This document shows, piece by piece, positions 1 to 61,427 of a DNA stretch of 61,427 nt. The DNA comes from a virus. Taxonomy: Duplodnaviria > Caudoviricetes. How positions within the stretch are numbered: position 1 is the stretch's first letter; the number at the start of each line of letters is the position of its first letter. The DNA is taken from IMG/VR virus record IMGVR_UViG_3300035670_000214, positions 1-61,427 of that record, one strand, 5' to 3'. The position numbers and the translations under genes are program-made. The notes under the pieces are model-generated. The model was given only the letters and a program-made list of their open reading frames with translations, did no database searches and was not told the DNA's origin.

Positions 1-127
1 GGTAAGACGCAAACCTGCTCCCGGCTTACAGCTTGGGTGCTTGCTGAGAACCATCCACATTGGTCCAGACCCAAAAGCTGGAACAAGGAACCTCTTCTTC
101 TTCTCGTCTGCGGACGTACTGGAAAGC
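1..127. repeat. 127-bp terminal direct repeat (copy 1); assembly overlap of a circular contig
   Basis: Identical to 61301-61427; lies inside terL; 127 is a common assembler k-mer size. Confidence 0.95.
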
Positions 128-1263
128 AGCTAGAGGAATCTCTCGTACCACGTATCTGTGCCTACCTACCTAGCGAAGATTACAAGGTAGTACGTATAGG
201 CAATATCACCCAACGTATAGAACACGTCAACGGTAACCGTATAGTATTCCAATCACTAGAGAATCCACAGTTAGCCCGCGAGCGCGTCCAGTCCTACGTA
301 GCCAATTTCGTCTGGGTAGACGAGATGCCATCGACAGTTCAGATTATAAACGAACTACTGATGCGTGTTCAATCAAAACAAGGCTACTTCATAGCTAGTT
401 TTACCCCACTCGTCCACAATGCTGAAATACGCAAAATGGTAGACGAGGTTGCAGAGAATATAGGAAAGAAATATCGCTTCCGGATGTTCGATAACCCCAT
501 CTATTCTGACCCAGAACGCCAGGCCCAACTATTAGCTTCTTACGCTCACCTTACCGATATAGAGCGTAACTGTCGTCTCAATGGCGATTGGATGGAAGCA
601 GAGAGTGCGGTATGGCATATTGACCGTGACTTCATGACTGAGACCCCACCAAATTACCACCCAAGCTGGCGTCACGTAGAAGCTTCAGACCCAGCAGTCA
701 GTAGTAAGTTTGGTATCAGTATCTGGGCTGAATGTCCAGAGAACGGTATCTGGTATTGTATCAGGGACGACTACATTGAAGGTATAGCTGCCCCAGACGA
801 CATTGTAGCCGAAGTGAAACGTAGGACAGCTAACATTAACATCATGCGCCGTATCTGTGACCCGCATGAGAGCTGGTACCTAGGCCAAGCGTCCAAGGCA
901 AAATTAAGCTACATCTGTCCTAAAAAGGATGGACGTAAAGACGAGATGATAAAGAACTTGCAAACAGCCCTGAGCTCAGGCAAAATCAAGATTGCCCCTT
1001 GGTGCACCAGATTGGTAGATGAATTAGAACGAGCGCAGTGGTCCGTAACTGACACTAACAAGGCTAGAATAGTAGGCGGTAGTAAGCTACACTTGGCAGA
1101 TACCGCACAATACTTCGTAGACCTTATACCCCAAGCTAGTAAGGACTACCAAGCAAAACCCTGGCATGCTGAACTTCGCCAAGCTAATGAGGAAAGAAAA
1201 GCTACGGTACTAGAACAGCGTATGCTAAAAGTAGGAAAGAAGAAAAGATGGATAATACGTTAA
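1..1263 (+). CDS. terL: Terminase large subunit, 3' part (starts at 61124, spans the junction, about 479 aa in total)
   Basis: Walker A ASNQSGKT spans the junction; Walker B FVWVDE; C-terminal RNase H-like acidic residues (ASDP, HLADTAQY); portal follows. Confidence 0.92.
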   Translation, partial: GKTQTCSRLTAWVLAENHPHWSRPKSWNKEPLLLLVCGRTGKQLEESLVPRICAYLPSEDYKVVRIGNITQRIEHVNGNRIVFQSLENPQLARERVQSYVANFVWVDEMPSTVQIINELLMRVQSKQGYFIASFTPLVHNAEIRKMVDEVAENIGKKYRFRMFDNPIYSDPERQAQLLASYAHLTDIERNCRLNGDWMEAESAVWHIDRDFMTETPPNYHPSWRHVEASDPAVSSKFGISIWAECPENGIWYCIRDDYIEGIAAPDDIVAEVKRRTANINIMRRICDPHESWYLGQASKAKLSYICPKKDGRKDEMIKNLQTALSSGKIKIAPWCTRLVDELERAQWSVTDTNKARIVGGSKLHLADTAQYFVDLIPQASKDYQAKPWHAELRQANEERKATVLEQRMLKVGKKKRWIIR

Positions 1264-1439
1264 GTCTTTGGTTAAGCTTAAGCATAATTCTACCTGTACT
1301 AATCACCATGCTTAGCGTACTGGTATACATGCAGTTAAAGTTACGACGTGAACTGAAACTAGCTAAACAGAAGATGCGAGAAGGTACCTTAAAACGTAAT
1401 CATAAGAGACTATACCTTATAGACACGGAGCGTAAATAA
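1248..1439 (+). CDS. Small single-pass membrane protein
   Basis: Hydrophobic N-terminus and basic tail; fills the terL-portal gap and overlaps both genes. Confidence 0.55.
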   Translation: MDNTLSLWLSLSIILPVLITMLSVLVYMQLKLRRELKLAKQKMREGTLKRNHKRLYLIDTERK

Positions 1440-3463
1440 TGGCTAAGATTATGCGATGGACACCTGAGCAGGCTAAGAAGGAACTAGCTAAAAGGCTTAA
1501 GTTCGCCAAAGAGCAGAGGATACGTCTAGAGTCTGAATGGGACAGTAACGAGTCTACCGTCATGAATGCAGCTGGAGAAACGTCCCGCGTAAACATGGGA
1601 GTTGACTGGAATAGCGGCTCCTTGATAGAGGATATCGACCAATCAGATAGCGACATCGGAGTTAACTATGCTTTTAAAAATTTCCGTTTCATCCATAGCC
1701 AACTGTGCGCAAACCCTCCTACTGTTATACCACGTCCAACTAGTAGCGACTTATCAGACCGTAGAAAAGCTGATGCGGCAGATAGGCTAGTCCGCTACGC
1801 CATGCGTACCTATGGCCTTCCTGACGTATTCGCTCAGGCTAGCTACTACGCCTTGGAGTTCGGTACTGGCTTCATTAAGACTACTTGGGATACTGAAGCA
1901 GGTGAACCATTAGACTTCGATGAAGAAACTGGCGAGCTCACAATGGAGGGCGATATCCAGTTTAAATCCCTAAGCCCCCGTAGTGTCTTCCTTGACCCAG
2001 ACGCGACGAGATGGTCAGAAGTTAAATACGTAATCGAACTAATGTATATGCCTTATGAGGAAGCTATCTATCGTTTCCCAGAGAAAGCCGAGGAGCTTAA
2101 AAAGTATAGAAGAGAGCAGGCTGGTTACTCAGCGGAGGCTCCAATCTCCTACGATAGCGCATTTAAAACTAGCCCTTACGACGTGGTCGAGATATACGAA
2201 TACTACGAGAAGGGATTACCATACAACGGTATGATAGGCAGGCACTGCTACTTTCTGGTAGACGGCACTCCATTGACTGACATGGCACCTAACCCTTTCC
2301 GTTTCACTAGCCCTAAAGACAGAGGACTTGGTCTTCCAGAGCAGGCGTTAAATGAGGAAGCCAAGGATTTACCGGCTACTGCCTATCTTCCTTACCACAT
2401 CTTAACTGACATTGATGTAGGTGGTTCTGTCTGGGGTCGTTCGTTTATAGCTTACGAGGCTCCGCTACAATCAACCTATAATAGGGTGCTTAGCTCCTTG
2501 CTTGATTGCGTGCAAGCCCATGGCGTCACCAGGGTATTGCTACCAGAGGGCGCTGAGATTGCTGACAAGTCCATCACCAATAGTCCGTGGGATATAGTTA
2601 GGTTCACTGGAAACCAGGAACCTAAATTCATGGAACCTATGCCATTTCCTCCAGCTGCAGCTGACCTACTCCAACTCGTTAAGCAGGGTGGAGATGATAT
2701 GGCCGCTGTCAACGAGTCAATGTTCGGACAACAATCCAGGGAACAATCTGGCTTTAGCATGCAATACGCTACCAATCAAGGCAACATGATACGCCGCCGA
2801 CTCTTCGATAAGTACGTCACCTTGGTCGAGAACGTTTACAAGGCATACCTTAACCTCGTCAGAAAGCATTGGTCTGAACCTAGAACCATATTAGTATTGG
2901 GTAAAGAGAAGGCTTTTGAATCTATCGACATTCAAGGCGCTGACATTGATGGTGGATTCGACCTGGTTGTGGAATATGGTGCCAGCTTGTCGCTTGACCC
3001 TACTAGCCGTAGGCAGGAATTGCTACAGTTGTTCCCAATTTTCCAACAAGCTGAGACTGACCCAGCTGCTAAGAAGCTCTTGAGTATGCTGAGGCTAAAT
3101 GAGCTAGAAGGTATGTATGACCGTATCCAGCTAGCAGCCGATAGACAGAGGGAGATATTCGAGGAAATGATAGCTACTGACATGTACATAGCTCCAGCTG
3201 AAGCCGAGGACGACGTCAACATGCTAGCTTGGGCATCAGATTACCGCATGAGTGCAGAGTTCAAATACCTTAAGCCTGAACATCAATTGCTTATACTCCG
3301 TCACATTAAGGAAAGAGCTATGAAGGTAGCCCAGACTGCAGGCGGCATGCCGGGTCCTGGGGGCCCAGGTGGAGGCGGAGCAGCAGCAGGTCAATTACCA
3401 GTAGTACCAGGCGGAGCACCTATGGATATCGCGGCAAGTCCCGCAGCAATGCTTCAGAAGTGA
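1439..3463 (+). CDS. Portal protein (P22-like)
   Basis: 674 aa after terL; DRRKADAA, FGTGFIKTTWD and VFLDPDA motifs typical of P22-like portals; Gly/Pro-rich tail. Confidence 0.88.
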   Translation: MAKIMRWTPEQAKKELAKRLKFAKEQRIRLESEWDSNESTVMNAAGETSRVNMGVDWNSGSLIEDIDQSDSDIGVNYAFKNFRFIHSQLCANPPTVIPRPTSSDLSDRRKADAADRLVRYAMRTYGLPDVFAQASYYALEFGTGFIKTTWDTEAGEPLDFDEETGELTMEGDIQFKSLSPRSVFLDPDATRWSEVKYVIELMYMPYEEAIYRFPEKAEELKKYRREQAGYSAEAPISYDSAFKTSPYDVVEIYEYYEKGLPYNGMIGRHCYFLVDGTPLTDMAPNPFRFTSPKDRGLGLPEQALNEEAKDLPATAYLPYHILTDIDVGGSVWGRSFIAYEAPLQSTYNRVLSSLLDCVQAHGVTRVLLPEGAEIADKSITNSPWDIVRFTGNQEPKFMEPMPFPPAAADLLQLVKQGGDDMAAVNESMFGQQSREQSGFSMQYATNQGNMIRRRLFDKYVTLVENVYKAYLNLVRKHWSEPRTILVLGKEKAFESIDIQGADIDGGFDLVVEYGASLSLDPTSRRQELLQLFPIFQQAETDPAAKKLLSMLRLNELEGMYDRIQLAADRQREIFEEMIATDMYIAPAEAEDDVNMLAWASDYRMSAEFKYLKPEHQLLILRHIKERAMKVAQTAGGMPGPGGPGGGGAAAGQLPVVPGGAPMDIAASPAAMLQK

Positions 3464-3506
3464 TACTGATTCACTAGCATCAATAATATTACTGTTGACT
3501 AGCTCC

Positions 3507-3535
3507 TTGACTTGCTGTTATTATTAGACTGTAAT
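3507..3535 (+). promoter_or_regulatory. sigma70-like promoter of the dut-nrdJ cassette
   Basis: TTGACT-N17-TGTAAT followed by the AAGGAG RBS of dut. Confidence 0.6.
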
Positions 3536-3554
3536 CACAAGGAGAATTACATAG

Positions 3555-3995
3555 ATGAAACTACGTATACAGCGATTGCACCCAGATGCTAAGCTGCCTC
3601 TGCGAGCTACCCCAGGCGCTGCCGGTTATGACCTAACAGCGGTCAGCGTAAAGCACGACCCAGAATTACACACTTGGACCTACGACACAGGCTTAGCCTT
3701 TGAACTTCCTATGGGCTACGAGGGCCAACTGCGTCCTAGGTCTAGCATTTACAAGACTGGCGCAGTGTTGGCCAATTCTGTAGGTACGCTGGACAGTGAC
3801 TACCGAGGACCAGTCAAACTGGTATTTCTATCTCACCACCAACCATACCAGGTTGGCGAACGTATAGCTCAGCTCATCATTGCTAAAGTAGAGACAGCCA
3901 ATTTCGAGGTAGTGGACGACCTGTCTGCAACCGAGAGAAATCAGGGTGGATTTGGTTCTACTGGCAATGGGAGCTTAGGATATGGCAAACTATAA
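3555..3995 (+). CDS. dut: Trimeric dUTPase
   Basis: All five motifs present: AGYDL, RSS, GTLDSDYRG, RIAQL, RNQGGFGSTG. Confidence 0.97.
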   Translation: MKLRIQRLHPDAKLPLRATPGAAGYDLTAVSVKHDPELHTWTYDTGLAFELPMGYEGQLRPRSSIYKTGAVLANSVGTLDSDYRGPVKLVFLSHHQPYQVGERIAQLIIAKVETANFEVVDDLSATERNQGGFGSTGNGSLGYGKL

Positions 3996-4203
3996 CGACA
4001 AGTCTGAAAAGCCCAACTATAGTTCCGCTATGGAGATGGGCAAAGGTAAATATGGTGTTTACGTCACCTTTACCAAAGAGGAATTGGAGAAGATTCAAGC
4101 TCATTGCAACGGCATGCGGGTCAATCTGTCAAAGTGGATAAGCAACATGGTACGCGATGAGCTAATGTTAACCGACATCATGGATAAATCAAAGGACGTC
4201 TAA
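3982..4203 (+). CDS. Putative ribbon-helix-helix DNA-binding protein
   Basis: Strand GVYVTF followed by two helices (EELEKIQAHC / NLSKWISNMVRDEL). Confidence 0.55.
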   Translation: MANYNDKSEKPNYSSAMEMGKGKYGVYVTFTKEELEKIQAHCNGMRVNLSKWISNMVRDELMLTDIMDKSKDV

Positions 4204-7037
4204 TGAGCTGGCAGAATCCGTCGCAAGAATTCGTTTACCTACGTACCTACGCTAGATACCTTACTGAAGAGCAGAGAAGAGAGACTTGGCCTGAGACCGT
4301 AGACAGAGTAGTCTCCTTCCTTAAATTGCAGAGAGCTAATGTTCCAGCCAAGGTCTGGATTAAACTTACGAAGTATATGTTAAATCTGGACGTACTTCCT
4401 AGCATGCGACTTGTCTGGGCAGCTGGCCCAGCGGCAGCTAGGTGTAACGTACCCATCTACAATTGTTCCTTCGTAGAGATGAAGGACATTCAATCCTTCA
4501 GCGAGATGTTATATGTACTTATGTGCGGCACTGGTGTTGGCTTTAGTGTGCAGGCTTGCCACGTGGAGCAGCTACCGGAAGTTCCTAAATTCCCGCTACA
4601 GCAGGAATATATCGAGCACAAGGTCGAAGACAGTAAAGAAGGATGGGCCGATTCCCTGAAATTACTGTTAGAGCAGTTATTTTTGGGCAAGAGCGTAAAC
4701 TTTGATTATTCCGCTATCCGGCCTAAAGGAGCGCGGCTGGCTACCATGGGCGGTAGAGCCTCTGGCCCAGAGCCACTCGTAGTCTTGCATCAATTCGTGA
4801 AGGATACCCTGCACGCTGCCCAAGGCCGTAAACTTAAGCCTATAGAAGTCCACGACATTTGCAATAAGATAGCCGAGATAGTGGTAGTTGGTGGCGTTAG
4901 GCGTAGCAGTCAAATTAGCCTCTCTGACCTTAATGATGAGGACATGCGCCACGCTAAGGACTGGCCCTGCCCTATCCACAGGTTCATGGCTAATAATAGC
5001 GCAGTATATCTGGAACGTCCAGACGCGGTACAGTTCATGAAGGAGTGGCACGCTCTGGCAGCTTCTGGCTCAGGTGAGCGTGGTATATTTAACTTGGGTT
5101 CCGTCCGAACTAATTCGCCTAAACGTAGAAACAAGGAGCTTATCTCAGGCACTAATCCCTGCGTACCCGGCGATACCGAGATATTGACACGTCAAGGTTA
5201 CCAGCGTATTGACCAATTACTCGGTCAAGAGGTAGAAGTCTGGAACGGTTTTGAATGGTCCAAAGTAGAACCAAAGATTACTGGAGAGAATCAAGCTATA
5301 GTAAAGGTCACCCTATCCAATGGACGCTCTTTACGCTGTACACCCGCACACAAGTGGGTAATAGCTGAAGGATACAACGGTAAAACTAAACGACTTAGAG
5401 CAGATGAATTAGCTGTAGGTATGAAGCTAATAAAGCATGAATATCCTGTTATAAAAGAAGGACGTAGGTTCGAGCAGGCTTATACTCAAGGCTTTATCTC
5501 AGCAGATGGCATGGATGATTACGACTTCTTATACTTGTATGAAACTAAGTTCGTCTGTGAATCTAGATTAGTAGGTCAAGCGGTAGGTAGTGGATACACT
5601 AGCCTTAATGGAACTGAGCGTAAAACTTTTAAGCTTGACTTTCAGCCTATGTCTAAAGACTATGTACCATTCGACTGTGACCTTCAATCTAGGCTAGATT
5701 GGCTAGCAGGGTTATTAGATGGAGATGGTACAGAATTAAAAGAGGGCGGAGTTCAAGTTAGCTCAGTTAATAGGTCATTCCTTCTCGAAGTACAAAAGTT
5801 ACTTACCACCTGTGGCGTAGCATCGAAAGTAACGCTAGGTAATCCAGCTGGGCATCGAATAATGCCAGATGGCAGAGGCGGAGTTAAAGCCTACCTCTGC
5901 CAAGAGGGATATAGATTACTTATAGGCGCAACACAGATGCAAGAGCTAAAAGAACTGGGTCTTAAGTGTGAGCGTTTGAAGCTGGAAGCAAGTCCTAACC
6001 GTGATGCTTCTAGATTTGTAACTATTGCTAGTATTGAAGAGGATGGAGTCGAGGAACTAGTATATTGCTTCACTGAGCCACTCCGCAACCTAGGCTGTTT
6101 CGATGGTATAATAACAGGGCAGTGCGGCGAGATTGCCCTGCGTGACAAGCAGTTCTGTAACCTATCTACTGTCATCGTCAGACCTGAGGACACCCTTACT
6201 AGCCTACTCGATAAGGTAGAGACTGCTGCTTGGATAGGCACAATCCAGGCTTCATTTACCAACTTCCCTTACCTCCGTAAAGAGTGGAGTGAGAACTGTA
6301 AGGAGGAGGCCCTCCTTGGGGTCAGCCTATCGGGCCAGATGGACAATGTTCCCTTGCTCACCAAACAGACCTTAGCTGAGCTGAAACGTAAATGCGTCGA
6401 GGTAAATAAGCACGCGGCTGAGGTATTAGGTATTAAGCAGGCTGCTGCGATAACCTGCGGTAAGCCTGAGGGTACTACTAGCCAACTTACCTTCAGCGGC
6501 TCTGGCTGTCACCCTTGGTACTCAAAATACTTTATCCGTAGGTACCGTATATCTGCTAGCGACCCTCTCTGTCACCTATTAAAGGAGTCTGGTGCTCCCC
6601 TTGTCCCGGAGGTAGGCCAGACCTGGGAGACAGCCAATACCCTTGTGGTAGAGTTTCCGTGCAAGGCCCCCGAAGGGGCCATCTTGCGTGAACAGGTATC
6701 AGCTCTGGACCAGTTAAAGTGGTATAAGCGGGTACAGACCAACTGGTGCGAACATAATCAGTCCATCACCGTCTACGTCAAGCCTGACGAGTGGTTCGAC
6801 GTAGGTAACTGGGTATATAAGAACTGGGACATAGCGTGCGGTCTATCCTTCCTGCCCTACGATGGCGGTAACTACCAGCTAGCTCCCTATGAGGAAATCT
6901 CGCAGGAGGAGTACCAAGACCGGTTAGCCAGGTTCCCGACTATCGACTACTCCCAGTTATGGAAGTACGAGCAGGAAGACCAGACTGAAGGAGCTAAAAC
7001 TTACGCTTGCGTTGGCGATAAGTGTGAGCTAAGCTGA
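4203..7037 (+). CDS. nrdJ: Class II (B12-dependent, monomeric-type) ribonucleotide reductase with an intein
   Basis: PSMR, YNC, GTGVGFS, GGVRRS, TNPC|GEI, FCNL, KPEGT motifs and C-terminal CVGDKC; no small subunit in the genome. Confidence 0.93.
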   Translation: MSWQNPSQEFVYLRTYARYLTEEQRRETWPETVDRVVSFLKLQRANVPAKVWIKLTKYMLNLDVLPSMRLVWAAGPAAARCNVPIYNCSFVEMKDIQSFSEMLYVLMCGTGVGFSVQACHVEQLPEVPKFPLQQEYIEHKVEDSKEGWADSLKLLLEQLFLGKSVNFDYSAIRPKGARLATMGGRASGPEPLVVLHQFVKDTLHAAQGRKLKPIEVHDICNKIAEIVVVGGVRRSSQISLSDLNDEDMRHAKDWPCPIHRFMANNSAVYLERPDAVQFMKEWHALAASGSGERGIFNLGSVRTNSPKRRNKELISGTNPCVPGDTEILTRQGYQRIDQLLGQEVEVWNGFEWSKVEPKITGENQAIVKVTLSNGRSLRCTPAHKWVIAEGYNGKTKRLRADELAVGMKLIKHEYPVIKEGRRFEQAYTQGFISADGMDDYDFLYLYETKFVCESRLVGQAVGSGYTSLNGTERKTFKLDFQPMSKDYVPFDCDLQSRLDWLAGLLDGDGTELKEGGVQVSSVNRSFLLEVQKLLTTCGVASKVTLGNPAGHRIMPDGRGGVKAYLCQEGYRLLIGATQMQELKELGLKCERLKLEASPNRDASRFVTIASIEEDGVEELVYCFTEPLRNLGCFDGIITGQCGEIALRDKQFCNLSTVIVRPEDTLTSLLDKVETAAWIGTIQASFTNFPYLRKEWSENCKEEALLGVSLSGQMDNVPLLTKQTLAELKRKCVEVNKHAAEVLGIKQAAAITCGKPEGTTSQLTFSGSGCHPWYSKYFIRRYRISASDPLCHLLKESGAPLVPEVGQTWETANTLVVEFPCKAPEGAILREQVSALDQLKWYKRVQTNWCEHNQSITVYVKPDEWFDVGNWVYKNWDIACGLSFLPYDGGNYQLAPYEEISQEEYQDRLARFPTIDYSQLWKYEQEDQTEGAKTYACVGDKCELS
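5160..6122 (+). mobile_element. Intein (321 aa) with LAGLIDADG homing endonuclease, at the RNR active-site Cys
   Basis: N-junction TNP|CVPGDTEILT; block B CTPAHKW; QGFISADG and WLAGLLDGDG; C-junction IITGQ|CGEI. Confidence 0.93.
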
Positions 7038-7154
7038 GTACCAGTATGTTGTCAATCCGTCCACTTATTGGCACATTATGACAATTATTTAACATTCTAG
7101 TAGCGTATGTGGTAAGATAATTGCAATAAATGCAGTTAGGTTTCTGCGGAGGGA

Positions 7155-7853
7155 TTGCTGGTGTACGCACGTCTCGTTAGCTATACGCAATGGAGTCCGG
7201 AATACTTGGCTCTATCAGGTATCCCAGACGGCCTGGTGAGCCCGGAGGGACCTGTCGCCTACACGGCGCGGGTCTCCTCCCCTAACCCTCTGAATGAATC
7301 CTACGAGCGGTTGCTAAGCTACTGCATTCGCAAAGGACACTGGTCCGTCTTTGAGATGGTTGATGCTACCGTGGAACTGGAGACCAGTAGGGCAATTGCG
7401 GCTCAGATATTGCGACACCGGTCCTTTACCTTCCAAGAATTTAGCCAAAGATATTCAGCAGTTGAGCCTAATTACGAAGCTTCTACATGCCGTATGCAAG
7501 ACAGTAAGAATAGACAGTCCAGTTTACCTTGCGATGACGAGGAATTACGCATGTGGTGGGAATACACGCAGAACGCGCAAGCAGAACGCGCATTCGCCAA
7601 CTATGAGCTAGCCATACAGTTAGGGATAGCCAAGGAGGTAGCCAGGATGCTCCTCCCTATGTCCGTTACCACGAAGCTATACATGAAGGGTAGCCTAAGA
7701 AGCTGGCTCCATTACCTGAACACCAGGCTCGACCCTAGTACCCAACTGGAGCACAGGGAGCTGGCCCAGGCCATATTGACGCAGTTAGCCCCGGTCTACC
7801 CAGTAATCTTCCAGGCAGCCCAGGACGTGTACCCCAACCTGACCCGAATCTGA
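7155..7853 (+). CDS. thyX: Flavin-dependent thymidylate synthase
   Basis: HWSVFE, QILRHRSFTFQEFSQRY, AKEVARMLLP, TQLEHR; exact start uncertain. Confidence 0.96.
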   Translation: MLVYARLVSYTQWSPEYLALSGIPDGLVSPEGPVAYTARVSSPNPLNESYERLLSYCIRKGHWSVFEMVDATVELETSRAIAAQILRHRSFTFQEFSQRYSAVEPNYEASTCRMQDSKNRQSSLPCDDEELRMWWEYTQNAQAERAFANYELAIQLGIAKEVARMLLPMSVTTKLYMKGSLRSWLHYLNTRLDPSTQLEHRELAQAILTQLAPVYPVIFQAAQDVYPNLTRI

Positions 7854-7900
7854 CCCGAAAATCCCTTTCGGGTCCTGCTAATCGGGTCAAATATTGACCG
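7840..7900. repeat. Nested inverted repeat of TGACCCGA boxes (terminator or operator)
   Basis: TGACCCGA at 7840 and 7851; complements at 7866-7874 and 7882-7889; partial copy at 7895. Confidence 0.6.
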
Positions 7901-7983
7901 GTTTAATATTGTCTAGCATACTGTACATATTGGTCTGTTACGTTCACTACAATAAACTTTTACGTTCCGTAGAAAAAAAAGAC

Positions 7984-8012
7984 TTGACAACTAGCGTAAG
8001 CTATGAGATTGT
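7984..8012 (+). promoter_or_regulatory. Putative late promoter for scaffold and capsid
   Basis: A-tract, then TTGACA-N17-GATTGT with a TGn extension. Confidence 0.5.
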
Positions 8013-8086
8013 GTATATTGCACATCCCTCCTTAGGCACTGGCGCGGGGCCGGTAGCCATTTTAGGGCCTGCTTTTGGAGTCTACC

Positions 8087-9193
8087 ATGTCTAACGCAAA
8101 TGAAGTACTGACCGCCCTTTCCAACGGAACTGCCGACCAAATCAGTGATTGGTCAACCGGAGATGCCCCTGGCCTGAATATCAGTGCTGACAGCGGAAGC
8201 TCAGACTCCCCACTTAATACTTATGAATCCTACCTTCAATCTTTGGAGAAGCCAGAGGACGAAGCCGTAGAAGGAACCCAGCCACCCCAACCAGAAGCAG
8301 CAGATTCGGTTGATTCACCGGCCAGTGAATCCCAAGACCTCCCGGCCACGGAGGAAATCTACGTAACGCTGGAAGACGGGCGCAGGGCGAAAATTACAGC
8401 TGACTACTCAGACCGAAACAAGATTAAGAAGGCTTATGAAATGGCTGCCGGGATGCGTAAGTTCGCCGCCGAAAGGGACAAGGAGCGAACCCGCGTCAAG
8501 GAGCTTGATAGCAAAATGCAGGAGCTGAAAGGTACCTGGGATAAGCTGGAAAATGCCTACCAAACCGGCGGCATCGAAGGACTTATCGACCTACTGGAAG
8601 GCCGAGCAGGAGCTAGTAAAGACTACATAGCCAAACGTCTTGAGCAGGAGCGGTTGCGGGAAGCAATGAGCCCTGCCGAGCGAGCCCAGCTGGACATGCA
8701 AGAACGACTCGAGATGGACCGTCGCCAGCGCGAAGCGCAGGAACGTATCCAACGACTAGAGCTTGACAAGATGCAGCAGAGACTCGCCGAGGCTGACGAG
8801 AAGGAAACACGGGCGTTAATAACCCCGGCCTTCGAGAAGTACCGTTTCACGGGCAAACTGGGAGACCCAGTAGCTGAACACCACTTCGACCAGGCTGTAT
8901 GGATGCAGGCACTGTCGAATCTGGAACAGCTAGATGACGACCAGATTACCCCGCAAGTTATCGACAGGGAGTTCGCAAAGGTTAGCAGTGCGTTCGCCAG
9001 GGCAGCAAAGACCCAGGCGGCTAAGGCTACTAAGCAAGCAGTCGATACCAAGAAACAGGAAGCCAAGACTCAGGCAGCAGTATCAGCCATGAAGGGTATG
9101 AATACCGACAGTCGGGAAAAAGACCTGACGAAACGTCTATGGGCCGGTGATGGCGTAGGCGTATTAAAAGACCTATTAATGAAAAAGAAATAA
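8087..9193 (+). CDS. Capsid scaffolding protein
   Basis: Acidic disordered N-terminus and long coiled coil directly upstream of MCP; GGAG RBS before ATG 8087. Confidence 0.75.
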   Translation: MSNANEVLTALSNGTADQISDWSTGDAPGLNISADSGSSDSPLNTYESYLQSLEKPEDEAVEGTQPPQPEAADSVDSPASESQDLPATEEIYVTLEDGRRAKITADYSDRNKIKKAYEMAAGMRKFAAERDKERTRVKELDSKMQELKGTWDKLENAYQTGGIEGLIDLLEGRAGASKDYIAKRLEQERLREAMSPAERAQLDMQERLEMDRRQREAQERIQRLELDKMQQRLAEADEKETRALITPAFEKYRFTGKLGDPVAEHHFDQAVWMQALSNLEQLDDDQITPQVIDREFAKVSSAFARAAKTQAAKATKQAVDTKKQEAKTQAAVSAMKGMNTDSREKDLTKRLWAGDGVGVLKDLLMKKK

Positions 9194-9204
9194 GGAATAA
9201 GTAA

Positions 9205-10560
9205 ATGGCATTTTCTCCTATTGGAAACCTAGACCTTGGTAAGTATTTACAGATAGTCTTCACTCGTGGAGCAATGGTTCAAGTTAGCAAATCACAGCGT
9301 GAATGGGACATGGTAAGTCGCATGCGTGATGGCAACCCTAACGGTCGCGAGCGTCGCTTCCTTTTCATCAACAGCCTCGGTTACGCAGCTGCTCAGACTT
9401 CTAACCCAGCTTTTACTGGCGCTTTCCCAGCAGCACAGAAGGCTAGCATCGCTGAATACACAGCCCTCTACAAGCAAATCGACGTAACTGTTGAGCTTGA
9501 GTATAACCTCTGGAAGTCGGCTCAATTGACTCCTGAGAAGTACGCGGAGCCTCTCGCAAAAGAGATTGAACTCAAAGCTATCGTTGCTCGTCGTTTGATG
9601 GGTACCCACCTCTTCGGTGACGGAACTGGCGTATACGGTACAGCTGCTTCTGCTTCTGATACTACAGGTGCTGGCGGCTCAGTAACTGTAACCCTTAACC
9701 CAGCTGCACGCGGCCACGTTCGTTGGTTTCAGTACGGTGACCTTTTCCTCTGCGCTAACGCAGATGGTAGCTTGGACAGCCCAACTGTCGTAGGTACCTT
9801 CTACGCATGGAGAGTTAAAAACATCTTGCCTAAAACTAACCAAGTAGTACTCGAAGCCATCAACAGCGCCGGTTCTGTACTTAGCCTTACCGCCTCTAGC
9901 ATTGACGCAACTGACGTATTCTACCGCGTTGGTCAGCAAACTCTTCCAGACCTTTCTTCTGTAGGCGACTACGGTTCTGCTACAGACGTTATGCCAGGAC
10001 TAGCCTCGCTCATCTCTAACGATGGCCGACTTGTTCACGGCATCACAATGTCTGGTGCAGCTGCTGGTACTGTCCTTAACTGGGGCGGCTCAGCTATCGA
10101 CATCGACGCCTTCCAAGAGGGCTTGGATGAAGTTGACATGAGAACTGGTAAGGGCGAATTCAGCTACAAGTTAGCTGTTATGGCTCCTGAAACACGTGCT
10201 GCTCTCATCGCTTCTCGCGAAGATGACCGTCGCTTTAACGTAGTAACGGACGGCCTCCGAGGTGGTAAGGGCTTTGGTTACATGCACGATGAAGATACAG
10301 TAATCTACACTCCATCTGAATTCTGCCCTAAGCAGGAAATCTACGTCCTTCCAGAAGGCAAGCAAGATGGTAACAAGATTATCTCTTACTTCGGAACAGA
10401 CTACGAAGCAGTTAGCGTTTCTGGCGGAAACAGCATGATGCTGAAGCCTTCCTCCAGCGGTGGATTTGAAAAGAATATCGTTAGCTACATGCAAGCTCGC
10501 GGTACTATGGTCTGTCACCGTCCAGCAGCTGTATTGCGCGTAACAAACTTTACTGCCTAA
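9205..10560 (+). CDS. Major capsid protein (HK97-type fold inferred)
   Basis: 451 aa after the scaffold; LFGDGTG and MPGLASLI motifs; strongly biased codons; followed by a hairpin. Confidence 0.85.
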   Translation: MAFSPIGNLDLGKYLQIVFTRGAMVQVSKSQREWDMVSRMRDGNPNGRERRFLFINSLGYAAAQTSNPAFTGAFPAAQKASIAEYTALYKQIDVTVELEYNLWKSAQLTPEKYAEPLAKEIELKAIVARRLMGTHLFGDGTGVYGTAASASDTTGAGGSVTVTLNPAARGHVRWFQYGDLFLCANADGSLDSPTVVGTFYAWRVKNILPKTNQVVLEAINSAGSVLSLTASSIDATDVFYRVGQQTLPDLSSVGDYGSATDVMPGLASLISNDGRLVHGITMSGAAAGTVLNWGGSAIDIDAFQEGLDEVDMRTGKGEFSYKLAVMAPETRAALIASREDDRRFNVVTDGLRGGKGFGYMHDEDTVIYTPSEFCPKQEIYVLPEGKQDGNKIISYFGTDYEAVSVSGGNSMMLKPSSSGGFEKNIVSYMQARGTMVCHRPAAVLRVTNFTA

Positions 10561-10580
10561 TTGAAGCAAGAGTAAAGTTA

Positions 10581-10606
10581 GGATACTCTTCGGAGTATCT
10601 ATTTTA
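10581..10606 (+). terminator. Terminator-like hairpin after MCP
   Basis: GGATACTC-TTCG-GAGTATCT followed by ATTTT. Confidence 0.65.
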
Positions 10607-10732
10607 CAGCTTAATAATTAATACTCGGATAAAAGGGAGTCGGCCAACCCCGCAAGTTCTTTTAAGAACTAGGCCGAAACGTTTTTGGGGTACCGTACAA
10701 CCCCTACCTCACTCTACCCATGAGGACGCGGG
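10607..10732 (+). promoter_or_regulatory. Structured leader A upstream of the first fibre gene
   Basis: CGGCC/GGCCG enclosing AGTTCTT/AAGAACT; GGGG/CCCC; CCTCA/TGAGG; CCCGC can pair with GCGGG next to the ATG. Confidence 0.5.
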
Positions 10733-11872
10733 ATGGCAACCAGATATACCACCAATCTACGTTTGCGCATTGAGGATAACCTCACCGCAGACGCCATATA
10801 CAACCTTCAACGTATAGACGAACTGGGAGCTGTATTCAAGCTCTCGACCAGTAGCACAGTCGAACTATCCTCAGCTGAAGACGTGCTCATCCAACCAAAT
10901 AATCCAGCAGCAGGTGGCTCGGGCGTAGGCGGACTCGTTCGCGTAGGTTCATCGGGTCAACCAGCCGATGACATTAATCTATTCGCTAGTCGTGTCAACT
11001 TCTCCGCTCAGACTGTAGACTTCGGCAACGCAAATCTATTAGGCAACTTCACTATACCATGGGACAGGATTGACGCTAGCGGTGGCGGAAGTGTAGCTAA
11101 CTTTCCAGACTTTGAATCAGCCGTACTAGCCATACCAGCAGTATCAGCTAATACCTCTCACCCAAGCATTATCGGTAACCCACACCAGACTACCGCAGCT
11201 GACGTCGGAGCTTACAGCACGAGTCAAATTGACGCACTACTTGCAGCCAAAGCTAACCTTAGCCTATTAACGACCCACACTAGCGCAAGTACTGGAGTCC
11301 ACGGTATTACTGGTGCGGTTGTAGGTACAACTGATGCTCAGACTCTTAGCAATAAGTACCTAGACGCTGACAGCAACCAAATAGTCAACCTCAAGAATGC
11401 CAGCATAGCTGAGGGTGCTAACATCCACGGTTCTAAGATTAGACCGCTGTTCGGGAATCAACAGGTCCAGACCTCAGCAGGTCTACGCCTAGATGGCGCA
11501 TCCCAATACGTGGTTCTTCTACCGTCTGCTGCCGTCCAAGCTACACCCCTAAGCTTTCGCCTTCCTAGCTCTTATGGCTCGGCAGGCCAGGTGCTTGCCA
11601 CAGATGGCAACGGCAACCTTAGCTGGCAGAATACCGCCGGAGCTGCCATCAGCGAGGAAGTCTACCTCTGGCTTGATACCGATGGGGTACAGAAGACCGT
11701 CATCCATAACTTTAACAGTCAATCCCTCGACATTACCATTAGAGATACTACTGACAATGAATTAATCTACGTACCAGACATTAATTTCCTTGACAATAGT
11801 ACCCTAGTTCTGATAAGCTCTGAACCACCAAGCAATGCGTGGCAAGTAATAATACAAGGAGTAGCTAAATGA
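10733..11872 (+). CDS. Virion fibre or decoration protein 1
   Basis: VVGTTDAQTLSNK and GQVLATDGNGNLSW fibre motifs; C-terminal HNFN beta-domain. Confidence 0.7.
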   Translation: MATRYTTNLRLRIEDNLTADAIYNLQRIDELGAVFKLSTSSTVELSSAEDVLIQPNNPAAGGSGVGGLVRVGSSGQPADDINLFASRVNFSAQTVDFGNANLLGNFTIPWDRIDASGGGSVANFPDFESAVLAIPAVSANTSHPSIIGNPHQTTAADVGAYSTSQIDALLAAKANLSLLTTHTSASTGVHGITGAVVGTTDAQTLSNKYLDADSNQIVNLKNASIAEGANIHGSKIRPLFGNQQVQTSAGLRLDGASQYVVLLPSAAVQATPLSFRLPSSYGSAGQVLATDGNGNLSWQNTAGAAISEEVYLWLDTDGVQKTVIHNFNSQSLDITIRDTTDNELIYVPDINFLDNSTLVLISSEPPSNAWQVIIQGVAK

Positions 11873-13659
11873 AAATTTTCGGTAGTATCAGTAGGTTGGT
11901 GAGTATCATCTTCCGCAAAGACGGTCAAGATGTTACTTTCCGCCCAAATCAGTCAACCACTTACACAGCAGCCCGTGACATCCAGTTGCCAGTTGGCGAC
12001 GCTGACCATGAATTGGTTGGCAAGGCCGCTAGTCAGACGCTCACTAACAAGTCAATGTCTGGCGATGACAACACATTCTCAAACATTGGGATTAGCTCCC
12101 TTAAGACTGCTCTGTCTGACGCAGACAAGTTGCTACTTCGTGACGTATCCGGCGCAGTAGTATCTGCTAAGTTGGAAGACAAGCACGTTGCCGCTGGTGC
12201 AGCCATTGCCCTCAGCAAATTGGCAGCCCTCACAGCTAGCAAGGTACTTGTATCTGATGGCTCAGGCGTCATCAGCGCATCTAGCGTAACTAGCACTGAA
12301 CTCGGCTACCTCTCTGGTGTAACCTCTGGTATCCAAAGCCAATTGGACGCACTCTCTGCTTCTAGCTCTGGCGCTCTTTCAGACGCTATCGACGACATCC
12401 AAGCTGATATTGCGGCCCTCACCACTGACGACATCGAAGAGGGTTCTTCAAACCTGTACTTCACCGACGCTCGCGCTCAGGCAGCAGCTGTCGTTGACAC
12501 TGGCTACGCTGGAACCGAAACTAACAAGGCTCCTTCTGTCCGTGCAGTTGTTGCAGCTATCCAAGACGTAACTGACGCTATCGACAGCCTCCAATCTAGC
12601 CTGGAAGCTGCTGACGACGCTTTGGCCGCTGACATTGCTTCTGAGGCTTCTGCTCGTGCAGCTGCCGACAGTTCGCTTCAGACTGCCATCGACAATGAAG
12701 TGTCTGCTCGCCAATCTGCAGTTTCCAGCGAAGCTAGCACACGAGCCGCCGCTGACCTTTCTCTCCAAGCTGAAATTGACGCTGAAGAGATTGCACGTGC
12801 TGCAGCCGATGACGCTCTCGACGCTCGTTTGGACGTATTGGAAGGCGCAGACACAGTAGCTGGTTCAGTAGCCAAAGCGCTCAAAGATGCTAATGCTTAT
12901 ACTGATACTGAAATCTCTGCTCTTGAATCCTCAGTCAATAGTTCAGTTTCTGCCCTTGAATCTGCAGACGATGCAATTGAAGCTCGCCTCGACATCCTCG
13001 AAGGTTCAGCTGCAACTGTTGGTAGTGTTGCTAAAGCCGAAGCTGACGCTAAAGCTTACGCTGACCAAAAGATTGCTGACCTTATCGACGGCGCTCCTGC
13101 CCTCCTCGATACACTTAATGAATTGGCTGCTGCTATTGGCGACGACGAGAACTTCGTCACCACTATCACTACCAGCATCAGCAATGAAGCCTCGGCTAGA
13201 GCTAGTGCGGATACCACGCTCCAGAACAACATCAACGCCCTCGAGACTGCTCTCGAAGCCGCTGACTCTGACCTCCAGGACGCTATCGACGCTGAACAAG
13301 CTCGTGCCGAAGCTGCCGAAGCTACTCTCCAGTCGAACATCGACCTCAAGCTAAATAAGCCTAGCTCAGGTGACGCAGCGGATAAATACCTCCGTAGCAA
13401 TGGCGACGGTAGCACCTACTGGGACGTAGGCTACATTCTTCCAGTCTACAAAACTAACTGGGTTGCAGCCGCTGGTACAAGCAAGACTGTCTCCCACAAC
13501 CTCGGTTCAACGGACGTGGTCGTCAGTCTGGTGGACCTGAGCGATAACCAGGTTATCGGCGTAGATAGCATCGTCGTAACGGACAGCAACACAGTAACAC
13601 TCTCCTCCTCGGAGGCTCCTTCGGCTTCCGGCTGGAGAGTTATCGTTCAGAAAATCTAA
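11869..13659 (+). CDS. Coiled-coil fibre protein 2
   Basis: ExxARxxAD repeats; TTDDIEEGSSNLYFT; APALLDTLNELAAAIGDDENF; C-terminal HNLG domain. Confidence 0.8.
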   Translation: MKIFGSISRLVSIIFRKDGQDVTFRPNQSTTYTAARDIQLPVGDADHELVGKAASQTLTNKSMSGDDNTFSNIGISSLKTALSDADKLLLRDVSGAVVSAKLEDKHVAAGAAIALSKLAALTASKVLVSDGSGVISASSVTSTELGYLSGVTSGIQSQLDALSASSSGALSDAIDDIQADIAALTTDDIEEGSSNLYFTDARAQAAAVVDTGYAGTETNKAPSVRAVVAAIQDVTDAIDSLQSSLEAADDALAADIASEASARAAADSSLQTAIDNEVSARQSAVSSEASTRAAADLSLQAEIDAEEIARAAADDALDARLDVLEGADTVAGSVAKALKDANAYTDTEISALESSVNSSVSALESADDAIEARLDILEGSAATVGSVAKAEADAKAYADQKIADLIDGAPALLDTLNELAAAIGDDENFVTTITTSISNEASARASADTTLQNNINALETALEAADSDLQDAIDAEQARAEAAEATLQSNIDLKLNKPSSGDAADKYLRSNGDGSTYWDVGYILPVYKTNWVAAAGTSKTVSHNLGSTDVVVSLVDLSDNQVIGVDSIVVTDSNTVTLSSSEAPSASGWRVIVQKI

Positions 13660-14002
13660 CTTTGGCTAATAGGAGCTGGACGTTAGATTAAGTTACCTTC
13701 GGTAACCAATCTAATGTCGGCCCCTTCGCCTTATAACGAGGGCCAGGGTTGGCCCCCGCTTCCCAAGTATAGGATGTACTTGGCTGACGACATTTAGACG
13801 GGTCAGATGATATTAAAAAAATATCGTGGTGACACTTTAGATGTCAACTTGTAACTTTACTTTTCAGGTAGGAAGAGCTAAAGTTATTCACGCATCCTAC
13901 CGAAGAGTCCTTCAGACTCTAAGTTACGTGATGGGTATCACTTAACCGGTCGGATGAGCATAACATCGGGGCGACACCCCGCCAATAAGGAGAAGCTAAA
14001 GT
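13660..14002 (+). ncRNA. Large structured RNA or cis-regulatory leader B (family not recognised)
   Basis: 343 nt without an ORF, almost tiled by 10 or more hairpins, with alternative anti-RBS pairing. Confidence 0.65.
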
Positions 14003-17000
14003 ATGAAGATTTTTGGTAGTATCAGTGAATTGGTTGACTTAGCCTTTAGACTCGCTGGCGGGAAGCAAGTGAAGCTTCGCTCCGCTACCCAGACCACCGC
14101 AGGTAGCACAGTAACAGTAAACGTCCCGGACGTAGCAGCTACCGGTGACACGCAGAACATGATATTGACGAATGCTACTCAGACCTTAACTAATAAGACG
14201 CTGACTAGCCCAGTAGTTAGCGGTGGTACCATCAACAACTCCATCATCGGCGGGTCTACCCCAGCAGCTGGTACCTTCACTGACATCGTAGGTTCTACGC
14301 TCGATATCAATACTTCCGCCGAGTTACAGACACTTACTATTCCTAGCTTATCAACAGCTGGTGTATTGCACAATAACTCCTCAGGCGCAGTAAGTTCTTC
14401 CCTTGTCGTTAACGCCGACGTAGATGCTGCAGCAGCTATCGCATTTAGCAAATTGGCTACCCTCGCTTCCGGAAATATCCTCGTAGGCTCTAATACAGGC
14501 GTAGCTACCTCTCGTGCAGTCACTGGTGATGTAACCATCAGCGACCTTGGTGTTACCGCCATTGGCGCTAGCAAGGTCACCGATAGCATGCTAGCTGGTA
14601 ACATAGCTAGAACTAAGCTGGCTACTGGTAACAACTACCGCATACTTGCTAACGATTCCTCAGGTGCAGTGTCTGAGAACGCTGCTTTGACAGCTAACGA
14701 AGCAGTAGCTACCGATGCAAATGGCCAACTGGTATCAGTAACCGGCGTATCCGCTACTGAACTGGGTTACTTATCTGGCGTAACATCCGACGTCCAAACA
14801 CAAATAGATAGTAAGCAAGCAGCTGATGCTACCCTTACTGCTATTGCTGGTGTAACCACTGCCGCCGATAAGTATATCTACTTCGATGGTGTAGATAGCG
14901 CACAAGCAGCTACTATCACCTCATTTGCTCGCGGCCTTTTGGACGATACTAGTGCTACTATAGCCCAGAATACCCTGGGTTTGGGCTCTATGTCCACCCA
15001 GGCTGCCACCAGTGTTAATATTACCGGCGGCACCATACAGACAACTAACCTTCAGAATAACACCCTGAACGGCCATAAACTCGGTTCTGGTTCTGCAAGC
15101 ATTGCTAGCTCTACTCTAACTCCAGCATCTAATAAGTCACTTCAACTTATCGCTTCAGCAGCCAACTTCGGCATGATAGCCAGTCCAAGTGACGGACAGG
15201 AATATGTCCTCGTCAATGAATCTGCATCTGACATTACTATACAGAATCTTACAGGCGCTACTGCAGCTAACCAAATTTATACTGGTACTGGAGCAGATTT
15301 TACCTTTAAGGCTAAATCAGCCGTATCAGTAGTCTACGACGGTACACTTAGCAAGTGGATGTTGACTGGCGGCGGCGGTGGAGCTGGTGGACTTGCTACC
15401 ACCTACGTTACAGCTGGCGGCATCACTGCAGTCAAGAATACTCACTACCTTACGAATCTGGCTGCATCGGGCCAGACCATTACTCTCCCAGCTGGTGTTG
15501 ATGGCGACGTCATCCGCTTCTCTGACGCAGGTGAAGTCTGGGATGTATACCCACTTACCATCGCCCCAGCAAGTGGCGAGAAGATTGATAAGCTTGCGAT
15601 AGATGAGACGCTCGTATGTGACGTCAAGCGCGGCTGGGTTGAGCTCTCCTACAACAGCACCTTCGGCGGCTGGGCTTTCATGTCTCTGGCTTCCAGCTCT
15701 GGCAGTGCCTCTGGCTCTGGCGAGATTAATGCTGTGCTTAACGCCTCGGCAGCAGCTGACACTACTGGCTGGACGAATGCTACACGCGTAAGCTCTGGCT
15801 CACCTTTGGACCCAGTTGTCACTACAGCCCTCAGCATTTCAAATGTGGCAGCTTCCGAAGGCCCTACCTCAGGTGGCTACTACTCTATCGCAACAATGCC
15901 AGCTTCATTACGAAGCAGAAAACTTAAACTAGAATTCTACTATTCCACACCGGCTACAGATGTGTACAAGGTGTCGGTTTATGCCGGTTCAACCAGACTG
16001 TCCCTCAGCAGTGACAACTCAGGAGCTACAAGCCTACCAGCCAACGTAACAGGAGGCTTCTTCAGCGCATCCTTCGACGCTACTACAGCTTCGGCTTACA
16101 CACTGAACATCACCCGTACCTCCGGTACTACTGGCGCAATCACGGTTACGAATGTTGTCGTAGGCCCAGGCATCGTAGCTCAGGGTGCAGCTATTAGTGA
16201 GTGGCAGAGTTATACGCCTGCAAGTACGCAAGGTTTTGGTAATCCCACTGCTACGGTTTATAGATATAAACGTTCAGGTAGCTCAATAATTGTCTCCGTG
16301 AAATTTACCGCTGGCACGGTTACAACTGACGAAGCACGTATATCCCTCCCGTCCGGGCTCACGAGCGCAACCACAAATGCATTGACTATGGTGGGAGCGT
16401 ATGCAAGGGGTACAGGTACTACAGCATCGGCAAATCAAGTATATATTGAAAACGGTGCGGCTTACTTAACTTTTGGACGGGCAGATGGAACCTTAGCTGG
16501 ATATGCTAAGCGGCAAGGTAGTCAGCTTGTTTCCGCTGGTGAGGATTTTGGTTTTACTACTGCAGAAATCCCCATCGCTGAGTGGGCCGGAAATGGCACA
16601 GTCAATTTGGGACAAGGTGCTAACCTCGAATATGCCTTTAATAGCTCGGCTACCACCACGACGGACACGACGAGTTTTGGCTATGGTCCGACCGGCGCTG
16701 CTTTTGCTGCGTTTGCTCCAGGTGGAACAGCAAGTGTAGATAAACGAGTCAGGTTTCAGTATCCAATACAACAAGATGATGAATTGGTTGTCGAAGTGCA
16801 AGAAGCTGGTACTGGAACTTGGGTGCCCTTAATTTCCCGTTTAGGGGCTTTTTACAGCAACGCTGCAGGTACTACCTACTACGGGACTCAATTGATACGT
16901 GTATCTGGTAGCTCGACTGATGTTGATGTTGCATTCTACGCCGCAGCTCCATCTCAAGGAGCCTGGTCTTCATTAAGTACCTGGAAATGGCGAGTACGCA

Positions 17001-17494
17001 AAGCCAAGGCCAGCGCCCCTGTTGGTTTCGGTCTAGCTACAGCTGACCAAGCTGGTCTGTTACGTGGCTACAGCAACATGTCCAAGATTCGCCTGAATAC
17101 TGGTAATGGCTACGGGTCTACTAACACAGCTATCCGACGGTTCACTAACACAGTAGTTAATACCGGAACAGGTATTACCTACGCTGATAGTGCAACGCTT
17201 GGAGCTACGTTTACTGTCAATGAAGCTGGTATTTATGCAATATCGTATAGTGACGGATTTAATGCTGCAGCTGCTTTTGGGATTAGTTTAAACTCAACTC
17301 AATTAACAACAGCTATCGCAACTATTACAGCAGCAGACCGTTTGTGTATGTCAGTAACATCGGCAGCTGATTACCATTCCAGCGTCAGCGTAACTTTAGC
17401 CCTTTCTGTAGGTGATGTTATTCGCGCACATGCAGGAACTGCGGACAGTACAGCTCCTGTAAGAACGCAATTTACTATCCAACGTATCGGTTAA
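14003..17494 (+). CDS. Long tail fibre / receptor-binding protein 3
   Basis: 1163 aa, Ala/Thr/Ser/Gly-rich; QTLTNKTLTSP, TELGYLSGVTS and DATLTAIAG fibre motifs; C-terminal beta domains. Confidence 0.85.
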   Translation: MKIFGSISELVDLAFRLAGGKQVKLRSATQTTAGSTVTVNVPDVAATGDTQNMILTNATQTLTNKTLTSPVVSGGTINNSIIGGSTPAAGTFTDIVGSTLDINTSAELQTLTIPSLSTAGVLHNNSSGAVSSSLVVNADVDAAAAIAFSKLATLASGNILVGSNTGVATSRAVTGDVTISDLGVTAIGASKVTDSMLAGNIARTKLATGNNYRILANDSSGAVSENAALTANEAVATDANGQLVSVTGVSATELGYLSGVTSDVQTQIDSKQAADATLTAIAGVTTAADKYIYFDGVDSAQAATITSFARGLLDDTSATIAQNTLGLGSMSTQAATSVNITGGTIQTTNLQNNTLNGHKLGSGSASIASSTLTPASNKSLQLIASAANFGMIASPSDGQEYVLVNESASDITIQNLTGATAANQIYTGTGADFTFKAKSAVSVVYDGTLSKWMLTGGGGGAGGLATTYVTAGGITAVKNTHYLTNLAASGQTITLPAGVDGDVIRFSDAGEVWDVYPLTIAPASGEKIDKLAIDETLVCDVKRGWVELSYNSTFGGWAFMSLASSSGSASGSGEINAVLNASAAADTTGWTNATRVSSGSPLDPVVTTALSISNVAASEGPTSGGYYSIATMPASLRSRKLKLEFYYSTPATDVYKVSVYAGSTRLSLSSDNSGATSLPANVTGGFFSASFDATTASAYTLNITRTSGTTGAITVTNVVVGPGIVAQGAAISEWQSYTPASTQGFGNPTATVYRYKRSGSSIIVSVKFTAGTVTTDEARISLPSGLTSATTNALTMVGAYARGTGTTASANQVYIENGAAYLTFGRADGTLAGYAKRQGSQLVSAGEDFGFTTAEIPIAEWAGNGTVNLGQGANLEYAFNSSATTTTDTTSFGYGPTGAAFAAFAPGGTASVDKRVRFQYPIQQDDELVVEVQEAGTGTWVPLISRLGAFYSNAAGTTYYGTQLIRVSGSSTDVDVAFYAAAPSQGAWSSLSTWKWRVRKAKASAPVGFGLATADQAGLLRGYSNMSKIRLNTGNGYGSTNTAIRRFTNTVVNTGTGITYADSATLGATFTVNEAGIYAISYSDGFNAAAAFGISLNSTQLTTAIATITAADRLCMSVTSAADYHSSVSVTLALSVGDVIRAHAGTADSTAPVRTQFTIQRIG

Positions 17495-17665
17495 TCCGGT
17501 CCCGAAGGGGACCATCCCGTTACTTCTAGCGAAGTAACTTCTGACTTGACCTGGCACCTCAGCAGGTTTACAATCTGAGGTGTATTCTTTCTGTTTTAAC
17601 CACTTATGGCTAACCCGTTCCCGACAGGGAACCTGGTGGCCATACAACGAATAAGGAATAAACGC
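17495..17665 (+). promoter_or_regulatory. Structured leader C
   Basis: Hairpins GGTCCC/GGGACC, GTTACTTC/GAAGTAAC, CACCTCAG/CTGAGGTG, GTTCCC/GGGAAC; TATTCTTT can pair with the SD region AAGGAATA. Confidence 0.6.
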
Positions 17666-18544
17666 ATGGCCAACTTGTCTAGTAAAACAGGCACCATTAC
17701 CACGCCTGTCCAGACCCAGATATCACTATCCAACAATGCCACCACGTCAGTTCAAGACATGTCTGCTTACGATTCCCAGGAAGTAACTGGCTTCGTATAC
17801 GTGGATGCAACCAACGACCTCCGCTGCAGCTTTAGCGTAACCGTCGTCAAGAACGGCGCAGGCACTTACGAAGTTGCAGCAGTAGACCAATCTGGTGATA
17901 ACTATTCCTCAGCCCCGCTTCTCACGTTTAGCATGAGTAGCAGCACCCTCCGCGTAACTCTACCGAACGTAACAGGCTTCGCATCCGCCTACATGCGCTA
18001 CCAACTCTCGGCCCCTTACCTCGGGGGTAACTACCCACTGAGTGTATCGGCTAGTCAGGTTTTAGGAAATGCTGCAGGTACAGCACCAACTGCTGGCTAC
18101 ATTGGGGAAATTAAGAAAAGCACAGTGACAACGGCAACAAATATACCGGGTGCAACAGGTACTTTTGCTGACGCAGCAAATATATCTATTACGGCAGGTA
18201 TTTGGTTGGTATATGGAGCAGTCAGTATTGCGAGAAACTCGGCAACATTTAGTTCTACAGACATTGCATGTGGATTTAACACGACATCAGGAAACTCAGC
18301 AGCAGGTCTGAAGGAAGGTATAAATTATATAAACCCAGCAGCTTTAATAACCACAACGTTCACGAGGGTTGATTTGGTTTTGCCTCCAACACTTGTCAGG
18401 TGCGATGGAACCACTATTACTCGTGAAGAAGATAGTGTAGCGTTTGCTTCCGGAACCACTTTGTACCTCAAGCTTTATGTAGCAGCATTTAGTGCGGCAA
18501 CGCCACAATATACTGGAAAATTTGTAGCTATTCGCATAGCTTAA
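17666..18544 (+). CDS. Two-domain fibre or receptor-binding protein 4
   Basis: AAGGA RBS favours ATG 17666 over 17606; GTAPTAGYIGE junction motif, then a beta-rich C-domain ending AIRIA. Confidence 0.75.
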   Translation: MANLSSKTGTITTPVQTQISLSNNATTSVQDMSAYDSQEVTGFVYVDATNDLRCSFSVTVVKNGAGTYEVAAVDQSGDNYSSAPLLTFSMSSSTLRVTLPNVTGFASAYMRYQLSAPYLGGNYPLSVSASQVLGNAAGTAPTAGYIGEIKKSTVTTATNIPGATGTFADAANISITAGIWLVYGAVSIARNSATFSSTDIACGFNTTSGNSAAGLKEGINYINPAALITTTFTRVDLVLPPTLVRCDGTTITREEDSVAFASGTTLYLKLYVAAFSAATPQYTGKFVAIRIA

Positions 18545-18847
18545 CAAGTTGGACTCTATCGAGTCCACCAGGCTGACCGAAAGGTCAGCTGTCTCCCTCA
18601 AAAATGAATTGAACGATAAGGAAATGGGGGGGTTGCTAACAGCAACTGGACGTTTCCAACCAACAACAGATAAACAATCCACTCTGGCGGGTGTCCTTAA
18701 AAAGATGTGACTGTTGCCAATCCCACTAACGTGGTCCTGCAACTTCGCATTTACCCCCGCCAGAATCCGCCCTAACGGGCGTCCTATCAACAGATTCAAC
18801 AACCTTCATTAGAAAGGGTAAATGCGTGGCTACTAGATACATAAGGC
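18545..18847 (+). ncRNA. Pseudoknotted structured RNA D (family not recognised)
   Basis: Crossing helices 18683-90/18757-64 and 18746-56/18816-26; GAAA and UAAC-loop hairpins; long closing helix. Confidence 0.65.
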
Positions 18848-19267
18848 GTGAATAAGGTACAGAGCTCAAATGACGGGATAGCACCACCAGATGGATACAT
18901 TGGAGAAATAAAATCAGTATCTACAGCAACGGCTATTACTACTTCTAATTCAAATCTTGCAACCCTAACATTAACTCCTGGTACCTGGATTGTGACTGGC
19001 GGATATCGCTTCGGCGGAGATGCTGTAGCAAGATACTTGATAATCAGCCTTTCTACTACATCTGCGACAGCGGACACAGAGGCAGGAAGAACTGTAGTAG
19101 CGGATTATAATACAGTGGGTGGTGTTGTAGGAGCAACTACATTCTCTCGTACTTTTAGAGTCACCTCGGTAGCTTCTACCCAAACTATATATCTTGTCGG
19201 CCTTACTTCCAGTGTATCCGGAGCAGCATCATTTTATGGTTATATTGAAGCAGTTCGTATAGCTTAA
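18848..19267 (+). CDS. Orphan paralog of the C-terminal domain of fibre 4 (possibly a silent cassette)
   Basis: GIAPPDGYIGEIK ... TPGTWIV ... AVRIA mirrors 18050-18544; GTG start without a well-spaced RBS. Confidence 0.7.
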   Translation: MNKVQSSNDGIAPPDGYIGEIKSVSTATAITTSNSNLATLTLTPGTWIVTGGYRFGGDAVARYLIISLSTTSATADTEAGRTVVADYNTVGGVVGATTFSRTFRVTSVASTQTIYLVGLTSSVSGAASFYGYIEAVRIA

Positions 19268-19330
19268 CAATCCGGCAATCCTACCCCTTACGGGGTAGTC
19301 CGGGCCATCGACTTGCCAGGGAGGCTAATT

Positions 19331-19636
19331 GTGAACCAAGAGCATGACGAGCAGACTAGGTGGCTTGTTTCTTATCTCGAAACTAGGTTCGGTCGGTTAG
19401 AGGATAGAATATCCTCCGTGGCCGAAGGACTTGAAGATAGGTTAGACCAGGCCATTATGGCGCAGTCGGTCAAGATTGATACTCTAGAGGAAAAGGTCAA
19501 CCAATTGGAGAATGACCACCTCAAGTTGTCGAACCAGGCTGGTCTGGTGCGGAATTTGCTTGCATTCATTGGCACAGGTATGCTATCCTTACTTGGTTGG
19601 GCGATTACTTACTTTTGGCCTACTGGCGGTAAGTAG
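19331..19636 (+). CDS. Coiled-coil protein with a C-terminal TM helix (holin or XhlA-like)
   Basis: GGAGG RBS before GTG 19331; heptads followed by LLAFIGTGMLSLLGWAITYFW. Confidence 0.55.
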   Translation: MNQEHDEQTRWLVSYLETRFGRLEDRISSVAEGLEDRLDQAIMAQSVKIDTLEEKVNQLENDHLKLSNQAGLVRNLLAFIGTGMLSLLGWAITYFWPTGGK

Positions 19637-19696
19637 TCCCTCGACCCCCCCCCCTCATACATCCTTGACCTAACTACTAATATAAGGAATAGACAG

Positions 19697-19966
19697 ATGA
19701 AAAAAGAACTACTCAAGAAGATGAAGTACGACATGCCTAAGGGCCCGAAGGGTGAAGCCCCTGAGGGAACTGAGATTGAGATTAGTCTTGGTGAGGAATC
19801 TGAGGAACTTGGCGGACCTAAAATGCCAGGCGAGTCCGAGGACGAGATGATGGCCGAAGAAGAGATGGACATGGAAGAGCCCGAAGCTCTCGACCTATCC
19901 CTCGCATCTGACGAGGAATTGATGGCTGAACTCAAAAAGCGCAAAGCTAAGCCAGCGATGGCCTAG
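19697..19966 (+). CDS. Small acidic disordered virion-associated protein
   Basis: AAGGA RBS; Glu/Met-rich; C-terminal SDEELMAELKKR helix. Confidence 0.6.
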   Translation: MKKELLKKMKYDMPKGPKGEAPEGTEIEISLGEESEELGGPKMPGESEDEMMAEEEMDMEEPEALDLSLASDEELMAELKKRKAKPAMA

Positions 19967-19992
19967 TCCTTTTAGACTAGGAGACCCTGATT

Positions 19993-20991
19993 ATGGCTAG
20001 GTCACTTACTACCCGCCAGTTGATTGCTGCCGTCCGCTCTCTCATTGACGAGCAGAACGAAGCAGAGATTAACGATACTATTGACATACTACCATCCCTT
20101 AACCGGGGATTCGATGACGCCATCGACATTCTAGCACGGCGCTACCCTGATGCCCTTATAACCAACCGCACTGTCTCCTTAAGCGAGGGCGATGAGGGTC
20201 TATTCCCCATCCCGGAAGATGCCTTTCAAGAGCGCTTAGAGAAGGTAGAAGCTAGCATCAATGGCTACTACACCGAGATTCAAAGGATAGACTACCGGGA
20301 CATTACCTACTACGATGTACCCCAGAACTCGGGTTCACCCTTCTACTACGCAGTCATAGGTTCAGATTATAAATTGGTCCCTCCGCCTTCAGGTATTGAT
20401 GGCCTTCGCATCTGGTATATACCAGAAGTAGGGCCACTCGTCGAGGAGTACGGGCGCATAACTGTGATAGGTACCGACAATTCGCTACCTACGGCAAGGT
20501 CGTACGTCAGATTGACCGACGTAACTGACCCTGACCAAGTTAGTCAAGATATAAGCTCCTTGTCTAGCTTCGTTAACCTCATCGACCACAGAACTGGTCG
20601 GATAAAGGCTACCCTCCAGATTGCTAGTATCTCAGGACCTAAGGTAATATTCAGTGCTAGTCCTAATAGGGCAGTTGTTCAGGGCCGCACTGTCAGTACT
20701 TCGCTTCCAGCAGGTACTGAGCTGGATGACTACCTCTGTCCGGTTGACGGTACTTGCATACCTCCTATGCGCTCTCCTTTGACCAACTTCCTCATTACCT
20801 ATAGTTCAGCCGAACTGAAAGCACTGAAGCTGGACGGCGACCCTAACGTGGTACTAGCTCAGCTTAAAAAATTCGAGGAGCGAATAGAGAAGACCTGGGT
20901 AAGAAGAGAGCAGTCTCAGCGAGTTTACCGAGCATCCAAGAACTGGGGTCCACGTACCAATAACCTCTGGGTGCGTACTCCGCGAACATAA
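19993..20991 (+). CDS. Head-tail adaptor (tail tubular protein A-like)
   Basis: LIAAVRSLIDE...LNRG...FPIPED...GSPFYYAV...LVPPP...IWY pattern; lies upstream of the nozzle gene. Confidence 0.7.
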   Translation: MARSLTTRQLIAAVRSLIDEQNEAEINDTIDILPSLNRGFDDAIDILARRYPDALITNRTVSLSEGDEGLFPIPEDAFQERLEKVEASINGYYTEIQRIDYRDITYYDVPQNSGSPFYYAVIGSDYKLVPPPSGIDGLRIWYIPEVGPLVEEYGRITVIGTDNSLPTARSYVRLTDVTDPDQVSQDISSLSSFVNLIDHRTGRIKATLQIASISGPKVIFSASPNRAVVQGRTVSTSLPAGTELDDYLCPVDGTCIPPMRSPLTNFLITYSSAELKALKLDGDPNVVLAQLKKFEERIEKTWVRREQSQRVYRASKNWGPRTNNLWVRTPRT

Positions 20992-20999
20992 GGCATACC

Positions 21000-21152
21000 A
21001 TGGCTACTACTAAAGAAGCAATAGCTAAGCTAAAGGACCAGGGTCCCTGCTGGAAGAACTACGAGCAGGTAGGGATGAAGCCGACCAAAAAAGGTAAGAT
21101 GGTGCCTAATTGCGTTCCTAAGAAGAAAAAGAAGGAAGGCGAAAATAAATGA
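21000..21152 (+). CDS. 50-aa basic protein with the CWxxY...MVPNCVP motif (absent from the ORF track)
   Basis: MATTKEAIAKLKDQGPCWKNYEQVGMKPTKKGKMVPNCVPKKKKKEGENK; motif familiar from small phage proteins. Confidence 0.75.
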   Translation: MATTKEAIAKLKDQGPCWKNYEQVGMKPTKKGKMVPNCVPKKKKKEGENK

Positions 21153-21200
21153 TGGCAGTCACAATCCCTGCGGTCACAGTGTCTGTGAAGGAGCCTGAAT

Positions 21201-21467
21201 ATGGCAGTCACTAAGAAGGCAGTATCAAGCCTAAAAGATAAGATGCCCTGCAATAAACCTAGACGGGCTAATGACGGTAAGCACGACTACGTAGTCAAGG
21301 CTTGCCAGGATGGTGAAGAGCGGATAGTCCGTTACGGCGATTCCAGTATGCCTAACCACCCAGATGACCCTGAACGTAGAGCGAACTTCCGAGCTCGACA
21401 TAACTGCGACGAGAAGAAAGATAAGTTCTCGGCTGGCTACTGGGCGTGTAGGAAACCAGCATGGTAA
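21201..21467 (+). CDS. DUF6321-like small basic protein
   Basis: IVRYGD...PERRANFRARHNC...KFSAGYWAC. Confidence 0.75.
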   Translation: MAVTKKAVSSLKDKMPCNKPRRANDGKHDYVVKACQDGEERIVRYGDSSMPNHPDDPERRANFRARHNCDEKKDKFSAGYWACRKPAW

Positions 21468-21520
21468 CTAACGAAGACGATTGGAAGATATTACAGATAG
21501 CATATACAGGGAGAGTAAAG

Positions 21521-21700
21521 ATGCCACTAGCTAAAGGTTACAGCCAAAAGTCAATCAGTAAGAATATCAGTAAGCTCAAAGAAGAAGGCTATGATGCCAA
21601 AGGTGGCAAACAAGCCGTAGCCATCGCCATGCAAACAGCTTGCAAGTCCTGTCGCAAAGCAGGCAAAGGCAAGTGTGAGATGTGTCAGAAGAAGGGTTAG
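21521..21700 (+). CDS. Small basic phage protein of the MPLxKG...KQAVAIA type
   Basis: MPLAKGYSQKSISKNISKLKEEG...KQAVAIAM plus two CxxC; GGAG RBS before ATG 21521. Confidence 0.7.
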   Translation: MPLAKGYSQKSISKNISKLKEEGYDAKGGKQAVAIAMQTACKSCRKAGKGKCEMCQKKG

Positions 21701-21733
21701 GCGTGCGTCATATTGACGTAGCAGGAGTAATAG

Positions 21734-21808
21734 ATGGCGACTAGATATCAGGATGTTAGGGTTGCCATAGGCAACTTGGATATATCGCCAACAGACAGGA
21801 TTAACTAA
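21734..21808 (+). CDS. Mini-ORF 1, MATRYQDVRVAIGNLDISPTDRIN
   Basis: AGGAG RBS; first 20 nt identical to the start of the 21883 gene. Confidence 0.45.
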   Translation: MATRYQDVRVAIGNLDISPTDRIN

Positions 21809-21810
21809 CT

Positions 21811-21873
21811 ATGGCTACGCGCTATCAAGACAAGTTGAGCTTACAGCTCACCACGATGTCCTTGCTGATATAG
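21811..21873 (+). CDS. Mini-ORF 2, MATRYQDKLSLQLTTMSLLI
   Basis: AGGA upstream; same heptapeptide encoded with synonymous codons. Confidence 0.45.
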   Translation: MATRYQDKLSLQLTTMSLLI

Positions 21874-21882
21874 GAGTTCTAA

Positions 21883-24800
21883 ATGGCGACTAGATATCAG
21901 GACATCTCCTACGGTAGCTTCGGTGGTGGTATAGACCAGCTCTCACCCGAGAGCAAGATACCGGATGACTTCGTAGAGCTTTTAGACAATGTAGACCCTA
22001 CGCCTAACGGCTCGCTAGTTAAGCGTACTGGTACCCAGCTATTCGGCTCGGTACCTGTTCGCGTTGAGCGTATAGAGTACATCCGTGTCGGCAGTCCTGG
22101 AGATTACTCCGGTGAGCTCTGCTTTTTCCTCGATACTAGCGTGGACGTTATCAGTCTTCGCTCTACCCCCATTTACGTCTACGGTAGAACCAGCGAGGGC
22201 CAAGCAGCTGGCGATTTCACCAGCGTTAGCTCCGGTAAGTACTACCCTAAATTTACAACTGACGTCCGGCAATCAGTACTTGAATCGGATGGTATAAGCG
22301 AGCAAACTACTACCATACTGCTAGAAGGTAATACCCACGACCAAGGTTCCCTTCTAGCCTTCGGCCTCTTCCAGAGTATTAGTAGCACTAACCTCGGTAA
22401 CCAGGTAATAGTACCTACCAGCGTTAAGGTAGATAAGCTAAGTGCCGACGTTACCGCCGAAGTAACTACTGGCTTGACTAGCGATGAATCGACCGTAATA
22501 TTTGATACCTTCGCCGTCGCCAAGTCAAGAGCATTCGACCCAGGTACCTCTTACGTCTACACCGCTAGCTTAGCTACAGCTGCTAGCTTTCCTAACCCAG
22601 TCACAGTTAGTATAGCAGCTGGTACCCATAACCTTACCAGCTTTAACATCCTGGCTGATTGCTACCTAGACAATGGTACCGAATACGAGCGTATAGTACC
22701 GGATAGCTACGTGATTACCCCGGCTGGTTCTGTTGAACTATCCTTTAGCTACTATCAGAATTTTAACCTAGTAGCCTGCCTCTACGCTGCACCCAGCAGT
22801 CAATCTAAGATGCAGCTTGTGGAGTCGGGCGAGATAAATGAAACTATAATAGTAGATTACCCAGATACTCCTTTCCTATTCTATCAGCTATTTGCCGAGC
22901 AGCTCGATGGTTCTCGCGTAGCCTTCTACGGTAGCGCCAATTTGGATACGGTAAACGCAGCAGCCGCTAGCGCCGTACTCGACGTAAGACTACTTCCAGG
23001 TGCAACCTCTGACTATCGTTCCACCTTTTACGTCACTAACCAATCTGGTACCGACCTTACTACCTTAACAGTTTGGGATTACGGAAGATTGGTTTCCAAC
23101 AAACTATGCGTAGAAGCAAGCGACCCTGTAATCGACACATTTGCAATAAGCATACCAGGTAGTGAGCATAAATTGGGGGAATTCGTAGCTACCACATTGC
23201 TACAATCCACTAACCCTACTAACCAGAATAACCTACTTATCCAGTATGACGAGGCTAGTACAGCAGTAGTAGACGACACCGTCACCATCAATCTGGCAAA
23301 TAATACCACCAGCCAATTTACTGCCTATGCCATTTTGGCCGATAGGTCTATAATGAGCGGAGCCTATCACCACCCGGCTACACTAGTTGCCGGAGGGACT
23401 ACTCAAACTATTAGCATACCAGCTAGTACGCATAACAAGGGTGCTGATGTAAACCTAAGCCTATTTAGAGTGGTACCGGGAACTGGAGCTACTACTAGCT
23501 ACGAGGAATTACCAGTAACCGATTTAACGATTAGTAGCACAGGCAATATCACCTTATTGGTAGAGAATACCGGAACTAGTGAATACTACGTAATACCGGT
23601 AGTATATTCCGTCACGAATACAGCCACTTCAGGTAGTATAGCTAGTGGAACTACCGGCACACTTAGTATCAGTAGCCTTACCAATCCATTTGCTTTCATC
23701 CATGTCTACCAGATATCTGGCACAGATAGAATACGTATAACCCCAGACCGCGTCTCTGTCAATAGCATTCTCGGAACTGGCAGTATTCAGGTGACTAATA
23801 ATACCGGTTCTGCCCTGACGTATAAAGCATTGTGGGACTACGCCGACTATACCAGCGAAGAGGTGGTTCCTATCACGTCTAGCAGTGGTACTGGTTATAG
23901 GGATAATAACCCGCAGATGACTATCTGGGGTTTACCTCACCGACAGTTGTACTCAGGTGCTACTGGCTCGACTCCAGGCTACGTAACTCACGTAGACGTC
24001 TATAGAGCGCAGGCAGAGGAAAGACCAGTCTGTGGACTTGGCGGAAACCTCTACAATGCTATAGACTTTAGCGAGGCTCCGGCTAGTTACGGTATGGGAG
24101 AATACTATCCTAACCTTAGAGCTAGGGTAGATACGCCAGTTGTAGTAGGCCCTGCTTTCATCAATACCACAGATAGCGATACTAGCCGAACTCAAGGTGT
24201 TATTCGTTTCACTACTGCTGGCAACAATTTGGCTGCCATCGTTCGCTCCGTCTACCAGCAAGGGACTGAAGCGTATCCTGATTATTCCTCTAGCTCCACC
24301 TACACTACCGGAGCTATCGTTAGATTTAACGCTAGCTACTACCAGGCGCTTATGAGTGTACCTGCAGGTCAGGCACCTAGCAATACTGCTTACTGGGAGG
24401 AGGTATTTGAGGGGCATGTAACCTATCGCCTTTACGTACCTAATCTAACTGTGATAGGCTCACTGTCACAAATATTCAATAGCAGCGAATTTCTCACCGT
24501 TAGCGGTATGGGTTACTCCATTAATAATGGTGAATTTAACGTTATAAGTGCAGCCCTGGTACCTAGCAGCGATTACCTGGACGTCACCGTCTATAACCCT
24601 GAGCTCGATACCGCTGACTGGAATGAAGCTAGTTCAGACGGAAGAGCTGGTATCTTCACTGACCGCATTCCTCTGGAAGTGACCTGCCCATTCTTCGAGA
24701 ACGATAGATTACTGTCAGCAAGCTGGGGCGAGGAGCAATTGTTAACCGTTACCGGCACTTCAGCTGGTAATGAAGTCCGCATGGATGGACTCTACGAGAA

Positions 24801-27800
24801 TGTAAGTATACCTGATGGTCTTCTCCTCGTCGGCTCTAGAACCAGCCGTATCATACCTCTCCGCTCGCTTAACGCTATACCTACTACCCAGAATCTGGTA
24901 GCAGGCGATATTCTTAGCTTCACTAACCTCAGCCGTGAGCTTAGAGCTAAATTCGTGAATCCACGGGCAGATGAGGTCGTTAGCATTTCCAGCAACCTCA
25001 GCTATACCTTGGACGACAATCCACCTGTCCGCGTCAATGTGGCCGATTCCAACCTATTCCAGGTAGGCCAGCGTATACTATTACTTAACGCTGGTCAGTT
25101 CACTGGCGAGCAGTTGATAGAAGAGATTATCAGCCCAACTCAGGTTCAACTAGTAGTTAAAGCTTATACCCCAGCACTGGGGGGATGTGTAATTTTTGGC
25201 TATAACGTCGAGGTAGACGAGGATTTTCCTTGGTTCGACAGCTTGACCTCTACCATCAGTTTCACGGTAACCAGACGCTGGTGGCCTATCGAGGAGCCAG
25301 ACAACGACTACCTGCAGTTACCTCCTAATAGGTACCGCTACTTCAACAGTGCTGCGTACGACAACCAGCCATTCCTCCGCTCTACCATGGTACAGGATAC
25401 CATGTATCTGACCAATGGTCTGGATGCGGTACAGCGCTACGACGGCCAGAACCTGACTAGGGCTGGTCTCTTCCGTTGGCAGGCAGGTCTATACCTAACA
25501 CTAGATACTACGACGGTAGGTAAGGTAGTACCTAATACCTATCAAATAGATAACGCTAAAATTGGCTCAGTTGGTAGTAACTTCTTTAACGTAGATAAGT
25601 ACCTTGATAAACACTTCGCTATTGGAGATGTTATACGTTATACCAATGTTACTAGCGGAGTTACGGTAACGCGAGACCTTACTATCACCAAAACCTGGGA
25701 AGGAAACACTGAATCTGTTATAGAAGTAGACACAGATGGTGTAGCCCTGCTAACTAGTGGTACTAAGACGCTTAATAAGGTAAGTACGTACTCCTATTAC
25801 TATCGCCTTAATATGATAGATGTTAATGGAAATATTATAGCTAGTGCCGTTACCAACGCACAAGATGCTAGGATAGATATAGCCCAAGCCGCTGCTATCA
25901 AGCACTTGCTTGTCCGGCCTCCGTTCCTAGATAACTTTGACTTCGCTCGTATCGAGATACAGGTGTACAGAACCAAGGCAAACTTAACTGGACCTTATTA
26001 CCTAGTAGCTACATTGCAGCCTAACTGGAATATCGGTGGCGAAGCCTACCTTGAGTTCACTGACACAGCTGCGGATAACACTCTCGCTAGCACCAACCTT
26101 GACCCAGTTAACGCCACACTCTTAGGGCAAGAATTGGGCCAGACTTGGTCAGGTCCTTTACGTAGTAAGTATCTAACTTCCAATTCCAATAGCCTTGTAC
26201 TAGCCAACTTCCGTAGCTGGCCTAGCCTAAGTCTGCGTCCTCAACGCCTAGCCGAGATAGAGAAGACGGAGTTAGCCGACTACGCAGGCCGTAAGCTATT
26301 AATACTAAAGGATAGTACTGACATTGGGCTTACTACCGATAACCTGAATAGGATGCAATTTGAGTTCCTCTCATCCGGTGCCCATACCATAAGTCTGTCT
26401 GGTGCAGCTATAGACTATGACACTAACGAATTGACTATAACTAATGCAAGTCATGGACTGGTTGAGGGTAACTGGATATATCTGTTCTTTACTAATAGCG
26501 GGCCAACTTCCATTGACCCACGAGTAGGCGGGCACTACCAGGTTAGTTCGGTAGTGGATACTAATAGCTTCCGTATCCAACTGTCCAACACCTTACTTGA
26601 TAGTATCAATACTTACCCACTTAACGGGCAGGACGTCAATCGTTACGTCCACGCTACTAATGCAAATGACGTGCCAGTCTGGATAGGTTCTGACCTATTA
26701 TATAGCACTAAAGCTGGTCTAAAGCAAGCCTCCGTTGACCCTAGCACCTTTGTATTCCTGCGACTTGCCAACGCTATCAATAGTGCGCAAGCTGCTTGTA
26801 ACACTCAAGATTTCGTTCCTTGGATGGTAGCTAACGCTGGTGGCGAGTGGCGAGATAATCGTATAGTAATCGAGACACCTTACGTCACTGATAGCAGGCT
26901 AGCAGCTATACTTCCTAGCTTTGATAACCTCATCATCTACGCTAACGAGCTTAGAGTTAACGCTGGCTCAACCGTACTTGCTGAAGTTCAGGTCTTCCCT
27001 AGCCGTATACTGGTGAGCTACCCTAACTATCCAGAAATATTTGATGCACCTTTAGCCTTCCTAGACACAGATAGTGAATCAGCTATCGACATCAATCCTT
27101 CAGATGGTCAAGAGATAACAGGGGTTATACCGTTCTTTGGCGAGTCGGCTTTCGGAGCTGCGCAAAAGGATAGTATCCTTCTGGTATTTAAGACTGCTTC
27201 CGTCTACCTAGTCAATATTGCGGCCAAGAGGGCAGGCCAGCCTTGCGTACAGCGCCTCGATACCAGAGGCCTTGGTTGTACCGCGCCGTATTCGATAGCA
27301 CCTACCCAGAACGGTATAATGTTCGCTAACCAATCTGGTATCTACCGTATTACCACTAACCTCCAGTGTCAGTACATCGGTCGCCGTGTAGAGCGTATCT
27401 GGAAGGAAGAAGTAGACCTTAACCAGCTAGACTTACAACTACACGGACACTATTACCCGCTGGGGCACCAGTACAAGCTGTCTGTTCCCTATCGGGATGA
27501 TGAGAGGGATTACTCCCAGCGCGTACTGGTCTACAACACCGTTCGGGAATACACGGCTGACGGGTACAGGGACGGTAGCTGGACTTCCTACTCTAATCTA
27601 CCAGCTATCGGCTGGGCTAACATGCTAAGACAACCACTGTTTGCAACCCCTAACGGAGAGGTATTTACTCTCCGCATGACTGGGGATAGCACAGACTACC
27701 GTGACGATGGCTCGCCTATCGAGGCTGTAGCTACCTTACGGGCTATGGACTTTGGCTCGGCTAGTATAAGGAAAGCGGTGGCTAGCTTTAACATGCAATT

Positions 27801-28110
27801 CCGACCAGAAGATAAGGATAGCGAGGTAGTCGTGGAGGCATCCATCGACCTCATCGACAACTGGGAGACCTTGGACCAAGCCGTGGTCAGTAAGCAACGG
27901 GTGGTCGGCAACATTAATAACAGGGCTACCCAAGACTTAGCAGTGATACAGTACATGAGCAATAAGCGCAAGGGTGTTTACTATCAGTTACGGGTAAGTA
28001 ACGGGAAGCTGGACCAGGGTATGCAGCTTAATGGAGCTAGCATGATGGTAGCAGGACTCGGGTCCGAGGGTATCATACAGGCTAAAGAGACAGGTACTGG
28101 TCGAAGCTAG
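21883..28110 (+). CDS. Giant tail nozzle / stabilisation protein (tubular B or P22 gp10-like) with large insertions
   Basis: N-terminal FGGGID...DNVDPTPNGSLVKRTG and C-terminal GCTAPYSI...GIMFANQSGIYR...VLVYN propeller motifs; 2075 aa. Confidence 0.75.
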   Translation: MATRYQDISYGSFGGGIDQLSPESKIPDDFVELLDNVDPTPNGSLVKRTGTQLFGSVPVRVERIEYIRVGSPGDYSGELCFFLDTSVDVISLRSTPIYVYGRTSEGQAAGDFTSVSSGKYYPKFTTDVRQSVLESDGISEQTTTILLEGNTHDQGSLLAFGLFQSISSTNLGNQVIVPTSVKVDKLSADVTAEVTTGLTSDESTVIFDTFAVAKSRAFDPGTSYVYTASLATAASFPNPVTVSIAAGTHNLTSFNILADCYLDNGTEYERIVPDSYVITPAGSVELSFSYYQNFNLVACLYAAPSSQSKMQLVESGEINETIIVDYPDTPFLFYQLFAEQLDGSRVAFYGSANLDTVNAAAASAVLDVRLLPGATSDYRSTFYVTNQSGTDLTTLTVWDYGRLVSNKLCVEASDPVIDTFAISIPGSEHKLGEFVATTLLQSTNPTNQNNLLIQYDEASTAVVDDTVTINLANNTTSQFTAYAILADRSIMSGAYHHPATLVAGGTTQTISIPASTHNKGADVNLSLFRVVPGTGATTSYEELPVTDLTISSTGNITLLVENTGTSEYYVIPVVYSVTNTATSGSIASGTTGTLSISSLTNPFAFIHVYQISGTDRIRITPDRVSVNSILGTGSIQVTNNTGSALTYKALWDYADYTSEEVVPITSSSGTGYRDNNPQMTIWGLPHRQLYSGATGSTPGYVTHVDVYRAQAEERPVCGLGGNLYNAIDFSEAPASYGMGEYYPNLRARVDTPVVVGPAFINTTDSDTSRTQGVIRFTTAGNNLAAIVRSVYQQGTEAYPDYSSSSTYTTGAIVRFNASYYQALMSVPAGQAPSNTAYWEEVFEGHVTYRLYVPNLTVIGSLSQIFNSSEFLTVSGMGYSINNGEFNVISAALVPSSDYLDVTVYNPELDTADWNEASSDGRAGIFTDRIPLEVTCPFFENDRLLSASWGEEQLLTVTGTSAGNEVRMDGLYENVSIPDGLLLVGSRTSRIIPLRSLNAIPTTQNLVAGDILSFTNLSRELRAKFVNPRADEVVSISSNLSYTLDDNPPVRVNVADSNLFQVGQRILLLNAGQFTGEQLIEEIISPTQVQLVVKAYTPALGGCVIFGYNVEVDEDFPWFDSLTSTISFTVTRRWWPIEEPDNDYLQLPPNRYRYFNSAAYDNQPFLRSTMVQDTMYLTNGLDAVQRYDGQNLTRAGLFRWQAGLYLTLDTTTVGKVVPNTYQIDNAKIGSVGSNFFNVDKYLDKHFAIGDVIRYTNVTSGVTVTRDLTITKTWEGNTESVIEVDTDGVALLTSGTKTLNKVSTYSYYYRLNMIDVNGNIIASAVTNAQDARIDIAQAAAIKHLLVRPPFLDNFDFARIEIQVYRTKANLTGPYYLVATLQPNWNIGGEAYLEFTDTAADNTLASTNLDPVNATLLGQELGQTWSGPLRSKYLTSNSNSLVLANFRSWPSLSLRPQRLAEIEKTELADYAGRKLLILKDSTDIGLTTDNLNRMQFEFLSSGAHTISLSGAAIDYDTNELTITNASHGLVEGNWIYLFFTNSGPTSIDPRVGGHYQVSSVVDTNSFRIQLSNTLLDSINTYPLNGQDVNRYVHATNANDVPVWIGSDLLYSTKAGLKQASVDPSTFVFLRLANAINSAQAACNTQDFVPWMVANAGGEWRDNRIVIETPYVTDSRLAAILPSFDNLIIYANELRVNAGSTVLAEVQVFPSRILVSYPNYPEIFDAPLAFLDTDSESAIDINPSDGQEITGVIPFFGESAFGAAQKDSILLVFKTASVYLVNIAAKRAGQPCVQRLDTRGLGCTAPYSIAPTQNGIMFANQSGIYRITTNLQCQYIGRRVERIWKEEVDLNQLDLQLHGHYYPLGHQYKLSVPYRDDERDYSQRVLVYNTVREYTADGYRDGSWTSYSNLPAIGWANMLRQPLFATPNGEVFTLRMTGDSTDYRDDGSPIEAVATLRAMDFGSASIRKAVASFNMQFRPEDKDSEVVVEASIDLIDNWETLDQAVVSKQRVVGNINNRATQDLAVIQYMSNKRKGVYYQLRVSNGKLDQGMQLNGASMMVAGLGSEGIIQAKETGTGRS

Positions 28111-28267
28111 CTTAGGTCAAGTACTTTTATTAGTAGGAATATTTAGAAAGTGCTTGACAAGGCTTCGCCTAGCATGAGATAGTTCTTGTACCCCCCTATC
28201 AGTCTGGGGACTCTGAGGTTCTTCCGAAGAGTCTCCTTACTGTAGGCCCTAGCTACTGGTACTGTAC

Positions 28268-28297
28268 TTGCTTTTACACTTACACCTGTGCTATACT
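28268..28297 (+). promoter_or_regulatory. Promoter for the ejection-protein genes
   Basis: TTGCTT-N18-TATACT with an extended -10 (TGTGc); a second TTGACA at 28154. Confidence 0.55.
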
Positions 28298-28313
28298 ACC
28301 TCAGGGGTGATTT

Positions 28314-30677
28314 ATGGCCGATTTGGTCAATACTATCAAACGAAATAGTCAGTTATTGAAGCGTGGCTCGCAACTGTTCGAGGCCGCGCCAGAGTCGTTA
28401 TATCAACAGGTGTCTAAGCAGGGCTTAGCTCCAGGGGCTGTTGTCTCTCCTCAAGCTGCTGCAGATACTGGACTTACACCTGACCAAGCCAAAATGGCCG
28501 GGTCTGGTGCTCAGGTACAGAAAGCTATCAGGGAGTCGGTAGAACCTACTCGCCAGGCACCTACTAGTTTATTCGCTAGAACCCAAGCTAGTGCTCAAGA
28601 GCAACAGAGAATGGCTAAAGCTCAGCAGTTGCAAGGACTTGAGGCCCTTGGCGGTCGTATATCTGGCCTGGTAAATAGCTACATGCAAGAAGCTAGCGCT
28701 AAGGCTGCTGGTGCTCAAGCTAAGGCTGATGAAGCTAAGATAAAAAATGACTTGCCTAACGCTACCCCAGAGCAGGTAGCTAAGATTAAGAGTGCTATAG
28801 AGACCGGTACCATAGACGCCGAACTCTGGTCACTATTCCCACAAGCTAAGAGTGCGGATGAACTGACCACGGCTCTTAAGCTCTACACTAAAGCTGCTAA
28901 AGAGGTGGTGACTGAGACCATAAAGAATACCTTTGGTCCTGATGTTACCCTTGCTCAGTTAAAACCTAACGACTTCGCTGCCCTTGGTCTTCAAGGTCTT
29001 GGTGATATCGCTACCATGCTTGGCATGGAAGAGGATAAACTAAGAGACCTTACCATAGACCAGTTCCAGGCTAAAGTAAATGAGCTAGTATCCGGTGACT
29101 TTGACCGGGTACAGGAGCTGATGGCTATAGCTAACGACGCCTTCTACCCCGCTAACCTTAGAGAGCAGGCTAAAGCTGAGCTGCGCGACCTCTCCTCCGT
29201 AGGAGTTCAGGCTAGTGAGCAGCAGGTTGCTCAACTGAACGAGGCTATACAATCAGCTGACACCATTACGGTTGGTGATGAACAGATGACAGTAGCTGAA
29301 CTACTAGCTGACGATGGTATCAGTAGCGTGATAGCTAGCTACCTAGATGATACTACGGGTGAATACAGGAAGCTCCTGGAAGAGCAGTACCCTGACCTAG
29401 TTGCCTTCATCAATAAGAATCAGGACGCGCTTAAAGCTGCGACCGCGAAGCTATCAGACGCGGCTAAGGCTAGCGCTAATATACAGCAATCTAACGCTAA
29501 ACTAGAGTATTCAGCTGACGGTAACGTCAAGATGACTGACTTCAATAAATTGGCGTTCGGGGCAGAGTACGACCCTACCAAGCCGTCGAATACTGATTGG
29601 GCTAGTAAAAAGACCGAAGCTCACAAGATACTGGACCCAGAGACTAAAGAGTTCTCGGCTGAAGACAAGTCAGCTTACGCTCAGTTCCTAAATGACATGG
29701 CTAAGATAGCGCCTGATGTATTGCGTAATGAGTTCCTCAACCTCAATGCAGCTGGATTACGTGCTAAATTACCTCCAGGCCAGTCGCTCGCTACTTACGT
29801 AAATAACCTAAAAGGGTACTACACTAACGTTAAAAATCTAGACCCAGCTTCAGGTCTGTCAAATGAAGCTGCCATATCCCAAGCCTTAGGCGGGGAAGCC
29901 AACCTCCAGACTATGGTCAATACCTATAAGCAACTAGCTCTATTCCGTGAGATGGGATTCGGAGACATACCTGACAAGCTAAAGCCTGTAATGGCTATAC
30001 TAGATACAGCTATGGCTGATGGTACGTTAGACCCCAACGAACTAGCGGGGGTTCGCGTCAATTTGGCACAGTACCTTAAGTCTGGGTATAGTGTCAATGA
30101 CGGAAAGTCACTGTATGATTTAGTACGAGATGCTGGCAACAGTTTGACCACTGATACTTACAGGGTGCTATGGTCTAAAGTAAAAGATGGCGAAATTACT
30201 GCTGAAGAAGCAGCTGATTTAGCTGGCACCAATAGTATAAATGAAATATCTAGATTATACGACAAGCTAAATGCCAAGGGACTTATTGTAACAGGCGATG
30301 TCGCAGGTACCCTTAGTCCGGCTATAGAAGCTAACATTAGAACTAAACTGAAGGATAGCGGAGTTAATCCAGATTTAGCCTTTATAACTCCAGATAAACA
30401 AGAGGAGTACTTAAATACTCTGGTTAATCCCAATCAGTATTTGACTAGTTGGTCTAACCTGATTAGGTTACAACAGGAATTAGATAGAAATAAAGGAATT
30501 ATTGCTAACTATGGAGCAGGTTCTCCTGGTCAAGGCAAGCAAGCTTCTGATAAACTAATAGCAGGATTGGATGCTTTTGCAGATAAAATCAGACAGAGAA
30601 TTGAAACTTTAAATCGTGCTAGAGAAGCTGAATCAGATGAAAATATAGCAGCTATAAATGCTCTGGAAGGTAGATAA
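28314..30677 (+). CDS. Internal virion (ejection) protein
   Basis: 787 aa, helical, Ala/Gln-rich, follows the nozzle gene as in podoviruses. Confidence 0.6.
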   Translation: MADLVNTIKRNSQLLKRGSQLFEAAPESLYQQVSKQGLAPGAVVSPQAAADTGLTPDQAKMAGSGAQVQKAIRESVEPTRQAPTSLFARTQASAQEQQRMAKAQQLQGLEALGGRISGLVNSYMQEASAKAAGAQAKADEAKIKNDLPNATPEQVAKIKSAIETGTIDAELWSLFPQAKSADELTTALKLYTKAAKEVVTETIKNTFGPDVTLAQLKPNDFAALGLQGLGDIATMLGMEEDKLRDLTIDQFQAKVNELVSGDFDRVQELMAIANDAFYPANLREQAKAELRDLSSVGVQASEQQVAQLNEAIQSADTITVGDEQMTVAELLADDGISSVIASYLDDTTGEYRKLLEEQYPDLVAFINKNQDALKAATAKLSDAAKASANIQQSNAKLEYSADGNVKMTDFNKLAFGAEYDPTKPSNTDWASKKTEAHKILDPETKEFSAEDKSAYAQFLNDMAKIAPDVLRNEFLNLNAAGLRAKLPPGQSLATYVNNLKGYYTNVKNLDPASGLSNEAAISQALGGEANLQTMVNTYKQLALFREMGFGDIPDKLKPVMAILDTAMADGTLDPNELAGVRVNLAQYLKSGYSVNDGKSLYDLVRDAGNSLTTDTYRVLWSKVKDGEITAEEAADLAGTNSINEISRLYDKLNAKGLIVTGDVAGTLSPAIEANIRTKLKDSGVNPDLAFITPDKQEEYLNTLVNPNQYLTSWSNLIRLQQELDRNKGIIANYGAGSPGQGKQASDKLIAGLDAFADKIRQRIETLNRAREAESDENIAAINALEGR

Positions 30678-30678
30678 T

Positions 30679-31584
30679 ATGGCTGAGCAAGTACCTAAAA
30701 CACCGGCACAAGGACCTAGTCTGTTCTCACAGATACAGCAGAACCTATCCAAACTAGCGCAACCAGCGCAAGCTCCTGGTCAGGTTACCGGACAGACCGA
30801 GGCATTAAGCCGTATATCTCAAGCTGCATCTGGTAAGGCTGTACCTGGAGCCGGTATGGGTGCCGGTCCTGCCCGTAGCACTCAAGCCGAACTAGCCGTC
30901 GTTGACCAGGTTAAGCGTGGTCAAGACGAGCTATTCAAGCAGAATCAGATACAACAGTTAGCCTTGGCTCAGGAACAGAAATCCATTCAAGACCAGGCTG
31001 AGTTCAAGAACCGCCTACTGTCAGAAGACCAACTGGCTACCAGAGATAAGTACTTGACTACCCAAGAACGGATACTGAACGAATACTCCAACAATCAAAG
31101 ACAGTTGGACCTGAATAAAGATAAAGCTAGACTGGAACAGTTAGGCTTTAGCATGCGCCTCAGCAATGATAAGTACTTGCAGGAATTAGACAGACAAGCT
31201 AGAATGGCTAATCTCTCGGATGCGGTAGCCTTCGAGGAGGAAATGTACCGCAGCATCTTCGCTGACGAGGAGGAGCTGTTCCGGGATAATCTAGACTTTA
31301 GAGCGCTGATGGCAGCTGACGAACGTACATTCCGGGACGAGATGTCCCAGATTAGTCTAGACATGGCACTAGACCTAGCAAGGGCCGAGAATAAGGCCCT
31401 GTCTCAGAAGCAAATGTGGGATGGTATAGGCGGACTAGCCCAAGCAGGGGCGTATGGCTATGCTACTTTTGGCGGACCTAGTCCTACTACTACCACAGGC
31501 TATAATGTAGGAGAAGGACCTGAGGCCCTTTCGTACGGTGAGACTCAACAGATGTCGCCTTGGGGCGGTGGAGGCCCCAGATAA
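30679..31584 (+). CDS. Internal virion (ejection) protein
   Basis: Gln-rich coiled coil with a Gly-rich hydrophobic C-terminal patch; ATG 30679 follows the upstream stop. Confidence 0.6.
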   Translation: MAEQVPKTPAQGPSLFSQIQQNLSKLAQPAQAPGQVTGQTEALSRISQAASGKAVPGAGMGAGPARSTQAELAVVDQVKRGQDELFKQNQIQQLALAQEQKSIQDQAEFKNRLLSEDQLATRDKYLTTQERILNEYSNNQRQLDLNKDKARLEQLGFSMRLSNDKYLQELDRQARMANLSDAVAFEEEMYRSIFADEEELFRDNLDFRALMAADERTFRDEMSQISLDMALDLARAENKALSQKQMWDGIGGLAQAGAYGYATFGGPSPTTTTGYNVGEGPEALSYGETQQMSPWGGGGPR

Positions 31585-32453
31585 TGGCTAGTCCTAATCA
31601 ATCAATCTTTCGTAACCTAGCTGGTCAGATGCCTGGACAGAATCAACAGGTAGTTACTGGCCTTCAAGAGGCTGCCAAGTCTCAGATGCTAGGTCAAATT
31701 GGCGCACAGGGTCCTATGGGTCAGCCTATGGGTGTACGTCAAGTGCAGCAGGCTGGAGCACAAGCTACGGCTATGCAAGCTCAACCTCTGCTTCAGGTAC
31801 AGGAACAGGCTCAGAAGCAAGCTGCACAGCTAGGCCAGATGGCACTTAAGGAAGAAGCTAATCTAGCTCAGGCTAAGTTGCAAGAGCGGCAGCTAAACCA
31901 GACTAAGCAGCAGCGTATGTTCGAGTCTCAACTTAATCAATTGAATAGCGGACTTAAGCAACGCCTGCTAGATGACCAGATGACTTTCCAAAAAGATGAA
32001 CTGGGAAGAACCTTCTTTAATGAACGACAGCTGCTAGATTATAAGCTAGCTAACGCTAAATCAAATATCGAACTACGCGACTTCGAGCAGAAGATGCGCC
32101 AAGCTAGTCAACGTAAGTTACAGTTACTTAAGGCTGCTCAGGCTAAGATTAATCAGGAACTGTCCCAGACCTTCGCTCAAGGTCAGCAGGAGCTTGACCA
32201 AGCACAGACTAAACGATTAGCAGAAGCTAAAAGGGCCATGGACGAGAAGATAAGACGGGAACAAGCTAAGGCTAGGAATAGAGGTTCCATGTTCTCGGCT
32301 ATTGGTACACTCGCTGGCATGGCTGTTGGCGCAGCACTTGTTGCGACTGGAGTAGGGGCCCCTGCTGGTGCAACTATACTTGCCGGAACTATGGCAGGCG
32401 GTGCAGCTGGTGGCGGCGTAGGTAACATATTAGCAGGAACAACGAAGATATAA
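31584..32453 (+). CDS. Internal virion / DNA pilot protein
   Basis: Gln-rich coiled coil ending in a glycine-zipper membrane hairpin (IGTLAGMAVGAALVATGVGAPAG). Confidence 0.65.
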   Translation: MASPNQSIFRNLAGQMPGQNQQVVTGLQEAAKSQMLGQIGAQGPMGQPMGVRQVQQAGAQATAMQAQPLLQVQEQAQKQAAQLGQMALKEEANLAQAKLQERQLNQTKQQRMFESQLNQLNSGLKQRLLDDQMTFQKDELGRTFFNERQLLDYKLANAKSNIELRDFEQKMRQASQRKLQLLKAAQAKINQELSQTFAQGQQELDQAQTKRLAEAKRAMDEKIRREQAKARNRGSMFSAIGTLAGMAVGAALVATGVGAPAGATILAGTMAGGAAGGGVGNILAGTTKI

Positions 32454-32462
32454 GGTATTAAT

Positions 32463-33914
32463 ATGGATATCACACAAGAGTTAGCTAAGAAATTAGGTAT
32501 AAGTGAGGAAATGGCTGCAGAGCAATTGCAGCGCGACCCTAGTCTAGCTAGTTTAATCACCGGACAGGCTGTACCTAAAGCTATACCAACGCAAGCTTCT
32601 GCAACCGCCCTTGACGAGGAAGCACAGGCTAAGCAAAGGGGGTTCTCTACCTTACAGGAATTAATTAAAAATAGCGAGCCGGGTCTATCTCCTTCTGCTA
32701 AATTAGCAGAGAGAATGCCTAATCTATCTCCAGAAGCAAGGACTGGATTATTAGCACAAAAATATAGCCTATCCGAAATGGCTGAACCAGAAAAACCTAG
32801 CCCATCCAATCTATTGGATTCGTTTAAGCAAGCTACTGAAATGAAGGAAACCAGGTTACCAGAGCCCGCTATAGTTACAGCTCAGGCTGAGGCTCCTAAA
32901 TTAGCGGAAGCTCCTGGTTTAGTAGAGACTAAACCTAAACCAAAGAAAGAGGAATTTCCTCCACCGGTAAAGAAACCTACACTTCAAGAGCGAATTGCTG
33001 GTGAGATGGCAGGTTTACGCACCGAACGAGAGACGGCTAAAGCAGAGAGACAGGAGCAGCTGCGTCGAGCTGACATAGGTGAATTAGCCTCGCTGATAGG
33101 TAGAAGTCTGGCCCAGATTGGAGCTGCAGCTCAGGGTATGAGAACAGGCGTTGACATGTCTGGTGTTGCTCAACAAGCTATGGTAAACTGGGATAAGAAG
33201 CGGGAGCAGATATACGACAGCTACGCTCAGCAGATAAAGGAACTGGACACTCAGCAGTCTCAATTGATACGTCAGTCTGAACGCCTTGAAGATAAACAGG
33301 AAAGAGACGACGCTAGAAGGGCCGCAGCTAAACTCCGACGAGAAGAGTTGAATTTGCGCGAATCGCAATTTCAAAAACAAGAAGCTTTAAAGAGAAGTGT
33401 AGCTTTACTGAACGCCAAAGTAAAAGGTGATAAAGAAGAGCAAGCAAGGATTCAAAAAGAAGTTGACGATAAACTAAAAGAATTTGAAACACAATATAAA
33501 GACGCAGCAGACTTAGAAGGACTTATTAGTGAATTAGATGTAGCCGACTCTAAGACTAAGAAGAAAGTAGAAGCTCAGATACAGAATAAGGCTGCTATAA
33601 TATTTGGCAAGGAAGGCATACCACAGGAAGAAGGTTGGTTCAGTTCTGGTACTAATATGGATGAGCTATTAAAGTTGACACAGAGTAGGCGAGCATCTTT
33701 AGGTCAAGATATAGATTTACAGAAACAAATACTGTACGGGACAAGAGGACAGGCTGTTCCAGCTCAGGCTCCTGCCCCGACTCCTACCCAGACACCTCCT
33801 TCTGGAAAAGTCTTAAGTTCAGCTAAAGTAAAAGAAGTAGCTCAAAGGGATGGAGTACCCGAAGATGAGGCCAGAAGAAAGCTACAGAAACTAGGCTACA
33901 CTATAAGAGATTAA
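32463..33914 (+). CDS. Internal virion (ejection) protein
   Basis: Charged coiled coils with an LIGRSLAQIGAA amphipathic segment; operon context. Confidence 0.6.
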   Translation: MDITQELAKKLGISEEMAAEQLQRDPSLASLITGQAVPKAIPTQASATALDEEAQAKQRGFSTLQELIKNSEPGLSPSAKLAERMPNLSPEARTGLLAQKYSLSEMAEPEKPSPSNLLDSFKQATEMKETRLPEPAIVTAQAEAPKLAEAPGLVETKPKPKKEEFPPPVKKPTLQERIAGEMAGLRTERETAKAERQEQLRRADIGELASLIGRSLAQIGAAAQGMRTGVDMSGVAQQAMVNWDKKREQIYDSYAQQIKELDTQQSQLIRQSERLEDKQERDDARRAAAKLRREELNLRESQFQKQEALKRSVALLNAKVKGDKEEQARIQKEVDDKLKEFETQYKDAADLEGLISELDVADSKTKKKVEAQIQNKAAIIFGKEGIPQEEGWFSSGTNMDELLKLTQSRRASLGQDIDLQKQILYGTRGQAVPAQAPAPTPTQTPPSGKVLSSAKVKEVAQRDGVPEDEARRKLQKLGYTIRD

Positions 33915-33917
33915 GTA

Positions 33918-36900
33918 ATGGCTAGCAATATACTAGACGAAATACCGGACCTTAAGACCGTTGGTGAAGCTGACGAACTCTCTGCAATTCCTGACCTAAA
34001 GACAGTGAATGAGGAAGAGCTAGCTGCTATTCCTAATCTAAAGGAAATACCAGATGAGCCAGAAAAGGGTGGTATATTTGAAGGTAAGGATATCACCCAA
34101 GCAGAGATACAGGATATAGCTAGTCGTAACCAGACTGACCCAGAACTATTAAAGATGTTCGCACCTTACCTAGGCCGTAGCGTAGAGGGTGAGAAGGGTG
34201 CGGTTACCACCGCTCGTAGGACCATAGGGTTTGTATCCGAAGCACTTGGCGGTCTTCCTACCTGGGTAGCTAAAAAAGCACAGGACCCTAATGTAGAGAA
34301 AGCGATTGACGAGCTTAACGAACTAACTGAGAGAAAGAAATCTTACGCTCAAAAGGGAACCGAAATAGCGGCAGGACTAGTTACGCCTACAGCTATGGTA
34401 GCCCAGACTGGAAGTAGAGCAGCGTTAGCTGGTGCCGGTGCGTTAGAGAGTGCAGGCTTTGCCTTAGGTGAATCTAAGTCTGGAGAAGAATTAAAGCAGG
34501 CTGCTATGGGGGCGGGTATCGGTGCTATTGCTGGTACGGTATTAGCTCCATTGATATTACGTGGTGGCAAAGCTGGTAAGCTAGCTGCAGAGGAACCCCT
34601 TAGCCCAACTGGAATAGATGAATTAAAGCAAATAGCTACACCTGATACCGTCAAGATATTAGATACGGTGGAGCAGGAAGTAGCTGGCAAGGTACCTGGA
34701 TGGGAAAGGGAATTGTCTGAACTACTTGCCTTAGTGGAAGATACCCCTAAGACTATTGGACCAGCTGACATTGATGACCTTAAAGGTAAAATGCCGGATG
34801 AACTGAAAGAACTTTTACTTGACTTTTCCGATAAGTTAGGTGGACCTAGGACATTTGATGGCGCTATCAATAAGGTTAGGGAGTTAAAAGCGACCTTAGC
34901 ACCGGAAGACCTTCAGAAGGCTTATACCCGTTGGCGTACCATTAAGACGGTAGGTGACGACCTTGAGAAGCTAGCAGTAAATGAACCAAGAATAGCCACG
35001 GAGCTAAGGGCAATAAAGGATTTCTTTATAGACTTCTCTTCTGTAGCTAGAGATATGGACAGGCGTTTAGGTATCGACGTCAGCGGAACCCTGCTAGAGG
35101 CTACAAAGCGCACCAATCTCTACCAGGTAGCTCTGAGGGATTACCTTAAAGGTAAATTAAATCTTAACTCTAGCTATGAGAAGCTAGCTCCAGAACTTCA
35201 GACCGAAGTAGCTGACGCCCTTGATGGTGTAGGTGCCTATGCCAATATGACGCGTGAGCAAATAGCACAGGCTATACCTGATGCCGCTAAGGATAATTAC
35301 CTAGGCTGGCGTAAGTTCTTCGACGATGCCGCTACTAAGGTAAAAACTGACTACAAGCTGCCGCTTGAGACTAGGGCTAACTATTTACCGCACCAAATGA
35401 TGGATATGCCTAGGGTAATAGTAGCTATAGAGAAGAAGATAGAAGAGGCCGCAAAGGGACTAAAGATAAATCCCTTGAGTCTACCAGCTAATTACGACCT
35501 AAGTCAGGTGCAGCGTGGTACTCCTTTGGATGAACTAGTAAGGGCTATACATTACCTTACTGGTAAGGAGCCTACTAACGGGGCCGAGTTATCGGCTCAA
35601 CTAAAACAGGCGATACAACCAGGTGGTTCAGTCTATGCAGATGAGATAAAGGCGTCAGCCCTATTACAACGTACCAACCTCATGCCTAAATTCATACAAG
35701 AGAGGGATGTAAGGAAACTGAGTACTAAATGGGGTCAACAAGTGTACCGTTACGCTAACCTAAAGAATAGCTTAGCTGACCTTAGGTATCAAGCTGAACT
35801 ATTACGAAAGTCAGGTAACGTAGATGATGCTATAAAGTTAGAACGGTTACACGATGAATTCTTAGGTCAAGCTAGATTCCTAGCTAAGACCACAAGACAG
35901 GCAGCTGTCTGGTTTCAGACCAGGGCTCTGCGTCTAGCTGAAAGACAGGAAGAGGGCGCTATAAAAGGATTCTATAACTTCTTAGCTGAATCTCCCGATA
36001 TGTTCCAGAATATGGTACTTAACGTATACCCTAACTTTCTGGGTGCATCGCCTAGAGCTGCTATACAGAACCTTACTGGCGGGCTCTACATGATGATACC
36101 AGAACTTGGGTTTATATATGGAACACGGGCTGTAGTACCTGCCTACCTTAAAGCCCTGGCTAATGTAGGTAAGGAGTCATACAGAGAACAATTAGAGCGG
36201 GCTGGATTTTTAGCGCCGCAATGGACTACGGAGTTAAGGGAAGCTATACGTACTGGCAGACCGCCTGGGTTAGTAGGTCAAAGTGCAGAGAAACTATCCA
36301 ACGCAGTTATGTGGATGTTTGAATTCAGTGAACGTATCAACCGAGCAGTAGCTTACGAGACTGGTAAGTTCTTAGCTAAGGACGCAGCAGCTGGAGATAA
36401 GCTTGCTCTTAAGTACCTGAATACTATGCCGGAGCGTATACGAAAAGACACCTTGAAATATCTAGCTAAAAAGGATGACGAAAAGAGTCTTGAAAAAGCA
36501 CAGGACCTTATAACCAGATACCTCGCTGACCGTACACTCTTCAGCTACAACCGTATAACCAGTAGCGAATTATCCAGGGCTATAGGTCCGCTCTTCAGTA
36601 TGTTTAGCAAGTACCCATCTGCAATCAGTGGAAGGATAGCCGATATATTCCAAGAGCGAGGAGCTGTAAAAGGTGGCGCTGAATTTCTTAGATTCTTTGT
36701 TGCTCCCTTAATGGCCGGAGTAGGTATAAACGCCATATTGACTCAGCCAGGTTCTAATCTTGAGACCTGGTTATTTGGAGAACCTAAATCTCCAGACGCT
36801 TCTATCTGGGCACGTGGAGCTACTTCAAGTTCTCCCATATTTGCAGTAAAGAGTATACTAGAGGGTAGACAGTTTCAGCCACCCCTTGTAGCTACGGCAA

Positions 36901-37070
36901 AGGAGCTTACTATGGGCGGGTTTGAATTATTTGAGGGAGACCCGGACCGTCTAGGTAGAGCTATGAGAAATGCAGCTAGGGCTTTTACTCCCGGAGGAGC
37001 ACAGGCAATAGTCAGTCTAACAGAACAACTGTCAGGTAAAGATATACCAATATTAGGAAAGGAAGAGTAA
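33918..37070 (+). CDS. Large internal virion (ejection) protein
   Basis: 1050 aa helical; glycine zipper; C-terminal ERINRAVAY...LFSY...PLFSMFSKYP pattern typical of large podovirus ejection proteins. Confidence 0.7.
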   Translation: MASNILDEIPDLKTVGEADELSAIPDLKTVNEEELAAIPNLKEIPDEPEKGGIFEGKDITQAEIQDIASRNQTDPELLKMFAPYLGRSVEGEKGAVTTARRTIGFVSEALGGLPTWVAKKAQDPNVEKAIDELNELTERKKSYAQKGTEIAAGLVTPTAMVAQTGSRAALAGAGALESAGFALGESKSGEELKQAAMGAGIGAIAGTVLAPLILRGGKAGKLAAEEPLSPTGIDELKQIATPDTVKILDTVEQEVAGKVPGWERELSELLALVEDTPKTIGPADIDDLKGKMPDELKELLLDFSDKLGGPRTFDGAINKVRELKATLAPEDLQKAYTRWRTIKTVGDDLEKLAVNEPRIATELRAIKDFFIDFSSVARDMDRRLGIDVSGTLLEATKRTNLYQVALRDYLKGKLNLNSSYEKLAPELQTEVADALDGVGAYANMTREQIAQAIPDAAKDNYLGWRKFFDDAATKVKTDYKLPLETRANYLPHQMMDMPRVIVAIEKKIEEAAKGLKINPLSLPANYDLSQVQRGTPLDELVRAIHYLTGKEPTNGAELSAQLKQAIQPGGSVYADEIKASALLQRTNLMPKFIQERDVRKLSTKWGQQVYRYANLKNSLADLRYQAELLRKSGNVDDAIKLERLHDEFLGQARFLAKTTRQAAVWFQTRALRLAERQEEGAIKGFYNFLAESPDMFQNMVLNVYPNFLGASPRAAIQNLTGGLYMMIPELGFIYGTRAVVPAYLKALANVGKESYREQLERAGFLAPQWTTELREAIRTGRPPGLVGQSAEKLSNAVMWMFEFSERINRAVAYETGKFLAKDAAAGDKLALKYLNTMPERIRKDTLKYLAKKDDEKSLEKAQDLITRYLADRTLFSYNRITSSELSRAIGPLFSMFSKYPSAISGRIADIFQERGAVKGGAEFLRFFVAPLMAGVGINAILTQPGSNLETWLFGEPKSPDASIWARGATSSSPIFAVKSILEGRQFQPPLVATAKELTMGGFELFEGDPDRLGRAMRNAARAFTPGGAQAIVSLTEQLSGKDIPILGKEE

Positions 37071-37297
37071 TGAATCCAGCAGTATTAGCTACCATCGCAG
37101 CAGCCGTAGGCGGAGCCCTTGGTAAGGTGCTCCTTAGTCTTTTAACTAGTCTTGTTACTGAGACTGTACTCAAGAAGGTAATCATACTTCTCCTTGAGAA
37201 GGTATCGGCTAAGACCGAGAATGACCTGGATAACCAACTACTAGCCATAGCCAAGGAAGCTTGGGAAGCTCCGAAGTTACCAGTGCAGGGTGAATAA
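37070..37297 (+). CDS. Putative holin
   Basis: 75 aa, hydrophobic N-terminus, KTENDLDNQL motif; last gene of the late arm. Confidence 0.45.
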   Translation: MNPAVLATIAAAVGGALGKVLLSLLTSLVTETVLKKVIILLLEKVSAKTENDLDNQLLAIAKEAWEAPKLPVQGE

Positions 37298-37381
37298 AAA
37301 GAGCCTACGCCGTGGCGTACTTAAAGTACGACTTGACGCAGGCCCCAAGTAGTCAAGATTTCAGTGAAAGCAGGTCTATCT

Positions 37382-37600
37382 CTAGACCTCTTTTTCTAGT
37401 CTCGATAGTAACTCATTTAAAGCACGGACCAGTTGTAGTTGACGGAGCTCCAAGTCTTGAACCCGAGCATCCAGCTCGTCTATTACTTCCAGTAATTGTT
37501 CCAGTTGCTTCTCCATCTTCTTTTCGCTTGGACTACGGAAGGAGTCAATCTCCTGACGCAGCTTCTTTTTCCTCTCCGCTAGACTGATAATCCGTGACAT
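37382..37600 (-). CDS. Coiled-coil hypothetical protein
   Basis: GAGG RBS; heptad repeats. Confidence 0.55.
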   Translation of the reverse strand: MSRIISLAERKKKLRQEIDSFRSPSEKKMEKQLEQLLEVIDELDARVQDLELRQLQLVRALNELLSRLEKEV

Positions 37601-37739
37601 TCGCCGCCTCTTTCATTCTTTCCGTTAATTGCCACAACGCAGTTATGGCGTTACTAGCTTGTGTGAATTCCTGTATAGCTAGCTGTTTTCTTTGCTCCCA
37701 CTCGTCCAGTTCCTTGCTAATAATACCTAGCAAGTCCAT
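37545..37739 (-). CDS. Hypothetical protein
   Basis: Strong AAGGAGG RBS. Confidence 0.55.
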   Translation of the reverse strand: MDLLGIISKELDEWEQRKQLAIQEFTQASNAITALWQLTERMKEAANVTDYQSSGEEKEAASGD

Positions 37740-37749
37740 GATTCCCTCC

Positions 37750-38154
37750 TTAATCTACCAAGTAAATGCGGAAGAGGTAGCTTAATTTGGCTAGCTCTAC
37801 GCCACGTTCTACCTTTAGCATGTAGTCTAATCTCTCAGACTCATAGGGCTCCATTAGTATGGGTCCGCCGATGTAAGCCATCCTTGCTAATTCTGGATTG
37901 GGTATTAACATTAAGTGATACTTATCTGCACTAATCCTGCCTAGGTCCAGTTTCGCCCTTTGCCCAGACTTTAGTATGCCATCCTTGATGGGTTCTCCAT
38001 CCTTATCAAACAGAACCTTAGTGAAGTCTTCCACATTAAGACTAAGGCAGTACTTATCGCTAGCGTACTGCAACTTGACTACACCTTCATTTAACTCGTC
38101 ATGTATATGCTTGCTTACTGTAGTTCCTCGGTCTGGTCTTAAAAAGATTGGCAT
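37750..38154 (-). CDS. Hypothetical protein, possibly a degenerate dUTPase fold
   Basis: ILKSGQRAKLDLG...YHLMLIPNPELAR...PILMEP follows dUTPase spacing but lacks catalytic motifs. Confidence 0.45.
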   Translation of the reverse strand: MPIFLRPDRGTTVSKHIHDELNEGVVKLQYASDKYCLSLNVEDFTKVLFDKDGEPIKDGILKSGQRAKLDLGRISADKYHLMLIPNPELARMAYIGGPILMEPYESERLDYMLKVERGVELAKLSYLFRIYLVD

Positions 38155-38167
38155 GATTCCCTCTTAT

Positions 38168-38575
38168 TTATGGATTAAATGTACGCGACTTTCTAGGTCT
38201 GATGTCGAGATGGCACCACCCTGGACTCCTATCCGGCGCCTCTCTCCACAGTTCACACTCTACTAGCTTTGCGTGGTTACTGTCAAGCCATTGGTCTAAG
38301 CCATTGCCTGGGTCCTTAATATCTACAGCTTCGCAGGTGAGGTGCGTAGAGCGCTTAGCTCCGCCAGCCTGAGTATTGTAGTGGCCAGGACGGTACCCTG
38401 AGCTCACTATAGGAGCCGTAAGGGTAGCTGGATATTGAGCTACCAGCTTATTAATACGGAACCAGACCCGCGCCATATTGATAGCATCCGCCTCAGTTAG
38501 CGGATACTGCCAATGTCTATTCATAAGTAGCTCGTCATAACTAATGTAGTTGTGCGGTTTGGACGACTGTGTCAT
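38168..38575 (-). CDS. Endolysin, peptidase M15A (Zn, D-Ala-D-Ala carboxypeptidase-like)
   Basis: SSGYRP..N..GGAKRSTH...AVDI...WCHLD. Confidence 0.9.
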   Translation of the reverse strand: MTQSSKPHNYISYDELLMNRHWQYPLTEADAINMARVWFRINKLVAQYPATLTAPIVSSGYRPGHYNTQAGGAKRSTHLTCEAVDIKDPGNGLDQWLDSNHAKLVECELWREAPDRSPGWCHLDIRPRKSRTFNP

Positions 38576-39224
38576 TTTGGCCTGCCCGTGTCATACGTTG
38601 GTTGAGTACGAAGGCTGCGGCCAGGTAGCCTATGGTTTCTGGGTGTCCAGTCCTAACGTCCAGGCTCGCAGTCTTACGTACCGTGGGGGAATCGAGGCCA
38701 CTGTTATAGGCTGCAAGAGCCAAAGCAGGGTCTCCCTTATAGTGTAGCATAAGTTCCTTGAACCTGCAAGCCCCAACGATGAGGTTGACCTGGGAATCGG
38801 CTAGGTCCTTTGGGTCTATCTCCCCGATACCACAAGCCTTAGCGAACTCAGGGGCGTATTTTGGCATGACCTGGGTAAGCCCAGTAGCCCCTACGGGGGA
38901 GCGAGACTCATTATTGAATCTGGACTCAATACAGATAAGGAAGTAGAACCACTTACGCTCTTCATTCTTAGGGAAGAAGGCTTCGCCTACCAGGCGTATC
39001 TGCTCGGCTAGTATCTCTCGTTTAGCAGGAGACACCTTAGCGTTACATGCGTCCATAACGGATTGCACGTAGAGGCGTCCTTCCGGTATCTCGTCTGCTT
39101 CTGGCTGCATAGTACTTTCAGCTACGTCTTGTGGCTTTACTTCTACGTCATTGGTATGAGCGTCGATACACCCTACTGCCAAAAGACTGATACCCAGATA
39201 TAACTTATTCTTTAACTTTTGCAT
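38541..39224 (-). CDS. Lipoprotein lytic transglycosylase (SLT domain)
   Basis: Lipobox LLAVG-C; IESRFN, GATGLTQVMP, ALAAYNSG, ETIGY. Confidence 0.9.
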   Translation of the reverse strand: MQKLKNKLYLGISLLAVGCIDAHTNDVEVKPQDVAESTMQPEADEIPEGRLYVQSVMDACNAKVSPAKREILAEQIRLVGEAFFPKNEERKWFYFLICIESRFNNESRSPVGATGLTQVMPKYAPEFAKACGIGEIDPKDLADSQVNLIVGACRFKELMLHYKGDPALALAAYNSGLDSPTVRKTASLDVRTGHPETIGYLAAAFVLNQRMTRAGQNDTVVQTAQLH

Positions 39225-39426
39225 TCGTAGTCTCCTTAAGATTGCGCATAAGTTCGTTAATACGGTTAAGGCTTTCTTTTATGCGCTGTAGTCTAACGTC
39301 TAGCATGTTTCTTTCCAGGTCGTCAGCGTACTTGAACTCAGCCTCAACGTGAATCTCAGCATTTCCTTTCCTGGTTGTTGGTAGTTGTATAACCTTTCCC
39401 ATTTTAGTCTCAGTCTTATCCATCAT
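39205..39426 (-). CDS. Hypothetical coiled-coil protein
   Basis: Overlap-coupled ORF with an RBS. Confidence 0.5.
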   Translation of the reverse strand: MMDKTETKMGKVIQLPTTRKGNAEIHVEAEFKYADDLERNMLDVRLQRIKESLNRINELMRNLKETTNAKVKE

Positions 39427-39602
39427 TCCCTCTCTAGTATTAGTGGTATCCTAGCTTCACAGTGCGGGCAAGCTATAATTTCTGCACCAGTAACCCACAT
39501 CTGATAGCCAGACTGCTCACACTCAGAGCAGTAGACGTAACCTACTGACCAGTTGCGTCGGTATAGGTCCAGGTATCGGATGTTGGATTTATCATCGGCC
39601 AC
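39423..39602 (-). CDS. 59-aa zinc-ribbon protein (absent from the ORF track)
   Basis: GTG start; CSEC...CPHC; exactly fills the gap between neighbours. Confidence 0.55.
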   Translation of the reverse strand: MADDKSNIRYLDLYRRNWSVGYVYCSECEQSGYQMWVTGAEIIACPHCEARIPLILERE

Positions 39603-39606
39603 GTTA

Positions 39607-40020
39607 TTACTCTGGTTTATCTATGCCGCAATGCTTGCAAGCCAGCTGTAAATGATGAAAGCTAATATTAACCCATTCGTGAGTGCAAGTACGATTACTA
39701 CCATCCAACCCAACATCACGAGAAACTCCAGTACCGTATTCAGCTCCTTCATTAGGCGTTTCACTCTCGTCCTCCCATGGCCAGTTCCATCCGTCAATCT
39801 CCCATTCCCATACACCATTAGCGGAGTTCCATGCCATACTAATCTTGGAATTAGGATTCATGTCAATACTACGCTTAAATCTAGGGTACTGGGCTACTGT
39901 GTAGATAGGCAAATTGTCAGCAACGGTATAATCCATAGTCCAAGTATTGTTATTACCCTTAACCTGGTGCCAATGTGCACTAGTGATAGCGGCATTGCCT
40001 CCGTTAATTATTAGTCCCAT
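39607..40020 (-). CDS. Hypothetical protein with a C-terminal CxHxW...CxxC zinc motif
   Basis: AAGGAGG RBS; CTHEW...CKHCG. Confidence 0.55.
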   Translation of the reverse strand: MGLIINGGNAAITSAHWHQVKGNNNTWTMDYTVADNLPIYTVAQYPRFKRSIDMNPNSKISMAWNSANGVWEWEIDGWNWPWEDESETPNEGAEYGTGVSRDVGLDGSNRTCTHEWVNISFHHLQLACKHCGIDKPE

Positions 40021-40253
40021 GGTAGTGCCTCCTTATCGTAGTTACTTGTAGCGAACTCCAGGGCATCCCTTAGTATTTCCTTGTGATGCGGGTAATCCTC
40101 TGCGTGCAACTCGGTAATGTGACCATAGTCCTCATGCTCTACTACCAGGTATACCTCGCCATTACTTTCCGTCTCTTGTATAACGGAAAGAAGGCTATTA
40201 AGTGCCTTAACTGTATTAGTCATATTCTTTAACTTGGCTTCTACACTTAGCAT
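40011..40253 (-). CDS. Hypothetical protein
   Basis: AAGGAGG RBS; operon packing. Confidence 0.55.
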   Translation of the reverse strand: MLSVEAKLKNMTNTVKALNSLLSVIQETESNGEVYLVVEHEDYGHITELHAEDYPHHKEILRDALEFATSNYDKEALPWD

Positions 40254-40276
40254 TTACTAGCCTCCTTTACTATAGA

Positions 40277-40501
40277 TTACGGAATAGCGTTACGGCACTG
40301 ATATTTAACAACTAGCTCAGCTAGTTCACTCTCTGGTTCGCCCATGCGCTCGACGAACTGCTCAGCGCAGATAGCCCTGAGGTCTGCCCGGAGCTTACGC
40401 TGCTCAATCTCATCTCCTACGATGTAGCCAAGAGCTAGCCCGACCAAGGCAAAGCAAGCTATTTTCAGAATCATTGCCAGAATTTCCAGATACTTCTTCA
40501 T
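40277..40501 (-). CDS. Small membrane-anchored protein
   Basis: N-terminal TM helix and two Cys in the soluble part. Confidence 0.55.
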   Translation of the reverse strand: MKKYLEILAMILKIACFALVGLALGYIVGDEIEQRKLRADLRAICAEQFVERMGEPESELAELVVKYQCRNAIP

Positions 40502-40953
40502 ACGGTCTCCTTATTAGCAGCGGGTCTTGGATGCCTATCATCCTCCCCCACGCCGTGCTGCTCATGATACACCAGGAATAGTAGATTGCAAGCACAATGT
40601 GCTAGATGGCTAAGACCAGTCTCGGGGTCCTTGTCCTCTCCACGCATATGGGCGTAGAGATGTCTAAGACTTGCGGCATACAACCTGGACCATTTAAATC
40701 CCTTAGCCCAATTCCAGTCCTGATACTTATCGGCACCGAAAGCCAAAACTTTAGCCACCTCTTCGATAGCTTCTGCTGGTACTAGATGTAGCGGTAACTT
40801 GCCCTTATCGTGCTTAATACCAGCTGTCTGCGTCACTTTGACGTGCCCCTCCACTAGCTTACGTCCTTGGTCTTCTAGGCTATCCTTATGGAACTTTCTG
40901 AGTTCCTCGAAGCTCCAACCCCAGGCATCTAACTCCCGCTTGATATTACTCAT
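40498..40953 (-). CDS. dATP/dGTP diphosphohydrolase domain protein (DUF5664)
   Basis: GIKHDKGK...LVP...GADKY...NWAKG...RH...DPETGLSHLAH. Confidence 0.9.
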   Translation of the reverse strand: MSNIKRELDAWGWSFEELRKFHKDSLEDQGRKLVEGHVKVTQTAGIKHDKGKLPLHLVPAEAIEEVAKVLAFGADKYQDWNWAKGFKWSRLYAASLRHLYAHMRGEDKDPETGLSHLAHCACNLLFLVYHEQHGVGEDDRHPRPAANKETV

Positions 40954-41215
40954 CTGAGATACCTCTTTCTTGCTTAAGCTCGTAGTACATTTCTTCCAGT
41001 AATCCTATGGCCAGGTCTACTTCTGGATGAGCTTCGATGAGCTCGTTCAATTTCCTACCCCGAACGCTATCTGGGTAGCCATGCTTACGGTGAGGCCGAA
41101 ACACTAGCTGTTCCACGTCCCAGATGAAGCAAGAGAGGTCGGTTGCTTGAAGCATACGCTTATGCTCTATCCTATCGTCAGCGTCATTAAGGTCGAATTC
41201 AATTATCGCTTTCAT
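40946..41215 (-). CDS. Conserved phage hypothetical protein (MKAIIEFDL type)
   Basis: GGAGG RBS; familiar N-terminal motif. Confidence 0.6.
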   Translation of the reverse strand: MKAIIEFDLNDADDRIEHKRMLQATDLSCFIWDVEQLVFRPHRKHGYPDSVRGRKLNELIEAHPEVDLAIGLLEEMYYELKQERGISDE

Positions 41216-41320
41216 TATCGTATTCCTCCGACATTAGCTGGTTAGCTAGGTTAAACAGACCAATGATGGACAGTACAACCAGGGATGGGATGATGAGGCC
41301 AAAGAGTATTCCGTAGTACA

Positions 41321-41653
41321 TTATTTATCCTTTCTCTGTTCTAATCGGTTAATCTCGGACTCAGCTTTAGCACGTTCTACTGGCGGAAGTCCAGATATTT
41401 CTGCTCGAAGATTATTAGCCTCCTTAAGTTCCTGGAATCCTGAGCGCTTAGTACCGGAGGGATAGCTAGCTTTCATCACCATAGGGGCACTGGGTACGCG
41501 CTTGACTGTATTGAACTCGCGGCATTGGTCACAGTTCCAGCGGTTCTCGTAGCTAGCCTCGGAGCGTCGCATGGTAGTGACGGTACGAGTGTTACAGGTC
41601 TCGCACCAGAGGTCTACGCTAATTAGTGTGCCGTTTCCATATTCATGACTCAT
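41321..41653 (-). CDS. Zinc-ribbon protein (FmdB-like)
   Basis: CETC...CDQC...KRVPSAP. Confidence 0.55.
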   Translation of the reverse strand: MSHEYGNGTLISVDLWCETCNTRTVTTMRRSEASYENRWNCDQCREFNTVKRVPSAPMVMKASYPSGTKRSGFQELKEANNLRAEISGLPPVERAKAESEINRLEQRKDK

Positions 41654-42105
41654 AATCCTAACTCCTTATTCTCTAGCAGTAATTCTTGCAGGTATTCCAT
41701 AAGGTCCTGCTTTAATTGCTCTGGATTGTCGGACTGCTTTACCGCAGCCTGTGCTGCCTCGGAGGCATACTTGGTAGCCAGTACGTCCTTGCCGGAGTAG
41801 CTCTGTATCGGGTTATTCTCGTACCGGTAAGCAGAGTTACTGTAAGCTAACTTCCCGGTGTAGATGGCAGCCCAGTCGTCGTGGGTATTACGCAGGTTTG
41901 CCGCTGTATGTGCAATGTCCGCAGCTTGCGAACAGGCATAGGCGTAGCTGTCATCCTCCAGCCACTTGCTCACTATGTATAGGCAGAAGCGTCCAGTCTC
42001 GGAACTGGTTACGGACATGGCAGCATCCAAAGCAAACAGTACTTTAGACCTATGGTCTAGCTTATGTATGTAACGTATCTGGTCATCCCACTTTACAGTA
42101 TCCAT
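41650..42105 (-). CDS. Helical Imm5-like hypothetical protein
   Basis: VLFALDAA...KWL...Ala-rich helices; AGGAGG RBS. Confidence 0.45.
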   Translation of the reverse strand: MDTVKWDDQIRYIHKLDHRSKVLFALDAAMSVTSSETGRFCLYIVSKWLEDDSYAYACSQAADIAHTAANLRNTHDDWAAIYTGKLAYSNSAYRYENNPIQSYSGKDVLATKYASEAAQAAVKQSDNPEQLKQDLMEYLQELLLENKELGL

Positions 42106-42114
42106 ACTTCCTCC

Positions 42115-42330
42115 TTATTCTATCAATCCTTGTCCATCTATTACTTGTACTTCTAATGGCTTAGCTAGTAGATATACGCCACTATTTCCTTTAATTACCC
42201 TCGGTTTAAACAGGGATTCTAATAGTGAACTAGCCTCTTCTGGGGTGGAGGCAAGTCCTCTGTATTCCCGTACATGCGTGATGTCTTTTCTAGCTAGATA
42301 AAATCTGACCTCAAACACTAGCTCTTTCAT
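42115..42330 (-). CDS. Hypothetical protein
   Basis: AGGAGG RBS. Confidence 0.5.
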   Translation of the reverse strand: MKELVFEVRFYLARKDITHVREYRGLASTPEEASSLLESLFKPRVIKGNSGVYLLAKPLEVQVIDGQGLIE

Positions 42331-42401
42331 ATTTCCTCCTAATTCGTGGGATTTGTTACCGAGATGTACACATCGGGATGCCCGAAGGGCAGATTGGTAA
42401 C

Positions 42402-43022
42402 CTAAGTCCCGGTCACTTCGTAGATATCGTACAGCTCTTCTAACAGATGGCGAGGGACTTTATAGCCGCCAGTACGGTACCCTCTATTCTTTATCAGTAC
42501 CAGTCCTAGCTTTTCCTTTCGGATAATCCGGTCCAAAACTTTACACAATTTCTTGATGTCGTTAAACTGGTAGTAGATTCCATTCCTTGCAAAGTAGTAA
42601 ACTAGTACATCTACTCGCTTTGCTCGGGATTGCCAAGGGCCACCGGGTGTTTGCTTCTCCCAGTTGCTCCATCTCTCGAAGAAAAAGTTAGAAGTAGACT
42701 CGTGGTCCCAGTCATCAGTCTTAAGTTCCAGCTTCTCGCCAGTCTTAACTACCTTGAAATCGTAGGCAAAAGTGGTGGCTGCCGTTAACGGCCTATGGTA
42801 GATGTCGTGAAAGTCCTGCTGAGCTTGAAGCCCATAGGCTAGCTGCTGTTCCCAGGTATATACCTTATTTCCACGTCCAGAGGTCGTCACACTCCACCCA
42901 TCCTTTCTCAAGCTTTCGCTTCGTAGTCTTACATTTACAGCAGGTCCAGGTGTGCTGATAGCCACCGTGGCAGGGAGTGCTGGGGTATTCAGGGCCAGCT
43001 GGGTCATAAGCACTACACCCAC
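42402..43022 (-). CDS. Restriction-endonuclease-like PD-(D/E)xK nuclease (true start probably downstream)
   Basis: YDF...LELKTD...NFFFE...GGPW motif order. Confidence 0.65.
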   Translation of the reverse strand: MGVVLMTQLALNTPALPATVAISTPGPAVNVRLRSESLRKDGWSVTTSGRGNKVYTWEQQLAYGLQAQQDFHDIYHRPLTAATTFAYDFKVVKTGEKLELKTDDWDHESTSNFFFERWSNWEKQTPGGPWQSRAKRVDVLVYYFARNGIYYQFNDIKKLCKVLDRIIRKEKLGLVLIKNRGYRTGGYKVPRHLLEELYDIYEVTGT

Positions 43023-43152
43023 ACATTCCCTTATTTGCTTCCCAGAACGGGCAGGTCGCGCCTATTCCCTCATACCAGGTGTCCTTGTGTGGCGTTACGC
43101 TAGCGCATTTACGGCAGCGCTTTCGCTTAACCTTAAGCCAATACCTATTCAT
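42865..43152 (-). CDS. Cys-rich zinc-binding hypothetical protein
   Basis: CRKC, C..C.C, HTWTCCKC; coupled to the helicase stop. Confidence 0.5.
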   Translation of the reverse strand: MNRYWLKVKRKRCRKCASVTPHKDTWYEGIGATCPFWEANKGMCGCSAYDPAGPEYPSTPCHGGYQHTWTCCKCKTTKRKLEKGWVECDDLWTWK

Positions 43153-44624
43153 AGTCCTATAGCCTTATGCGTAGGCTCCTCTGATACTGCATCACAGAAC
43201 CAACCAGGGAACAGCTCTCGGTAGTCATTGTACAGGCGTTTAAAGGAACGGTCTACGATGAATGTCTCCCCGAAGTCATTGGGGTTACGACAGACTCGGC
43301 CATAGGCTTGGACAACTAGTCTGGCTGCCTCGTTAGCGTAGCCCTCTGGGTCCTGCTGAGCTAAATACTGCATAGCTGGTTCGGTTAGGTTAGCCCAAGG
43401 TACCTTACAGATTACCTGCCACCTGGCTAGGTCATCGGCTAGGTCAATACCCTCATACATACCAGAGGCTACCATTATCTTACCTTCAGTCTCCTGGAAC
43501 TCTTTGAATATTGCCTGCTTATTTTGGTTACTGTGGAACAGGAACCTCGGATGATTACCTAGCAGTAAGCTTAGGTTCTTGGCTAAGGCGTAAGGAGCGT
43601 GGATGAAGCCTCGACCGGGTTTGGTCTCGGCTAGTTCTAGCAAATAGTCAGCAAGTTTGGGTATGTCTCTACCGTTGGCTGCGGCTGATAGGTTAAATCT
43701 TAGGTCAAGGTGTAAGGGTCTGCGTTCCACTGGTATAGGACTGGGTGCATCAATAACACAGATGCGCCTGTCACCTAAGCCCATGTCCTCTACATCCTTA
43801 CGATTTATTGTACCGGATAAGAAGAATAGTTTCTTAACCTTACCTAAGGGCCAGAGTAGTGGCGGTTGGTCTTTGACGTCTACGGGTATCAATTTAAGGC
43901 ACTCCCGTTCCTCGCCCCTATACAGGGAATAGCCCTTCTCTACTAGGTAATGTACCTTGTTGGACATGAGCTCTGCTCTTAGCTCTTTCAGCTTCTTGTC
44001 ATTGGGTGTTCTAGTCAAACGCTCAGTGACCCAGCGGAGTAGCTGGCCGTAGGTCCGTACATACGATGGGAACTCGTAATCGTGGTGCCATAACTTCTTA
44101 GCCGCTAAGTCCTTTATCATGCCTTGCAGCAGATGGCCCTCATCTATAATCAAGCCTTCACCGTATAACCTATAAGCTAGGTAGGTATAATTATTGATAA
44201 CTACGTAAGGCATAGCTTGGGCTTTACGCAAGGCTCCTACGTAAGGGCAACCCTTGCAATAAGCTCCACGCTTCTTACTGGTACCAGTTAACTTGGTATG
44301 CTCGCCACAGTCAAACTTAACAGTCTGATTCTCGTAGAGGGAGCAAGTATAACTCTCCCGCTTCTTTAGCGTATTGATACTAGGGAAGCTGTCTAGGTAC
44401 TGCTGTAACAATAGGTTATTAGGTACTAATATCCTAGACTTCCACTTATTCCGCTGCTGAAGGTATCTTGCAATAGTCATGGATAGTAGCGTCTTACCAG
44501 AAGCGACAGGTGCTCTGATGATGAATACATCTGAGCTATCGAACTTCTCTTCTAGCTTTAGCAACACGTCGCGTTGAACATCTCTTAACTGCCATCCTCC
44601 AGGTACAGCTTTAAGTATGCTCAT
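43149..44624 (-). CDS. DinG/XPD-like SF2 helicase
   Basis: APVASGKT, Cys cluster ending CKGCPY, DEGH, LSGT, EGID, QAYGRVCR. Confidence 0.88.
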   Translation of the reverse strand: MSILKAVPGGWQLRDVQRDVLLKLEEKFDSSDVFIIRAPVASGKTLLSMTIARYLQQRNKWKSRILVPNNLLLQQYLDSFPSINTLKKRESYTCSLYENQTVKFDCGEHTKLTGTSKKRGAYCKGCPYVGALRKAQAMPYVVINNYTYLAYRLYGEGLIIDEGHLLQGMIKDLAAKKLWHHDYEFPSYVRTYGQLLRWVTERLTRTPNDKKLKELRAELMSNKVHYLVEKGYSLYRGEERECLKLIPVDVKDQPPLLWPLGKVKKLFFLSGTINRKDVEDMGLGDRRICVIDAPSPIPVERRPLHLDLRFNLSAAANGRDIPKLADYLLELAETKPGRGFIHAPYALAKNLSLLLGNHPRFLFHSNQNKQAIFKEFQETEGKIMVASGMYEGIDLADDLARWQVICKVPWANLTEPAMQYLAQQDPEGYANEAARLVVQAYGRVCRNPNDFGETFIVDRSFKRLYNDYRELFPGWFCDAVSEEPTHKAIGL

Positions 44625-45091
44625 CTATCGCCTCGCTTGTAAAAGTTTATGCGTATCCCGTAGCTATCCTCAACAGGATATTTCATGCGGGTCCAGGTTT
44701 CGGTTTTCATATCCACGTAATAGGGCTGAGCCTGGTCAAAAGTATGCCTAGAATGGTGCTCCCAGAATAGCTCGACTTTACCGAGGTCTAGCCCGAACTC
44801 ATAGTGCCAGCCCATGGTCATGAACTTAGCATCTGTCCCCTCTCCATGTACCTCGTTATTCCAATAGAGGTAGTCGTTGAGCATCCGTAGGTCAAACTCA
44901 GCAGCTACCCTGCCCTTATACTCATAGCAGTCTAGTTCAGGTGTCTGGAACTCTCTATTGCAACCAAACTTCATCAGCTTAAGGCTAAACCTGTCTAGTT
45001 CAGCCCAACGAATGCCCTCAGTCTCCTCAGCCAATACTGGATGGGTATAGTAGAGTGGTATTATAAACCATAAGGCTAGTAATGGATTCAT
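44621..45091 (-). CDS. Exported protein, putative small outer-membrane beta-barrel
   Basis: Signal peptide ending VLA; alternating aromatic strands; WEHHSRH; terminal YGIRINF. Confidence 0.5.
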   Translation of the reverse strand: MNPLLALWFIIPLYYTHPVLAEETEGIRWAELDRFSLKLMKFGCNREFQTPELDCYEYKGRVAAEFDLRMLNDYLYWNNEVHGEGTDAKFMTMGWHYEFGLDLGKVELFWEHHSRHTFDQAQPYYVDMKTETWTRMKYPVEDSYGIRINFYKRGDR

Positions 45092-45432
45092 TTATTTGAC
45101 CTCCGCTTATACATCTGGAGGAAGCCGTGCTCGAATGCCCGGATTATACCTTCCTCATCTTCCTCGCTAATCTTAAAGTGATGGCCGGATAGGAACAATA
45201 GCATGTGACAGAGTTCATGAAACAGGGTGCGTTCCATCTCTTCTCTGGGTTGGTCCAAGCAGATATATATTACCTTCTCATTCAAATAACTTAGACCAAA
45301 GGAATCGGCCTCACCTCTAGGCATAGTGTGGCAGTAGTAAATGCGTATCTTATAGCCGAATAGTTCCACGGTGCTAGGGAAGCCTCTAGGCTTTCTGCCA
45401 CGCTTTACTCTAGGTAGGCGTCCCATTGTCAC
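45088..45432 (-). CDS. Zincin-like metallopeptidase (ImmA/IrrE-like)
   Basis: RTLFHELCH...EE. Confidence 0.7.
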   Translation of the reverse strand: MTMGRLPRVKRGRKPRGFPSTVELFGYKIRIYYCHTMPRGEADSFGLSYLNEKVIYICLDQPREEMERTLFHELCHMLLFLSGHHFKISEEDEEGIIRAFEHGFLQMYKRRSNK

Positions 45433-45704
45433 TCCTCCTCGTCATCGAAGTATGCGTCCTCTTCGTACTCATCTGAATAGATAGCAGATGCTAGTAGTAA
45501 TAGCAAGTCCTGAACGTCATCTGGGAACAGTATGTAAGTGTTAGCACTAAAGTCCATGGAGTAACCCTCGCAACCGCCCATCCTGTCTACATATTCACTA
45601 GCATCCATCTCGTCTGGGTCGATGGGTGATAGTTCCATTACGCCAAAACGCTCTAAGAGTTCTGCGACCAGGGATGCTAGCTCCTCGTGTGATTTCATGG
45701 CCAT
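45429..45704 (-). CDS. Very acidic small protein
   Basis: Asp/Glu-rich; overlap-coupled. Confidence 0.5.
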   Translation of the reverse strand: MAMKSHEELASLVAELLERFGVMELSPIDPDEMDASEYVDRMGGCEGYSMDFSANTYILFPDDVQDLLLLLASAIYSDEYEEDAYFDDEEE

Positions 45705-46318
45705 ACTCCAGTAGTAAGTTTATATATAAGACGTTCGTCAAACTCTCTGAACTCTAAGCTATTTGCCAAAAGAGCCTTGTGAATGGCGGTCCAGCCTAGC
45801 ATTATCGCATCATTCTCATCTGACTTATGGTAGTTATCTGGTACTAGGCTACGCCAACTGCGCGGACTTACTAGTAGTACAGGTACATCCCAGATACTCA
45901 TGATTACCCCTACAGATTGATGCAGGCTTATTACGTTACGGGTAGCGAAAGCTGCGCCTGGTCCTTCCCCCATAAAGGGAGGGATGTTCTCGGTAACGAG
46001 TAGGTCTGGTTGCTCGAAATCCTCCCTCAATGAGTGGGATAGTCTATACAAGCGGTTATGTACCTCGTCTCCGGAGCGGATACGTACAAGGCCGCTATCC
46101 TCCAGCTGCCCTGACTTATAGATAGCATAACCTGGCTGACTATTAGCACTACCGCTAGAGGGGTCAAAGGCTAGGACAGTGCCGTTGAGCAGTGCGCCTA
46201 TGTTGGATGCTACTGCCTTGTCTAGCTTAGACGCCCCCGTCTTTCTTCCTTGCTGTAGAGGTGAGGTAGTTTTGCGTTTTCTCGTTCGTTTTCCAGTCAT
46301 AAGTTTCATCCTTATCAT
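45695..46318 (-). CDS. RuvC-like Holliday junction resolvase (start uncertain)
   Basis: VLAFDPS...GYAI...VTE...DENDA. Confidence 0.75.
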   Translation of the reverse strand: MIRMKLMTGKRTRKRKTTSPLQQGRKTGASKLDKAVASNIGALLNGTVLAFDPSSGSANSQPGYAIYKSGQLEDSGLVRIRSGDEVHNRLYRLSHSLREDFEQPDLLVTENIPPFMGEGPGAAFATRNVISLHQSVGVIMSIWDVPVLLVSPRSWRSLVPDNYHKSDENDAIMLGWTAIHKALLANSLEFREFDERLIYKLTTGVWP

Positions 46319-48653
46319 CTGCCCATGATAGGCATACGTTTGGTTCGCCTTTAAGGTGTATCTCTCCGCCTAACATCTTATTCAACTTAGGGTACACTAC
46401 ATCCTTCAGTAGCTTTACAGCTTGCTCCGCTTGGTCCTTATGTACAGCAAACATTAAGCAATCGTGTAGGTCCATGTGCCAGGGGTACCAGTCGAACCCG
46501 TTGCTAGACAATTCCTCTGCAGTCAATACCTGGAACAATACGTGAGCATCATGGCCGACAGACTGACACTGCGAGTTCACTAGGTCCTTCTCTCGCATTG
46601 GTTCAAGGCAGATTGGTCTACCAAAACCATTGAGTAGCCAACCCCCGTTATCCTTCCACTGTCTTCGGAGTTCTGCTTCCCAAACTTTAACCCCACGTCG
46701 CAAGTCCCAGAAACCACGATGCATCTTTATTACTTCATCGAGACTGATGTCAATACCATCCTCCCTTAAGGAAGCATGTATCTTACCTGGACCCGCTTGA
46801 TAGTTGGCCGAGAGTACTACCTTCTTTGCTACCTGACGCCATTTACTAGCTGCCTTCTTCGCTGCCTTTACTGACTCAGGTGTCCAGTTCTCTGGGTCGT
46901 AACCGCACTCGCGTATCTTTTGACCGAGTACAGGAAGACGCGCTCCGACCGATAGGTACATACAGTCCCCTTTGCGACTGGTCGGGCCATAGAAGTTCCA
47001 AAGACTAGCATCTCGGGATAGTTCAGCAAGAACATAGTCCTCTAGTGAGGCGTGGTCGCAGGTAATAATGACATAGGGTTCAGGTACGGTAAATGCGGCT
47101 AAGTAATCTAATGACTTAGGAGGATTCTGGGCATTGAATCCACCAGCCCCAGCCAGACGACCGGTATGTGTACCTGGTACCTTGAAGGATGGATGGTACT
47201 TGCCTGTATCCAAATTGATGACGTTCCTCAGAGACTGGTTAAAACCCAACTCCTTCTCAGCACTAATGTAGTCAGATAGTAGTTTACCGGGGGCGCCAAA
47301 TTGACGCAGAGCCACCTCATCTGTAGCAGGCTGTCCAGATTCGGTAGTCGATACTATTGGATAGCCCATAGCCTCGTAGAATAGCCACTGCTTTTGTGGT
47401 CCACTGTTCAGGTTAAAGAGGCTTTCAGTCTGCAAGTCCTCGAGCTTTCGCTTCCAATTAAGCCAGACCTGACTGGTAATAGGACCAGCAGCTAGTTTAG
47501 CTTGGTAGGAAAGCCAAGCTTGGGTCTCAGTTCCGTCCTTTTTGTAACGATTAGTTGGCTCTGCTGGAGGCCACTCGCCCTTATGTTGCTTGGGCTCCTT
47601 ACTTAGGTGCTCGTCAATGATACGCTTGGAATAGGCATCTACGTGAGGCTTAACCTCTGGATGTTCTAGGAATTCCTGCTTCAAACCTTGGATGCGAGAT
47701 TCCAGGTTTACTTTATGTGTATCGAGCATAGTAAAATCGACGGTAATCCCGGAGATTTTTTGCCAGATAAGCAGGTATAGGAAGCGCATGTAGAGTTCGT
47801 GCATGTACCACTGCAGGCCCTCGAACTTATGTAACACAGGCTCTAATACCTTGACGTAAAAGTCAAATGTTGATTGGGCATCGAGGCGACAGTATTCTCC
47901 TAGCACCTCCGCAGGAGCTAGGTACATCATTTCTTTTTTGGGGCTGACCCAGCGGTCGTCTTCTTCCGTAATCTCAGGGATAGACTGAGAGTACTGTCTA
48001 GCACCCTTAGCGTAAGCCGGAAAATAATAATAGCCCTCTTTCGCTGTTCTGCTGATATTCGCCACATGTTCGTTCTCTATAAGCCAGAGGTCGAGTTTAG
48101 CTTCGTTACTATTAGGCCATTTAAGAAGGTCTACCTGAGCCTTCTTGAGACCATACTGCTGCCCTGGGTAGCCTTCAGATGCTAATAATCTGTATAAAGC
48201 ATAAGTACATACGTGCCAGTTAAGCCAGCAACCAGGCTCCTTACTAGCAAGTCCTTGACGTGGTCTGCCAGTCTGGTCCAGGTCTCGCATGAACCAGCCT
48301 GCATCGAAGAATAGGTTATGGGCCATCAATCTTATAGATTTACGGCGTAAAATGTCAACTAACACTGGGAGCGTATCTGGAGCGCTATTTGTGATGGAGA
48401 TGTAAATGGAACCCTGTTCATTGGCGAGGCCGACGCCCACAACGTAACTGTCAGGGTCTGCGTAATCGCCTTTGGTTTCAAGGTCAAGAGCTAGGAGGCT
48501 TCCCTCCGGGACGGCGGATAGTAGAAGAGGCAGTACCGTTGCTGGCTTGTCGGTGGCTATTAGCCCCGGCCACTTTGGATGCAAAGGGCGCAGGCTGGGA
48601 GGAGTTGGAGCGGCTTTCAGGAGAGCTAGGGATACATCCATGAGAGACTCCAA
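46227..48653 (-). CDS. polA: Family A DNA polymerase with 3'-5' exonuclease
   Basis: ExoI DLET, ExoII HNLFFD, ExoIII YCRLD; TGRL, NAQN; motif A DHASLE, B RQVAKKVVLSANY, C LHD. Confidence 0.93.
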   Translation of the reverse strand: MESLMDVSLALLKAAPTPPSLRPLHPKWPGLIATDKPATVLPLLLSAVPEGSLLALDLETKGDYADPDSYVVGVGLANEQGSIYISITNSAPDTLPVLVDILRRKSIRLMAHNLFFDAGWFMRDLDQTGRPRQGLASKEPGCWLNWHVCTYALYRLLASEGYPGQQYGLKKAQVDLLKWPNSNEAKLDLWLIENEHVANISRTAKEGYYYFPAYAKGARQYSQSIPEITEEDDRWVSPKKEMMYLAPAEVLGEYCRLDAQSTFDFYVKVLEPVLHKFEGLQWYMHELYMRFLYLLIWQKISGITVDFTMLDTHKVNLESRIQGLKQEFLEHPEVKPHVDAYSKRIIDEHLSKEPKQHKGEWPPAEPTNRYKKDGTETQAWLSYQAKLAAGPITSQVWLNWKRKLEDLQTESLFNLNSGPQKQWLFYEAMGYPIVSTTESGQPATDEVALRQFGAPGKLLSDYISAEKELGFNQSLRNVINLDTGKYHPSFKVPGTHTGRLAGAGGFNAQNPPKSLDYLAAFTVPEPYVIITCDHASLEDYVLAELSRDASLWNFYGPTSRKGDCMYLSVGARLPVLGQKIRECGYDPENWTPESVKAAKKAASKWRQVAKKVVLSANYQAGPGKIHASLREDGIDISLDEVIKMHRGFWDLRRGVKVWEAELRRQWKDNGGWLLNGFGRPICLEPMREKDLVNSQCQSVGHDAHVLFQVLTAEELSSNGFDWYPWHMDLHDCLMFAVHKDQAEQAVKLLKDVVYPKLNKMLGGEIHLKGEPNVCLSWADDKDETYDWKTNEKTQNYLTSTARKKDGGV

Positions 48654-48896
48654 GCAACGGTTGACTGCCGAAACGCTTAAGCTTATTGCCTGAGAACTGA
48701 CCTAAGTTACCCATCTCTTCAGGATGGAAGAGATAACCACCAAATTCGTAACCCTCACTAGCTAACAGTTCGGAGCTGTTACTTAGGGAAACGGTAGCCA
48801 GGATTGGGTCAAAGGGCCAGTTCTTAGTCATAGCTTAGGGCTCTTTCAATCTGATTCTGTGAATAGCCCAAGTTACACTTACGTGTAACCTGCACA

Positions 48897-49211
48897 TCAA
48901 TTCTTCGCAGTGACAATCAAAGACTCAACCTTTAGTTCACGACCATCTTCCATGCGAATGAAGACTTCGAGCTTGTTAGGCTTGCCCTTGAACATGGCGC
49001 GACCATCCTTAGTTTGACCGGGGAAAAGGCCAGTAAGGTTAATGAATTCCACGCTCTCGCCTTCTCCAACCTTAGCTGAAAGGCTGTGAGTGGGACGATT
49101 CTCGCCCTCAGCCTTTGGCTTTGATGGAGCGCTAGCGGGCTTGTTGCCTGCGTAGCTACTGCGTGGTGCTGTTGCTGCTGCTGCTGATTTCTGTACGTAT
49201 GCCATGAACAT
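48897..49211 (-). CDS. Hypothetical protein, possible ssDNA-binding protein
   Basis: Small beta-rich domain (RPTHSL...TGLF...TKDG) in the replication cluster; highly biased codons. Confidence 0.4.
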   Translation of the reverse strand: MFMAYVQKSAAAATAPRSSYAGNKPASAPSKPKAEGENRPTHSLSAKVGEGESVEFINLTGLFPGQTKDGRAMFKGKPNKLEVFIRMEDGRELKVESLIVTAKN

Positions 49212-49216
49212 TCCTC

Positions 49217-50206
49217 CTAGGAATAAAGGCTAGACACTGCGTCCAACCATTTCTTGTAGTCTGACTCTAGCTTATCACAGGTAGCTTGTAAAGGACAATA
49301 ATCGCAGTTGCTGAAAGTCCCTGGACTACCATCTGCTTTAAGTGTACTCGGTCTAGGTGCAAGCTTCTGTTTTGATTTCTGTTCTACCACGACTTCGTAG
49401 TAGTCGATGATACCTTGTTGAGTGATAGGTGTCCAAGTCCATTCCATACCCTCAGGTCTATCGGCAAGTATGGGTCTATACTTTAATTGTTTACCCTTAG
49501 TCCATTCTAACTCGTATCCTTGACGGAACTGTAGCAACTTCTTAACTGTAACCTTGCCCTTTGATTCACCAAACTCCAGTACATTAGTGAGCAGGTTATC
49601 CTTAGGTGGAAAGGTACGTTGTTCCCAGCCACTGCCTACTGCAAACTCCGCACGATTGGTATACCAGAGTTGGAACGGCACACCTAACTGCCAACTGTAA
49701 TGACCTGCTTGCATGAGGTGAACGAGCTTGGGTTCTAGCATTACGCCAGTATCTCTACCGGTCCATACGCTAGAGACAAGTTTAAGCTCTAGACCTACTA
49801 CTGGCTTAAACTCTTCACCTTCCATTCGGCCTAGTACAATGTCAGGTCTACCAGTAACCGCAATACCAGAGGGTGTAACCCACCTGATAGGTACTTCCTC
49901 CTCACGCTTAACAACAAGGCTTTCGCCTAAGGCTTTTATCCCAGTCTCCAATGACTTTACCCAGATATCTTCGTTGGATAGACCAGCATCAAACATAAGG
50001 CGCTTACTATCCTCGACCTGTTCGTAGCGTATACCCTCGAATCTCAGTAGGGTAGTACGGGCGCATGGACCTGCTACCTTACCGCCATCCATAATAATGC
50101 CAGTATTACCAGCACGCAATATCCCCTTCTTATCCGCCTCTTTCAGGTCATGTTCGGCTGCCATAGACTGGATGCCTGCATCGTATAGTGCATTAATATC
50201 AAGCAC
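49217..50206 (-). CDS. Cas4-like PD-(D/E)xK exonuclease
   Basis: CAR...GRPDIV...ELK...QAGHY...CDYCPLQATC. Confidence 0.8.
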   Translation of the reverse strand: MLDINALYDAGIQSMAAEHDLKEADKKGILRAGNTGIIMDGGKVAGPCARTTLLRFEGIRYEQVEDSKRLMFDAGLSNEDIWVKSLETGIKALGESLVVKREEEVPIRWVTPSGIAVTGRPDIVLGRMEGEEFKPVVGLELKLVSSVWTGRDTGVMLEPKLVHLMQAGHYSWQLGVPFQLWYTNRAEFAVGSGWEQRTFPPKDNLLTNVLEFGESKGKVTVKKLLQFRQGYELEWTKGKQLKYRPILADRPEGMEWTWTPITQQGIIDYYEVVVEQKSKQKLAPRPSTLKADGSPGTFSNCDYCPLQATCDKLESDYKKWLDAVSSLYS

Positions 50207-50324
50207 ATCTTACCTCTTACCTTGATTGTTGTGTAGATGCGCTTAATCAATGACAGCTAGCAACATCCACTCTTTGTATTCGGCTCGGTCGGGGATAGGC
50301 TCCCCGGCCTTGAGCATTAGCTGC

Positions 50325-50630
50325 TTACCCGTGTAACGATTCCTTAGTATCCAGGCTCTCTGGTTCGGGAACCTGCTCAGTATCTCCCGAAGACTCATGA
50401 CCAGCAGCTTCATCCGCTAGCTCCTTTAGTATTTCCTGTTCAAGTTCTGCGTCCTCTTTGGAGCTAGCTAGTTGTTTCTTATGCTCTTCTAACATTTGAT
50501 TCCACACCAGGTCCACGCAATAGTTGACGAAGGTGTCCAGCTTTAGGTTTACCCCATCAAGCTGGCTCTTCATCAGTTGGTACTGCTCCAGGTCTGCGAA
50601 CGATACGTCTACTCTTACCTTGTGTGCCAT
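50325..50630 (-). CDS. Hypothetical protein (RHH-like N-terminus, acidic tail)
   Basis: AAGGAG RBS; VRVDVSF strand followed by helices. Confidence 0.45.
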   Translation of the reverse strand: MAHKVRVDVSFADLEQYQLMKSQLDGVNLKLDTFVNYCVDLVWNQMLEEHKKQLASSKEDAELEQEILKELADEAAGHESSGDTEQVPEPESLDTKESLHG

Positions 50631-50859
50631 GGTACGTCTCCTTGTTCACTGTTAATACTATACACTGCCTATCGCCTAACTTACGTGCTAACTGGTACTG
50701 AAGTTTCTCGTTAAATATTACTATCAAGTCGGGGTACTTGTAACGCTCAATCATAAGAGTGCGGTGTTTCAGGTGACTTATAGTCTCCACATCCACTACC
50801 TGGGCCGTGTCCTTGGAGTGTTGTATATACCAGGTACCCTTATACTTTGACGGTATCAT
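50557..50859 (-). CDS. Hypothetical protein
   Basis: ATGA overlap with the protease gene. Confidence 0.45.
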   Translation of the reverse strand: MIPSKYKGTWYIQHSKDTAQVVDVETISHLKHRTLMIERYKYPDLIVIFNEKLQYQLARKLGDRQCIVLTVNKETYHGTQGKSRRIVRRPGAVPTDEEPA

Positions 50860-51479
50860 CTGGCTAACCTCAATACGTAGTAGTCCAGCACTTTAAACCA
50901 TACCTTAGTAGACTTCTGTTGCACCTTAGTTATAGACCACATGCTATTATCCGAGTCACGGAACGCTAAGTAGTCTAGCTCACTCATGCCAGTAACTTCC
51001 ATGCCCAACTGGTCCCACTTCTCTTGCTCAGCAGCTGTCTGTAAGCCAGTCTCAATAAGGTCTTGAGGCAGAACAGGCTGGTTAAAACTGACGTGTATCT
51101 TATGTGGAAACAAGCGGCTAGACTTAAGGGCGTAGCGTTTATCGCAGTGCAAGTAAATGAAGAAGGCTGCGCTAGCTACGTAGTTACCGGCATAACAATG
51201 TATAGTCTTACCTCTAGCGCGGAGCATGTCAAACTGACCCACCAACCACTCAGCTGCACGCATGTCTCCACCTGGACTATTGATGAGCAGGTGTACATCC
51301 TTAAAGGTAGCGGCTGCTTGCATAGCTACCATGCGTACACTGTAGATACTAACGGCATCTTGTAGCTGCACTGTGTCCTCGTCTAAGCTAACGTAGTTCA
51401 CCTTGACGGCGTTAGTTTGTGCAAACAGACCTGCCGTGAGTGTCATGCTTAGGATTAGTGAGCTAAGTATAGGTAACAT
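50856..51479 (-). CDS. ClpP/S14-like serine protease with a signal peptide
   Basis: LLINSPGG, VASAA (nucleophile Ser), KRYA...LFPH; hydrophobic leader ending LFA. Confidence 0.8.
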   Translation of the reverse strand: MLPILSSLILSMTLTAGLFAQTNAVKVNYVSLDEDTVQLQDAVSIYSVRMVAMQAAATFKDVHLLINSPGGDMRAAEWLVGQFDMLRARGKTIHCYAGNYVASAAFFIYLHCDKRYALKSSRLFPHKIHVSFNQPVLPQDLIETGLQTAAEQEKWDQLGMEVTGMSELDYLAFRDSDNSMWSITKVQQKSTKVWFKVLDYYVLRLAR

Positions 51480-51584
51480 CTGTCATTCCTCATCGTCAGG
51501 TTTGCCATCAGTGAACGTCGCTATCAAGAATAGCACGAGTACTAGGGTTGCTGCAAGCAATATCGGGTCCATGCTAGGTATTCC

Positions 51585-51863
51585 TTAAAAGGGTGCGTTC
51601 CAGAGGTGGCTGTCGTCATTCGCCACCAGGTACCACTCGGCCCAGAGGTCTACTGCATCTGGTACCCAGTCGGTATCCAGTATACCTTCCACCTGGCAGG
51701 TGAGTACGTAATTACTTCTCGGGTTTCCCAATTCCATCAAGCATAGACTGTGCGAGCCTGGCCAGCCGCTCTTCCTCACTGCTTGGCCCGTAATCATTAT
51801 CCTCCTCGCAGTCTTCCAGTTCATATGGTTCGCAGTAGCAGTCGTCGTCTTGCTTGTTCTCAT
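51585..51863 (-). CDS. DUF2829 / Tad2-like protein (start 51863 or 51824)
   Basis: MNWKTARRIMITGQAVRKSGW...WVPDAVDLWAEWYLV matches the MxFxxA...GxxVxRxxW...WxPxxxDxxAxDW pattern; AAGGAGG before 51863. Confidence 0.65.
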   Translation of the reverse strand: MRTSKTTTATANHMNWKTARRIMITGQAVRKSGWPGSHSLCLMELGNPRSNYVLTCQVEGILDTDWVPDAVDLWAEWYLVANDDSHLWNAPF

Positions 51864-52089
51864 CGAATACTTCCTCCTTAGTGTAACCGCCAAACTGAAC
51901 CATACATCGGATGAATAGCAGTAATTCTTTAGCATCCATTCCATCTGCTGAATCTTCTGAGCTTAAGTATAAATGATTACCGTATAGATGTAGACTGGGT
52001 AGAAAACGACGCGCCTGCCAGAAGGGTAAATCCTTTATTAGTTTAGCTTCCAGTTGTTTTGTAGTAGCTTGATATTGTTTAAAGTTCAT
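51712..52089 (-). CDS. Hypothetical protein with an acidic tail
   Basis: ATGA-coupled; its tail overlaps the DUF2829 ORF. Confidence 0.5.
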   Translation of the reverse strand: MNFKQYQATTKQLEAKLIKDLPFWQARRFLPSLHLYGNHLYLSSEDSADGMDAKELLLFIRCMVQFGGYTKEEVFDENKQDDDCYCEPYELEDCEEDNDYGPSSEEERLARLAQSMLDGIGKPEK

Positions 52090-52541
52090 TGTTCTTCCTT
52101 CTTACGAAATGGTATAACCTTAGACTCTTTACCGGCGTTCAGCTTCTTAGCGTTAGCCTGTTCCTTCTGACGCTTGCCTCTGCGAAGCTCGTTGGTTATG
52201 CGCTCGTTACTGCGCTTGCGCTCCAGCTCCCGTATCCGCTTCTGGTCCTCTGGACTAATCTCGTTATCTCTCAGTTCTATCTCTGGCTTAGCAATAAATA
52301 CCCACTTGTTATAGCCACCGTAGATAAGCTGGGTACCTACGCCAGCTTGGGGCTTATACTGGTTGGGACTCAAGGGTTTAGCCTTGTAGATGAAGCCATG
52401 GTTTGACTCCTCATCCTTGCCCAGTATCAGGAACCAGCTGTGCGAGAAGGCGTCCCGGACTACCATAGGGCAGCCGTGGGTACGTTCCAGTTCAAGAAGG
52501 GTGCTGTACATCAATCGTCCTCCCTCATAAATACTAAGCAC
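52086..52541 (-). CDS. Hypothetical protein
   Basis: Downstream of a leftward promoter; basic coiled-coil tail. Confidence 0.55.
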   Translation of the reverse strand: MLSIYEGGRLMYSTLLELERTHGCPMVVRDAFSHSWFLILGKDEESNHGFIYKAKPLSPNQYKPQAGVGTQLIYGGYNKWVFIAKPEIELRDNEISPEDQKRIRELERKRSNERITNELRRGKRQKEQANAKKLNAGKESKVIPFRKKEEQ

Positions 52542-52702
52542 AAGATTAGCATGGTGCTAATGAATATGCCAAGTACTATATGCGCTACGGTATGGTCCAT
52601 TAGTAAGCTCCTTGTAATCATTGGTAAATAAAAATAGTACTTGACAGTCCGCTTCGCGTCGTGATACCTATAAGGTATCTGGGTTTTACCTTATAACCCT
52701 CT

Positions 52703-53107
52703 CTACTCATTACCCTCATTACCATTACCTACCCCTACCGTAGGTATATCTGCAAGAACTGTACCAGTCGTACCTTGGATGTTGCAAACATCCTTGTCTT
52801 GCCTATCCCAGAACGCATGTATTATACTGTCTACTAGTAGCTGTAGCTCTGGCTCCAGGTCCTCGGTAACTATTGCCTTTATAATAGGCTCATTCTGTTT
52901 AATGTGTCTAGTGTAAGCATCGTATATCTCTGCTTCATCCATATCCAGGTAGTGGTCTACCAGTCCATTCCACATGAAGAGTTTATGCTCATCGCATAAC
53001 TCTAGGCCATAATGACTTGGTGACTCCCGTACTATCACCTCGTCTGGTAACTCACGTAGATGTTTATCTGCCAACTGATAGGCTATGCGTCTGAATTTAC
53101 TTTCCAT
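52703..53107 (-). CDS. Hypothetical protein
   Basis: AAGGAG RBS; coupled to the HTH gene. Confidence 0.55.
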   Translation of the reverse strand: MESKFRRIAYQLADKHLRELPDEVIVRESPSHYGLELCDEHKLFMWNGLVDHYLDMDEAEIYDAYTRHIKQNEPIIKAIVTEDLEPELQLLVDSIIHAFWDRQDKDVCNIQGTTGTVLADIPTVGVGNGNEGNE

Positions 53108-53634
53108 TACTTGGCTCCTTTGAACTGGGAGATAGCTTCTTCGGCCATCATTACTGTATCCGGTTGTATGTCTGCTAAGGAGACTCTAGCGTTAAGTGAA
53201 TGCTTCACGCCATAAGCATTCAGCTTACGCTGGAGGGTGCGAAGACCTATACCCAGACTCTGTGCCGTCTTAGTCTTGTTGCCCTTCATGTGGATAAGGC
53301 GGGTCAGAATCAGATACTTCTCCATGTCCCTAATACTAGTAGTGTCGCCTGGTAAGTAGTTCACGTGTGCTCCTCTGTTGTTGTTCATGGTACCTCCTAT
53401 GTCATTTCGTCGTAGTTGTTTACGCACCGTGTTGATGTGCATATTAAGTGTATCGGCAACTGCTTCCAAATTCTTTAGCCTTCTGAAACGAATAATTATG
53501 CAATGGGTTCTAAACTCCTGAATAGTCTGGTAATTCCGTAACCTAGGTAGCTTACTATGCCGCCAGATATTCCGTATCTCTCCATCTATCCACAGTTGTT
53601 TAGGCTTAGTCATAGCTACTCCAGAACTCCTCAC
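53107..53634 (-). CDS. Tandem Fis-family (HTH_8) DNA-binding protein
   Basis: NLEAVADTLNMHINTVRKQL and GNKTKTAQSLGIGLRTLQRKL; internal GGAGG-ATG at 53388. Confidence 0.8.
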   Translation of the reverse strand: MRSSGVAMTKPKQLWIDGEIRNIWRHSKLPRLRNYQTIQEFRTHCIIIRFRRLKNLEAVADTLNMHINTVRKQLRRNDIGGTMNNNRGAHVNYLPGDTTSIRDMEKYLILTRLIHMKGNKTKTAQSLGIGLRTLQRKLNAYGVKHSLNARVSLADIQPDTVMMAEEAISQFKGAK

Positions 53635-53839
53635 TCATCTTTATCCTGACGAACTCCAGCTCGAAGAGGGGAATGAATAGGCTACCTTTAAAAGCTGATG
53701 CCTCGTTACTCTCCAATTCCTCCACGTCAGCGCCAGCGTAGCCGATGAGAAGGCGGTCCCAGGGTAGCCAGAATCTGAGGCTAATCTGAAGTCCGCCATT
53801 GATACGTCTACTAATCCAAATGAATTTCAGAAGGTCCAT
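53606..53839 (-). CDS. Hypothetical protein
   Basis: AAGGA RBS; first gene after a promoter. Confidence 0.5.
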   Translation of the reverse strand: MDLLKFIWISRRINGGLQISLRFWLPWDRLLIGYAGADVEELESNEASAFKGSLFIPLFELEFVRIKMSEEFWSSYD

Positions 53840-53898
53840 GCTAATATATCCTTTAGTGTAGGTTAATGGTCCGGTGGCTTAGCTTACGGACCTATACT

Positions 53899-53927
53899 AT
53901 AGTATCCTATAGCTTAGTCCGCGTCAA
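53899..53927 (-). promoter_or_regulatory. sigma70-like promoter
   Basis: TTGACG-N17-TACTAT on the minus strand. Confidence 0.6.
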
Positions 53928-53933
53928 TCCGCA

Positions 53934-54806
53934 CTAGTGCGTCCGGGACGAAGTCATTCTTACATAGTCCTCCACTAGGTGGTCTGGGTATAGATACTCC
54001 TGGCCATAGCGTTCGCTAGGCGTAGTCTTTCGTTCTATACCTTTAGTCTTAGCTAACTTACCAAGCTCCCTGGATAGCTGCTGAGGAGTCTTAACCTTCA
54101 ACTCTGGGTATATGTTCTGCCAACCTATCACGGTCTTCCAGCTATCTAGTTCTTGCAGGCGTATGCGTGCGTCAACGTAGGCATCTTCGAGTACCCTGTA
54201 CCGTCGCACCGCCTGAGCTGCAGTATTCATGGCCGTAGCCTCACGCTTACTGCCTATCCAAGCCTTGGTACGCTCGGCCTCATTCAGCTTGCTTATCAGT
54301 AGGTGTACGTAATCGGCTAGCTTACTAGCATTGGCTCTCAGGTCTTGGTTCTCTAGGTCCAACTGACTCGCTCTAGCAGACTCGGTCCATAACTGACGAT
54401 TGATAGCCCAAGCCTCTGGGGTATTAACCAACTTTACAACCGCCTCTACTGTTTCTTTAGGCAAGAAGTGTGATGGTCTACCAGTTATTGGAATAACCTT
54501 TTTATTACGGAGAGTTGTCCTGGTTTCTTGAGTAATACGCATAAAACTAAGACTGTAACTTTTAATCAAGTGATGGATGGTTGAACTATCTACATTCAGT
54601 AGTCGCGCAATTTCAGATAAGAACATACCATCCTGTCCGTTAATCCGTAGTATGATTGCCCGCTTACCGTTATCCAGTTCCTTGTACTTTACGTTTACTG
54701 CTGACATTGTTTGCTCCTTATTGTTAATAGCCGTCTTTATAGACCTTCGGTCGCCAAAGAGATGTTCATCATCTTGTTCAGTACCCATCTTTATACCAAT
54801 TACCAC
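53934..54806 (-). CDS. Antirepressor-like DNA-binding protein (probable start MSAVN near 54707)
   Basis: N-terminal HTH (LSEIARLLNV); AWIGSKREATAMNTA motif seen in phage antirepressors. Confidence 0.65.
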   Translation of the reverse strand: MVIGIKMGTEQDDEHLFGDRRSIKTAINNKEQTMSAVNVKYKELDNGKRAIILRINGQDGMFLSEIARLLNVDSSTIHHLIKSYSLSFMRITQETRTTLRNKKVIPITGRPSHFLPKETVEAVVKLVNTPEAWAINRQLWTESARASQLDLENQDLRANASKLADYVHLLISKLNEAERTKAWIGSKREATAMNTAAQAVRRYRVLEDAYVDARIRLQELDSWKTVIGWQNIYPELKVKTPQQLSRELGKLAKTKGIERKTTPSERYGQEYLYPDHLVEDYVRMTSSRTH

Positions 54807-54975
54807 CCTTGAGTTGGAAGCTACCTAAGCTAATCAATCTATGCCATTCTGGCGCAGTACACTTAGGACACTCTTTAACCTTAGCCTGGTACTCATCTCC
54901 TTCCTTCATGCTCTGTATCAATTCTAGCTCATGGCCACAAGTCTTACATTTATACCTATAAATAGGCACCCTCAT
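54778..54975 (-). CDS. FmdB-family zinc-ribbon protein
   Basis: PIYRYKCKTCGH...CPKC...RLIS...FQLKGGNWYKDGY. Confidence 0.85.
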   Translation of the reverse strand: MRVPIYRYKCKTCGHELELIQSMKEGDEYQAKVKECPKCTAPEWHRLISLGSFQLKGGNWYKDGY

Positions 54976-55117
54976 TCTCCTTCTTTTTTTTCGTTTGATA
55001 ACTTAAATGGATTGGGTTTTCCTGCTTGTTCAGCTAGTAGATTTGTTAAACTAGCTAATACTATTTTAATATCATTTAATTGGTCTGCAATTTCTTTTAA
55101 ATTGCTGGCTTCTTTTC

Positions 55118-55405
55118 TCATGTATTATCCTCATCTTCCCAGACCATATTTTCTGGGTCGTCAGAACTAGAGAACTGTATTGAGAGTAGGTCCATAGAGT
55201 TTAACGGACTCTCGAAACGAACCACGTGGCCTTTTGGTTCAGTCACATCCATCTCCGGTTCTTCCTCGCCCATCACCTCGTCGAAGCAGGCCTCGCAGGT
55301 GCCGCTGATGAACAACTCCTTGTAGCCGAGGTCAGTGAAGACATTCTCCTCGCTGTAGGGATGCTTACAGCGCCAGCAGTTACCTCGTGGTAGATTGTAC
55401 ATCAC
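55118..55405 (-). CDS. Zinc-binding hypothetical protein
   Basis: CWRC...ISGTCEACFD. Confidence 0.6.
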   Translation of the reverse strand: MMYNLPRGNCWRCKHPYSEENVFTDLGYKELFISGTCEACFDEVMGEEEPEMDVTEPKGHVVRFESPLNSMDLLSIQFSSSDDPENMVWEDEDNT

Positions 55406-56096
55406 AGACTCCTGATGAGTATTATTAGTACTACTACGCTAACCAGTACACCAAAGCTAAGGGAGAACAACAGGTAGGCTAGTGAAATCATACGTATACC
55501 TCGTACTGTAGGGTACTGAACGAACTGTCGCATACAGCCATAGGCCAATCTTCGAGCAGCTCTTCCAGGCTATCGTATTCTATACTATCGACAGCTTCAT
55601 TGTCCAAGTTAATCAGGTGGCAGTAGAAAACTACTCGGTAGCTATTCATTATCCAACCCTCCTCGTAAGTTTAAGCTGTTCACGTTGCTTAGCTAGGAAT
55701 CCGTTAACAGCGTTGAGTGCCTCACGTTCAGTAGCGAAAGATTTCTGGCGCATACCGTACTTATCATGCCAGAGAAGTACAAGCACTACGTCATTCTGAC
55801 GCACGACCTCTGCCGACCAACCTATTAAGCTTACCATCACTTGTCTCCTGTATATCATTGGTGCCGTAGGCATACTATCGTCAGACTAGCGAAAAACTTG
55901 AGGGCTGTTTTGGGAATCCGCTTCGCGTCCAATCCTCTTTCAGAGTCCTCGAAGGTAACTGATTTGCGTCAGCTGGGGTAGTTCGTCGGGGGAGACCCCC
56001 TAGTAAACGCCCGTTTTTTCTATATTTTTTAACCAAAACTTAACTCTTTTCTCGAAATTCTAAAGAAACGGTTCGAACTTCCGATCTTCGCCTTGA

Positions 56097-57026
56097 TTGG
56101 TCGGAGGGTTCTGGATGCGAGATAGGCGGGGACAGGAAAGAAGGGTCTGCCCTAATGAAAGGTGTAAGAACCATTCTGTCCCTAGTTTTGACTTCACAAA
56201 AGATGGCTTTTACCTTCGAAAGACGGGAAAAAAGGACCGAGTGCAAAGGTATAGGTGTAAGTCCTGCGGTAAAAGATTTCACGGGACATACGGGAGGCTC
56301 ACCTATAGGCAGCGAAAGCCCGAGATAAATAAGCCCTTCGTTGAAGTATACCTATCTGGTGTAAGCCTAAGACGGACGGCACACATCCTAAAGGTAAACA
56401 GAAAGACCTTAGCAAGGCGAATACTAACCCAAGGGGCTATGGCCAGAAAAAGCCACGAAGATAGACTCTTAAAATCCGACGACTTTAAAGGACGGAACTA
56501 TTCCTTCGACGATATGATTACAAAGGTCGGTAGCAAATACTTTCCCGTATCGTTATCAATAGCGGTAAATGAGGATACAGGCAAAATCGTAGACATCAAA
56601 GTTTCAAGAATCAATGCCTACGGTTATCCCGCCAGAAATTCTTCCAAGGTCCCTGGCCTTACCAAAGTCCCAACCGACCTACACAACCAGGAAATGATAA
56701 ATGTGCTTTCCGCCATTAAAATTGCCTCTAAAGGCACAAAATTCTTTCTTCATACGGATAAAGCCAACAACATAGTATCGACAGGACGAATCGCCCTTGG
56801 CAAAAATTTTGTTCATAAACCTGTGAAGGCCCCTAAGAAGGGCGAACAAAGAGCGGGTTTTTCCGCTATGTTCTGGCTGAATCATGTTTGTGCTAGGATA
56901 AGGGCCGACTTAGCAAGGATGGGAAGGTCCAGTTGGTGCTTTAGCCGATCGATGGATTCCCTACAATCGCACCTTGATATGTTCATGGAGTTCTTCAATA
57001 ATAGACAGTATAGAATAGCCTCTTGA
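56097..57026 (+). CDS. IS1-like transposase (Zn ribbon, HTH, DDE-type core)
   Basis: CPNERC...QRYRCKSCGKRF; SGVSLRRTAHILKVNRKTL; SFDDM, LHTD, LNH...R. Confidence 0.85.
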   Translation: MVGGFWMRDRRGQERRVCPNERCKNHSVPSFDFTKDGFYLRKTGKKDRVQRYRCKSCGKRFHGTYGRLTYRQRKPEINKPFVEVYLSGVSLRRTAHILKVNRKTLARRILTQGAMARKSHEDRLLKSDDFKGRNYSFDDMITKVGSKYFPVSLSIAVNEDTGKIVDIKVSRINAYGYPARNSSKVPGLTKVPTDLHNQEMINVLSAIKIASKGTKFFLHTDKANNIVSTGRIALGKNFVHKPVKAPKKGEQRAGFSAMFWLNHVCARIRADLARMGRSSWCFSRSMDSLQSHLDMFMEFFNNRQYRIAS

Positions 57027-57057
57027 TTGCGGTTGTGTTTGTTTTTATGAAGTCTTA

Positions 57058-57294
57058 TTAATAAGACATTAGGTCTTTCCAATCATTTCGACGTTTTTCA
57101 TCTGCCCATATAAATACACTCTGGTCGTATTCCTTAGGGCAGCCATGCGGTTTTGTTACGGCACCACGGAGGTCTTTTGTAGCAAAAGGAATCCACTGGT
57201 CAAGGATTTTGCCGCAGCGCTCGCAAGGGTCTGGGGTCAGATCAAGGTCATATTTTGCTGCCCATTTTTTGACTGGAACATTCGGATAAATCAT
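57058..57294 (-). CDS. IS passenger protein (CxxC...HxC)
   Basis: Inside the TIRs; GAGGA RBS; own sigma28-like promoter at 57329-57356. Confidence 0.65.
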   Translation of the reverse strand: MIYPNVPVKKWAAKYDLDLTPDPCERCGKILDQWIPFATKDLRGAVTKPHGCPKEYDQSVFIWADEKRRNDWKDLMSY

Positions 57295-57540
57295 AAATAT
57301 AAAATCCTCTGATGGTTTATTCTACTGCTTATCGGAAAAATTAAGAATAAACTTTTTAAAAGTTCAACCTGGAAGAAAAAGTCCTTATAGAAAACCCCCG
57401 TTGTCTACCCCAGCTGATGATTTGCGATTTCCCTTCTCTTACCCTTACCGCCTGTAAGAATTAGTCGAAAGACAAATGCATAGACCGTGCCAATTTGACG
57501 CGGTTGCGTCTGGCTAAAGGTTAAAAATATCCTAGCCCAT

Positions 57541-57568
57541 CTATCGGCAGAAGTGAAATAAAACTTAA
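57541..57568 (-). promoter_or_regulatory. sigma28/FliA-like promoter (leftward)
   Basis: TTAAGTTT-N12-GCCGATAG against consensus TAAAGTTT-N11-GCCGATAA. Confidence 0.6.
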
Positions 57569-57695
57569 GTTTGAAGTATAATGTACGGATATTATTAATC
57601 ATTTATTGACCTGTAAAATTACTTTGAATTTTCTGACCCCAGTTGTCGATGAGTTCATTGTGGTCAGTGAGATAAACAACAACGGGGTAATTACA

Positions 57696-57968
57696 ATGGA
57701 AAACTATAATGGATATCAGAATAGGGAGACATATGATGTGGTGCTGTGGTGTCAGAATGACGAGGGTCTCTATCATATGTTTAGGGACCAAGACGCCCAG
57801 ACCATTAAAATTCAGTTTCAGGAGTGGGCGGATCAGTCAGTGACTGAACCCATGGAGCTCACCGAGGAGCTACGCTCGGTGCTCCGCGATATCGGCTCTC
57901 TCTGGCGGGTCAATTGGTACGAGGTCTCCGACGCGTTAACAGACGAAACAGAGGAGGAATCGGTATGA
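57696..57968 (+). CDS. Early-region conserved phage protein (YNG..N.ET..V.LW..ND type)
   Basis: MENYNGYQNRETYDVVLWCQNDEGLY; GGGG RBS. Confidence 0.65.
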   Translation: MENYNGYQNRETYDVVLWCQNDEGLYHMFRDQDAQTIKIQFQEWADQSVTEPMELTEELRSVLRDIGSLWRVNWYEVSDALTDETEEESV

Positions 57969-58315
57969 ATAGGAAACAGATGAAAGAGCTAGGAAAAGCG
58001 ATGAACGAATTGGAACGATACCGTGCACCCGCCGTCCGGTTTGTTGTGAAGCGCGGTAAGACCGTTGGACAACCGGAGCACCGCTGGGTCGTTTGGGATA
58101 CCCGGTTCCAGGAATGGATGATAGCTGGGGAGAACTATAGGGTGATAAAAAACACGGCAGACGGTTGGAACGTGGAAGAGATAAAGAGACCTCAATTGGT
58201 TTTGGTGGTTTCCAATTCTTACGATTGGTATCAATTGACGGTCAGGAAATTAAGTCGTGTTTTACCTAGGCAGAATGATAGGAAAAATCAGGTGCATTTA
58301 AGTTTGGTCCGGTGA
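57965..58315 (+). CDS. Early-region hypothetical protein
   Basis: GAGGAGG RBS before ATG 57965. Confidence 0.5.
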   Translation: MNRKQMKELGKAMNELERYRAPAVRFVVKRGKTVGQPEHRWVVWDTRFQEWMIAGENYRVIKNTADGWNVEEIKRPQLVLVVSNSYDWYQLTVRKLSRVLPRQNDRKNQVHLSLVR

Positions 58316-58325
58316 TTCCCGAAAA
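58298..58325 (+). promoter_or_regulatory. sigma28-like promoter
   Basis: TTAAGTTT-N12-CCCGAAAA upstream of 58376. Confidence 0.45.
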
Positions 58326-58375
58326 GTCTTATATCAGGTCGGTGATGGCACCGGCCAAGAACAAGGAGACCTAAG

Positions 58376-58564
58376 ATGTTTCAGCACAACGATATCATCA
58401 GTGGAGACCAAGAATTCCTTAAAGAATGGCTAGGACTAGAAAAAGGCGCGGCCAGCTGTTTCTCTGACGGCTTTCTGTTCATCGTGCAGCGTCAGAACGG
58501 TCACTGGGTGACCCTTAAGGCCTTCGACCTCAAAATTGAAACCGATATCCTAGGAGGGAAATAA
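58376..58564 (+). CDS. Early-region hypothetical protein
   Basis: AAGGAG RBS. Confidence 0.55.
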   Translation: MFQHNDIISGDQEFLKEWLGLEKGAASCFSDGFLFIVQRQNGHWVTLKAFDLKIETDILGGK

Positions 58565-58565
58565 G

Positions 58566-58886
58566 ATGAGTATTCAGATTATTACCTGGTATGATACCGT
58601 CAGTCCCGAGTCAGCGGAGCAGGGTGAGTATGAGAGTACCGGAAACGACGAGCGGGTCTATCGGTTTGATCCGGTTGAATTGGCTGAGGCTGTCGCTGAG
58701 TTCCGGTCCATGGTTGAGCAAGGGGCTTGGGAAACGACTGATATCCGCGTGAATGAGGTCCTGTACTCTGCCGACCCGTCGCTGGACTATAGGACAGGAC
58801 ACGAGGACAGCGATTGTCTCGTGCTGCACATCGACGACCCTGAACTTCGCAAAAAGGCCCAGGCTCTCATAGACTCCTGGGACTAA
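58566..58886 (+). CDS. Acidic early-region protein (Y..V.PESAE.G motif)
   Basis: AGGAGG RBS; motif common in phage early genes. Confidence 0.6.
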   Translation: MSIQIITWYDTVSPESAEQGEYESTGNDERVYRFDPVELAEAVAEFRSMVEQGAWETTDIRVNEVLYSADPSLDYRTGHEDSDCLVLHIDDPELRKKAQALIDSWD

Positions 58887-59293
58887 GAGACAGCCCCCCT
58901 GAAGTCGTGTCTTAATAGACACGCCACGGCCCCGTTGGCAGACGCTGACGGGGTCTTTTAGTTTTAGACCTAGCTCAATCCACCGCCCCGCCAATTTAGC
59001 GCCGCGCCCTTTCGACCGGACCATCCCATCGCCGTCGGGAACTTCCCCTCCACCACCACCACACCACGCCTCACGTGTAAGCAGCGACAAGATGGTCGCC
59101 AAGTGGGGTCAACCGACGCGCTGAAGAGAATTTCCGGGCACACACTCGGGGATAATCGGGGGCAAAAGGTCAATAATATTAGGCTGTTAGAGGAATAGAT
59201 ACGAGGGGTAATAGTAGGTGCTAAGTTACGAATATCACTAGCATTAATTAGCAGTACCAAATGTCAGCCAAAAACCCGGCCCAAAAGTACTAA

Positions 59294-59322
59294 GCCCCCT
59301 GCTAGCAACTGCTAGAGGGGGC
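59294..59322 (-). terminator. GC-rich hairpin, terminator-like for a leftward transcript
   Basis: GCCCCCT-g-CTAGC-AACT-GCTAG-AGGGGGC; followed by TTAGTACTTTT on the minus strand. Confidence 0.5.
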
Positions 59323-59486
59323 GTATAGGTGCTTGCTTCGGCCTCTCCCTCGGCCTCGTCTCTCTCTACCTCCCCTCTTCGGGGTAGCTATCGAGCTCCT
59401 CGGCCTCGGGGTACTACCTATTAACTAGGTACTAGCAACCAGCCCAGTACCAGATAACGACACTAGTTGTCTCGTTCTGGTAACAT

Positions 59487-59544
59487 CCTGCTAGATAGTA
59501 CAAGCCACTTCGTGTCAGGTGCCAATAACCTGCTAGATAGTACA
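59487..59544. repeat. 16-bp direct repeat CCTGCTAGATAGTACA (two copies)
   Basis: 59487-59502 and 59529-59544 (42-bp period) in the largest non-coding region. Confidence 0.8.
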
Positions 59545-59672
59545 CAAAAGAAGGTACTTACCGGGCACTTGAAAAGTCCAGTACTCTAGATATAACAAGT
59601 TATCAGTCACAGGTCAACTACGTAGTTATAGACCAACCCATATATATTCACATAGGGTAGGGGAGTAATAAG

Positions 59673-59758
59673 AATGTAGCACGACCTGAAGGGTCTGTCA
59701 AGTAAAAAATTAATCAAGACACAAAAAACTTGACTTGCCCCTACCGATAGGCTAATAT
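59673..59758. promoter_or_regulatory. Divergent sigma70-like promoter pair
   Basis: Minus strand TTGACA-N17-TACATT (59701 to 59673); plus strand TTGACT-N17-TAATAT (59730-59758). Confidence 0.65.
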
Positions 59759-59783
59759 ATACTCTGGTCTGGAGGTCTACGCG

Positions 59784-60089
59784 ATGCTTAAACCATTCCA
59801 GAAGTCCCATAACACCGCCTTTAGGCTGTTCACCGTCCTGCTATACGGCTTGGAATCCAACCTACCCTACCTGGAATACCTAGGTCAAGAGGGAAGATAC
59901 CGCCGATTACGGCTTCGACCAGCCCCTTGCTCTTACTCCATGCGTATGACGGTCCACCGCATGAAGCAGCACCTGGTCTGGCTGCAGGAAATCGGTCTAA
60001 TAGACCAGCTGGAACTATCCCCAGGCCGGATAGACCTTAGCATAAAGCTACCCGACCCAGCTCCGTACACCGAGGAAGCAGAAGAATGA
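59784..60089 (+). CDS. Possible winged-helix regulator
   Basis: GGAGG RBS; VHRMKQHLVWLQEIGLI recognition-helix-like segment. Confidence 0.45.
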   Translation: MLKPFQKSHNTAFRLFTVLLYGLESNLPYLEYLGQEGRYRRLRLRPAPCSYSMRMTVHRMKQHLVWLQEIGLIDQLELSPGRIDLSIKLPDPAPYTEEAEE

Positions 60090-60655
60090 GCCGAGAATCC
60101 AGCAAAGGGGCCGCTAATACCCCTCAGTCCACCGAAATGAAGGATGCCGTAGAGCAAATAATCTACGTACCTACTACCCAGGAGAGAAAACTCAAGGCAA
60201 AATTCTGGTCAAAAGCCGGTGAGAACCCCCTCATGCCCATAGCAGGCTCCAATATCAGCCTAGCCAATATTAAACAACTGACCGGCAATAATCAATCCCT
60301 CGATGCAGCCTGGAAAAAGCCAGGATTCCAGAACTGGTTCATGAATGCCGATGACGGGCGAGCCAAAATGGAGTACCTATTTGACCTAGGGCTGGACGCC
60401 ATCGAGGAATTGCTCATGAGCCCAGACCCCAAAACCTCCTCCGCCAAGGTAAACGCCCTAAAGCTTCTAGCTGAATTGACGGGCAGGTACATTAAGGGCA
60501 AGCAGGGTCAAATAGGCGGACTTGGCGAAGCTATCGCCCATGCCGACAAGGCTAGCCTGGAAGCCCTCTTCGAGTCAGCCGGATTAAAAGTAGCAGTTTC
60601 AGCCTCTAAAGGCCAAGAACAAATGATAACCATAGAACCAGAAGGAGACAAGTAA
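60086..60655 (+). CDS. Putative terminase small subunit
   Basis: HTH-like segment, then helical AKVNALKLLAELTG; two genes upstream of terL. Confidence 0.55.
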   Translation: MSRESSKGAANTPQSTEMKDAVEQIIYVPTTQERKLKAKFWSKAGENPLMPIAGSNISLANIKQLTGNNQSLDAAWKKPGFQNWFMNADDGRAKMEYLFDLGLDAIEELLMSPDPKTSSAKVNALKLLAELTGRYIKGKQGQIGGLGEAIAHADKASLEALFESAGLKVAVSASKGQEQMITIEPEGDK

Positions 60656-61038
60656 TGTCTAAAGCCTATTATCCACAGGAATGCAAACTATCAAATGTGA
60701 CAGTTATAGGTGCAAGCCAAACTAACACCCCAATTTCTCTAACATTTTCAGTCTCCAAAGCTGGTTCCTTGAACATCCTGGTAGCCATCCAGTGCTCTGC
60801 GGTTACAGCAGGTGCAGGGATTACTGCCAAGCTACAATCTAGCGTAACAGGCGCTGATTGGCTAGATGGAAATAGCGTATCAGTAACAGGTAATGGCTGG
60901 TTCTACATCCGCATGAACATCGAGGTCAGCGCCGACCAAGCTAAATTACCATTAGCCGACCTAGGTAGAGTAGTACTTACTACAGGTGCAGGCTCAGCAG
61001 CTACCATTGACGCAGTCTACGTGGTTCAAGCCCATTGA
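60655..61038 (+). CDS. Small all-beta (jelly-roll-like) virion protein
   Basis: AKLQSS...W...GRVV pattern; Thr/Ser/Ala/Val-rich. Confidence 0.5.
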   Translation: MSKAYYPQECKLSNVTVIGASQTNTPISLTFSVSKAGSLNILVAIQCSAVTAGAGITAKLQSSVTGADWLDGNSVSVTGNGWFYIRMNIEVSADQAKLPLADLGRVVLTTGAGSAATIDAVYVVQAH

Positions 61039-61123
61039 CTCTAGATGAAAAAAACCTAGTACGGATACGTAGTATCTTGGTCGAAGACCTCGTAGTGTCC
61101 CACTTCTTAACTTAGGCTGTGCA

Positions 61124-61427
61124 ATGACCACACTGTCCCCAGAAATGCTAGCCAAAGCTGCCGAGCGTTATAGACGTCTTGCTTTGCAGGACGCCTTTGA
61201 CCCTCACAACCTAAGCACCAGACCCACGGCAGTACAGCAACAAGTATTCGAGGAGTTTGGCCAAAGAAGCCAACAGTGGATAGTAGCGTCCAACCAATCG
61301 GGTAAGACGCAAACCTGCTCCCGGCTTACAGCTTGGGTGCTTGCTGAGAACCATCCACATTGGTCCAGACCCAAAAGCTGGAACAAGGAACCTCTTCTTC
61401 TTCTCGTCTGCGGACGTACTGGAAAGC
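61124..61427 (+). CDS. terL: Terminase large subunit, 5' part
   Basis: MTTLSPEMLAKAAERY...PTAVQ...IVASNQSGKT; 59 codons before 61301, in frame with base 1. Confidence 0.88.
   Translation, partial: MTTLSPEMLAKAAERYRRLALQDAFDPHNLSTRPTAVQQQVFEEFGQRSQQWIVASNQSGKTQTCSRLTAWVLAENHPHWSRPKSWNKEPLLLLVCGRTGK
61301..61427. repeat. 127-bp terminal direct repeat (copy 2)
   Basis: Identical to 1-127. Confidence 0.95.

Follow-up and report, generated by a model that had tools for sequence, protein, structure and literature searches.

The window analysed here (the whole stretch of DNA, 61,427 nt) is a complete uncultivated phage genome of 61.4 kb, podovirus-like and assembled from a metagenome. Four of its genes, all on the + strand, are considered below, together with the sequences upstream of their starts. 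The original prediction had described a triad at each of these starts, comprising an upstream copy of the initiation region (the decoy), a complementary element (the anti) and the true start, and had regarded the four triads as a general grammar in the late operon. The sequences quoted in support were all present, either exactly where they had been placed or only a few bases away.

The first gene encodes an 1163-aa tail protein (14003 to 17494, +; gene calling and BLASTP) and has the N-terminus MKIFGSIS and its SD context in common with a paralogue at 11869 to 13659 (BLASTP E 9e-10). Upstream of this gene, AGGAAGAGCTAAAGT (13870 to 13884) is identical at 13 of 15 positions to the SD region AGGAGAAGCTAAAGT (13988 to 14002). 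The upstream copy, or decoy, forms the 3' arm of a hairpin (13851 to 13887, +; −12.7 kcal/mol, z −2.56), in which it is paired with the anti, i.e., the 5' arm at 13851 to 13865, and the hairpin itself sits within a structured intergenic region of 343 nt (z −2.74). The second gene (17666 to 18544, +; gene calling) encodes 292 aa and has no assigned function. Here, ATGGCTAAC at 17606 and ATGGCCAAC at 17666 are in frame with a spacing of 60 nt, and the ATG at 17606 (decoy) is paired with TGGCCAT at 17637 to 17643 (anti) in a hairpin (17605 to 17645, +; z −2.0 for the 111-nt fold) located directly 5' of the SD. Since the SD AAGGAA precedes 17666, this start is preferred over the in-frame 17606, which might conceivably act as an alternative start of the same gene. 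No relatives covering this region were found.

The third triad lies between two paralogues, one encoding a lysine-rich 50-aa protein that starts with MATTK (21000 to 21152, +) and the other an 88-aa protein of phrog_7595 (function unassigned) that starts with MAVTK (21201 to 21467, +; SD GAAGGAG). The sequence ATGGCAGTCAC is found twice, at 21152 and at 21201, and translation from the upstream copy gives an ORF of 20 aa beginning with MAVT (MAVTIPAVTVSVKEPEYGSH; 21152 to 21214, +). This ORF opens at a TGATG, where its ATG overlaps the stop codon of the 50-aa gene, and its own stop lies 11 nt past the ATG at 21201.

The fourth triad consists of three ORFs that all start with MATRYQD, namely, two upstream ORFs of 24 and 20 aa (uORF1 and uORF2) and a tail-region gene of 2075 aa. 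The sequence ATGGCGACTAGATATCAGGA is found at 21734 and 21883, with a synonymous variant, ATGGCTACGCGCTATCAAGA, at 21811; including the SD, the two ATGGCGACTAGATATCAGGA copies make up a 31-nt repeat with 90% identity (28/31 nt). uORF1 with its SD (21723 to 21808, +) begins with a near-exact copy (21723 to 21753) of the SD and first seven codons of the main gene. The ORF itself spans 21734 to 21808, with AGGAG 6 nt upstream of its ATG, a hairpin (GTTGCC-ATA-GGCAAC at 21762 to 21776, +, read from the sequence and from folds) in its interior and a stop 2 nt before the ATG of uORF2. The latter (MATRYQDKLSLQLTTMSLLI; 21811 to 21873, +), which repeats the main start synonymously in its first seven codons, is preceded by AGGA only, 10 nt upstream; its stop codon, TAG, shares bases with the main SD and lies 9 nt upstream of the main ATG. 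Outside these patches of 21 to 31 nt, no homology could be detected between the repeat units. The main gene (21883 to 28110, +) encodes a virion or tail-region protein, for which family and structure searches gave no match, with a highly conserved N-terminus, MATRYQDISYGSFGGGID. MATRYQD starts were found in 9 of its 18 homologues, and M(AT/TA)(R/K)YQD starts in 13 of the 18, down to 38% identity. The main ORFs of both the third and the fourth triad are intact, with N-termini matching those of their homologues.

A statistical test for near-duplicates upstream of starts, as proposed with the original prediction, was run on 79 gene starts from a simple gene caller, taking for each the highest-scoring ungapped match in the 300 nt before the start and a null of 6044 permuted gene/upstream pairings. 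Only triads 3 and 4 exceeded chance. The copies of triad 4 (15/15 and 20/21 matches) were equalled by none of the 6044 null pairs, and triad 3 (12/15) gave P=0.007, with 0.56 genes expected and 2 observed at a score of at least 12. Triad 2 (10/15, P=0.25) and triad 1 (13/18 over the tested segment; per-gene P=0.018) were at chance level, as at least 1.4 genes were expected at their thresholds; for a score of at least 13 in the triad 1 test, the expectation was 1.4 genes and the observed number 5. One of these five matches is merely the RBS of a neighboring gene. With a real upstream copy in only 2 of 79 genes, the pattern is not a recurring one, and no start-linked motif recurring above chance across the 79 starts was found against the same null. 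Similarly, a search of positions 10000 to 23000 with the Rfam 15 covariance models returned no match at E values up to 1.

The special complementarity of the anti elements and the occlusion of the true starts, both part of the original proposal, were likewise at background. The best duplex between positions −70 to −8 and −4 to +28 did not exceed chance for any of the four triads when compared with 1472 permuted pairs (P=0.81, 0.14, 0.09, and 0.26 for triads 1 to 4), and the predicted costs of opening the true starts ranked 44, 49, 23, and 26 among 63 genes. The regions of triads 3 and 4 were also no more stably folded than shuffled sequences (z −0.7 to −1.6). We conclude that the four triads do not constitute a single system; in triads 1 and 2, the structures are ordinary intergenic stem-loops with one arm that resembles the nearby start region by chance.

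The loci were compared among four relatives for which DNA was available and in contig snapshots from four runs. For triad 3, the ORF at 21152 is kept in L014, whose version of the 2075-aa protein is 93% identical. It is missing from L002 (64% identity), where the second paralogue starts at a stop/start overlap, and from a contig of run X5, in which 5 nt replace 21144 to 21200. Of the 38 nt that separate the two MAVT copies, only GAAGGAGCC, 9 nt, has a match in the 5' UTR of the other L002 paralogue (P=0.012). For triad 4, the number of upstream start copies varied from zero to two. L014 has neither uORF, and L003 (39 to 45% identity) has none in its 21-nt intergenic spacer. L002 carries uORF2 only, as an orthologous ORF of 22 aa with GGAG 5 nt before its ATG and a stop 2 nt before the main ATG. 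In another contig of run X5, 26 nt stand in place of 21697 to 21870, so that both upstream MATRYQD copies are missing; uORF1 is therefore absent from all four of these sequences. A contig of run X6, which is identical to the window over 21766 to 21828 and has 3 differences over 21901 to 22100, omits exactly 72 nt and thereby joins the start of uORF2 in frame to the main ORF, with the joint inside the repeated TATCA(A/G)GAC. In the phage represented by this X6 contig, the uORF2 start is therefore the real start of a gene of the 2075-aa type. Close relatives are thus polymorphic for the start copies, and the breakpoints fall within the repeats or at them. Absence of the duplications from relatives had been named beforehand as the observation that would speak against the proposed grammar, and it was largely borne out, the MATRYQD copies and the 21152 copy both being missing from some relatives, while others keep copies. 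It was also noted that L014, which is without any uORF of triad 4, retains the hairpin of the uORF1 region in the form GTTAACC-ATA-GGTTAAC.

In the window, 5 nt distinguish the uORF2 start from the main start, and in L002, 3 nt do so; all these differences are synonymous. Between the window and L002, the first nine codons of uORF2 differ only at four synonymous sites, whereas past codon 9 all eight substitutions (8/8) are non-synonymous and the ORFs end after 20 and 22 aa, respectively; the tail of the peptide is therefore not conserved as a protein. Two structures were compared between the same sequences, namely, a hairpin within uORF2 (H1, 21836 to 21850, +; 6 pairs, 1 compensatory change) and a stem (H2/H3, 21855 to 21906, +; 12 pairs, 2 compensatory changes, none broken, −16.6 kcal/mol), in which the 3' end of uORF2, i.e., the anti (21855 to 21862 and 21867 to 21870), pairs with codons 5 to 8 of the main gene (21895 to 21906) and encloses the main SD and AUG. 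Together, these make 18 pairs with 35 of 35 cells paired, three compensatory double changes and no broken pair, compared with 29 to 43% paired when the partners were slid. This covariation comes from two sequences, with a structure chosen after both had been seen and a shuffle control with a floor of 62/500, and the stem is not more stable than its shuffles (z −0.70 and −0.61). Moreover, decoy, anti and start change together at two synonymous sites between the window and L002 (T/A/T to C/G/C and C/G/C to T/A/T; alignment columns 15/58/87 and 21/48/93). Competition of the decoy for the anti, as originally proposed, appears possible in L002, where decoy:anti and anti:start folds differ little in energy (−27.9 versus −25.3 kcal/mol), but it is not favored in the window, where the former is about 9 kcal/mol worse (−19.8 versus −28.5 kcal/mol).

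We consider it probable (roughly 70%) that triads 3 and 4 are by-products of recombination or duplication at conserved gene 5' ends, while triads 1 and 2 are ordinary stem-loops. The duplications, of 11 to 31 nt, comprise the SD, ATG and first four to seven codons of two tail-module genes. Their most likely origin is recombination or template switching where gene 5' ends show unusual conservation or are common to paralogues. Likely substrates would be the 5' ends of the MATRYQD homologues, of the paralogues at 21000 and 21201 and of the MKIFGSIS pair at 11869 and 14003; N-terminal sharing of at least four residues was seen in only 3 of 3240 gene pairs, two of them pairs of tail genes. Each upstream copy would then become a short ORF that soon reaches a stop, leaving the downstream gene intact; bringing a start of its own is what would make such a copy tolerable. 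The ORF at 21152, uORF1, uORF2 and the L002 uORF all have usable initiation signals of their own or coupled starts. Copies are readily gained and lost between close relatives, partly through recombination between the repeats themselves, and are therefore dispensable. The all-synonymous differences between uORF2 and the main start are what would be expected of copies that each acted as a working gene start or derive from one, which the X6 contig shows directly. Because the short ORFs end 2 to 9 nt before the next start (triad 4) or just past it, a geometry that in triad 4 looks suited to translational coupling, ribosomes translating them would presumably supply the downstream start or unmask it, through termination-reinitiation or RNA unfolding. 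Judging from these sequences, uORF2 may have been co-opted for such coupling, and this coupling may be selected, since the stem between its 3' end and main codons 5 to 8 is conserved; the stop-start relay from uORF1 via uORF2 to the main gene could similarly be selected rather than accidental.

The three compensatory changes without a broken pair in H1/H2/H3 exceed what a pure relic predicts. It could be hypothesized that translational control has been selected at the 2075-aa gene alone, with the anti masking the start and either translation of uORF2 or decoy:anti pairing unmasking it, so that the leader would set a low, coupled output of a giant virion protein. The fully retained pairing, the joint changes at two synonymous sites, the balanced L002 folds and a uORF stop in or beside the main SD in both the window and L002 would fit such a device. 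We nevertheless consider it unlikely, since the device is absent from L014, despite its 93% identical protein, as well as from L003 and the X5 contig, and is collapsed in the X6 contig, while its stem matches shuffles in stability and permuted pairs in complementarity, its covariation was read from two sequences with a post hoc structure, and its alternative pairing is costly in the window. A self-templated three-way switch in the leader of this gene, with a copy of its first codons as decoy, an inverted copy as anti and the true start, all kept by co-ordinated substitutions, seems to us somewhat less likely still. The joint changes fit this model and gene conversion between repeats equally well. 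If true, it would mean that phage populations tune expression with start-region cassettes, which are added and deleted by mutual recombination. Much more improbable is that the uORFs encode functional micropeptides, with MATRYQD mimicking the N-terminus of the big protein and, e.g., titrating an assembly partner or nascent-chain factor. No part of the family of the 2075-aa protein is more conserved than the heptapeptide, and the synonymous pattern in the first nine codons of uORF2 would suit this idea, but X6 accounts for that pattern more simply, as the same start is the real gene start there, and the idea conflicts with the residue-altering substitutions past codon 9, the unequal lengths and the lack of the ORF in close relatives. 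Just as improbable is chance resemblance or misassembly throughout. The chance-level scores of triads 1 and 2 and the metagenomic assembly of the genome would fit this view; for triads 3 and 4, however, this is already contradicted by the orthologous copies in L014 and L002, respectively, by the permutation result for triad 4, and by contigs of runs X3 (21244 to 21870) and X4 (21824 to 22005), which match the window without differences, the runs belonging to the same study as its possible source.

The duplicated starts share features with several known systems. In Cluster K mycobacteriophages, start-associated sequences are a single conserved motif that precedes many genes; the copies described here are also start-tied elements recurring within one phage genome, but each matches only its own gene, in 2 of 79 genes. 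Programmed bypassing in T4 gene 60, where a stop codon directly follows the take-off codon, was considered as well. As in gene 60, a gap of tens of nucleotides separates matched codons (GAC/GAC in the window, GAT/GAT in L002), the first being followed by a hairpin and the second preceded by an SD-like sequence, and the X6 form without the 72 nt encodes the same protein. However, the codon after GAC is AAG and not a stop, uORF2 and the main ORF are in frame in the window but out of frame in L002 (71 nt apart), and bypassing is unneeded because the main ORF has its own AGGAG and ATG. This candidate was therefore rejected.

Genes VII/IX of phage f1 and the coat-lysis pair of MS2 are given as cases of coupling by RNA unfolding or termination-reinitiation in passages of a review that covers RNA unfolding and ribosome scanning as coupling mechanisms (PMC12548453). 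At the 2075-aa gene, too, a short upstream ORF ends a few nucleotides from the next start, and part of its coding sequence is predicted to pair with the downstream initiation region, which translation should open. In contrast to those pairs, the upstream ORF here is a copy of the start of the downstream gene rather than a gene with its own product, some near-identical genomes have it and others do not, and the coupling is putative. Mosaic recombination at gene boundaries is a concept established for tailed phages from HK97/HK022, HK620 and the mycobacteriophages. The present loci resemble it in having breakpoints at gene 5' ends, with relatives differing by exactly these segments and conserved N-terminal coding sequence providing short homology between otherwise diverged genomes; they differ from it in that, instead of a gene swap, an extra start patch was retained and opened a new short ORF.

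For each gene, we scored the best ungapped copy of its start region lying within 300 nt upstream; the null set every start against upstream regions taken from other genes, with neighbors within 700 nt excluded (6044 pairings). A simple ORF plus SD rule called 81 genes, and the 79 with sufficient upstream sequence were tested. For the large gene at 21883-28110 (2075 aa; triad 4, 21734-21883), the copies scored 15/15 and 20/21, values reached by 0 of the 6044 null pairs. Triad 3 (21152-21201) scored 12/15 (P = 0.007; 0.56 genes expected at 12 or more, 2 observed), triad 2 (17606-17666) 10/15 (P = 0.25), and triad 1 (13854-14003), with the SD window, 13/18 (P = 0.018; 1.4 genes expected at 13 or more and 5 observed, one of which was a neighbor's own RBS). 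The original prediction had described four sets of an upstream decoy start, a complementary anti element and the true start as a general grammar of the late operon. All its quoted strings are present, and triads 3 and 4 rise above chance, while triads 1 and 2 stay at chance level. Against the permuted-pair null, real upstream start copies thus occur in only 2 of the 79 genes, which amounts to two cases and not to a recurring grammar.

The anti elements had been thought to occlude the true starts. The true starts were no more complementary to the 60 nt preceding them than in permuted gene pairs (P = 0.81, 0.14, 0.09, and 0.26 for triads 1 to 4), and the predicted opening energies of the four starts were unremarkable, ranking 44, 49, 23, and 26 among 63 genes; special occlusion is not supported. 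The folds of triads 3 and 4 were not more stable than dinucleotide shuffles (z −0.7 to −1.6), and Rfam gave no match in window positions 10000-23000. In triads 1 and 2, decoy and anti do form a genuine local stem-loop (13851-13887, −12.7 kcal/mol, z −2.56; 17605-17645, z −2.0). Both stem-loops are intergenic and resemble the nearby starts no more than chance allows. The first belongs to a non-coding spacer of 343 nt that separates paralogous tail genes (13660-14002). A 191-nt piece of this spacer folds at −53.7 kcal/mol (z −2.74 against shuffles) with no Rfam match; the spacer may be what is left of a decayed gene or a carrier of phage-specific signals. For triad 1, the contig of the only relative stops within the homologue of gene 14003, and for triad 2 the searches found no homologue or relative of gene 17666. 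The latter has in-frame ATGs at 17606 and 17666, 60 nt apart and with an SD at the second only, giving a product of 292 or 312 aa. Triad 2 is preceded by a hairpin with a U-rich tail (17555-17582), terminator-like by eye, which the promoter/terminator scan did not list because its loop is 12 nt; the site count of that scan was no higher than in shuffles.

At triad 4, two short ORFs precede the large gene, uORF1 (21734-21808, 24 aa) and uORF2 (21811-21873, 20 aa), and all three start with MATRYQD. The SD, ATG and 17 further bases of uORF1 form a 28/31 copy of the main start, and codons 1 to 7 of uORF2 differ from it at five bases, all synonymous. A gap of 2 nt separates the stop of uORF1 from the ATG of uORF2, which itself ends at a TAG within the main SD. 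A long simple tandem array was rejected, as Tandem Repeats Finder returned nothing for 21600-22100 and the units between the starts had no detectable homology (p 0.88, 0.04, and 0.78). Stop-codon recoding or read-through joining the short ORFs to the main ORF was likewise rejected: two stops intervene despite uORF2 being in frame, and in the related sequence L002 the upstream ORF is out of frame. The large protein had no sequence match in PHROG, Pfam or PDB. Conservation across its family peaks at the N-terminus, with 9 of the 18 homologues found starting with MATRYQD and 13 of 18 with M(AT/TA)(R/K)YQD, down to 38% identity; this N-terminus may resemble that of a T7-like tail tubular (nozzle) protein.

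Across near-identical and more distant genomes, the same gene has 0, 1 or 2 upstream copies, and in one form the gene starts at the upstream copy. L002 (64% aa identity) has one upstream ORF, MATRYQDKLTFQVTRISSPVRR, orthologous to uORF2, and is without uORF1. There is no copy in the relatives L003 (39-45% aa), where the large gene begins 21 nt after the upstream gene, and L014 (93% aa), which nevertheless shares the intergenic hairpin region with the window. Among the sequencing-run contigs, X5 (about 10% DNA divergence over 21871-22091) also has none, with 26 nt in place of 21697-21870. X6, identical over 21766-21828 and with three differences over 21901-22100, lacks exactly 72 nt, so that the start of uORF2 runs in frame into the large ORF and this upstream copy serves the X6 phage as its real start. 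X3 and X4 reproduce the window arrangement, and their runs are from the same study as its possible source and so are not independent. A scan with a degenerate MATRYQD pattern matched 11 stretches, the only relatives among them being L003 and the L002 contig (there as L006); a second pattern scan for relatives of the large gene returned the L002 contig only, a metagenome scan one relative, L014, and a genome scan none. Upstream of the large gene, positions 21762-21776 form a small ATA-loop hairpin (arms GTTGCC/GGCAAC) that recurs in L014 at about 1896-1914 as GTTAACC/GGTTAAC, both arms being changed and pairing kept without any upstream ORF there.

We favor, with a probability of roughly 0.7, the reading that the copies are by-products of duplication or recombination at conserved gene 5′ ends. 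An SD, an ATG and a few codons could be duplicated, or exchanged ectopically, with the gene left intact, and the extra start copy would open a short ORF; because the same event within a gene would destroy it, survivors would cluster at starts. Between the window and L002, codons 1 to 9 of uORF2 show four synonymous and no non-synonymous differences, and by a count from the standard code only about one-fifth of single-base changes in these six codons are synonymous. This pattern, like the all-synonymous differences between the copies, fits start copies that either originated as functional starts or trade places with such starts, X6 being a direct example. Past codon 9, 8 of 8 substitutions alter the residue, and the uORF2 peptide itself is thus not conserved. 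Over the 3′ half of the repeated patch (TAY CAR GAY), the two copies of one genome resemble each other more closely than they do their orthologues, with the reverse in the 5′ half; the X6 joint falls in the 3′ half. This pattern of likeness points to exchange between repeats.

A selected coupler or switch at the large gene only is a live rival reading, though a much less probable one. It draws on three predicted helices, H1 (21836-21841 with 21845-21850), H2 (21855-21862 with 21899-21906) and H3 (21867-21870 with 21895-21898). Across their 18 pairs, 35 of 35 cells are paired between the window and L002, three pairs being changed on both sides and none broken, compared with 29-43% of cells for slid partners, in a comparison of two sequences with the structure picked after viewing both and a shuffle control whose floor was 62/500. 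This conservation is suggestive of something other than a pure relic, and the decoy, anti element and start are also altered jointly at two sites. Against selection, the arrangement is absent from L014, L003 and X5 and has collapsed in X6. H2/H3 are predicted to enclose the main SD and AUG, with the 5′ arm inside the uORF2 coding sequence, and translation of uORF2 would open them. This would be the RNA-unfolding form of translational coupling described in PMC12548453. Coupling was not upheld as a general grammar, but uORF2 may have a local coupling role. The proposed competition between decoy and start for the anti element is energetically close in L002, where decoy:anti (−27.9 kcal/mol) rivals anti:start (−25.3 kcal/mol), and unfavored in the window (−19.8 versus −28.5 kcal/mol).

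Triad 3 involves two paralogues, at 21000-21152 (starting MATTK) and 21201-21467 (starting MAVTK). In L002 the second begins at a stop/start overlap with the first. In the window, that overlap (TGATG, 21150-21154) opens a 20-aa ORF, and the real start lies 49 nt downstream with a new SD, GAAGGAG. The arrangement is kept in L014 with six substitutions and is absent from another contig of run X5, where 21144-21200 is exchanged for 5 nt. The match between the inserted leader and the other paralogue's leader in L002 is limited to GAAGGAGCC (P = 0.012), and the leader may have come from paralogue-to-paralogue exchange. The 88-aa protein of 21201-21467 and its L014 counterpart (1363-1620) are identical over the first ~20 residues and strongly diverged in the middle, with near-identical flanking genes, and this mosaic is further sequence evidence of recombination within the small-gene cluster. 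In the window just 8 nt (20992-20999) separate the 332-aa gene from the first of the small lysine-rich genes, where relatives carry an extra GC-rich spacer of 70-90 nt (L014 1081-1158; L002 3151-3236).

Mosaic recombination is a known concept for phage gene boundaries, and the arrangement resembles its by-product. Its geometry also fits leader-ORF translational coupling, the coupling role being putative. It belongs to no Rfam family and, unlike the SAS of Cluster K mycobacteriophages, is not a motif linked to starts throughout the genome. Nor is it gene-60-like bypassing: the putative take-off codon is not followed by a stop, and the downstream ORF comes with an SD and an ATG of its own. A narrow search of literature outside subscription journals returned no account of upstream ORFs repeating the downstream gene's own N-terminus, or of a regulatory leader that consists of the start sequence of the gene it precedes. 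If the recombination reading is true, the case is mostly ordinary: recombination at conserved 5′ ends leaves start copies, and these begin life as short upstream ORFs. The case would caution against inferring function from repeats near starts, and would offer a clean natural series of leader ORFs and coupling arrangements arising from nothing in phage operons. If the conserved stem is functional, it would exemplify a regulatory leader made of a gene's own start sequence.

The triads are situated in the structural and tail module of a complete virus record (61,427 bp) bounded by direct terminal repeats. Cultured phages gave no DNA match to the window and no protein match for the large gene. A P22-like portal is encoded at 1439-3463, and tail or tail-fiber-like genes, all on the + strand, occupy 10733-17494. 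Genes 11869 and 14003 have a common N-terminus, MKIFGSIS, and similar SD contexts, and gene 10733 starts with MATRY, as does the large gene; at least four N-terminal residues are shared in just 3 of 3240 gene pairs in the window. Shared N-termini in the tail module fit a source of short recombination homologies at conserved 5′ ends. The products of 11869-13659 and 14003-17494 are homologous over ~170 N-terminal aa, and those of 10733-11872 and 21883-28110 have MATRY in common, which suggests common anchoring domains with differing distal parts. Elsewhere, a 944-aa ORF at 4203-7037 has the alpha and class II insertion domains of ribonucleotide reductase (RNR) together with intein splicing and LAGLIDADG domains, and is probably a phage RNR gene carrying an intein.

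Follow-up and report, generated by a model that had tools for sequence, protein, structure and literature searches.

Intercistronic RNase III processing hairpins are reportedly present in the late and early mRNAs of phage T7, in work attributed to Dunn and Studier (1983). RNase III cuts T7-type sites inside an irregular duplex some two helical turns long, and cutting leaves protective hairpins and can alter translation of the next gene. In enterobacteria, the extragenic palindromes known as REP and BIME elements stabilise 3' ends and make the genes of one operon differ in expression. For phages more broadly, the main text of PMC10690425 describes 8,495 candidate structured RNAs upstream of phage genes in IMG/VR; like GP20-a/b (RF02991, RF03003), they come from metagenomic viral contigs, are structured and covarying, lie at most 25 nt upstream of phage genes and are presumed to be cis-regulatory.

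The window analysed here, 61,427 nt in length, is the complete 61.4-kb genome of an uncultured phage. It holds a 343-nt intergenic spacer (13660-14002, + strand) between two tail-fibre genes called from the ORF list and from PHROG tail and tail-fibre families. The short-fibre gene (11869-13659, + strand, 596 aa) has a start that overlaps the stop of the gene upstream, the long-fibre gene (14003-17494, + strand) encodes 1163 aa, and the two proteins have the N-terminus MKIFGSIS in common. A DNA search of a phage collection gave no match to a cultured relative; at the protein level the portal gave only distant matches of 22-26% and the fibre only short patches. No ORF longer than 34 aa was found in the spacer, and a hidden small gene was rejected as the ORFs of 20-34 aa sit in parts that are changed or missing in relatives and none of them is kept. 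The search for tRNA and tmRNA genes found none. A DGR template or retron ncRNA was rejected (0 matches to PF00078 in the genome with positive controls, and no second copy of the spacer), as was a TIGR array (0 matches to PF01798 with positive controls, and no periodic direct repeats in the spacer).

Like the T7 sites, the spacer places irregular hairpins in a gap between co-oriented genes on a polycistronic phage message, and one of its hairpins, H7, is predicted to be a long bulged duplex of ~14-18 bp with one bulge. The T7 sites, however, are single hairpins of ~50 nt, whereas the spacer carries an array of eleven, and no sequence likeness is claimed. The resemblance to REP and BIME elements lies in stable palindromic hairpins that cluster between cistrons and vary in number between strains. 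REPs form one sequence family with hundreds of copies per genome, whereas every hairpin here is unique. A REP/BIME or MITE-like repeat was rejected, the spacer occurring once in the genome and no module having a second copy longer than 12 nt. Words from H6 and H9 had 0 matches in IMG/VR, and the H7 and leader patterns had 0 matches in 185,579 bacterial species genomes. The sequence-only reading had recognised no riboswitch family, and no known RNA family was matched: the best Rfam match in 13000-14700 reached 18 bits (cut-off 69) with an E-value of 1.9, the whole 61,427-nt stretch gave 0 matches at the gathering score, and five relatives gave 0 matches at E <= 1. The GP20-a/b and other Rfam models do not match this spacer, and the word "fiber" is absent from the main text of PMC10690425, the part of that source to which the comparison applies, so that overlap with its candidate lists is possible. 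As the spacer is non-coding, matches no Rfam family and, as detailed below, has a conserved structure with covariation, the proposal of an undescribed cis-acting structured element is a reasonable one.

The predicted fold is exceptionally strong. The minimum free energy of the + strand is -131.7 kcal/mol, compared with -91.05 +/- 4.75 for 100 dinucleotide shuffles (z -8.56, 0 shuffles as good), and that of the - strand is -124.4 kcal/mol (z -6.67). When 343-nt windows were folded every 100 nt over the whole genome, the spacer was the top outlier on both strands. It also stood out among the 17 folded gaps of 70-420 nt (the two longer gaps aside), with z -8.8 against values from -3.9 to +1.8 for the other 16. 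Only 9 of the 123 pairs are G-U, which leaves room for selection on DNA palindromes.

About eleven hairpins make up the array, all given here on the + strand. H1 (13679-13718) is a two-tier hairpin detected among the inverted repeats, with an 11-bp outer stem of arms GACGTTAGATT and AATCTAATGTC that encloses GTTACC-TTC-GGTAAC, a 6-bp inner stem with a UUC loop. An AACGAG box followed by H2 (13735-13758, H2 itself 13737-13758, GGGCCA-GGGU-UGGCCC) is identical in the closest relative, L165. Then come H3 (13763-13783) with a GGA loop, H4 (13784-13806) with the loop motif UUAGAC, which L165 and a variant contig of sequencing run X4 retain on different stems, and H5 and H6 (13807-13846; 13807-13827 and 13830-13846), which are specific to this variant. 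H7 (13851-13887), long and A/U-rich, has a single bulged C, and in it ACTTTACTTTTC (13854-13865) pairs with GAAGAGCTAAAGT (13872-13884). The outer stem of the leader hairpin, H8 (13893-13956, CATCC.ACCG/CGGT.GGATG), encloses H9 (13904-13920) and H10 (13928-13941). It is followed by the single-stranded box AGCAUAAC (13957-13964), which forms invariant alignment columns and reads AGYAUAAC in 6/6 sequences, and by HB (13967-13981), a hairpin 5 nt upstream of the Shine-Dalgarno that has 5 bp in its stem and 5 nt in its loop, the last two being CA. The Shine-Dalgarno AAGGAG, the spacing GAAGCTAAAGT and the ATG of the long-fibre gene, seen in the sequence and in alignment with relatives, occupy 13987-14005. 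The stems that the sequence-only reading had listed were present within one base of where it had placed them; its GGCCC/GGGCC stem was not supported, the computed fold pairing GGGCCA with TGGCCC in H2.

Spacers in the same place were found in five related phages or metagenome contigs. They are 151-266 nt long and all structured, with z -4.91 (L165), -3.05 (L006), -5.33 (L007), -5.09 (L166) and -3.36 (L167); a sixth relative, L003, has a spacer of just 52 nt. Homologue searches with the long-fibre query returned 4 loci, one with a 52-nt spacer, those with the short-fibre query 79 loci (3 close), the N-terminal alignment 80, mostly distant, and a metagenome scan 5. A search of IMG/VR with the leader pattern gave no contigs beyond those already known, and a covariance model of the leader (R1) found nothing new in 164 other loci or elsewhere in the 61,427-nt stretch. 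The homologous spacers found number six and fall in two groups, group B being L007, L166 and L167, which leaves few independent events behind the covariation. Common to this phage and group B is a leader skeleton of AACGAG plus a hairpin, AGYAUAAC, HB and AGGAGAA; (A)ACGAG followed by a hairpin is present in this phage and 5/6 relatives, L006 having AAAGAG.

In the comparison of this phage with L165 and L006, both sides had changed in 17 of 52 consensus pairs, and 95.4% of cells were paired. None of 500 shuffles scored as high and slid controls gave 0-4 such pairs with 34-49% paired, the consensus structure having been derived from the same three sequences that were used for counting. With a structure-blind pairwise alignment, aligned pairs were still paired in 46/54 cases in L165 and 53/55 in L006 (26-57% in slid controls), the 8 broken pairs out of 54 in L165 standing against only 2 compensated ones. 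H1 is a two-tier hairpin in L165 and L006 too, with different stem letters and the loop cUUCGg in L165. Covariation was seen in 2/8 pairs of H2 and 6/9 pairs of the H8 outer stem, and H3 had changed on both sides in 5/7 pairs around an unchanged GGA loop. In H7, 12/14 pairs are invariant among the three sequences, and the loop varies (AGGTAG, AGGTAA, AGGGAA); its two basal pairs have changed, one through both bases and the other through a single base, and are still paired. Between the two groups, over six sequences, HB shows G-C to A-U replacements at two consecutive pairs (2/6 pairs), with 94.4% of cells paired and a score reached by 0/500 shuffles. Within the closest group H7 and HB show no variation and so are uninformative there, for or against pairing. 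The + strand folds better in 4/6 spacers and the - strand in 2/6, and G-U pairs gave no consistent strand of action.

The spacer evolves more slowly than the fourfold sites of the flanking genes (identity to L165 190/225 and 114/171, respectively; Fisher p 4e-5), a sign of purifying selection. Natural variants gain and lose whole hairpins around a conserved core. Sequencing runs with shares below 0.2 were left out and stretches without cover were not counted as absence. In contigs from other metagenomes (runs X4, X6 and X20), 13904-13946 (H9 and H10) is replaced by TA; one X6 contig has 13895-13954 swapped for 13 L165-like letters; and one X4 contig has 13785-13851 swapped for 24 other letters, with loss of H5 and H6. 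The last two hairpins are also absent from L165, and neither IMG/VR nor the rest of this genome holds a further copy of them. A population variant in H1, C13696T, converts C-G to U-G and leaves the bases paired. Most of the array cannot be essential, since several hairpins are dispensable in nature and L003 manages with 52 nt.

A riboregulator had been proposed from the sequence, in which 13854-13865 toggles between a decoy at 13872-13884 and the RBS region at 13990-14002 and so switches translation of the long fibre. Decoy and RBS region do have 13/15 letters in common, as a 15-nt direct repeat (AGGAAGAGCTAAAGT at 13870-13884 and AGGAGAAGCTAAAGT at 13988-14002, 87%), ACTTTA is able to pair with TAAAGT at both places, and in this phage the Shine-Dalgarno is predicted to be largely paired (P unpaired 0.23). 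The partition function computed for 13660-14042, however, gave 13854-13865 an expected 11.95 pairs out of 12 with its partner at 13872-13884 against 4e-5 with 13986-14005, and forcing ACTTTA:TAAAGT at the RBS cost 8.2 kcal/mol (-124.7 vs -132.9 kcal/mol). The predicted partners of the Shine-Dalgarno are instead 13725-13733 and 13660-13667. This masking is no stronger than chance, 13% of 30 controls with shuffled upstream sequence being as low, and spacer-driven sequestration was predicted in this phage and in none of the six relatives: the Shine-Dalgarno is predicted to be open in L165, L006, L007 and L166, and paired with downstream coding bases rather than with the spacer in L167. The RBS-side partner CTAAAGT occurs only in this phage and L165; the other 4/5 relatives (L006, L007, L166 and L167) carry other spacers at the RBS, even though L006 keeps the H7 arms unchanged. 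Neither two comparable, mutually exclusive helices nor the keeping of both pairings in relatives was found, and the modules being dispensable, there is no conserved junction resembling a ligand pocket. We therefore judge the toggle very improbable. As to a further suggested pairing, with codons of the fibre genes, 13886-13904 is complementary to 14012-14030 over 19 nt (79%), but 13886-13906 gave only 0.39 expected pairs with codons 3-9.

No sigma-70-type promoter (at least 9/12, 16-18-nt gap) and no intrinsic terminator (G+C-rich stem-loop plus U tract) was called on the + strand within 13660-14002, so that the simplest assumption is transcription reading through from the short-fibre gene; the sole + strand terminator call, at 13619-13637, lies inside that gene. 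Contigs from the RNA library X20 cover 13676-13779 and run from 13858 through to 14049 in the long-fibre gene. They are weak evidence, because DNA can occur in such libraries, and do not show strand or ends. Alternatively, the spacer could exert control as DNA: H7 would hold a promoter (TTTACT-17-TAAAGT) on which a palindromic operator, bound by a dimeric regulator, is superimposed, the upstream hairpins would end the short-fibre unit, and the long fibre would be transcribed separately from H8. The invariant arms and variable loop of H7 are what half-sites would give, a start ~7 nt past TAAAGT would make H8 the 5' end of the message, and the inconsistent strand asymmetry suits DNA palindromes. 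At the position of H7, group B has a conserved TTGACC-17-TACATT that is directly followed by a hairpin, AGYAUAAC and HB. This sigma-70-like box scores 9/12 in L166 and L167, ahead of the same leader, while L007 has TTGATT-17-TACATT by eye and no scan call; L166 also has a terminator-like hairpin with a T-rich tail called at 896-919. Another spacer of this phage carries TTGACC-17-TACAAT on the + strand (17546-17574). Against this, TTTACT-17-TAAAGT, recognised by eye, matches the sigma-70 consensus at just 8/12 and was not called by the promoter scan. Elsewhere in the genome the H7 word is no commoner than chance allows (9 matches at up to 2 mismatches, 6.1 expected), the basal pairs of H7 are unbroken in all three sequences although a promoter alone needs no such pairing, no upstream U-tract terminator was called in this phage, and no regulator is known. 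A search for sigma factor domains found none. A genome-wide phage promoter or operator was rejected, since AGYATAAC (4 found, 5.5 expected) and a TGTAC box resembling the phiEco32 late promoter, reported as tAATGTAtA in PMC8948821, were, like the H7 word, not enriched in the genome. On balance we find DNA-level control rather unlikely. The group B gaps are like the spacer in position and leader skeleton and unlike it in that L166 and L167 have a sigma-70-like promoter, whereas this phage has no + strand promoter or terminator and 7-8 extra hairpins; as the promoter, and in L166 the terminator-like hairpin, stands ahead of the same leader, the leader is the part common to both designs.

A further alternative is largely neutral growth of palindromes. 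Template switching during replication, or a similar process, would keep making and correcting inverted repeats in a tolerant gap, with only the last ~50 nt (leader and RBS) functional. Entire hairpins come and go between close variants, they are near-perfect, as the low G-U share shows, L003 has only its short spacer, and PMC8794818 reports that template switching gives rise to RNA hairpins and to changes that look compensatory. Such growth, however, does not fit an alignable spacer that is better conserved than fourfold sites, nor conserved blocks far from the RBS (13850-13892, 41/43 identical to L165; 13718-13774, 46/57). The block 13955-14002 is 46/48 identical to L165. The loop motifs UUAGAC, GGA and a CCGAUA-like one outlast changes of their stems, and the genome holds no donor copies of the inserted hairpins, the best off-target match being 12 nt. 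We regard this explanation as improbable. Still more doubtful is a separate small RNA gene, giving either a stable RNA cut from the spacer or an antisense RNA that would start at a minus-strand box and extend through H4-H1 as far as the terminal part of the short-fibre gene. That box, TTGACA-16-GATATT (13847-13820, - strand), is sigma-70-like at 10/12; the first 20 kb holds four distinct sites of this score, in six rows, and 3/4 of them lie in gaps. The - strand also folds strongly. The box sits inside H5/H6, however, and is thus present only in variants that carry these hairpins and missing from L165 and some population variants; no - strand terminator-like site follows within the spacer, and no RNA family is matched.

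The explanation that we favour, with about even confidence, is that the gap is transcribed and serves as spacer and leader between the two cistrons. Its hairpins would form a modular array around a conserved core, and this array would influence how both fibre messages are processed, how stable they are or how they are translated. We infer its action at the RNA level, its processing and its effect on expression. In such a model the spacer would be a cis-acting part of the late fibre message between the short-fibre stop and the long-fibre RBS, with independently folding hairpins and a skeleton made of the AACGAG box and its hairpin, H7 and the leader (H8, AGYAUAAC, HB and Shine-Dalgarno). Its most likely action would be mRNA punctuation: the hairpins would uncouple the two cistrons and, probably once an endonuclease has cut in or near H7 or AGYAUAAC, shield the short-fibre message at its 3' end and the long-fibre message at its 5' end. 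HB may keep the RBS in a fixed, open context, and the outcome would be to set the amount of long fibre relative to short fibre. One could go further and regard the spacer as a novel type of regulatory RNA, discrete and rapidly evolving, whose core (AACGAG-hairpin, H7 and AGYAUAAC-HB) is read by a phage or host factor and whose expansion hairpins, added or dropped, act as a rheostat tuning the ratio of the two receptor-binding fibres, so that hairpin number itself would be the trait that evolves and is selectable in natural populations; we offer this as an unlikely but tenable extension.

Phages with two fibres need a set fibre ratio, and how it is set is rarely known. The spacer does not provide a new switch mechanism. 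It does offer a tractable case, being the most structured non-coding stretch of its genome, under selection, with natural variation in whole hairpins and a position at the very point where the short-to-long fibre ratio would be determined. To the few known cis elements of phage structural genes it contributes a leader motif specific to the clade, in which AGYAUAAC is followed by a covarying hairpin and then the Shine-Dalgarno. Together with its relatives and variants it also forms a natural length series of 52, ~150, ~230, ~300 and 343 nt.

The genome is complete, a 61,427-bp viral record with direct terminal repeats, in which portal, tail and fibre proteins and an SU10-adaptor-like protein are among the products encoded on the + strand at ~1-37 kb, with replication genes on the - strand. 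Two ORFs with PHROG tail or tail-fibre matches, of 596 aa (short fibre, 11869-13659) and 1163 aa (long fibre, 14003-17494), have in common an N-terminal part beginning MKIFGSIS and flank the spacer studied here (13660-14002, 343 nt). DNA and protein searches found no close cultured relative of the phage. A 332-aa protein (19993-20991) matched the SU10 adaptor family PF24175 (E 4.2e-7, 31 bits, cut-off 27), and this sequence match hints at distant kinship with the C3-type podoviruses, which carry long and short fibres. A ribonucleotide reductase gene (4203-7037; phrog_367, E 4e-148) sits amid the virion genes, between portal and tail genes. A 2075-aa ORF (21883-28110) had no Pfam or PHROG match, and the sole match of a 1050-aa ORF (33918-37070) was weak and fell at the end of an unknown-function PHROG of 3431 positions.

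The stems listed in the sequence-only reading are present in the spacer and were recovered by folding. The minimum free energy of the + strand was -131.7 kcal/mol vs -91.05 +/- 4.75 for 100 dinucleotide shuffles (z -8.56), none of which was as good; the - strand reached -124.4 kcal/mol (z -6.67). The spacer was the top outlier on both strands in a G+C-corrected scan (343-nt windows every 100 nt). Folding covered 17 of the 19 gaps of at least 70 nt left by greedy gene calls, leaving out two of 522 and 504 nt, and the spacer stood at z -8.8 vs -3.9 to +1.8 for the other folded gaps. The next most structured gap, of 243 nt, lies among the replication genes (48654-48896; z -3.9 on the + strand, -3.5 on the -). 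The spacer holds no ORF above 34 aa and no periodic repeats, no tRNA was found in it, and no Rfam family came near its threshold.

Searches with the two fibre proteins uncovered six homologous places, three in IMG/VR (L006, L007 and L003, with spacers of 247, 266 and 52 nt) and three in metagenome contigs (L165, L166 and L167, with 228, 152 and 151 nt). The five longer spacers all beat their own shuffles (z -3.05 for L006, -5.33 for L007, -4.91 for L165, -5.09 for L166 and -3.36 for L167). Two groups were apparent, group A with the window, L165 and L006, and group B with L007, L166 and L167. Relatives of group B have a gap at the short-fibre gene as well (L170:7220-7330, L172:4406-4516 and L169:2391-2501), in which a terminator-like hairpin and its T run are joined by a leader hairpin and a Shine-Dalgarno site; in group A, the start of this gene and the stop of its upstream neighbour overlap. 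Another contig, L008, stops within the short fibre, and L085, an IMG/VR contig of a close relative, has no spacer as it begins at long-fibre codon 8 (L085:1-80), just past a DNA stretch common to both fibre genes, probably through an assembly break at this shared repeat.

The six long spacers all share one leader: a hairpin, the single-stranded box AGYAUAAC (13957-13964), the hairpin HB (13967-13981; 5-6 bp, loop ending CA), GCC, four bases and AGGAGAA. Between groups A and B, two adjacent pairs of HB change from G-C to A-U, 94.4% of the cells are paired and no shuffle reaches the score; by eye, an HB-like hairpin is present even in the 52-nt spacer. By eye, the window and five relatives have an (A)ACGAG box with a hairpin after it; the sixth, L006, has AAAGAG. 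A covariance model of the leader retrieved nothing further from the 164 other loci searched or from elsewhere in the window, and patterns for the hairpin H7 (13851-13887) and for the leader gave no match in 185,579 prokaryote species (one genome each).

Group A also shares H2 (13737-13758), H3 (13763-13783), H7 and the outer stem of H8 (13893-13956). RNAalifold gave 52 consensus pairs for its three sequences, 17 of which were changed on both sides with the pair kept. In the pair count, made on the very three sequences that had yielded the structure, 95.4% of the cells were paired, a value reached by 0/500 shuffles, and slid partners gave 0-4 two-sided pairs. In structure-blind pairwise alignments, 46 of the 54 aligned window pairs were still paired in L165 (44 unchanged, 2 compensated, 8 broken) and 53 of 55 in L006 (48 unchanged, 2 one-sided, 3 compensated, 2 broken), vs 26-57% in slid controls. 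H1 (13679-13718) has two tiers in all three sequences, the stem letters differing from one to the next, and its loop in L165 is cUUCGg.

In the switch that had been proposed for the spacer, 13854-13865 would pair either with a local decoy (13872-13884) or with the RBS region of the long fibre (13990-14002). When 13660-14042 was folded as a direct test, the segment 13854-13865 had 11.95 of 12 expected pairs with the local partner vs 4e-5 with the RBS region, and forcing ACTTTA onto the TAAAGT on the start-codon side cost 8.2 kcal/mol. The Shine-Dalgarno site (13987-14005 with the ATG) is predicted to be mostly paired, as masking would have it (mean probability unpaired 0.23), but with 13725-13733 and 13660-13667 and not with 13854-13865. 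With the upstream part shuffled, it was equally closed in 13% of 30 controls, and the upstream part of the spacer closed the site in none of the six relatives. The likeness of decoy and RBS is real (13/15 between the 3' arm of H7 and the RBS region) but is not kept in relatives, and the toggle is therefore not conserved: the RBS-side partner CTAAAGT occurs only in the window and L165, and L006 keeps H7 letter for letter with another spacer before the ATG.

The hairpins H5 (13807-13827), H6 (13830-13846), H9 (13904-13920) and H10 (13928-13941) are in the window and not in L165, and the same differences were seen as natural variants in contigs of four public sequencing runs placed on 13300-14400. 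In runs X4, X6 and X20, 13904-13946 (H9 and H10) is replaced by TA; one X6 contig has 13 letters in place of 13895-13954, as in L165. One X4 contig carries 24 letters in place of 13785-13851, which holds H5 and H6, and another keeps H3-H7 with 2 differences in 127. C13696T (X6, X20) changes one C-G pair of H1 to U-G. No second copy of any hairpin module was found in the genome or in IMG/VR. The contigs of X20, an RNA library, cover 13676-13779 and 13858 to 14049, which would fit a transcript running through spacer and long-fibre gene; the library may contain DNA, and its contigs define neither strand nor ends.

These data fit a transcribed intercistronic spacer and leader with hairpins selected as structures, in which a small fixed skeleton is joined by accessory hairpins of fast turnover. 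One main rival is neutral growth of palindromes by template switching (PMC8794818). A purely neutral origin is opposed by the comparison of the window with L165, as identity at fourfold-degenerate positions was 68% (94 sites) and 65% (77 sites) in the flanking fibre genes vs 84.4% for the aligned spacer columns (190/225 vs 114/171; Fisher p 4e-5, or 1e-4 when three unaligned L165 bases are scored as differences). Identity is highest in 13850-13892 (H7 and flanks, 41/43) and 13955-14002 (leader, 46/48). The other main rival is a promoter or operator acting at the DNA level in H7; readings at the DNA level stay plausible given that strand asymmetry is not consistent and that few independent sequences are available. 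By eye, H7 holds TTTACT-17-TAAAGT (8/12), a box that, if used, would start a message at the foot of H8 and therefore keeps this rival alive. No + strand promoter-like or terminator-like site was called inside the window spacer. In L166 and L167, a + strand TTGACC-17-TACATT was called directly ahead of the leader hairpin, in L166 with a terminator-like hairpin overlapping the -35, and L007 has TTGATT-17-TACATT (by eye, under the scan threshold). No sigma factor domain was found, and the phiEco32-type late promoter word was not enriched. A reverse-transcriptase or Nop-associated element was rejected, as neither domain was found in the genome.

Judged by the example of T7 processing sites and of the extragenic palindromes in bacterial operons, the hairpins would likely affect the processing, stability and translational independence of both fibre messages, and hence their ratio. 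We rate the spacer as a structured intercistronic leader, a known kind of element and not a new mechanism; what is unusual is how large it is, how high it ranks in the genome and that it is polymorphic by whole hairpins. No described family was found to match it, the comparison with a published set of 8,495 IMG/VR candidates for structured RNAs (PMC10690425) covering the main text, in which fibres go unmentioned.

Two further sites were recorded around the long-fibre gene. A strong sigma-70-like box on the - strand, TTGACA-16-GATATT (13847-13820, 10/12), lies inside the variant-specific H5/H6 and faces the short-fibre gene, with the long fibre behind it. Downstream of the long-fibre gene, the gap 17495-17605 contains three hairpins (z -3.84 on the + strand), the third overlapped by TTGACC-17-TACAAT (17546-17574), the promoter type of the group B fibre gaps.

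Follow-up and report, generated by a model that had tools for sequence, protein, structure and literature searches.

A stand-alone paralogue of a phage tail-fibre tip: probably an ordinary accessory gene and not a switching device

Introduction

In phages Mu, P1 and their relatives alternative C-terminal fibre parts lie side by side, and their exchange needs an invertase of the Gin/Cin type together with inverted repeats. In the pilE/pilS system the silent cassettes are partial, 5'-truncated copies that lie behind the expressed gene and have conserved borders common to both. Many fibre chaperone genes are also found directly after the fibre gene, and no known chaperone of this kind is, to our knowledge, a paralogue of the tip it folds. 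Phages are well known to carry accessory receptor-binding genes and to exchange tips as modules. The gp38 adhesins of T2/T6-type phages are small separate host-recognition proteins adjoining the fibre gene, with a conserved N-terminal part and a hypervariable specificity part in which short conserved core motifs let specificity segments interchange (PMC3157838).

Here we examine an open reading frame (ORF) behind a tail-fibre gene, fibre 4, in the window, which is the whole 61,427-nucleotide stretch of the Caudoviricetes record IMGVR_UViG_3300035670_000214. The first-pass annotation had read this ORF as a silent alternative receptor-binding tip, bounded by near-identical DNA and kept for host-range switching by recombination or an RNA-level event.

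Results

Organization of the fibre 4 locus

The features of the locus are listed in Table 1. The promoter-like site ahead of fibre 4 was the sole one in positions 17400-19750 and, given that shuffled sequences contained 3.3 such sites on average, it should be read as a consensus match only. The terminator scan returned a single terminator-like site, located inside fibre 4, and both types of site were rarer than in shuffles and do not bear on the ORF. Fibre 4 and the ORF most likely share a transcript. A search of the GenBank phage collection found no cultured relative of the window's phage: blastn of positions 17000-20000 and tblastn of P0014 and P0090 gave no match, and the portal protein gave one distant match (22.5% identity).

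Table 1. Coordinates of features in and around the fibre 4 locus of the window.
Feature	Position	Strand	Description
Promoter match, sigma-70-like, ahead of fibre 4	17546..17574	+	TTGACC, 17 nt, TACAAT; 10/12 matches
Fibre 4	17666-18544	+	292 aa; ATG with AGG 9 nt upstream
Fibre 4 domains (AlphaFold2, pLDDT 82.9)			N-terminal beta-sandwich, about residues 17-115; low-confidence linker, 120-137; C-terminal tip, 149-290
5' motif, copy 1	18098..18111	+	Y-I-G-E-I codons in fibre 4
3' motif, copy 1	18531..18547	+	R-I-A codons, stop and 3 nt beyond; last base before the X5 deletion junction
Spacer between fibre 4 and ORF	18545..18847	+	303 nt, hairpin-rich, no detectable coding remnant
Accessory module (spacer and stand-alone ORF)	18548..19276	+	Absent from a close relative in run X5 (another study)
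Stand-alone tip-domain ORF (P0002)	18848-19267	+	139 aa, GTG start, ends AVRIA-stop
Second RBS-like ATAAGG	18852..18881	+	12 nt before an out-of-frame ATG (18870); 3-codon ORF, ends TAG
5' motif, copy 2	18896..18909	+	Y-I-G-E-I codons in the stand-alone ORF
3' motif, copy 2	19254..19270	+	R-I-A, stop and 3 nt beyond
Hairpin-forming stretch	19277..19306	+	Directly after fibre 4 in the X5 relative

The spacer folds with a minimum free energy of -102.3 kcal/mol (z -4.5; 0 of 100 shuffles were as stable), and tblastn of P0062, P0063, P0064, P0073, P0001, P0003 and P0014 against positions 18400-19300 gave nothing significant inside it. An alignment with P0063 that extends about 20 codons upstream across the TAA was rejected as a spacer remnant of that gene, as it contains very few identities and a gap, and was treated as extension noise. 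A strongly structured spacer would suit a programmed switch of host range, in which the fibre 4 tip is regularly exchanged for a silent cassette through site-directed recombination or an RNA event (splicing, bypassing or frameshifting), as would the direct repeats at homologous domain borders and the out-of-frame ATG with a well-spaced RBS inside the 5' end of the ORF. We nevertheless regard such a programme as extremely improbable. The RNA-level event proposed at first found no counterpart in Rfam, where positions 17400-19700 matched no intron or other RNA family at threshold and gave a single sub-threshold match to a miRNA family (E 0.98), and fibre 4 and the ORF are each a complete domain with its own stop, so that an RNA event is not needed. 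Recombination between direct repeats, moreover, deletes the intervening DNA and cannot toggle it. No invertase or reverse transcriptase was found by Pfam among 52 window proteins (12 at E<=0.01, 40 at E<=0.001), as first annotated, and neither was an integrase or resolvase.

The ORF encodes a paralogue of the fibre 4 tip

The ORF had been described as the C-domain of fibre 4 alone. It is a complete copy of that domain type and has the same predicted fold as the fibre 4 tip, in line with an alternative tip. Because BLASTP gave only 22/47 identities, around the motif, and a global alignment 46 identical of 133 aligned residues, the ORF is on sequence comparison a paralogous member of the fibre-4 tip family and not a copy of the C-domain of fibre 4 itself. 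The tip-family profile also matched fibre 4 (E 1.4e-13; residues 158-312 in the numbering of a longer ORF form). For the model of the entire fibre 4, Foldseek returned just low-TM (<=0.28), generic double-beta-sandwich matches.

The AlphaFold2 model of the ORF protein (pLDDT 81.1) contained eight strands, and Foldseek matched it to TNF-like/jelly-roll lectins (TMq 0.5-0.57 for the TNF-like lectins) and phage fibre tips, among them the N-domain of Bc2L-C (2wq4, TMq 0.57), the C-domain of Pgp3, the short-fibre CBD of cyanophage A-1(L) (8ke9) and cyanophage A4 (9k09). When three copies were modelled together the trimer score was 0.85, against 0.00 for the best of three controls; in calibration, 20/30 proteins whose solved structures are pairs of one chain reached this score, as did 1/23 solved as single chains. 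The run on the ORF, with its own alignment and three copies, departs from the calibration, and, as TNF-like trimers have been solved, the high score may come from resemblance to them. At least 89% of the contacts agreed between runs and the partner pLDDT was at least 81. The predicted interface includes residues 16-21, 43-48 and 134-139, which correspond to conserved motifs, and in the model both flanking motifs are predicted to lie on the three-fold axis of a TNF-like trimer.

Fused and stand-alone members of the tip family

The ORF protein matched no Pfam family at E<=0.01, with merely unrelated sub-threshold matches at E<=1, and the tip family is nameless in both Pfam and PHROGs; searches of the literature by motif strings or for fibre C-domain exchange gave no description of the family among the matches listed. 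Comparison with 1.84 billion representatives using phmmer gave 147 matches at E<=0.001, in which the domain either lay at the extreme C-terminus of longer proteins or filled proteins of about 132-157 aa. The domain is found fused to many fibre scaffolds; the best fused relatives were P0062 (909 aa, 58% identity) and P0063 (452 aa, 55%), and residues 4-139 of the ORF aligned with residue 7 to the end of the stand-alone proteins P0065 (E 3.3e-10) and P0066 (E 1.2e-9). A profile search restricted to 72-275 aa returned 305 clusters at E<=1e-5, and 89 of the 120 listed were 130-170 aa long with both an M-x-x-K...DG-x-A leader and an R-I/V-x tail; the stand-alone profile (A2) includes the ORF, whose own HMM score is consequently not independent. 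The 23-residue leader of the stand-alone family is near-invariant (M-T-Q-K-A-L-L-Q-S-A-G-D-G-T-A-V-P-A-G-Y-V-G-E).

Relatives in viral contigs were located with alignment queries, after scans with the single proteins P0001 or P0002 had found none. By HMM, 8 of 10 other viral loci have, just upstream of the stand-alone gene, a longer fibre whose end is formed by this domain, and alignment adds a ninth (L007), with 48/128 identical residues; in the window the ORF follows fibre 4 in the same manner. Fused and stand-alone tips of one locus were 33-41% identical in all nine pairs. In L006 the stand-alone gene had no fused copy within 4 kb upstream. No free copy of the tip domain was found after fibre 4 in the fibre-4-family loci L003, L004 and L016-L019, and the free tip was likewise absent from the context of P0062 (L029), a different kind of phage.

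The slot directly after a fibre with the same domain, conserved in eight or nine of the ten loci, and the position in which many chaperone genes are found would also fit an assembly helper, that is, a free tip paralogue that templates or caps folding of the neighbouring fibre's fused tip and does not itself bind the host. We consider this role very unlikely, given that the model predicts a closed homotrimer of the free copy itself, built on the same axis residues, that L006 lacks a nearby fused copy, that the X5 relative has an identical fibre-4 tip and no ORF, and that the chaperones we know of are not paralogues of their substrates.

The stand-alone genes in the other loci started with ATG in 8/8 cases and had a well-spaced AAGGAG-like RBS in 6/6 cases for which upstream DNA was examined. 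Because only 6-17 of the 16-21 leader residues identical between loci share a codon, the sequences indicate that the leader is under selection at the protein level. The term silent is not supported by these findings on the stand-alone form, which is a large family with a leader conserved as protein, about half of its synonymous codons being different.

Start signals and leader of the ORF

The initiation signals of the ORF were the worst in the module. The upstream frame reads ...LLDT*GVNKV, so that the GTG follows an in-frame TAA by one codon, and, consistent with the absence of a well-spaced RBS noted at first, the sole upstream AGG ends 1 nt before the start; by comparison, 14 of 17 other long plus-strand genes of the window have AGG 7-12 nt before ATG. 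The GTG occupies the place of the family Met, with K3 aligned to the family K4. Compared with the almost invariant leader of the family, that of the ORF, VNKVQSSNDGIAPPD, is three residues short and has changes at many positions; of the 23 residues it retains K, Q, D-G, A, P and G-Y-I-G-E. The body of the protein was 55-58% identical to fused tips as compared with at most 41% to stand-alone members (phmmer), and its first residues align equally well with the internal linker of the fused P0063 and P0064. Because the body is nearest to fused tips and the start aligns with these linkers, the ORF could, judging from sequence, be the 3' piece of a former fused gene.

The weak start signals, the divergent leader and the closeness to fused tips are what would be expected if the ORF were an untranslated or barely translated leftover, a tip copy recently acquired or orphaned and without a useful yield of protein. 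It would then be a passive reservoir from which rare recombination at AGYIGE and RIA-stop could replace the fibre 4 tip and create host-range variants, as an evolutionary and not a programmed event. P0021, a short protein with a fibre-4-type tip (95/144 residues identical to the tip of fibre 4), also suggests that tips move between fused and free states. We hold this reading to be possible but rather unlikely. The reading frame is intact for 139 codons, all family-invariant residues are kept, the fold is predicted with confidence, and both the location and the start agree with those of a family whose translation in other phages is clear.

The flanking repeats coincide with conserved protein motifs

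The flanks were found much as first described, with 13/14 identical positions between the 5' copies and 16/17 between the 3' copies, the latter reaching 3 nt beyond the TAA stop in both. The expected number of chance matches of this quality against random sequence for a copy pair was 0.005 for the 17-mer and 0.32 for the 14-mer. Identical residues used the same codon at 3/6 positions in the 5' motif (2.6 expected from the codon usage of the window), at 3/5 positions in the 3' motif (1.8 expected) and at 19/46 positions in the whole domain (16.8 expected). This codon test thus gave no sign of gene conversion between the fibre-4 tip and the ORF, either as excess DNA identity or as homogenization of synonymous sites, and the absence of homogenization argues against a programmed switch.

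Two motifs are near-invariant in the family: AGYIGE, which immediately precedes the first strand, and AVRIA-stop, which falls on the last. Hundreds of unrelated genomes encode these same protein motifs in varying codons, which also counts against a programmed switch. Conserved residues at equivalent sites of the two homologous domains account for the matches between the flanks. Packing of the motifs on the predicted three-fold axis explains why the conservation is of the protein and not of the DNA. The 14-nt and 17-nt flanks are codons of two structural motifs and not recombination handles kept as DNA.

Compared with the Mu/P1 arrangement, alternative C-terminal fibre parts are adjacent here too, but the repeats of the window are direct and no invertase was found in the 52 proteins. 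As in pilE/pilS, a partial, 5'-truncated copy is found behind an expressed gene and has borders in common with it. In contrast to the pilE/pilS cassettes, the borders are only 14 and 17 nt and match only as the protein requires, the ORF has its own start at the usual position of the family, and no converted variants were seen in 58 relatives or in the contigs of four runs. A diversity-generating retroelement would be expected to show a reverse transcriptase and a near-identical repeat pair; neither was found, and the two domains share just 46/133 residues.

Gain and loss of the module and mosaic breakpoints

In run X5 a contig of 403 nt (depth 6.27) joins position 18547 to position 19277 with 10 other letters between them and lacks the spacer and the ORF. 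The joint coincides with the 3' motif, and its far side consists of 30 window letters followed by 226 letters unlike the window. This relative appeared about 92% identical to the window upstream of 18086 and had no differences listed in 18087-18547, the list of differences being incomplete and the 5' limit of the identical segment, between 18086 and 18115, being tentative, as it rests on one 216-nt contig at depth 2.9. Because of this step in identity, the sequences suggest a recent tip transfer in the X5 relative, bounded by the same two motifs.

Among 58 relatives of fibre 4, identity to fibre 4 collapsed at residues 147-153, just after GYIGE, in 10 cases and at residues 134-141 in 17. The two motifs that had been proposed as boundaries thus match natural mosaic breakpoints, after GYIGE in these relatives and at the 3' motif in X5. 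In a relative, L020, this slot ahead of a downstream gene with 86% identity is occupied by a different stand-alone ORF of 352 aa with an RBS and ATG; P0032 carries the domain of that ORF joined to the fibre-4 N-domain.

The dispensability of the module in X5 with a junction at the 3' motif, the apparent tip transfer in that relative and the identity breaks right after GYIGE all fit a passive reservoir. Against it, a tip close to the ORF was present in 0/58 fibre-4 relatives (best 37% identical), the microhomologies extend over just 13/14 and 16/17 nt, and the contigs contained no chimera. Specifically, neither a fibre-4/ORF chimera nor a joint of the two GYIGE copies was detected in the assembled Logan contigs of four runs, in which rare variants are dropped, X3 covers only positions from 19258 on and X4 and X5 have uncovered bins. 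The probable source run gave a single contig that matches the window exactly; at depth 74 it shows no variant joint, which also counts against a programmed switch. In the contigs a deletion joint was seen at the 3' motif and no joint at GYIGE, and switching gained no support from either these contigs or the DNA identity between the copies.

Discussion

The element in the window is probably an ordinary accessory gene that is gained and lost, not a switching device, and its repeats are structural protein motifs. The reading that we favour, and to which we give about an even chance, is that the ORF is an accessory, separately made second tip, co-transcribed and weakly translated, that acts as a trimeric TNF-like receptor-binding unit. 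Weak translation from the GTG would yield a small protein, which would form a trimer and, as presumed for its ATG-started relatives, may serve as a second sugar- or receptor-binding unit and might join the virion. Over evolutionary time tips would be swapped, gained and lost by recombination at short motifs, the spacer and ORF being one such module; the motifs may be sites of tip exchange because every family member shares them. Set against this reading are the close X5 relative, which manages without the module, the weak GTG and RBS, the divergent leader and a body nearest to fused tips.

The arrangement resembles that of gp38 in that the ORF is small, separately encoded and located beside a fibre gene, with a conserved N-terminal part, a hypervariable specificity part and, as its structural core, short conserved motifs that make specificity segments easy to interchange. 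It differs in that the ORF has no gp38 Pfam match at E<=0.01, is paralogous to the tip fused to the neighbouring fibre and is predicted to fold as a TNF-like jelly roll. The profile of the family matched the C-terminus of the tail fibre gp47 of Pectobacterium phage PhiM1 (8vbx_R residues 406-533, E 1.2e-13), a match that takes in its G-x-V-G-E start and its R-R-V end. gp47 (PDB 8VBX) is a trimeric podovirus fibre (PMC11440229); in contrast to the ORF, the domain in PhiM1 is fused to a long helical fibre. The ORF protein is also predicted to have the same fold as the Bc2L-C N-domain (2wq4) and the A-1(L) CBD (8ke9), at TMq 0.53-0.57 and a sequence identity of 11-14%, and to form a trimer.

A broader and more speculative idea, which we regard as improbable, is that a broad group of uncultured podoviruses carry a fused tip and a 33-41%-identical free tip with AGYIGE and RIA-stop as microhomology joints, forming a family-wide, enzyme-free cassette system for host-range turnover in which the GTG copy of the window has been caught between states.

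What stands out is a free paralogue of the fibre's own tip that recurs after fibre genes in many uncultured phages with a near-invariant leader of 23 residues. Should the free tip prove to be a second receptor-binding unit, it would constitute a minimal natural receptor-binding module of about 140 aa with defined swap points, one that would help to infer host range from phage genomes in metagenomes.

Genomic setting of the fibre 4 tip

The record is complete (61,427 bp with direct terminal repeats, IMG/VR), and based on the types of its portal and adaptor the phage is podovirus-like; searches of the GenBank phage collection turned up no cultured relative. The best reading of fibre 4 is a protein of 292 aa, and its ATG has an AGG 9 nt upstream. 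A class II-type ribonucleotide reductase gene separates the portal from the structural genes, and fibres 2 and 3 have a common N-terminal peptide.

Features of the window around the fibre genes and elsewhere
Feature	Position	Strand	Remarks
Portal	1439-3463		P22/SU10-type
Ribonucleotide reductase	4203-7037		phrog_367; split by a LAGLIDADG-domain intein
Run of fibre-like genes	10733-18544
Fibre 2	11869-13659		begins MKIFGSIS
Fibre 3	14003-17494		begins MKIFGSIS
Fibre 4	17666-18544	+	best reading
5' motif, fibre 4	18098-18111
3' motif, fibre 4	18531-18547
Seven-G run	18626-18632		in spacer
Free tip ORF	18848-19267	+	139 aa, GTG start
Second ATAAGG	18852-18857		inside free tip ORF
Whole site around ATG 18870	18852-18881
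5' motif, free tip ORF	18896-18909
3' motif, free tip ORF	19254-19270
C run	19644-19653		3' of gene ending 19636
Adaptor	19993-20991		SU10-type
Fis-type HTH_8 protein	53107-53634	-	175 aa, no recombinase domain

A large unnamed family of free and fused tips

Downstream of fibre 4, the ORF encodes a free paralogue of the fibre tip, one member of a large unnamed family. The first-pass annotation took it for the C-domain of fibre 4; the domain is indeed homologous, but distant (46 identical among 133 aligned residues), and BLASTP gave only 22/47 identities around the first motif. Neither protein matched a Pfam or PHROG family. A phmmer search of 1.84 billion representatives with the ORF product gave 147 matches at E<=0.001, many of them of about 132-157 aa and consisting of the domain alone; in long proteins the domain was always at the extreme C-terminus, on many scaffolds. 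The best fused match, P0062 (909 aa), was 58% identical to the ORF product and the next, P0063 (452 aa), 55%, and the upstream part of P0062 matched the scaffold of fibre 3 (15722-17089, 48% identity). A profile search restricted to 72-275 aa (E<=1e-5) returned 305 clusters, all called hypothetical protein where a name was given, with the exception of one raw record label. Among the best 120 of these, 89 combined a length of 130-170 aa with an M-x-x-K...D-G-x-A leader and an R-I/V-x tail. The leader (about 23 residues) is nearly invariant and the bodies are less than 40% identical; of the 16-21 leader residues identical between loci, only 6-17 had their codon in common, which indicates selection on the translated peptide.

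The stand-alone profile matched 10 viral loci. In eight of them (L008-L015) a longer fibre with the same C-terminal domain was found by HMM just upstream of the free copy, at gaps of 10 to 824 nt. An alignment (48/128 identical) added L007 as a ninth with this layout, and in L006 the 4 kb upstream of the free copy contained no fused one. Fused and free tips within one locus were 33-41% identical in all nine pairs. The free genes began with ATG in 8/8 cases read and had an AAGGAG-like RBS in the six with upstream DNA examined. Judged from this synteny and these start signals, a fibre followed by a free copy, the arrangement picked out in the first-pass annotation, is a recurrent gene order in which the free copy is elsewhere an ordinary translated gene.

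The next gene after the free tip was a conserved one of about 279-307 codons in 7/8 loci examined from the set L006-L015. Its product has a lipoprotein-signal-like N-terminus in L008, L010, L011 and L015, and ends ...HDGVD(F/Y)L...AGQ(I/L) in five loci.

Predicted structure and the conserved borders

In AlphaFold2 models the tip domain opens with a strand that the 5' motif directly precedes, at 149-159 in fibre 4 and at 21-30 in the ORF product (pLDDT 81.1, eight strands), and the last strand runs to the C-terminus in both. The predicted homotrimer of the ORF product scored 0.85 (best of three controls 0.00), a mark reached by 20/30 proteins whose solved structure is a pair of one chain, and by 1/23 solved as single chains; the trimer run, with a custom alignment and three copies, differs from this calibration. 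The runs agreed in at least 89% of contacts with a partner pLDDT of at least 81, and the confident contacts include the conserved motifs (16-21, 43-48 and 134-139). Given the different set-up and that TNF-like trimers have already been solved, the pass may reflect likeness to these structures. The ORF model resembled lectins of the TNF-like or jelly-roll type and the tips of phage fibres (TMq 0.57 for the Bc2L-C N-domain; also the Pgp3 C-domain, the cyanophage A-1(L) short-fibre CBD and cyanophage A4), and the stand-alone-family profile matched the C-terminus of the Pectobacterium phage PhiM1 tail fibre gp47 (8vbx_R residues 406-533, E 1.2e-13), which is described as forming six trimeric fibres (PMC11440229). 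Given the profile match and the fold likeness, the ORF product would most naturally be a tip that binds a receptor or glycan.

The near-identical DNA at both borders was where the first-pass annotation had placed it (13/14 nt at the 5' motif, 16/17 at the 3' motif) and encodes Y-I-G-E-I-K and R-I-A-stop. Residues identical in both copies used the same codon in 3/6 cases at the 5' motif, 3/5 at the 3' motif and 19/46 over the whole domain, against 2.6, 1.8 and 16.8 expected from window codon usage, and thus the codon test showed no trace of gene conversion between the two window copies, nor of selection acting at the DNA level. A G-Y-I-G-E-type motif was present in 36 of 58 fibre 4 relatives, most of these with the R-I-A end; throughout the fibre 4 family the variable C-terminal part lies between these two motifs, which likewise delimit the wider tip family, and other genomes encode them with different codons. 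Given these codon counts, the family-wide motifs and their positions in the models and predicted trimer, the conserved flanks are most simply explained by structure. In L009 the fused and free tips have 30/32 nt in common in the 5' motif region (4001-4032 vs 5326-5357, E 3e-9), far above the window and the other loci, which may be a local gene conversion.

Start signals and possible expression of the ORF

The GTG is, as had been noted, one codon past an in-frame TAA, and the RBS is poorly spaced, its AGG ending 1 nt before the GTG and therefore too close; in 14/17 other long plus-strand window genes an AGG lies 7-12 nt upstream of the ATG. The leader is three residues short of the family leader and canonical only in part, its first residues fitting the internal linker of fused proteins and the family leader similarly well, and the nearest relatives of the body are fused tips (phmmer). 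We prefer the reading that the ORF would be expressed weakly to give a second tip, and put it at roughly an even chance. The alternative, somewhat less likely, is an unexpressed passenger that could act only as a rare recombination donor. As a working analogue, the gp38 adhesin of T2/T6-type phages, which has a gene of its own, comes closest (PMC3157838), although by Pfam the ORF product is no member of the gp38 family.

The 303-nt spacer between fibre 4 and the ORF has an unusually good fold (z -4.5, equalled by 0/100 shuffles), matched no Rfam family, and held no coding remnant seen by tblastn of fibre and fused-tip proteins. Inside the ORF, the second ATAAGG lies 12 nt upstream of an out-of-frame ATG, which opens a three-codon ORF closed by TAG; a -1 slip on G-GGA just 5' of this TAG would reach the tip frame.

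Exchange of tips among relatives

Population evidence was taken from Logan contigs of DNA runs. The probable source run (X2) gave one contig of 61,331 nt, identical to the window and with no variant joint, and a run of the same study (X4) gave identical contigs that cover the spacer and the ORF in part. The X2 contig has one additional C past 19644, indicating that the C tract is variable in length or hard to assemble.

A relative in X5, a run from another study, was about 8% different from the window around 17690-18086 and 19436-20435 and had zero differences in contigs over 18115-18400 and 18411-18547. One X5 contig of 403 nt follows the window up to 18547, has 10 other letters, resumes at 19277 for 30 letters and continues with 226 letters unlike the window; this relative thus has the fibre 4 tip and lacks the spacer and the ORF. 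The junction lies at the end of the 3' motif, and the identical segment seemingly starts between 18086 and 18115, at the 5' motif, as read from one low-depth contig and a partial table of differences. These contigs suggest, held loosely, a recent transfer of the fibre 4 tip bounded by both motifs.

Independent support for motif-bounded exchange came from identity to fibre 4 collapsing at residues 147-153 in 10/58 relatives and at 134-141 in 17/58, from P0021 (175 aa), a fibre-4-type tip (95/144 identical) with no N-domain, and from the syntenic relative L020, whose downstream gene is 86% identical to that of the window. Its slot after fibre 4 (2131-3189) holds a different free tip-like ORF of 352 aa with RBS and ATG, the domain of which is fused to a fibre 4 N-domain in the protein P0032 (E 2e-21, from residue 135). 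None of the 58 relatives had a tip close to that of the ORF (best 37% identical). P0021 and a second short protein with a fibre-4-type tip, P0054 (177 aa), have non-canonical leaders, and the N-terminal start of P0054 resembles fibres of L010-L015.

The first-pass annotation had read the ORF as a silent alternative tip for host-range switching by recombination or an RNA-level event. No contig of the four runs joined the two 5' motif copies, so the junction expected at the GYIGE motif was not seen there, and among 52 window proteins searched with Pfam there was no RT or invertase, as had been stated, and likewise no integrase. The sequence observation was right and the free fibre-tip paralogue stands; we regard programmed switching, whether by recombination or through RNA processing, as very unlikely. 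The borders are structural protein motifs, which incidentally mark where tips have been gained, lost and exchanged in evolution.

Follow-up and report, generated by a model that had tools for sequence, protein, structure and literature searches.

Genomic context of the nozzle gene

The stretch of DNA analysed here (the window, 61,427 nucleotides) is a complete podophage genome of 61.4 kb and has no match among isolate phages by blastn or tblastn. Its 2075-aa protein, named a nozzle in the first-pass annotation, found no match by sequence in Pfam, PHROG or PDB. The predicted model of its last 520 aa (pLDDT 74) matches podophage nozzle chains in Foldseek (VP1, E 3.5e-11; SU10, E 2.4e-10; also P22 gp10 and T7 gp12), with TM-scores of only about 0.3, and by this predicted C-terminal fold the protein is a podophage nozzle, as had been proposed. 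The features discussed below are collected in Table 1.

Table 1. Positions of genes, micro-ORFs, ribosome-binding sites and RNA features in the window.
Feature	Position	Strand	Description
Fibre-like gene	10733..11872	+	begins MATRYTT
Adaptor gene	19993..20991	+	Pfam SU10_adaptor (31 bits; cut-off 27)
Start-copy micro-ORF u0	21152..21214	+	MAVTIPAVTVSVKEPEYGSH
Hairpin H0	21701..21722	+	stem 21704-21710/21714-21720, loop TAT; RNAfold
Shine-Dalgarno of u1	21723..21727	+	AGGAG, 6 nt before ATG
Micro-ORF 1 (u1)	21734..21808	+	24 aa, MATRYQDVRVAIGNLDISPTDRIN
Hairpin H1	21761..21775	+	GTTGCC-ATA-GGCAAC, inside u1
Shine-Dalgarno of u2	21797..21800	+	weak, AGGA, 10 nt before ATG
Micro-ORF 2 (u2)	21811..21873	+	20 aa, MATRYQDKLSLQLTTMSLLI; orthologue in L004 at 5930-5998
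Hairpin H2	21836..21850	+	TGAGCT-TAC-AGCTCA, inside u2
Possible 8-bp helix, 5' arm	21855..21862	+	GATGTCCT, pairs with nozzle codons 6-8
Shine-Dalgarno of nozzle	21872..21876	+	strong, AGGAG, 6 nt before ATG
Nozzle (tail hub) gene	21883..28110	+	2075 aa
Possible 8-bp helix, 3' arm	21899..21906	+	AGGACATC, nozzle codons 6-8

The nozzle gene is preceded by a gap of 182 nt, which begins after the TAG stop (21698-21700) of a 79-aa gene; close spacing is the norm among relatives, as 22 of the 34 that have an upstream ORF show a gap of no more than 17 nt by crude ORF calling. The N-terminus MATRYQDISYG is identical in four of four clade members in spite of an overall identity of 46%, which argues that this head matters for the nozzle itself. 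The fibre-like gene was also said to begin with MATRY; it reads MATRYTT, and over the first 15 bases it agrees with the nozzle start at 13 positions. Fibre homologues in three other genomes do not have the N-terminus of their own nozzle, so that the MATRY shared by this gene is specific to the present genome.

Anatomy of the three MATRYQD starts

Three starts encoding MATRYQD were found (21734, 21811 and 21883), each with AGGA(G) upstream, as had been read from the sequence earlier. A degenerate pattern for the heptapeptide, with two nucleotides for its last residue, matches the 61,427 bases three times, always on the + strand and at these starts, and was not matched in 100 shuffles. Both micro-ORFs remain open up to the next start: the stop of u1 (TAA, 21806-21808) lies 2 nt ahead of the ATG of u2, and that of u2 (TAG, 21871-21873) overlaps the Shine-Dalgarno site of the nozzle gene, 9 nt ahead of its ATG.

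Copy 1 has 28 of 31 bases in common with the nozzle start (AGGAGT-N5-ATGGCGACTAGATATCAGGA, repeat D10), and its coding part is identical over the full 20 bases for which identity had been claimed. Copy 2 keeps the heptapeptide with five base differences in four codons, all of them synonymous, again in accordance with the first-pass annotation. The micro-ORF unit is a partial copy of the nozzle ribosome-binding site and first seven codons. As for a decayed tandem duplication reaching further, the tails beyond the hairpins seem to bear only a weak likeness to nozzle codons 8-17.

An assembly artefact is ruled out by contigs of runs X3 (21244-21870) and X4 (21824-22005), from other samples of the same study, which run across copies 1-2 and 2-3 with no differences, and by L004, which is an independent assembly. 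Iterons or another DNA-binding site are ruled out by the three-base period of the differences between the copies.

Conservation and distribution in relatives

Copy 2 was found in one distant relative, L004. Four differences separate the window and L004 in codons 1-9 of u2, all at third positions and all synonymous, so that the stretch MATRYQDKL is conserved at the amino-acid level; codons 10-19 carry seven non-synonymous and no synonymous differences. The leader as a whole is identical in 54 of 72 columns (75%), whereas the four-fold sites of the nozzle gene are identical at 237 of 633, the neutral sites being saturated. The heptapeptide of u2 therefore looks selected in this comparison of sequences, which agrees with the selection suggested earlier, although every selection test on the micro-ORFs is one pair of sequences and the start-copy cases were partly found through peptide identity, which favours synonymous-only differences.

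The distribution is patchy. No MATRYQD micro-ORFs were found in L012, the closest relative (99% identical over the first 130 aa of the nozzle), in the strain of run X5, which is about 90% identical, or in L006. Conservation of the micro-ORFs among related phages thus holds for copy 2 in L004 and fails in these three. As the three are closer or intermediate relatives, the micro-ORFs are dispensable and the device is an accessory one, close relatives managing without it. L012 retains H0 and H1 without a MATRYQD start, and its gap of 89 nt before the nozzle gene is unbridged. The adaptor-nozzle spacer is a different allele in every relative, and a mosaic breakpoint falls within the neighbouring 88-aa gene, where L012 is identical for 22 aa and diverged beyond.

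Hairpins and predicted RNA structure

H0 lies just 3' of the stop of the 79-aa gene, and its sequence is identical in L012. H1 begins 6 nt 3' of u1 codon 7; its L012 counterpart (GGTTAACC-ATA-GGTTAAC) preserves the hairpin with compensatory changes on both arms. In L004, the counterpart of H2 (TGACCT-TTC-AGGTCA) shows one compensatory swap from G-C to C-G, and the counterpart of the possible 8-bp helix (GATATCCT with AGGATATC) has one compensatory pair. In u0 and in L018/L019 the hairpins have changed in the loop alone. The genome has 34 perfect hairpins of this form (6-bp stem, 3-nt loop) against 13.9 in shuffles (maximum 21), and three of the 34 sit inside u0, u1 and u2.

Covariation between the window and L004 (two sequences) is not significant, as 115 of 500 shuffles reach the same level, and the leader as a whole folds no better than its shuffles (z -0.99 and -0.29). 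A search of 20500-22500 with the Rfam covariance models gave nothing at E up to 1. H1 and H2 contain neither a Shine-Dalgarno site nor an ATG. The mean unpaired probability of the nozzle start is 0.41-0.57 with the micro-ORFs and 0.45-0.61 in relatives without them; the predicted folding hides the nozzle start of the window (0.44) no more than in micro-ORF-free relatives.

Recurrence of the start-copy design

The design in which a short ORF copies the start of the gene behind it also precedes two non-nozzle genes, at 21152 in the window and in L018/L019, where four residues are copied, and the nozzle gene of the distant relative L042. The ATG of u0 overlaps the TGA stop of the gene at 21000-21152, and its first 11 nt are those of the start of the gene at 21201-21467; a hairpin (21174-21188) and a Shine-Dalgarno site (GAAGGAG, 21187-21193) lie inside it. 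Between the window and L012, u0 shows four synonymous and two non-synonymous differences in 49 nt, a divergence not below that of its nearly identical flanks. The spacer of L018/L019 is identical at 41 of 48 positions against 35-36% at four-fold sites, and residue 4 has changed from I to V in the micro-ORF and in the main gene alike. The micro-ORF of L018, like u0, starts on the stop of the upstream gene. The micro-ORF of L042 is fused at both ends to its neighbours, with TGATG joining the adaptor stop to its start and TAATG joining its stop to the nozzle start; the copy is one residue short of the nozzle head. In L051 a full holin-like gene is directly preceded by a truncated and diverged 27-aa copy of itself.

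In the five independent cases (u0, u1, u2, L018 and L042) the stops all end between -9 and +14 of the main ATG, at -2 for u1, at -9 for u2 and at +14, -4 and +1 in the others. The probabilities that shuffled spacers place a stop from -16 to +20 nt of the main ATG are 0.76, 0.17, 0.16, 0.125 and 0.34, with a product of about 9e-4 for a stop window chosen post hoc. Each case has a usable start, with a Shine-Dalgarno site at u1/u2 and TGATG or TAATG at u0, L018 and L042. When the five spacers and the combined leader of u1 and u2 were compared by short-word blastn with the window and with 41 loci, in search of other sources, orthologues alone were matched: that of u0 in L012 and, for the spacer of L018, that of L019. 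Exact 10-mer start repeats are not clearly enriched in 739 kb, with 13 matches at the start against 2-16 at control offsets, several of the matches being contig-edge artefacts.

A possible relay of ribosomes to the nozzle gene

Among the roles offered in the first-pass annotation, that of leader peptides fits best, as u1 and u2 have ribosome-binding sites of their own and leave only 2 and 9 nt to the start that follows. Most likely they are copies of the nozzle start that have decayed but still pass ribosomes on, and not building blocks of the virus. We put a probability of roughly 0.5 on the reading that they are accessory leader ORFs, derived from duplication of the start, which would relay ribosomes to the nozzle gene by termination-reinitiation. 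In its favour are the anatomy, the placing of the stops in the five independent cases, the conserved leader with its coding-like pattern of differences, the preserved hairpins, the recurrence of the design and the close spacing that is the norm in relatives.

In such a scheme, u1 and u2 would be decayed partial copies of the translation start of the nozzle gene (its ribosome-binding site and seven codons), each interrupted 3' of codon 7 by a small hairpin (loop of 3 bases), and would have been retained as translated leader ORFs. Ribosomes would load at the strong u1 site, read 24 codons and stop 2 nt short of the u2 ATG; they would restart there, read 20 codons, stop inside the nozzle Shine-Dalgarno site 9 nt before the ATG, and restart for a second time on the nozzle gene, so that the chain of ORFs would carry ribosomes over the 182-nt gap. 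Termination-reinitiation is nearly lost at gaps of about 20 nt, according to one study (PMC10666635). The stop of the upstream gene lies 33 nt from u1, a gap too long for reinitiation, so the chain would have to begin by fresh initiation. While the anatomy, the pattern of conservation and the patchy distribution are seen in the sequences, we infer that the micro-ORFs are translated and that nozzle expression is coupled to them. A short ORF would relay ribosomes only if elongation were not aborted early, which may be why selection holds the first residues as amino acids; protein yield is affected by the amino acids of codons 3-5 (Verma et al., PMC6920384).

The nozzle gene carries a strong Shine-Dalgarno site of its own, and L012, the X5 strain and L006 have the same nozzle gene without MATRYQD micro-ORFs; both observations speak against a relay. 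The role of the hairpins is outside what the relaying of ribosomes explains.

If ribosomes are indeed relayed, phages can rebuild translational coupling after an insertion by keeping the old start as a short bridging ORF behind which a new copy of the ribosome-binding site and first codons is placed. This would be a simple and recurrent way of tuning the ratios of virion parts, for example adaptor against nozzle, and such a system would be a natural test of whether first amino acids are selected for ribosome passage.

Alternative explanations

The micro-ORFs could instead be neutral scars, that is, 5' fragments left by unequal or illegitimate exchange in a hot spot of recombination and indels between the adaptor and nozzle genes, with no role and with their likeness renewed by gene conversion. 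We regard this as possible but unlikely. The different spacer allele in every relative and the breakpoint in the 88-aa gene (L012) fit such a history, as do the base identity of copy 1 with the real start, the match of u2 codons 5 and 7 to the synonymous codon of the respective nozzle gene in both the window and L004, the concurrent I to V change in L018/L019 and the truncated holin-like copy in L051. However, a neutral 72-nt spacer should not remain 75% identical when four-fold sites are at 37%, nor should that of L018/L019 remain at 41 of 48 against 35-36%. Codons 3-4 of u2 (ACG CGC) are common to the window and L004 and distinct from both real starts, and therefore have not been swept by conversion. 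In no case do the copied codons carry a non-synonymous change; the reading frames run open up to the start that follows, the stems of the hairpins have been preserved, and such close direct repeats should easily be lost unless retained. Were the scars real, the finding would map a recombination hot spot between the adaptor and nozzle genes.

The ORFs would be incidental if the hairpins, together with the helix that 21855-21862 may form with nozzle codons 6-8, made up an element acting on the mRNA, for example by affecting its stability or processing, by causing pauses or by binding a protein. Stems are kept in four of four orthologous pairs with compensatory or loop-only changes, the 6-bp/3-nt hairpins are enriched, three of them within micro-ORFs, and L012 has H0 and H1 but no MATRYQD start. 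We nevertheless consider this explanation improbable, as it leaves the third-position-only differences in codons 1-9 and the open frames unexplained, the Shine-Dalgarno sites and start codons lie outside the hairpins, the overall fold is no better than that of shuffles and Rfam gave no match at E up to 1.

The first-pass annotation had favoured peptides that fill spare binding sites for the nozzle N-arm. In a general form, the 20-24-aa peptides might act through MATRYQD as mimics of the N-arm, competing for or pre-occupying the adaptor docking site or otherwise modulating tail assembly, and selection on the peptide, rather than on translation, would then keep its first 7-9 residues. The amino-acid conservation of MATRYQDKL in L004, the identical nozzle head in the clade and the MATRY of the fibre-like gene can be read in this way. 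The filling of spare sites is not supported: L012, the X5 strain and L006, the closest relatives, have no MATRYQD micro-ORFs, the same design stands before two unrelated, non-nozzle genes with only four residues copied, and fibre N-termini differ from, and do not co-vary with, those of the nozzle in three other genomes. The remainder of the peptide is unconserved (7 of 10 codons non-synonymous), and the L042 copy is one residue short of the nozzle head. We thus find any mimicry highly improbable.

Lastly, a bypass in which ribosomes leave one copy at its Asp-7 codon, skip the hairpin and land on Asp-7 of the next copy, yielding authentic nozzle protein, is barely credible: the likeness does stop exactly at codon 7 before a hairpin, GAT and GAC both encode Asp, and a GGAT or ACCAGGAT repeat lies 3' of the hairpin, but the presumed take-off codon is followed by a sense codon (GTT in u1, AAG in u2) and not by a stop, the copies in u0 and L042 depart from their targets (the Thr codons differ and one residue is missing), and the nozzle gene has its own start.

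Comparison with known systems

Where stop and start codons overlap or abut, coupling of translation by termination-reinitiation has reportedly been described by Huber et al. Stops that fall on the following start or only a few nt away from it, as in such coupling systems (PMC10666635), have their like here in the TGATG and TAATG junctions of L042, u0 and L018 and in the short gaps (2 and 9 nt) of the window. In both cases the genes involved encode parts of one complex, here adaptor and nozzle. Unlike in those systems, the middle ORF is a 15-24-codon copy of the downstream start and not a gene, two such ORFs are chained, and the coupling is proposed from the sequence.

The short translational ramp of Verma et al. 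2019 (PMC6920384), in which the amino acids of the first codons set the passage of ribosomes, would explain why the peptide-level constraint is confined to the first 4-9 codons. That study concerns the yield of full-length proteins, and its extension to ORFs that relay ribosomes is our own.

Three further systems share some features with the locus and were rejected. At the erm and cat attenuators, the main ribosome-binding site is locked in a hairpin until a ribosome that stalls on the leader opens it. The present locus likewise has, upstream of its main ribosome-binding site, a short leader ORF whose conserved head is immediately followed by a conserved hairpin. In contrast to these attenuators, H1 and H2 exclude the main Shine-Dalgarno site and start, the nozzle start (0.44 unpaired) is as accessible as in leaderless relatives, no inducer is evident, and the leader copies the N-terminus of the main protein.

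At T4 gene 60, the take-off codon has a stop immediately behind it and is matched by the landing codon. Matched codons flank a hairpin-bearing gap here as well, with a Shine-Dalgarno-like site before the landing codon, whereas the downstream ORF has its own start, GTT and AAG take the place of the stop and the copies in u0 and L042 mismatch.

The PeSL cassettes of T4-type phages combine sigma-70 promoters with terminators (Arbiol et al. 2010, PMC2839356). They too are small repeated stem-loop cassettes in variable regions, found where close relatives differ by insertion, deletion or replacement. What is repeated here, by contrast, is a ribosome-binding site with the first codons, and a scan of 21000-22000 gave no promoter-like sites and no terminator-like sites on the + strand.

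Word searches of open-access articles found no paper on start-copy upstream ORFs. At 15-24 codons, these ORFs are short and would therefore be missed by gene callers.

Copies of the nozzle start

As the first-pass annotation had held, there are three MATRYQD starts, the last being that of the 2075-aa nozzle gene; they lie far above chance (three matches versus none in 100 shuffles). Copy 1 (micro-ORF u1) agrees with the nozzle ribosome-binding site and start at 28 of 31 bases. Copy 2 (u2) differs from the nozzle start at five bases, and the earlier claim that such changes are synonymous holds for every one of them. The arrangement recurs base for base in contigs from two other samples.

Each unit consists of a Shine-Dalgarno site, an ATG plus seven codons, a hairpin (3-base loop, 6-7-bp stem) and a tail leading into the next Shine-Dalgarno site. 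The likeness to the nozzle start seems to end at codon 7 because the hairpin was inserted there. In L004, a relative's locus, two copies of ACCAGGAT flank the hairpin and the second is followed by ATCCTCG, resembling ATCTCG of nozzle codons 8-9; in u1, GGATATATCGCC follows the hairpin. From these short matches, and from a weak resemblance of the tails to nozzle codons 8-17, we infer that the units may have arisen as tandem copies of the 5' end of the nozzle gene and then decayed.

Features of the window and of related loci
Feature	Position	Description
Portal, P22-like	1439-3463	
Adaptor, SU10-like	19993-20991	
DNA polymerase, helicase, RuvC-like resolvase		opposite strand
u0	21152-21214	start overlaps the TGA of the 50-aa gene (21000-21152); its first 11 bases repeat those of gene 21201-21467
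u1 (copy 1)	21734-21808	24 aa
u2 (copy 2)	21811-21873	20 aa
Nozzle gene	21883-28110 (+)	2075 aa
L018 micro-ORF	2924-2971	15 codons; begins on the TAA that ends a 78-aa gene; copies MAWI of the next, 262-aa gene
L042 micro-ORF		16 codons; links the adaptor (TGATG overlap) to the nozzle (TAATG overlap)
L051 truncated copy	3839-3922	27 aa, longer than the start copies above; derived from the holin-like gene 3983-4195 and strongly diverged
L004		nozzle 69% aa identical to window; copy 2 only, MATRYQDKLTFQVTRISSPVRR, stop 2 nt before nozzle ATG
L012		99% aa over first 130 nozzle residues, about 86% nt; lacks MATRYQD micro-ORFs; 89-nt leader retains hairpins H0 and H1 (in the window at 21701-21722 and 21761-21775)
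Strain in run X5		about 90% nt; 21696 joined to 21871 via 26 other bases
L006/L015		46% aa; 17-nt gap

Distribution among relatives

Isolate phages gave no match to the window. The relatives come from publicly available contigs of viral and metagenomic origin and comprise four sequences of the MATRYQD clade as well as about 35 nozzle relatives at a greater distance. Four of 40 loci (L023, L029, L049 and L050) were left out as the nozzle start was ambiguous or beyond the contig, which left 38 rows (the window, L012 and 36 loci), some of them near-duplicates. Three of these rows, namely the window, the L004 contig and L042, have an upstream ORF that copies the start of the nozzle protein. The junction in the X5 strain leaves it without both micro-ORFs. 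This absence, together with that in L012 and L006/L015, indicates that the MATRYQD micro-ORFs are dispensable and patchy among relatives.

The neighbourhood is mosaic when window positions 21000-21467 are set beside L012 1159-1620 and L004 5237-5647. The 50-aa gene is identical to that of L012 at 50/50 residues and 17/18 four-fold sites, and the counterpart of the 88-aa gene in L012 matches exactly over 22 aa and has diverged beyond that point, the window copy being 92% identical to that of L004.

Signs of constraint

Every evolutionary test compares two sequences, from a sample partly gathered by peptide identity. The leader is identical between the window and L004 at 54 of 72 columns, far above the four-fold sites of the nozzle gene (237/633) and the adaptor (41/114), which stand for neutral sites. 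Codons 1-9 of u2 show four differences, all synonymous and at third positions, whereas codons 10-19 show seven non-synonymous and no synonymous differences; the probability of four changes in 24 sites all landing on the eight third positions is 70/10626, about 0.007. Pairing is complete in the two genomes both for the u2 hairpin and for an 8-bp helix that joins 21855-21862 to nozzle codons 6-8, and each has one compensatory change, a result that is not significant with two sequences (reached by 115 of 500 shuffles).

All five independent start-copy ORFs have their stops between -9 and +14 nt of the main start; the shuffle probabilities multiply to about 9e-4 for a wider interval of -16 to +20 nt set after the fact. 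The genome holds 34 perfect hairpins of 6-bp stem and 3-base loop versus 13.9 in shuffles (about 2.4x), with three falling in u0, u1 and u2. Several are intergenic (e.g. 7885, 13692 and 18632).

The same design at other genes

The micro-ORF u0, which contains a hairpin (21174-21188) and a new Shine-Dalgarno site, is common to the window and L012. In the L012 version, three of the four copied codons depart from the real start, each at its third position; u0 is absent from L004 and the X5 strain. The L018 micro-ORF has an orthologue in L019 (2959-3006) with 41/48 bases identical versus 35-36% at four-fold sites. Residue 4 of micro-ORF and main gene is I/I in L018 and V/V in L019, with differing Val codons, a joint change that could reflect gene conversion or shared constraint. 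The L019 main gene has an apparent TTG start. The L042 ORF copies MAAT(T)FSLI through synonymous changes, and the L051 copy lies 144 nt upstream of the holin-like gene with its own Shine-Dalgarno site.

Possible roles of the micro-ORFs

The reading that best fits the facts, to which we give a probability of about one half, is that the micro-ORFs pass ribosomes to the nozzle gene by termination-reinitiation. An ORF that begins at the old start and runs to the new one would prevent ribosomes from leaving the mRNA. The nozzle start lies at most 17 nt from the preceding ORF in 22 of 34 relatives, by crude ORF calling in which the L042 row is a spurious ORF. Two papers report, respectively, that reinitiation fails once the gap is about 20 nt (PMC10666635) and that yield depends on the amino acids of codons 3-5 (PMC6920384), the latter being a possible reason for a peptide-level constraint limited to the head. 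On the other hand, close relatives do without the micro-ORFs, the nozzle has a strong ribosome-binding site of its own, its start is not hidden by predicted folding, u0 shows no clear constraint against L012, and relay leaves the role of the hairpins unaccounted for. Leader ORFs and coupling are already well known; word searches of the open-access literature found no start-copying leader with a conserved small hairpin recurring at several genes in one phage family.

It is rather unlikely that the micro-ORFs are neutral scars subject to gene conversion, an explanation that accounts for the patchiness, the mosaic neighbourhood, the base identity of copy 1 and the agreement inside each genome at codons 5 and 7 and, in L018/L019, at residue 4, but leaves the leader conservation, open frames and kept stems without explanation. 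The first-pass proposal that the peptides mimic the nozzle N-arm has lost ground and is now quite improbable, with the closest relatives lacking the micro-ORFs, the tails free to change, unrelated genes preceded by copies of four residues only, and fibre N-termini differing from their own nozzle's in three other genomes. Translational bypass at the copies was rejected because no stop follows the take-off codon.

The fibre-like gene start at 10733-10747 matches the nozzle start at 13 of 15 bases. In other genomes its homologues begin MATTL, MAFTL or MSLST. The RY is thus peculiar to the window genome, and this start may be a short conversion tract.

Genome and nozzle protein

The complete virus record (61427 bases, with 127-base direct terminal repeats) is that of a podophage with several fibre-like genes. 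The 2075-aa product matched no sequence family. Its last 520 residues, modelled from 31 aligned relatives (pLDDT 74), match the nozzle or tail-hub chains of VP1, SU10, Pa223, P22 gp10 and T7 gp12 with E-values of 3.5e-11 to 1e-4 and TM-scores of about 0.3, and these matches of the model justify nozzle as a fair name.

The ribonucleotide reductase gene (4203-7037) has, around residues 359-624, weak intein splicing domain matches (28.7 bits, under Pfam's cut-off of 35.8) and a LAGLIDADG endonuclease match (28.6 bits, cut-off 22.5). The first 32 bases of two tail-fibre-like genes (11869-11900 and 14003-14034; MKIFGSIS...) are 84% identical, and a homologue in the L042 genome begins MKVFGSISRLV. 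The 3' ends of genes 17606-18544 and 18848-19267 share a 26-base stretch with 85% identity (18522-18547 and 19245-19270), and a fibre gene in L051 has a similar ...AVRIA ending.
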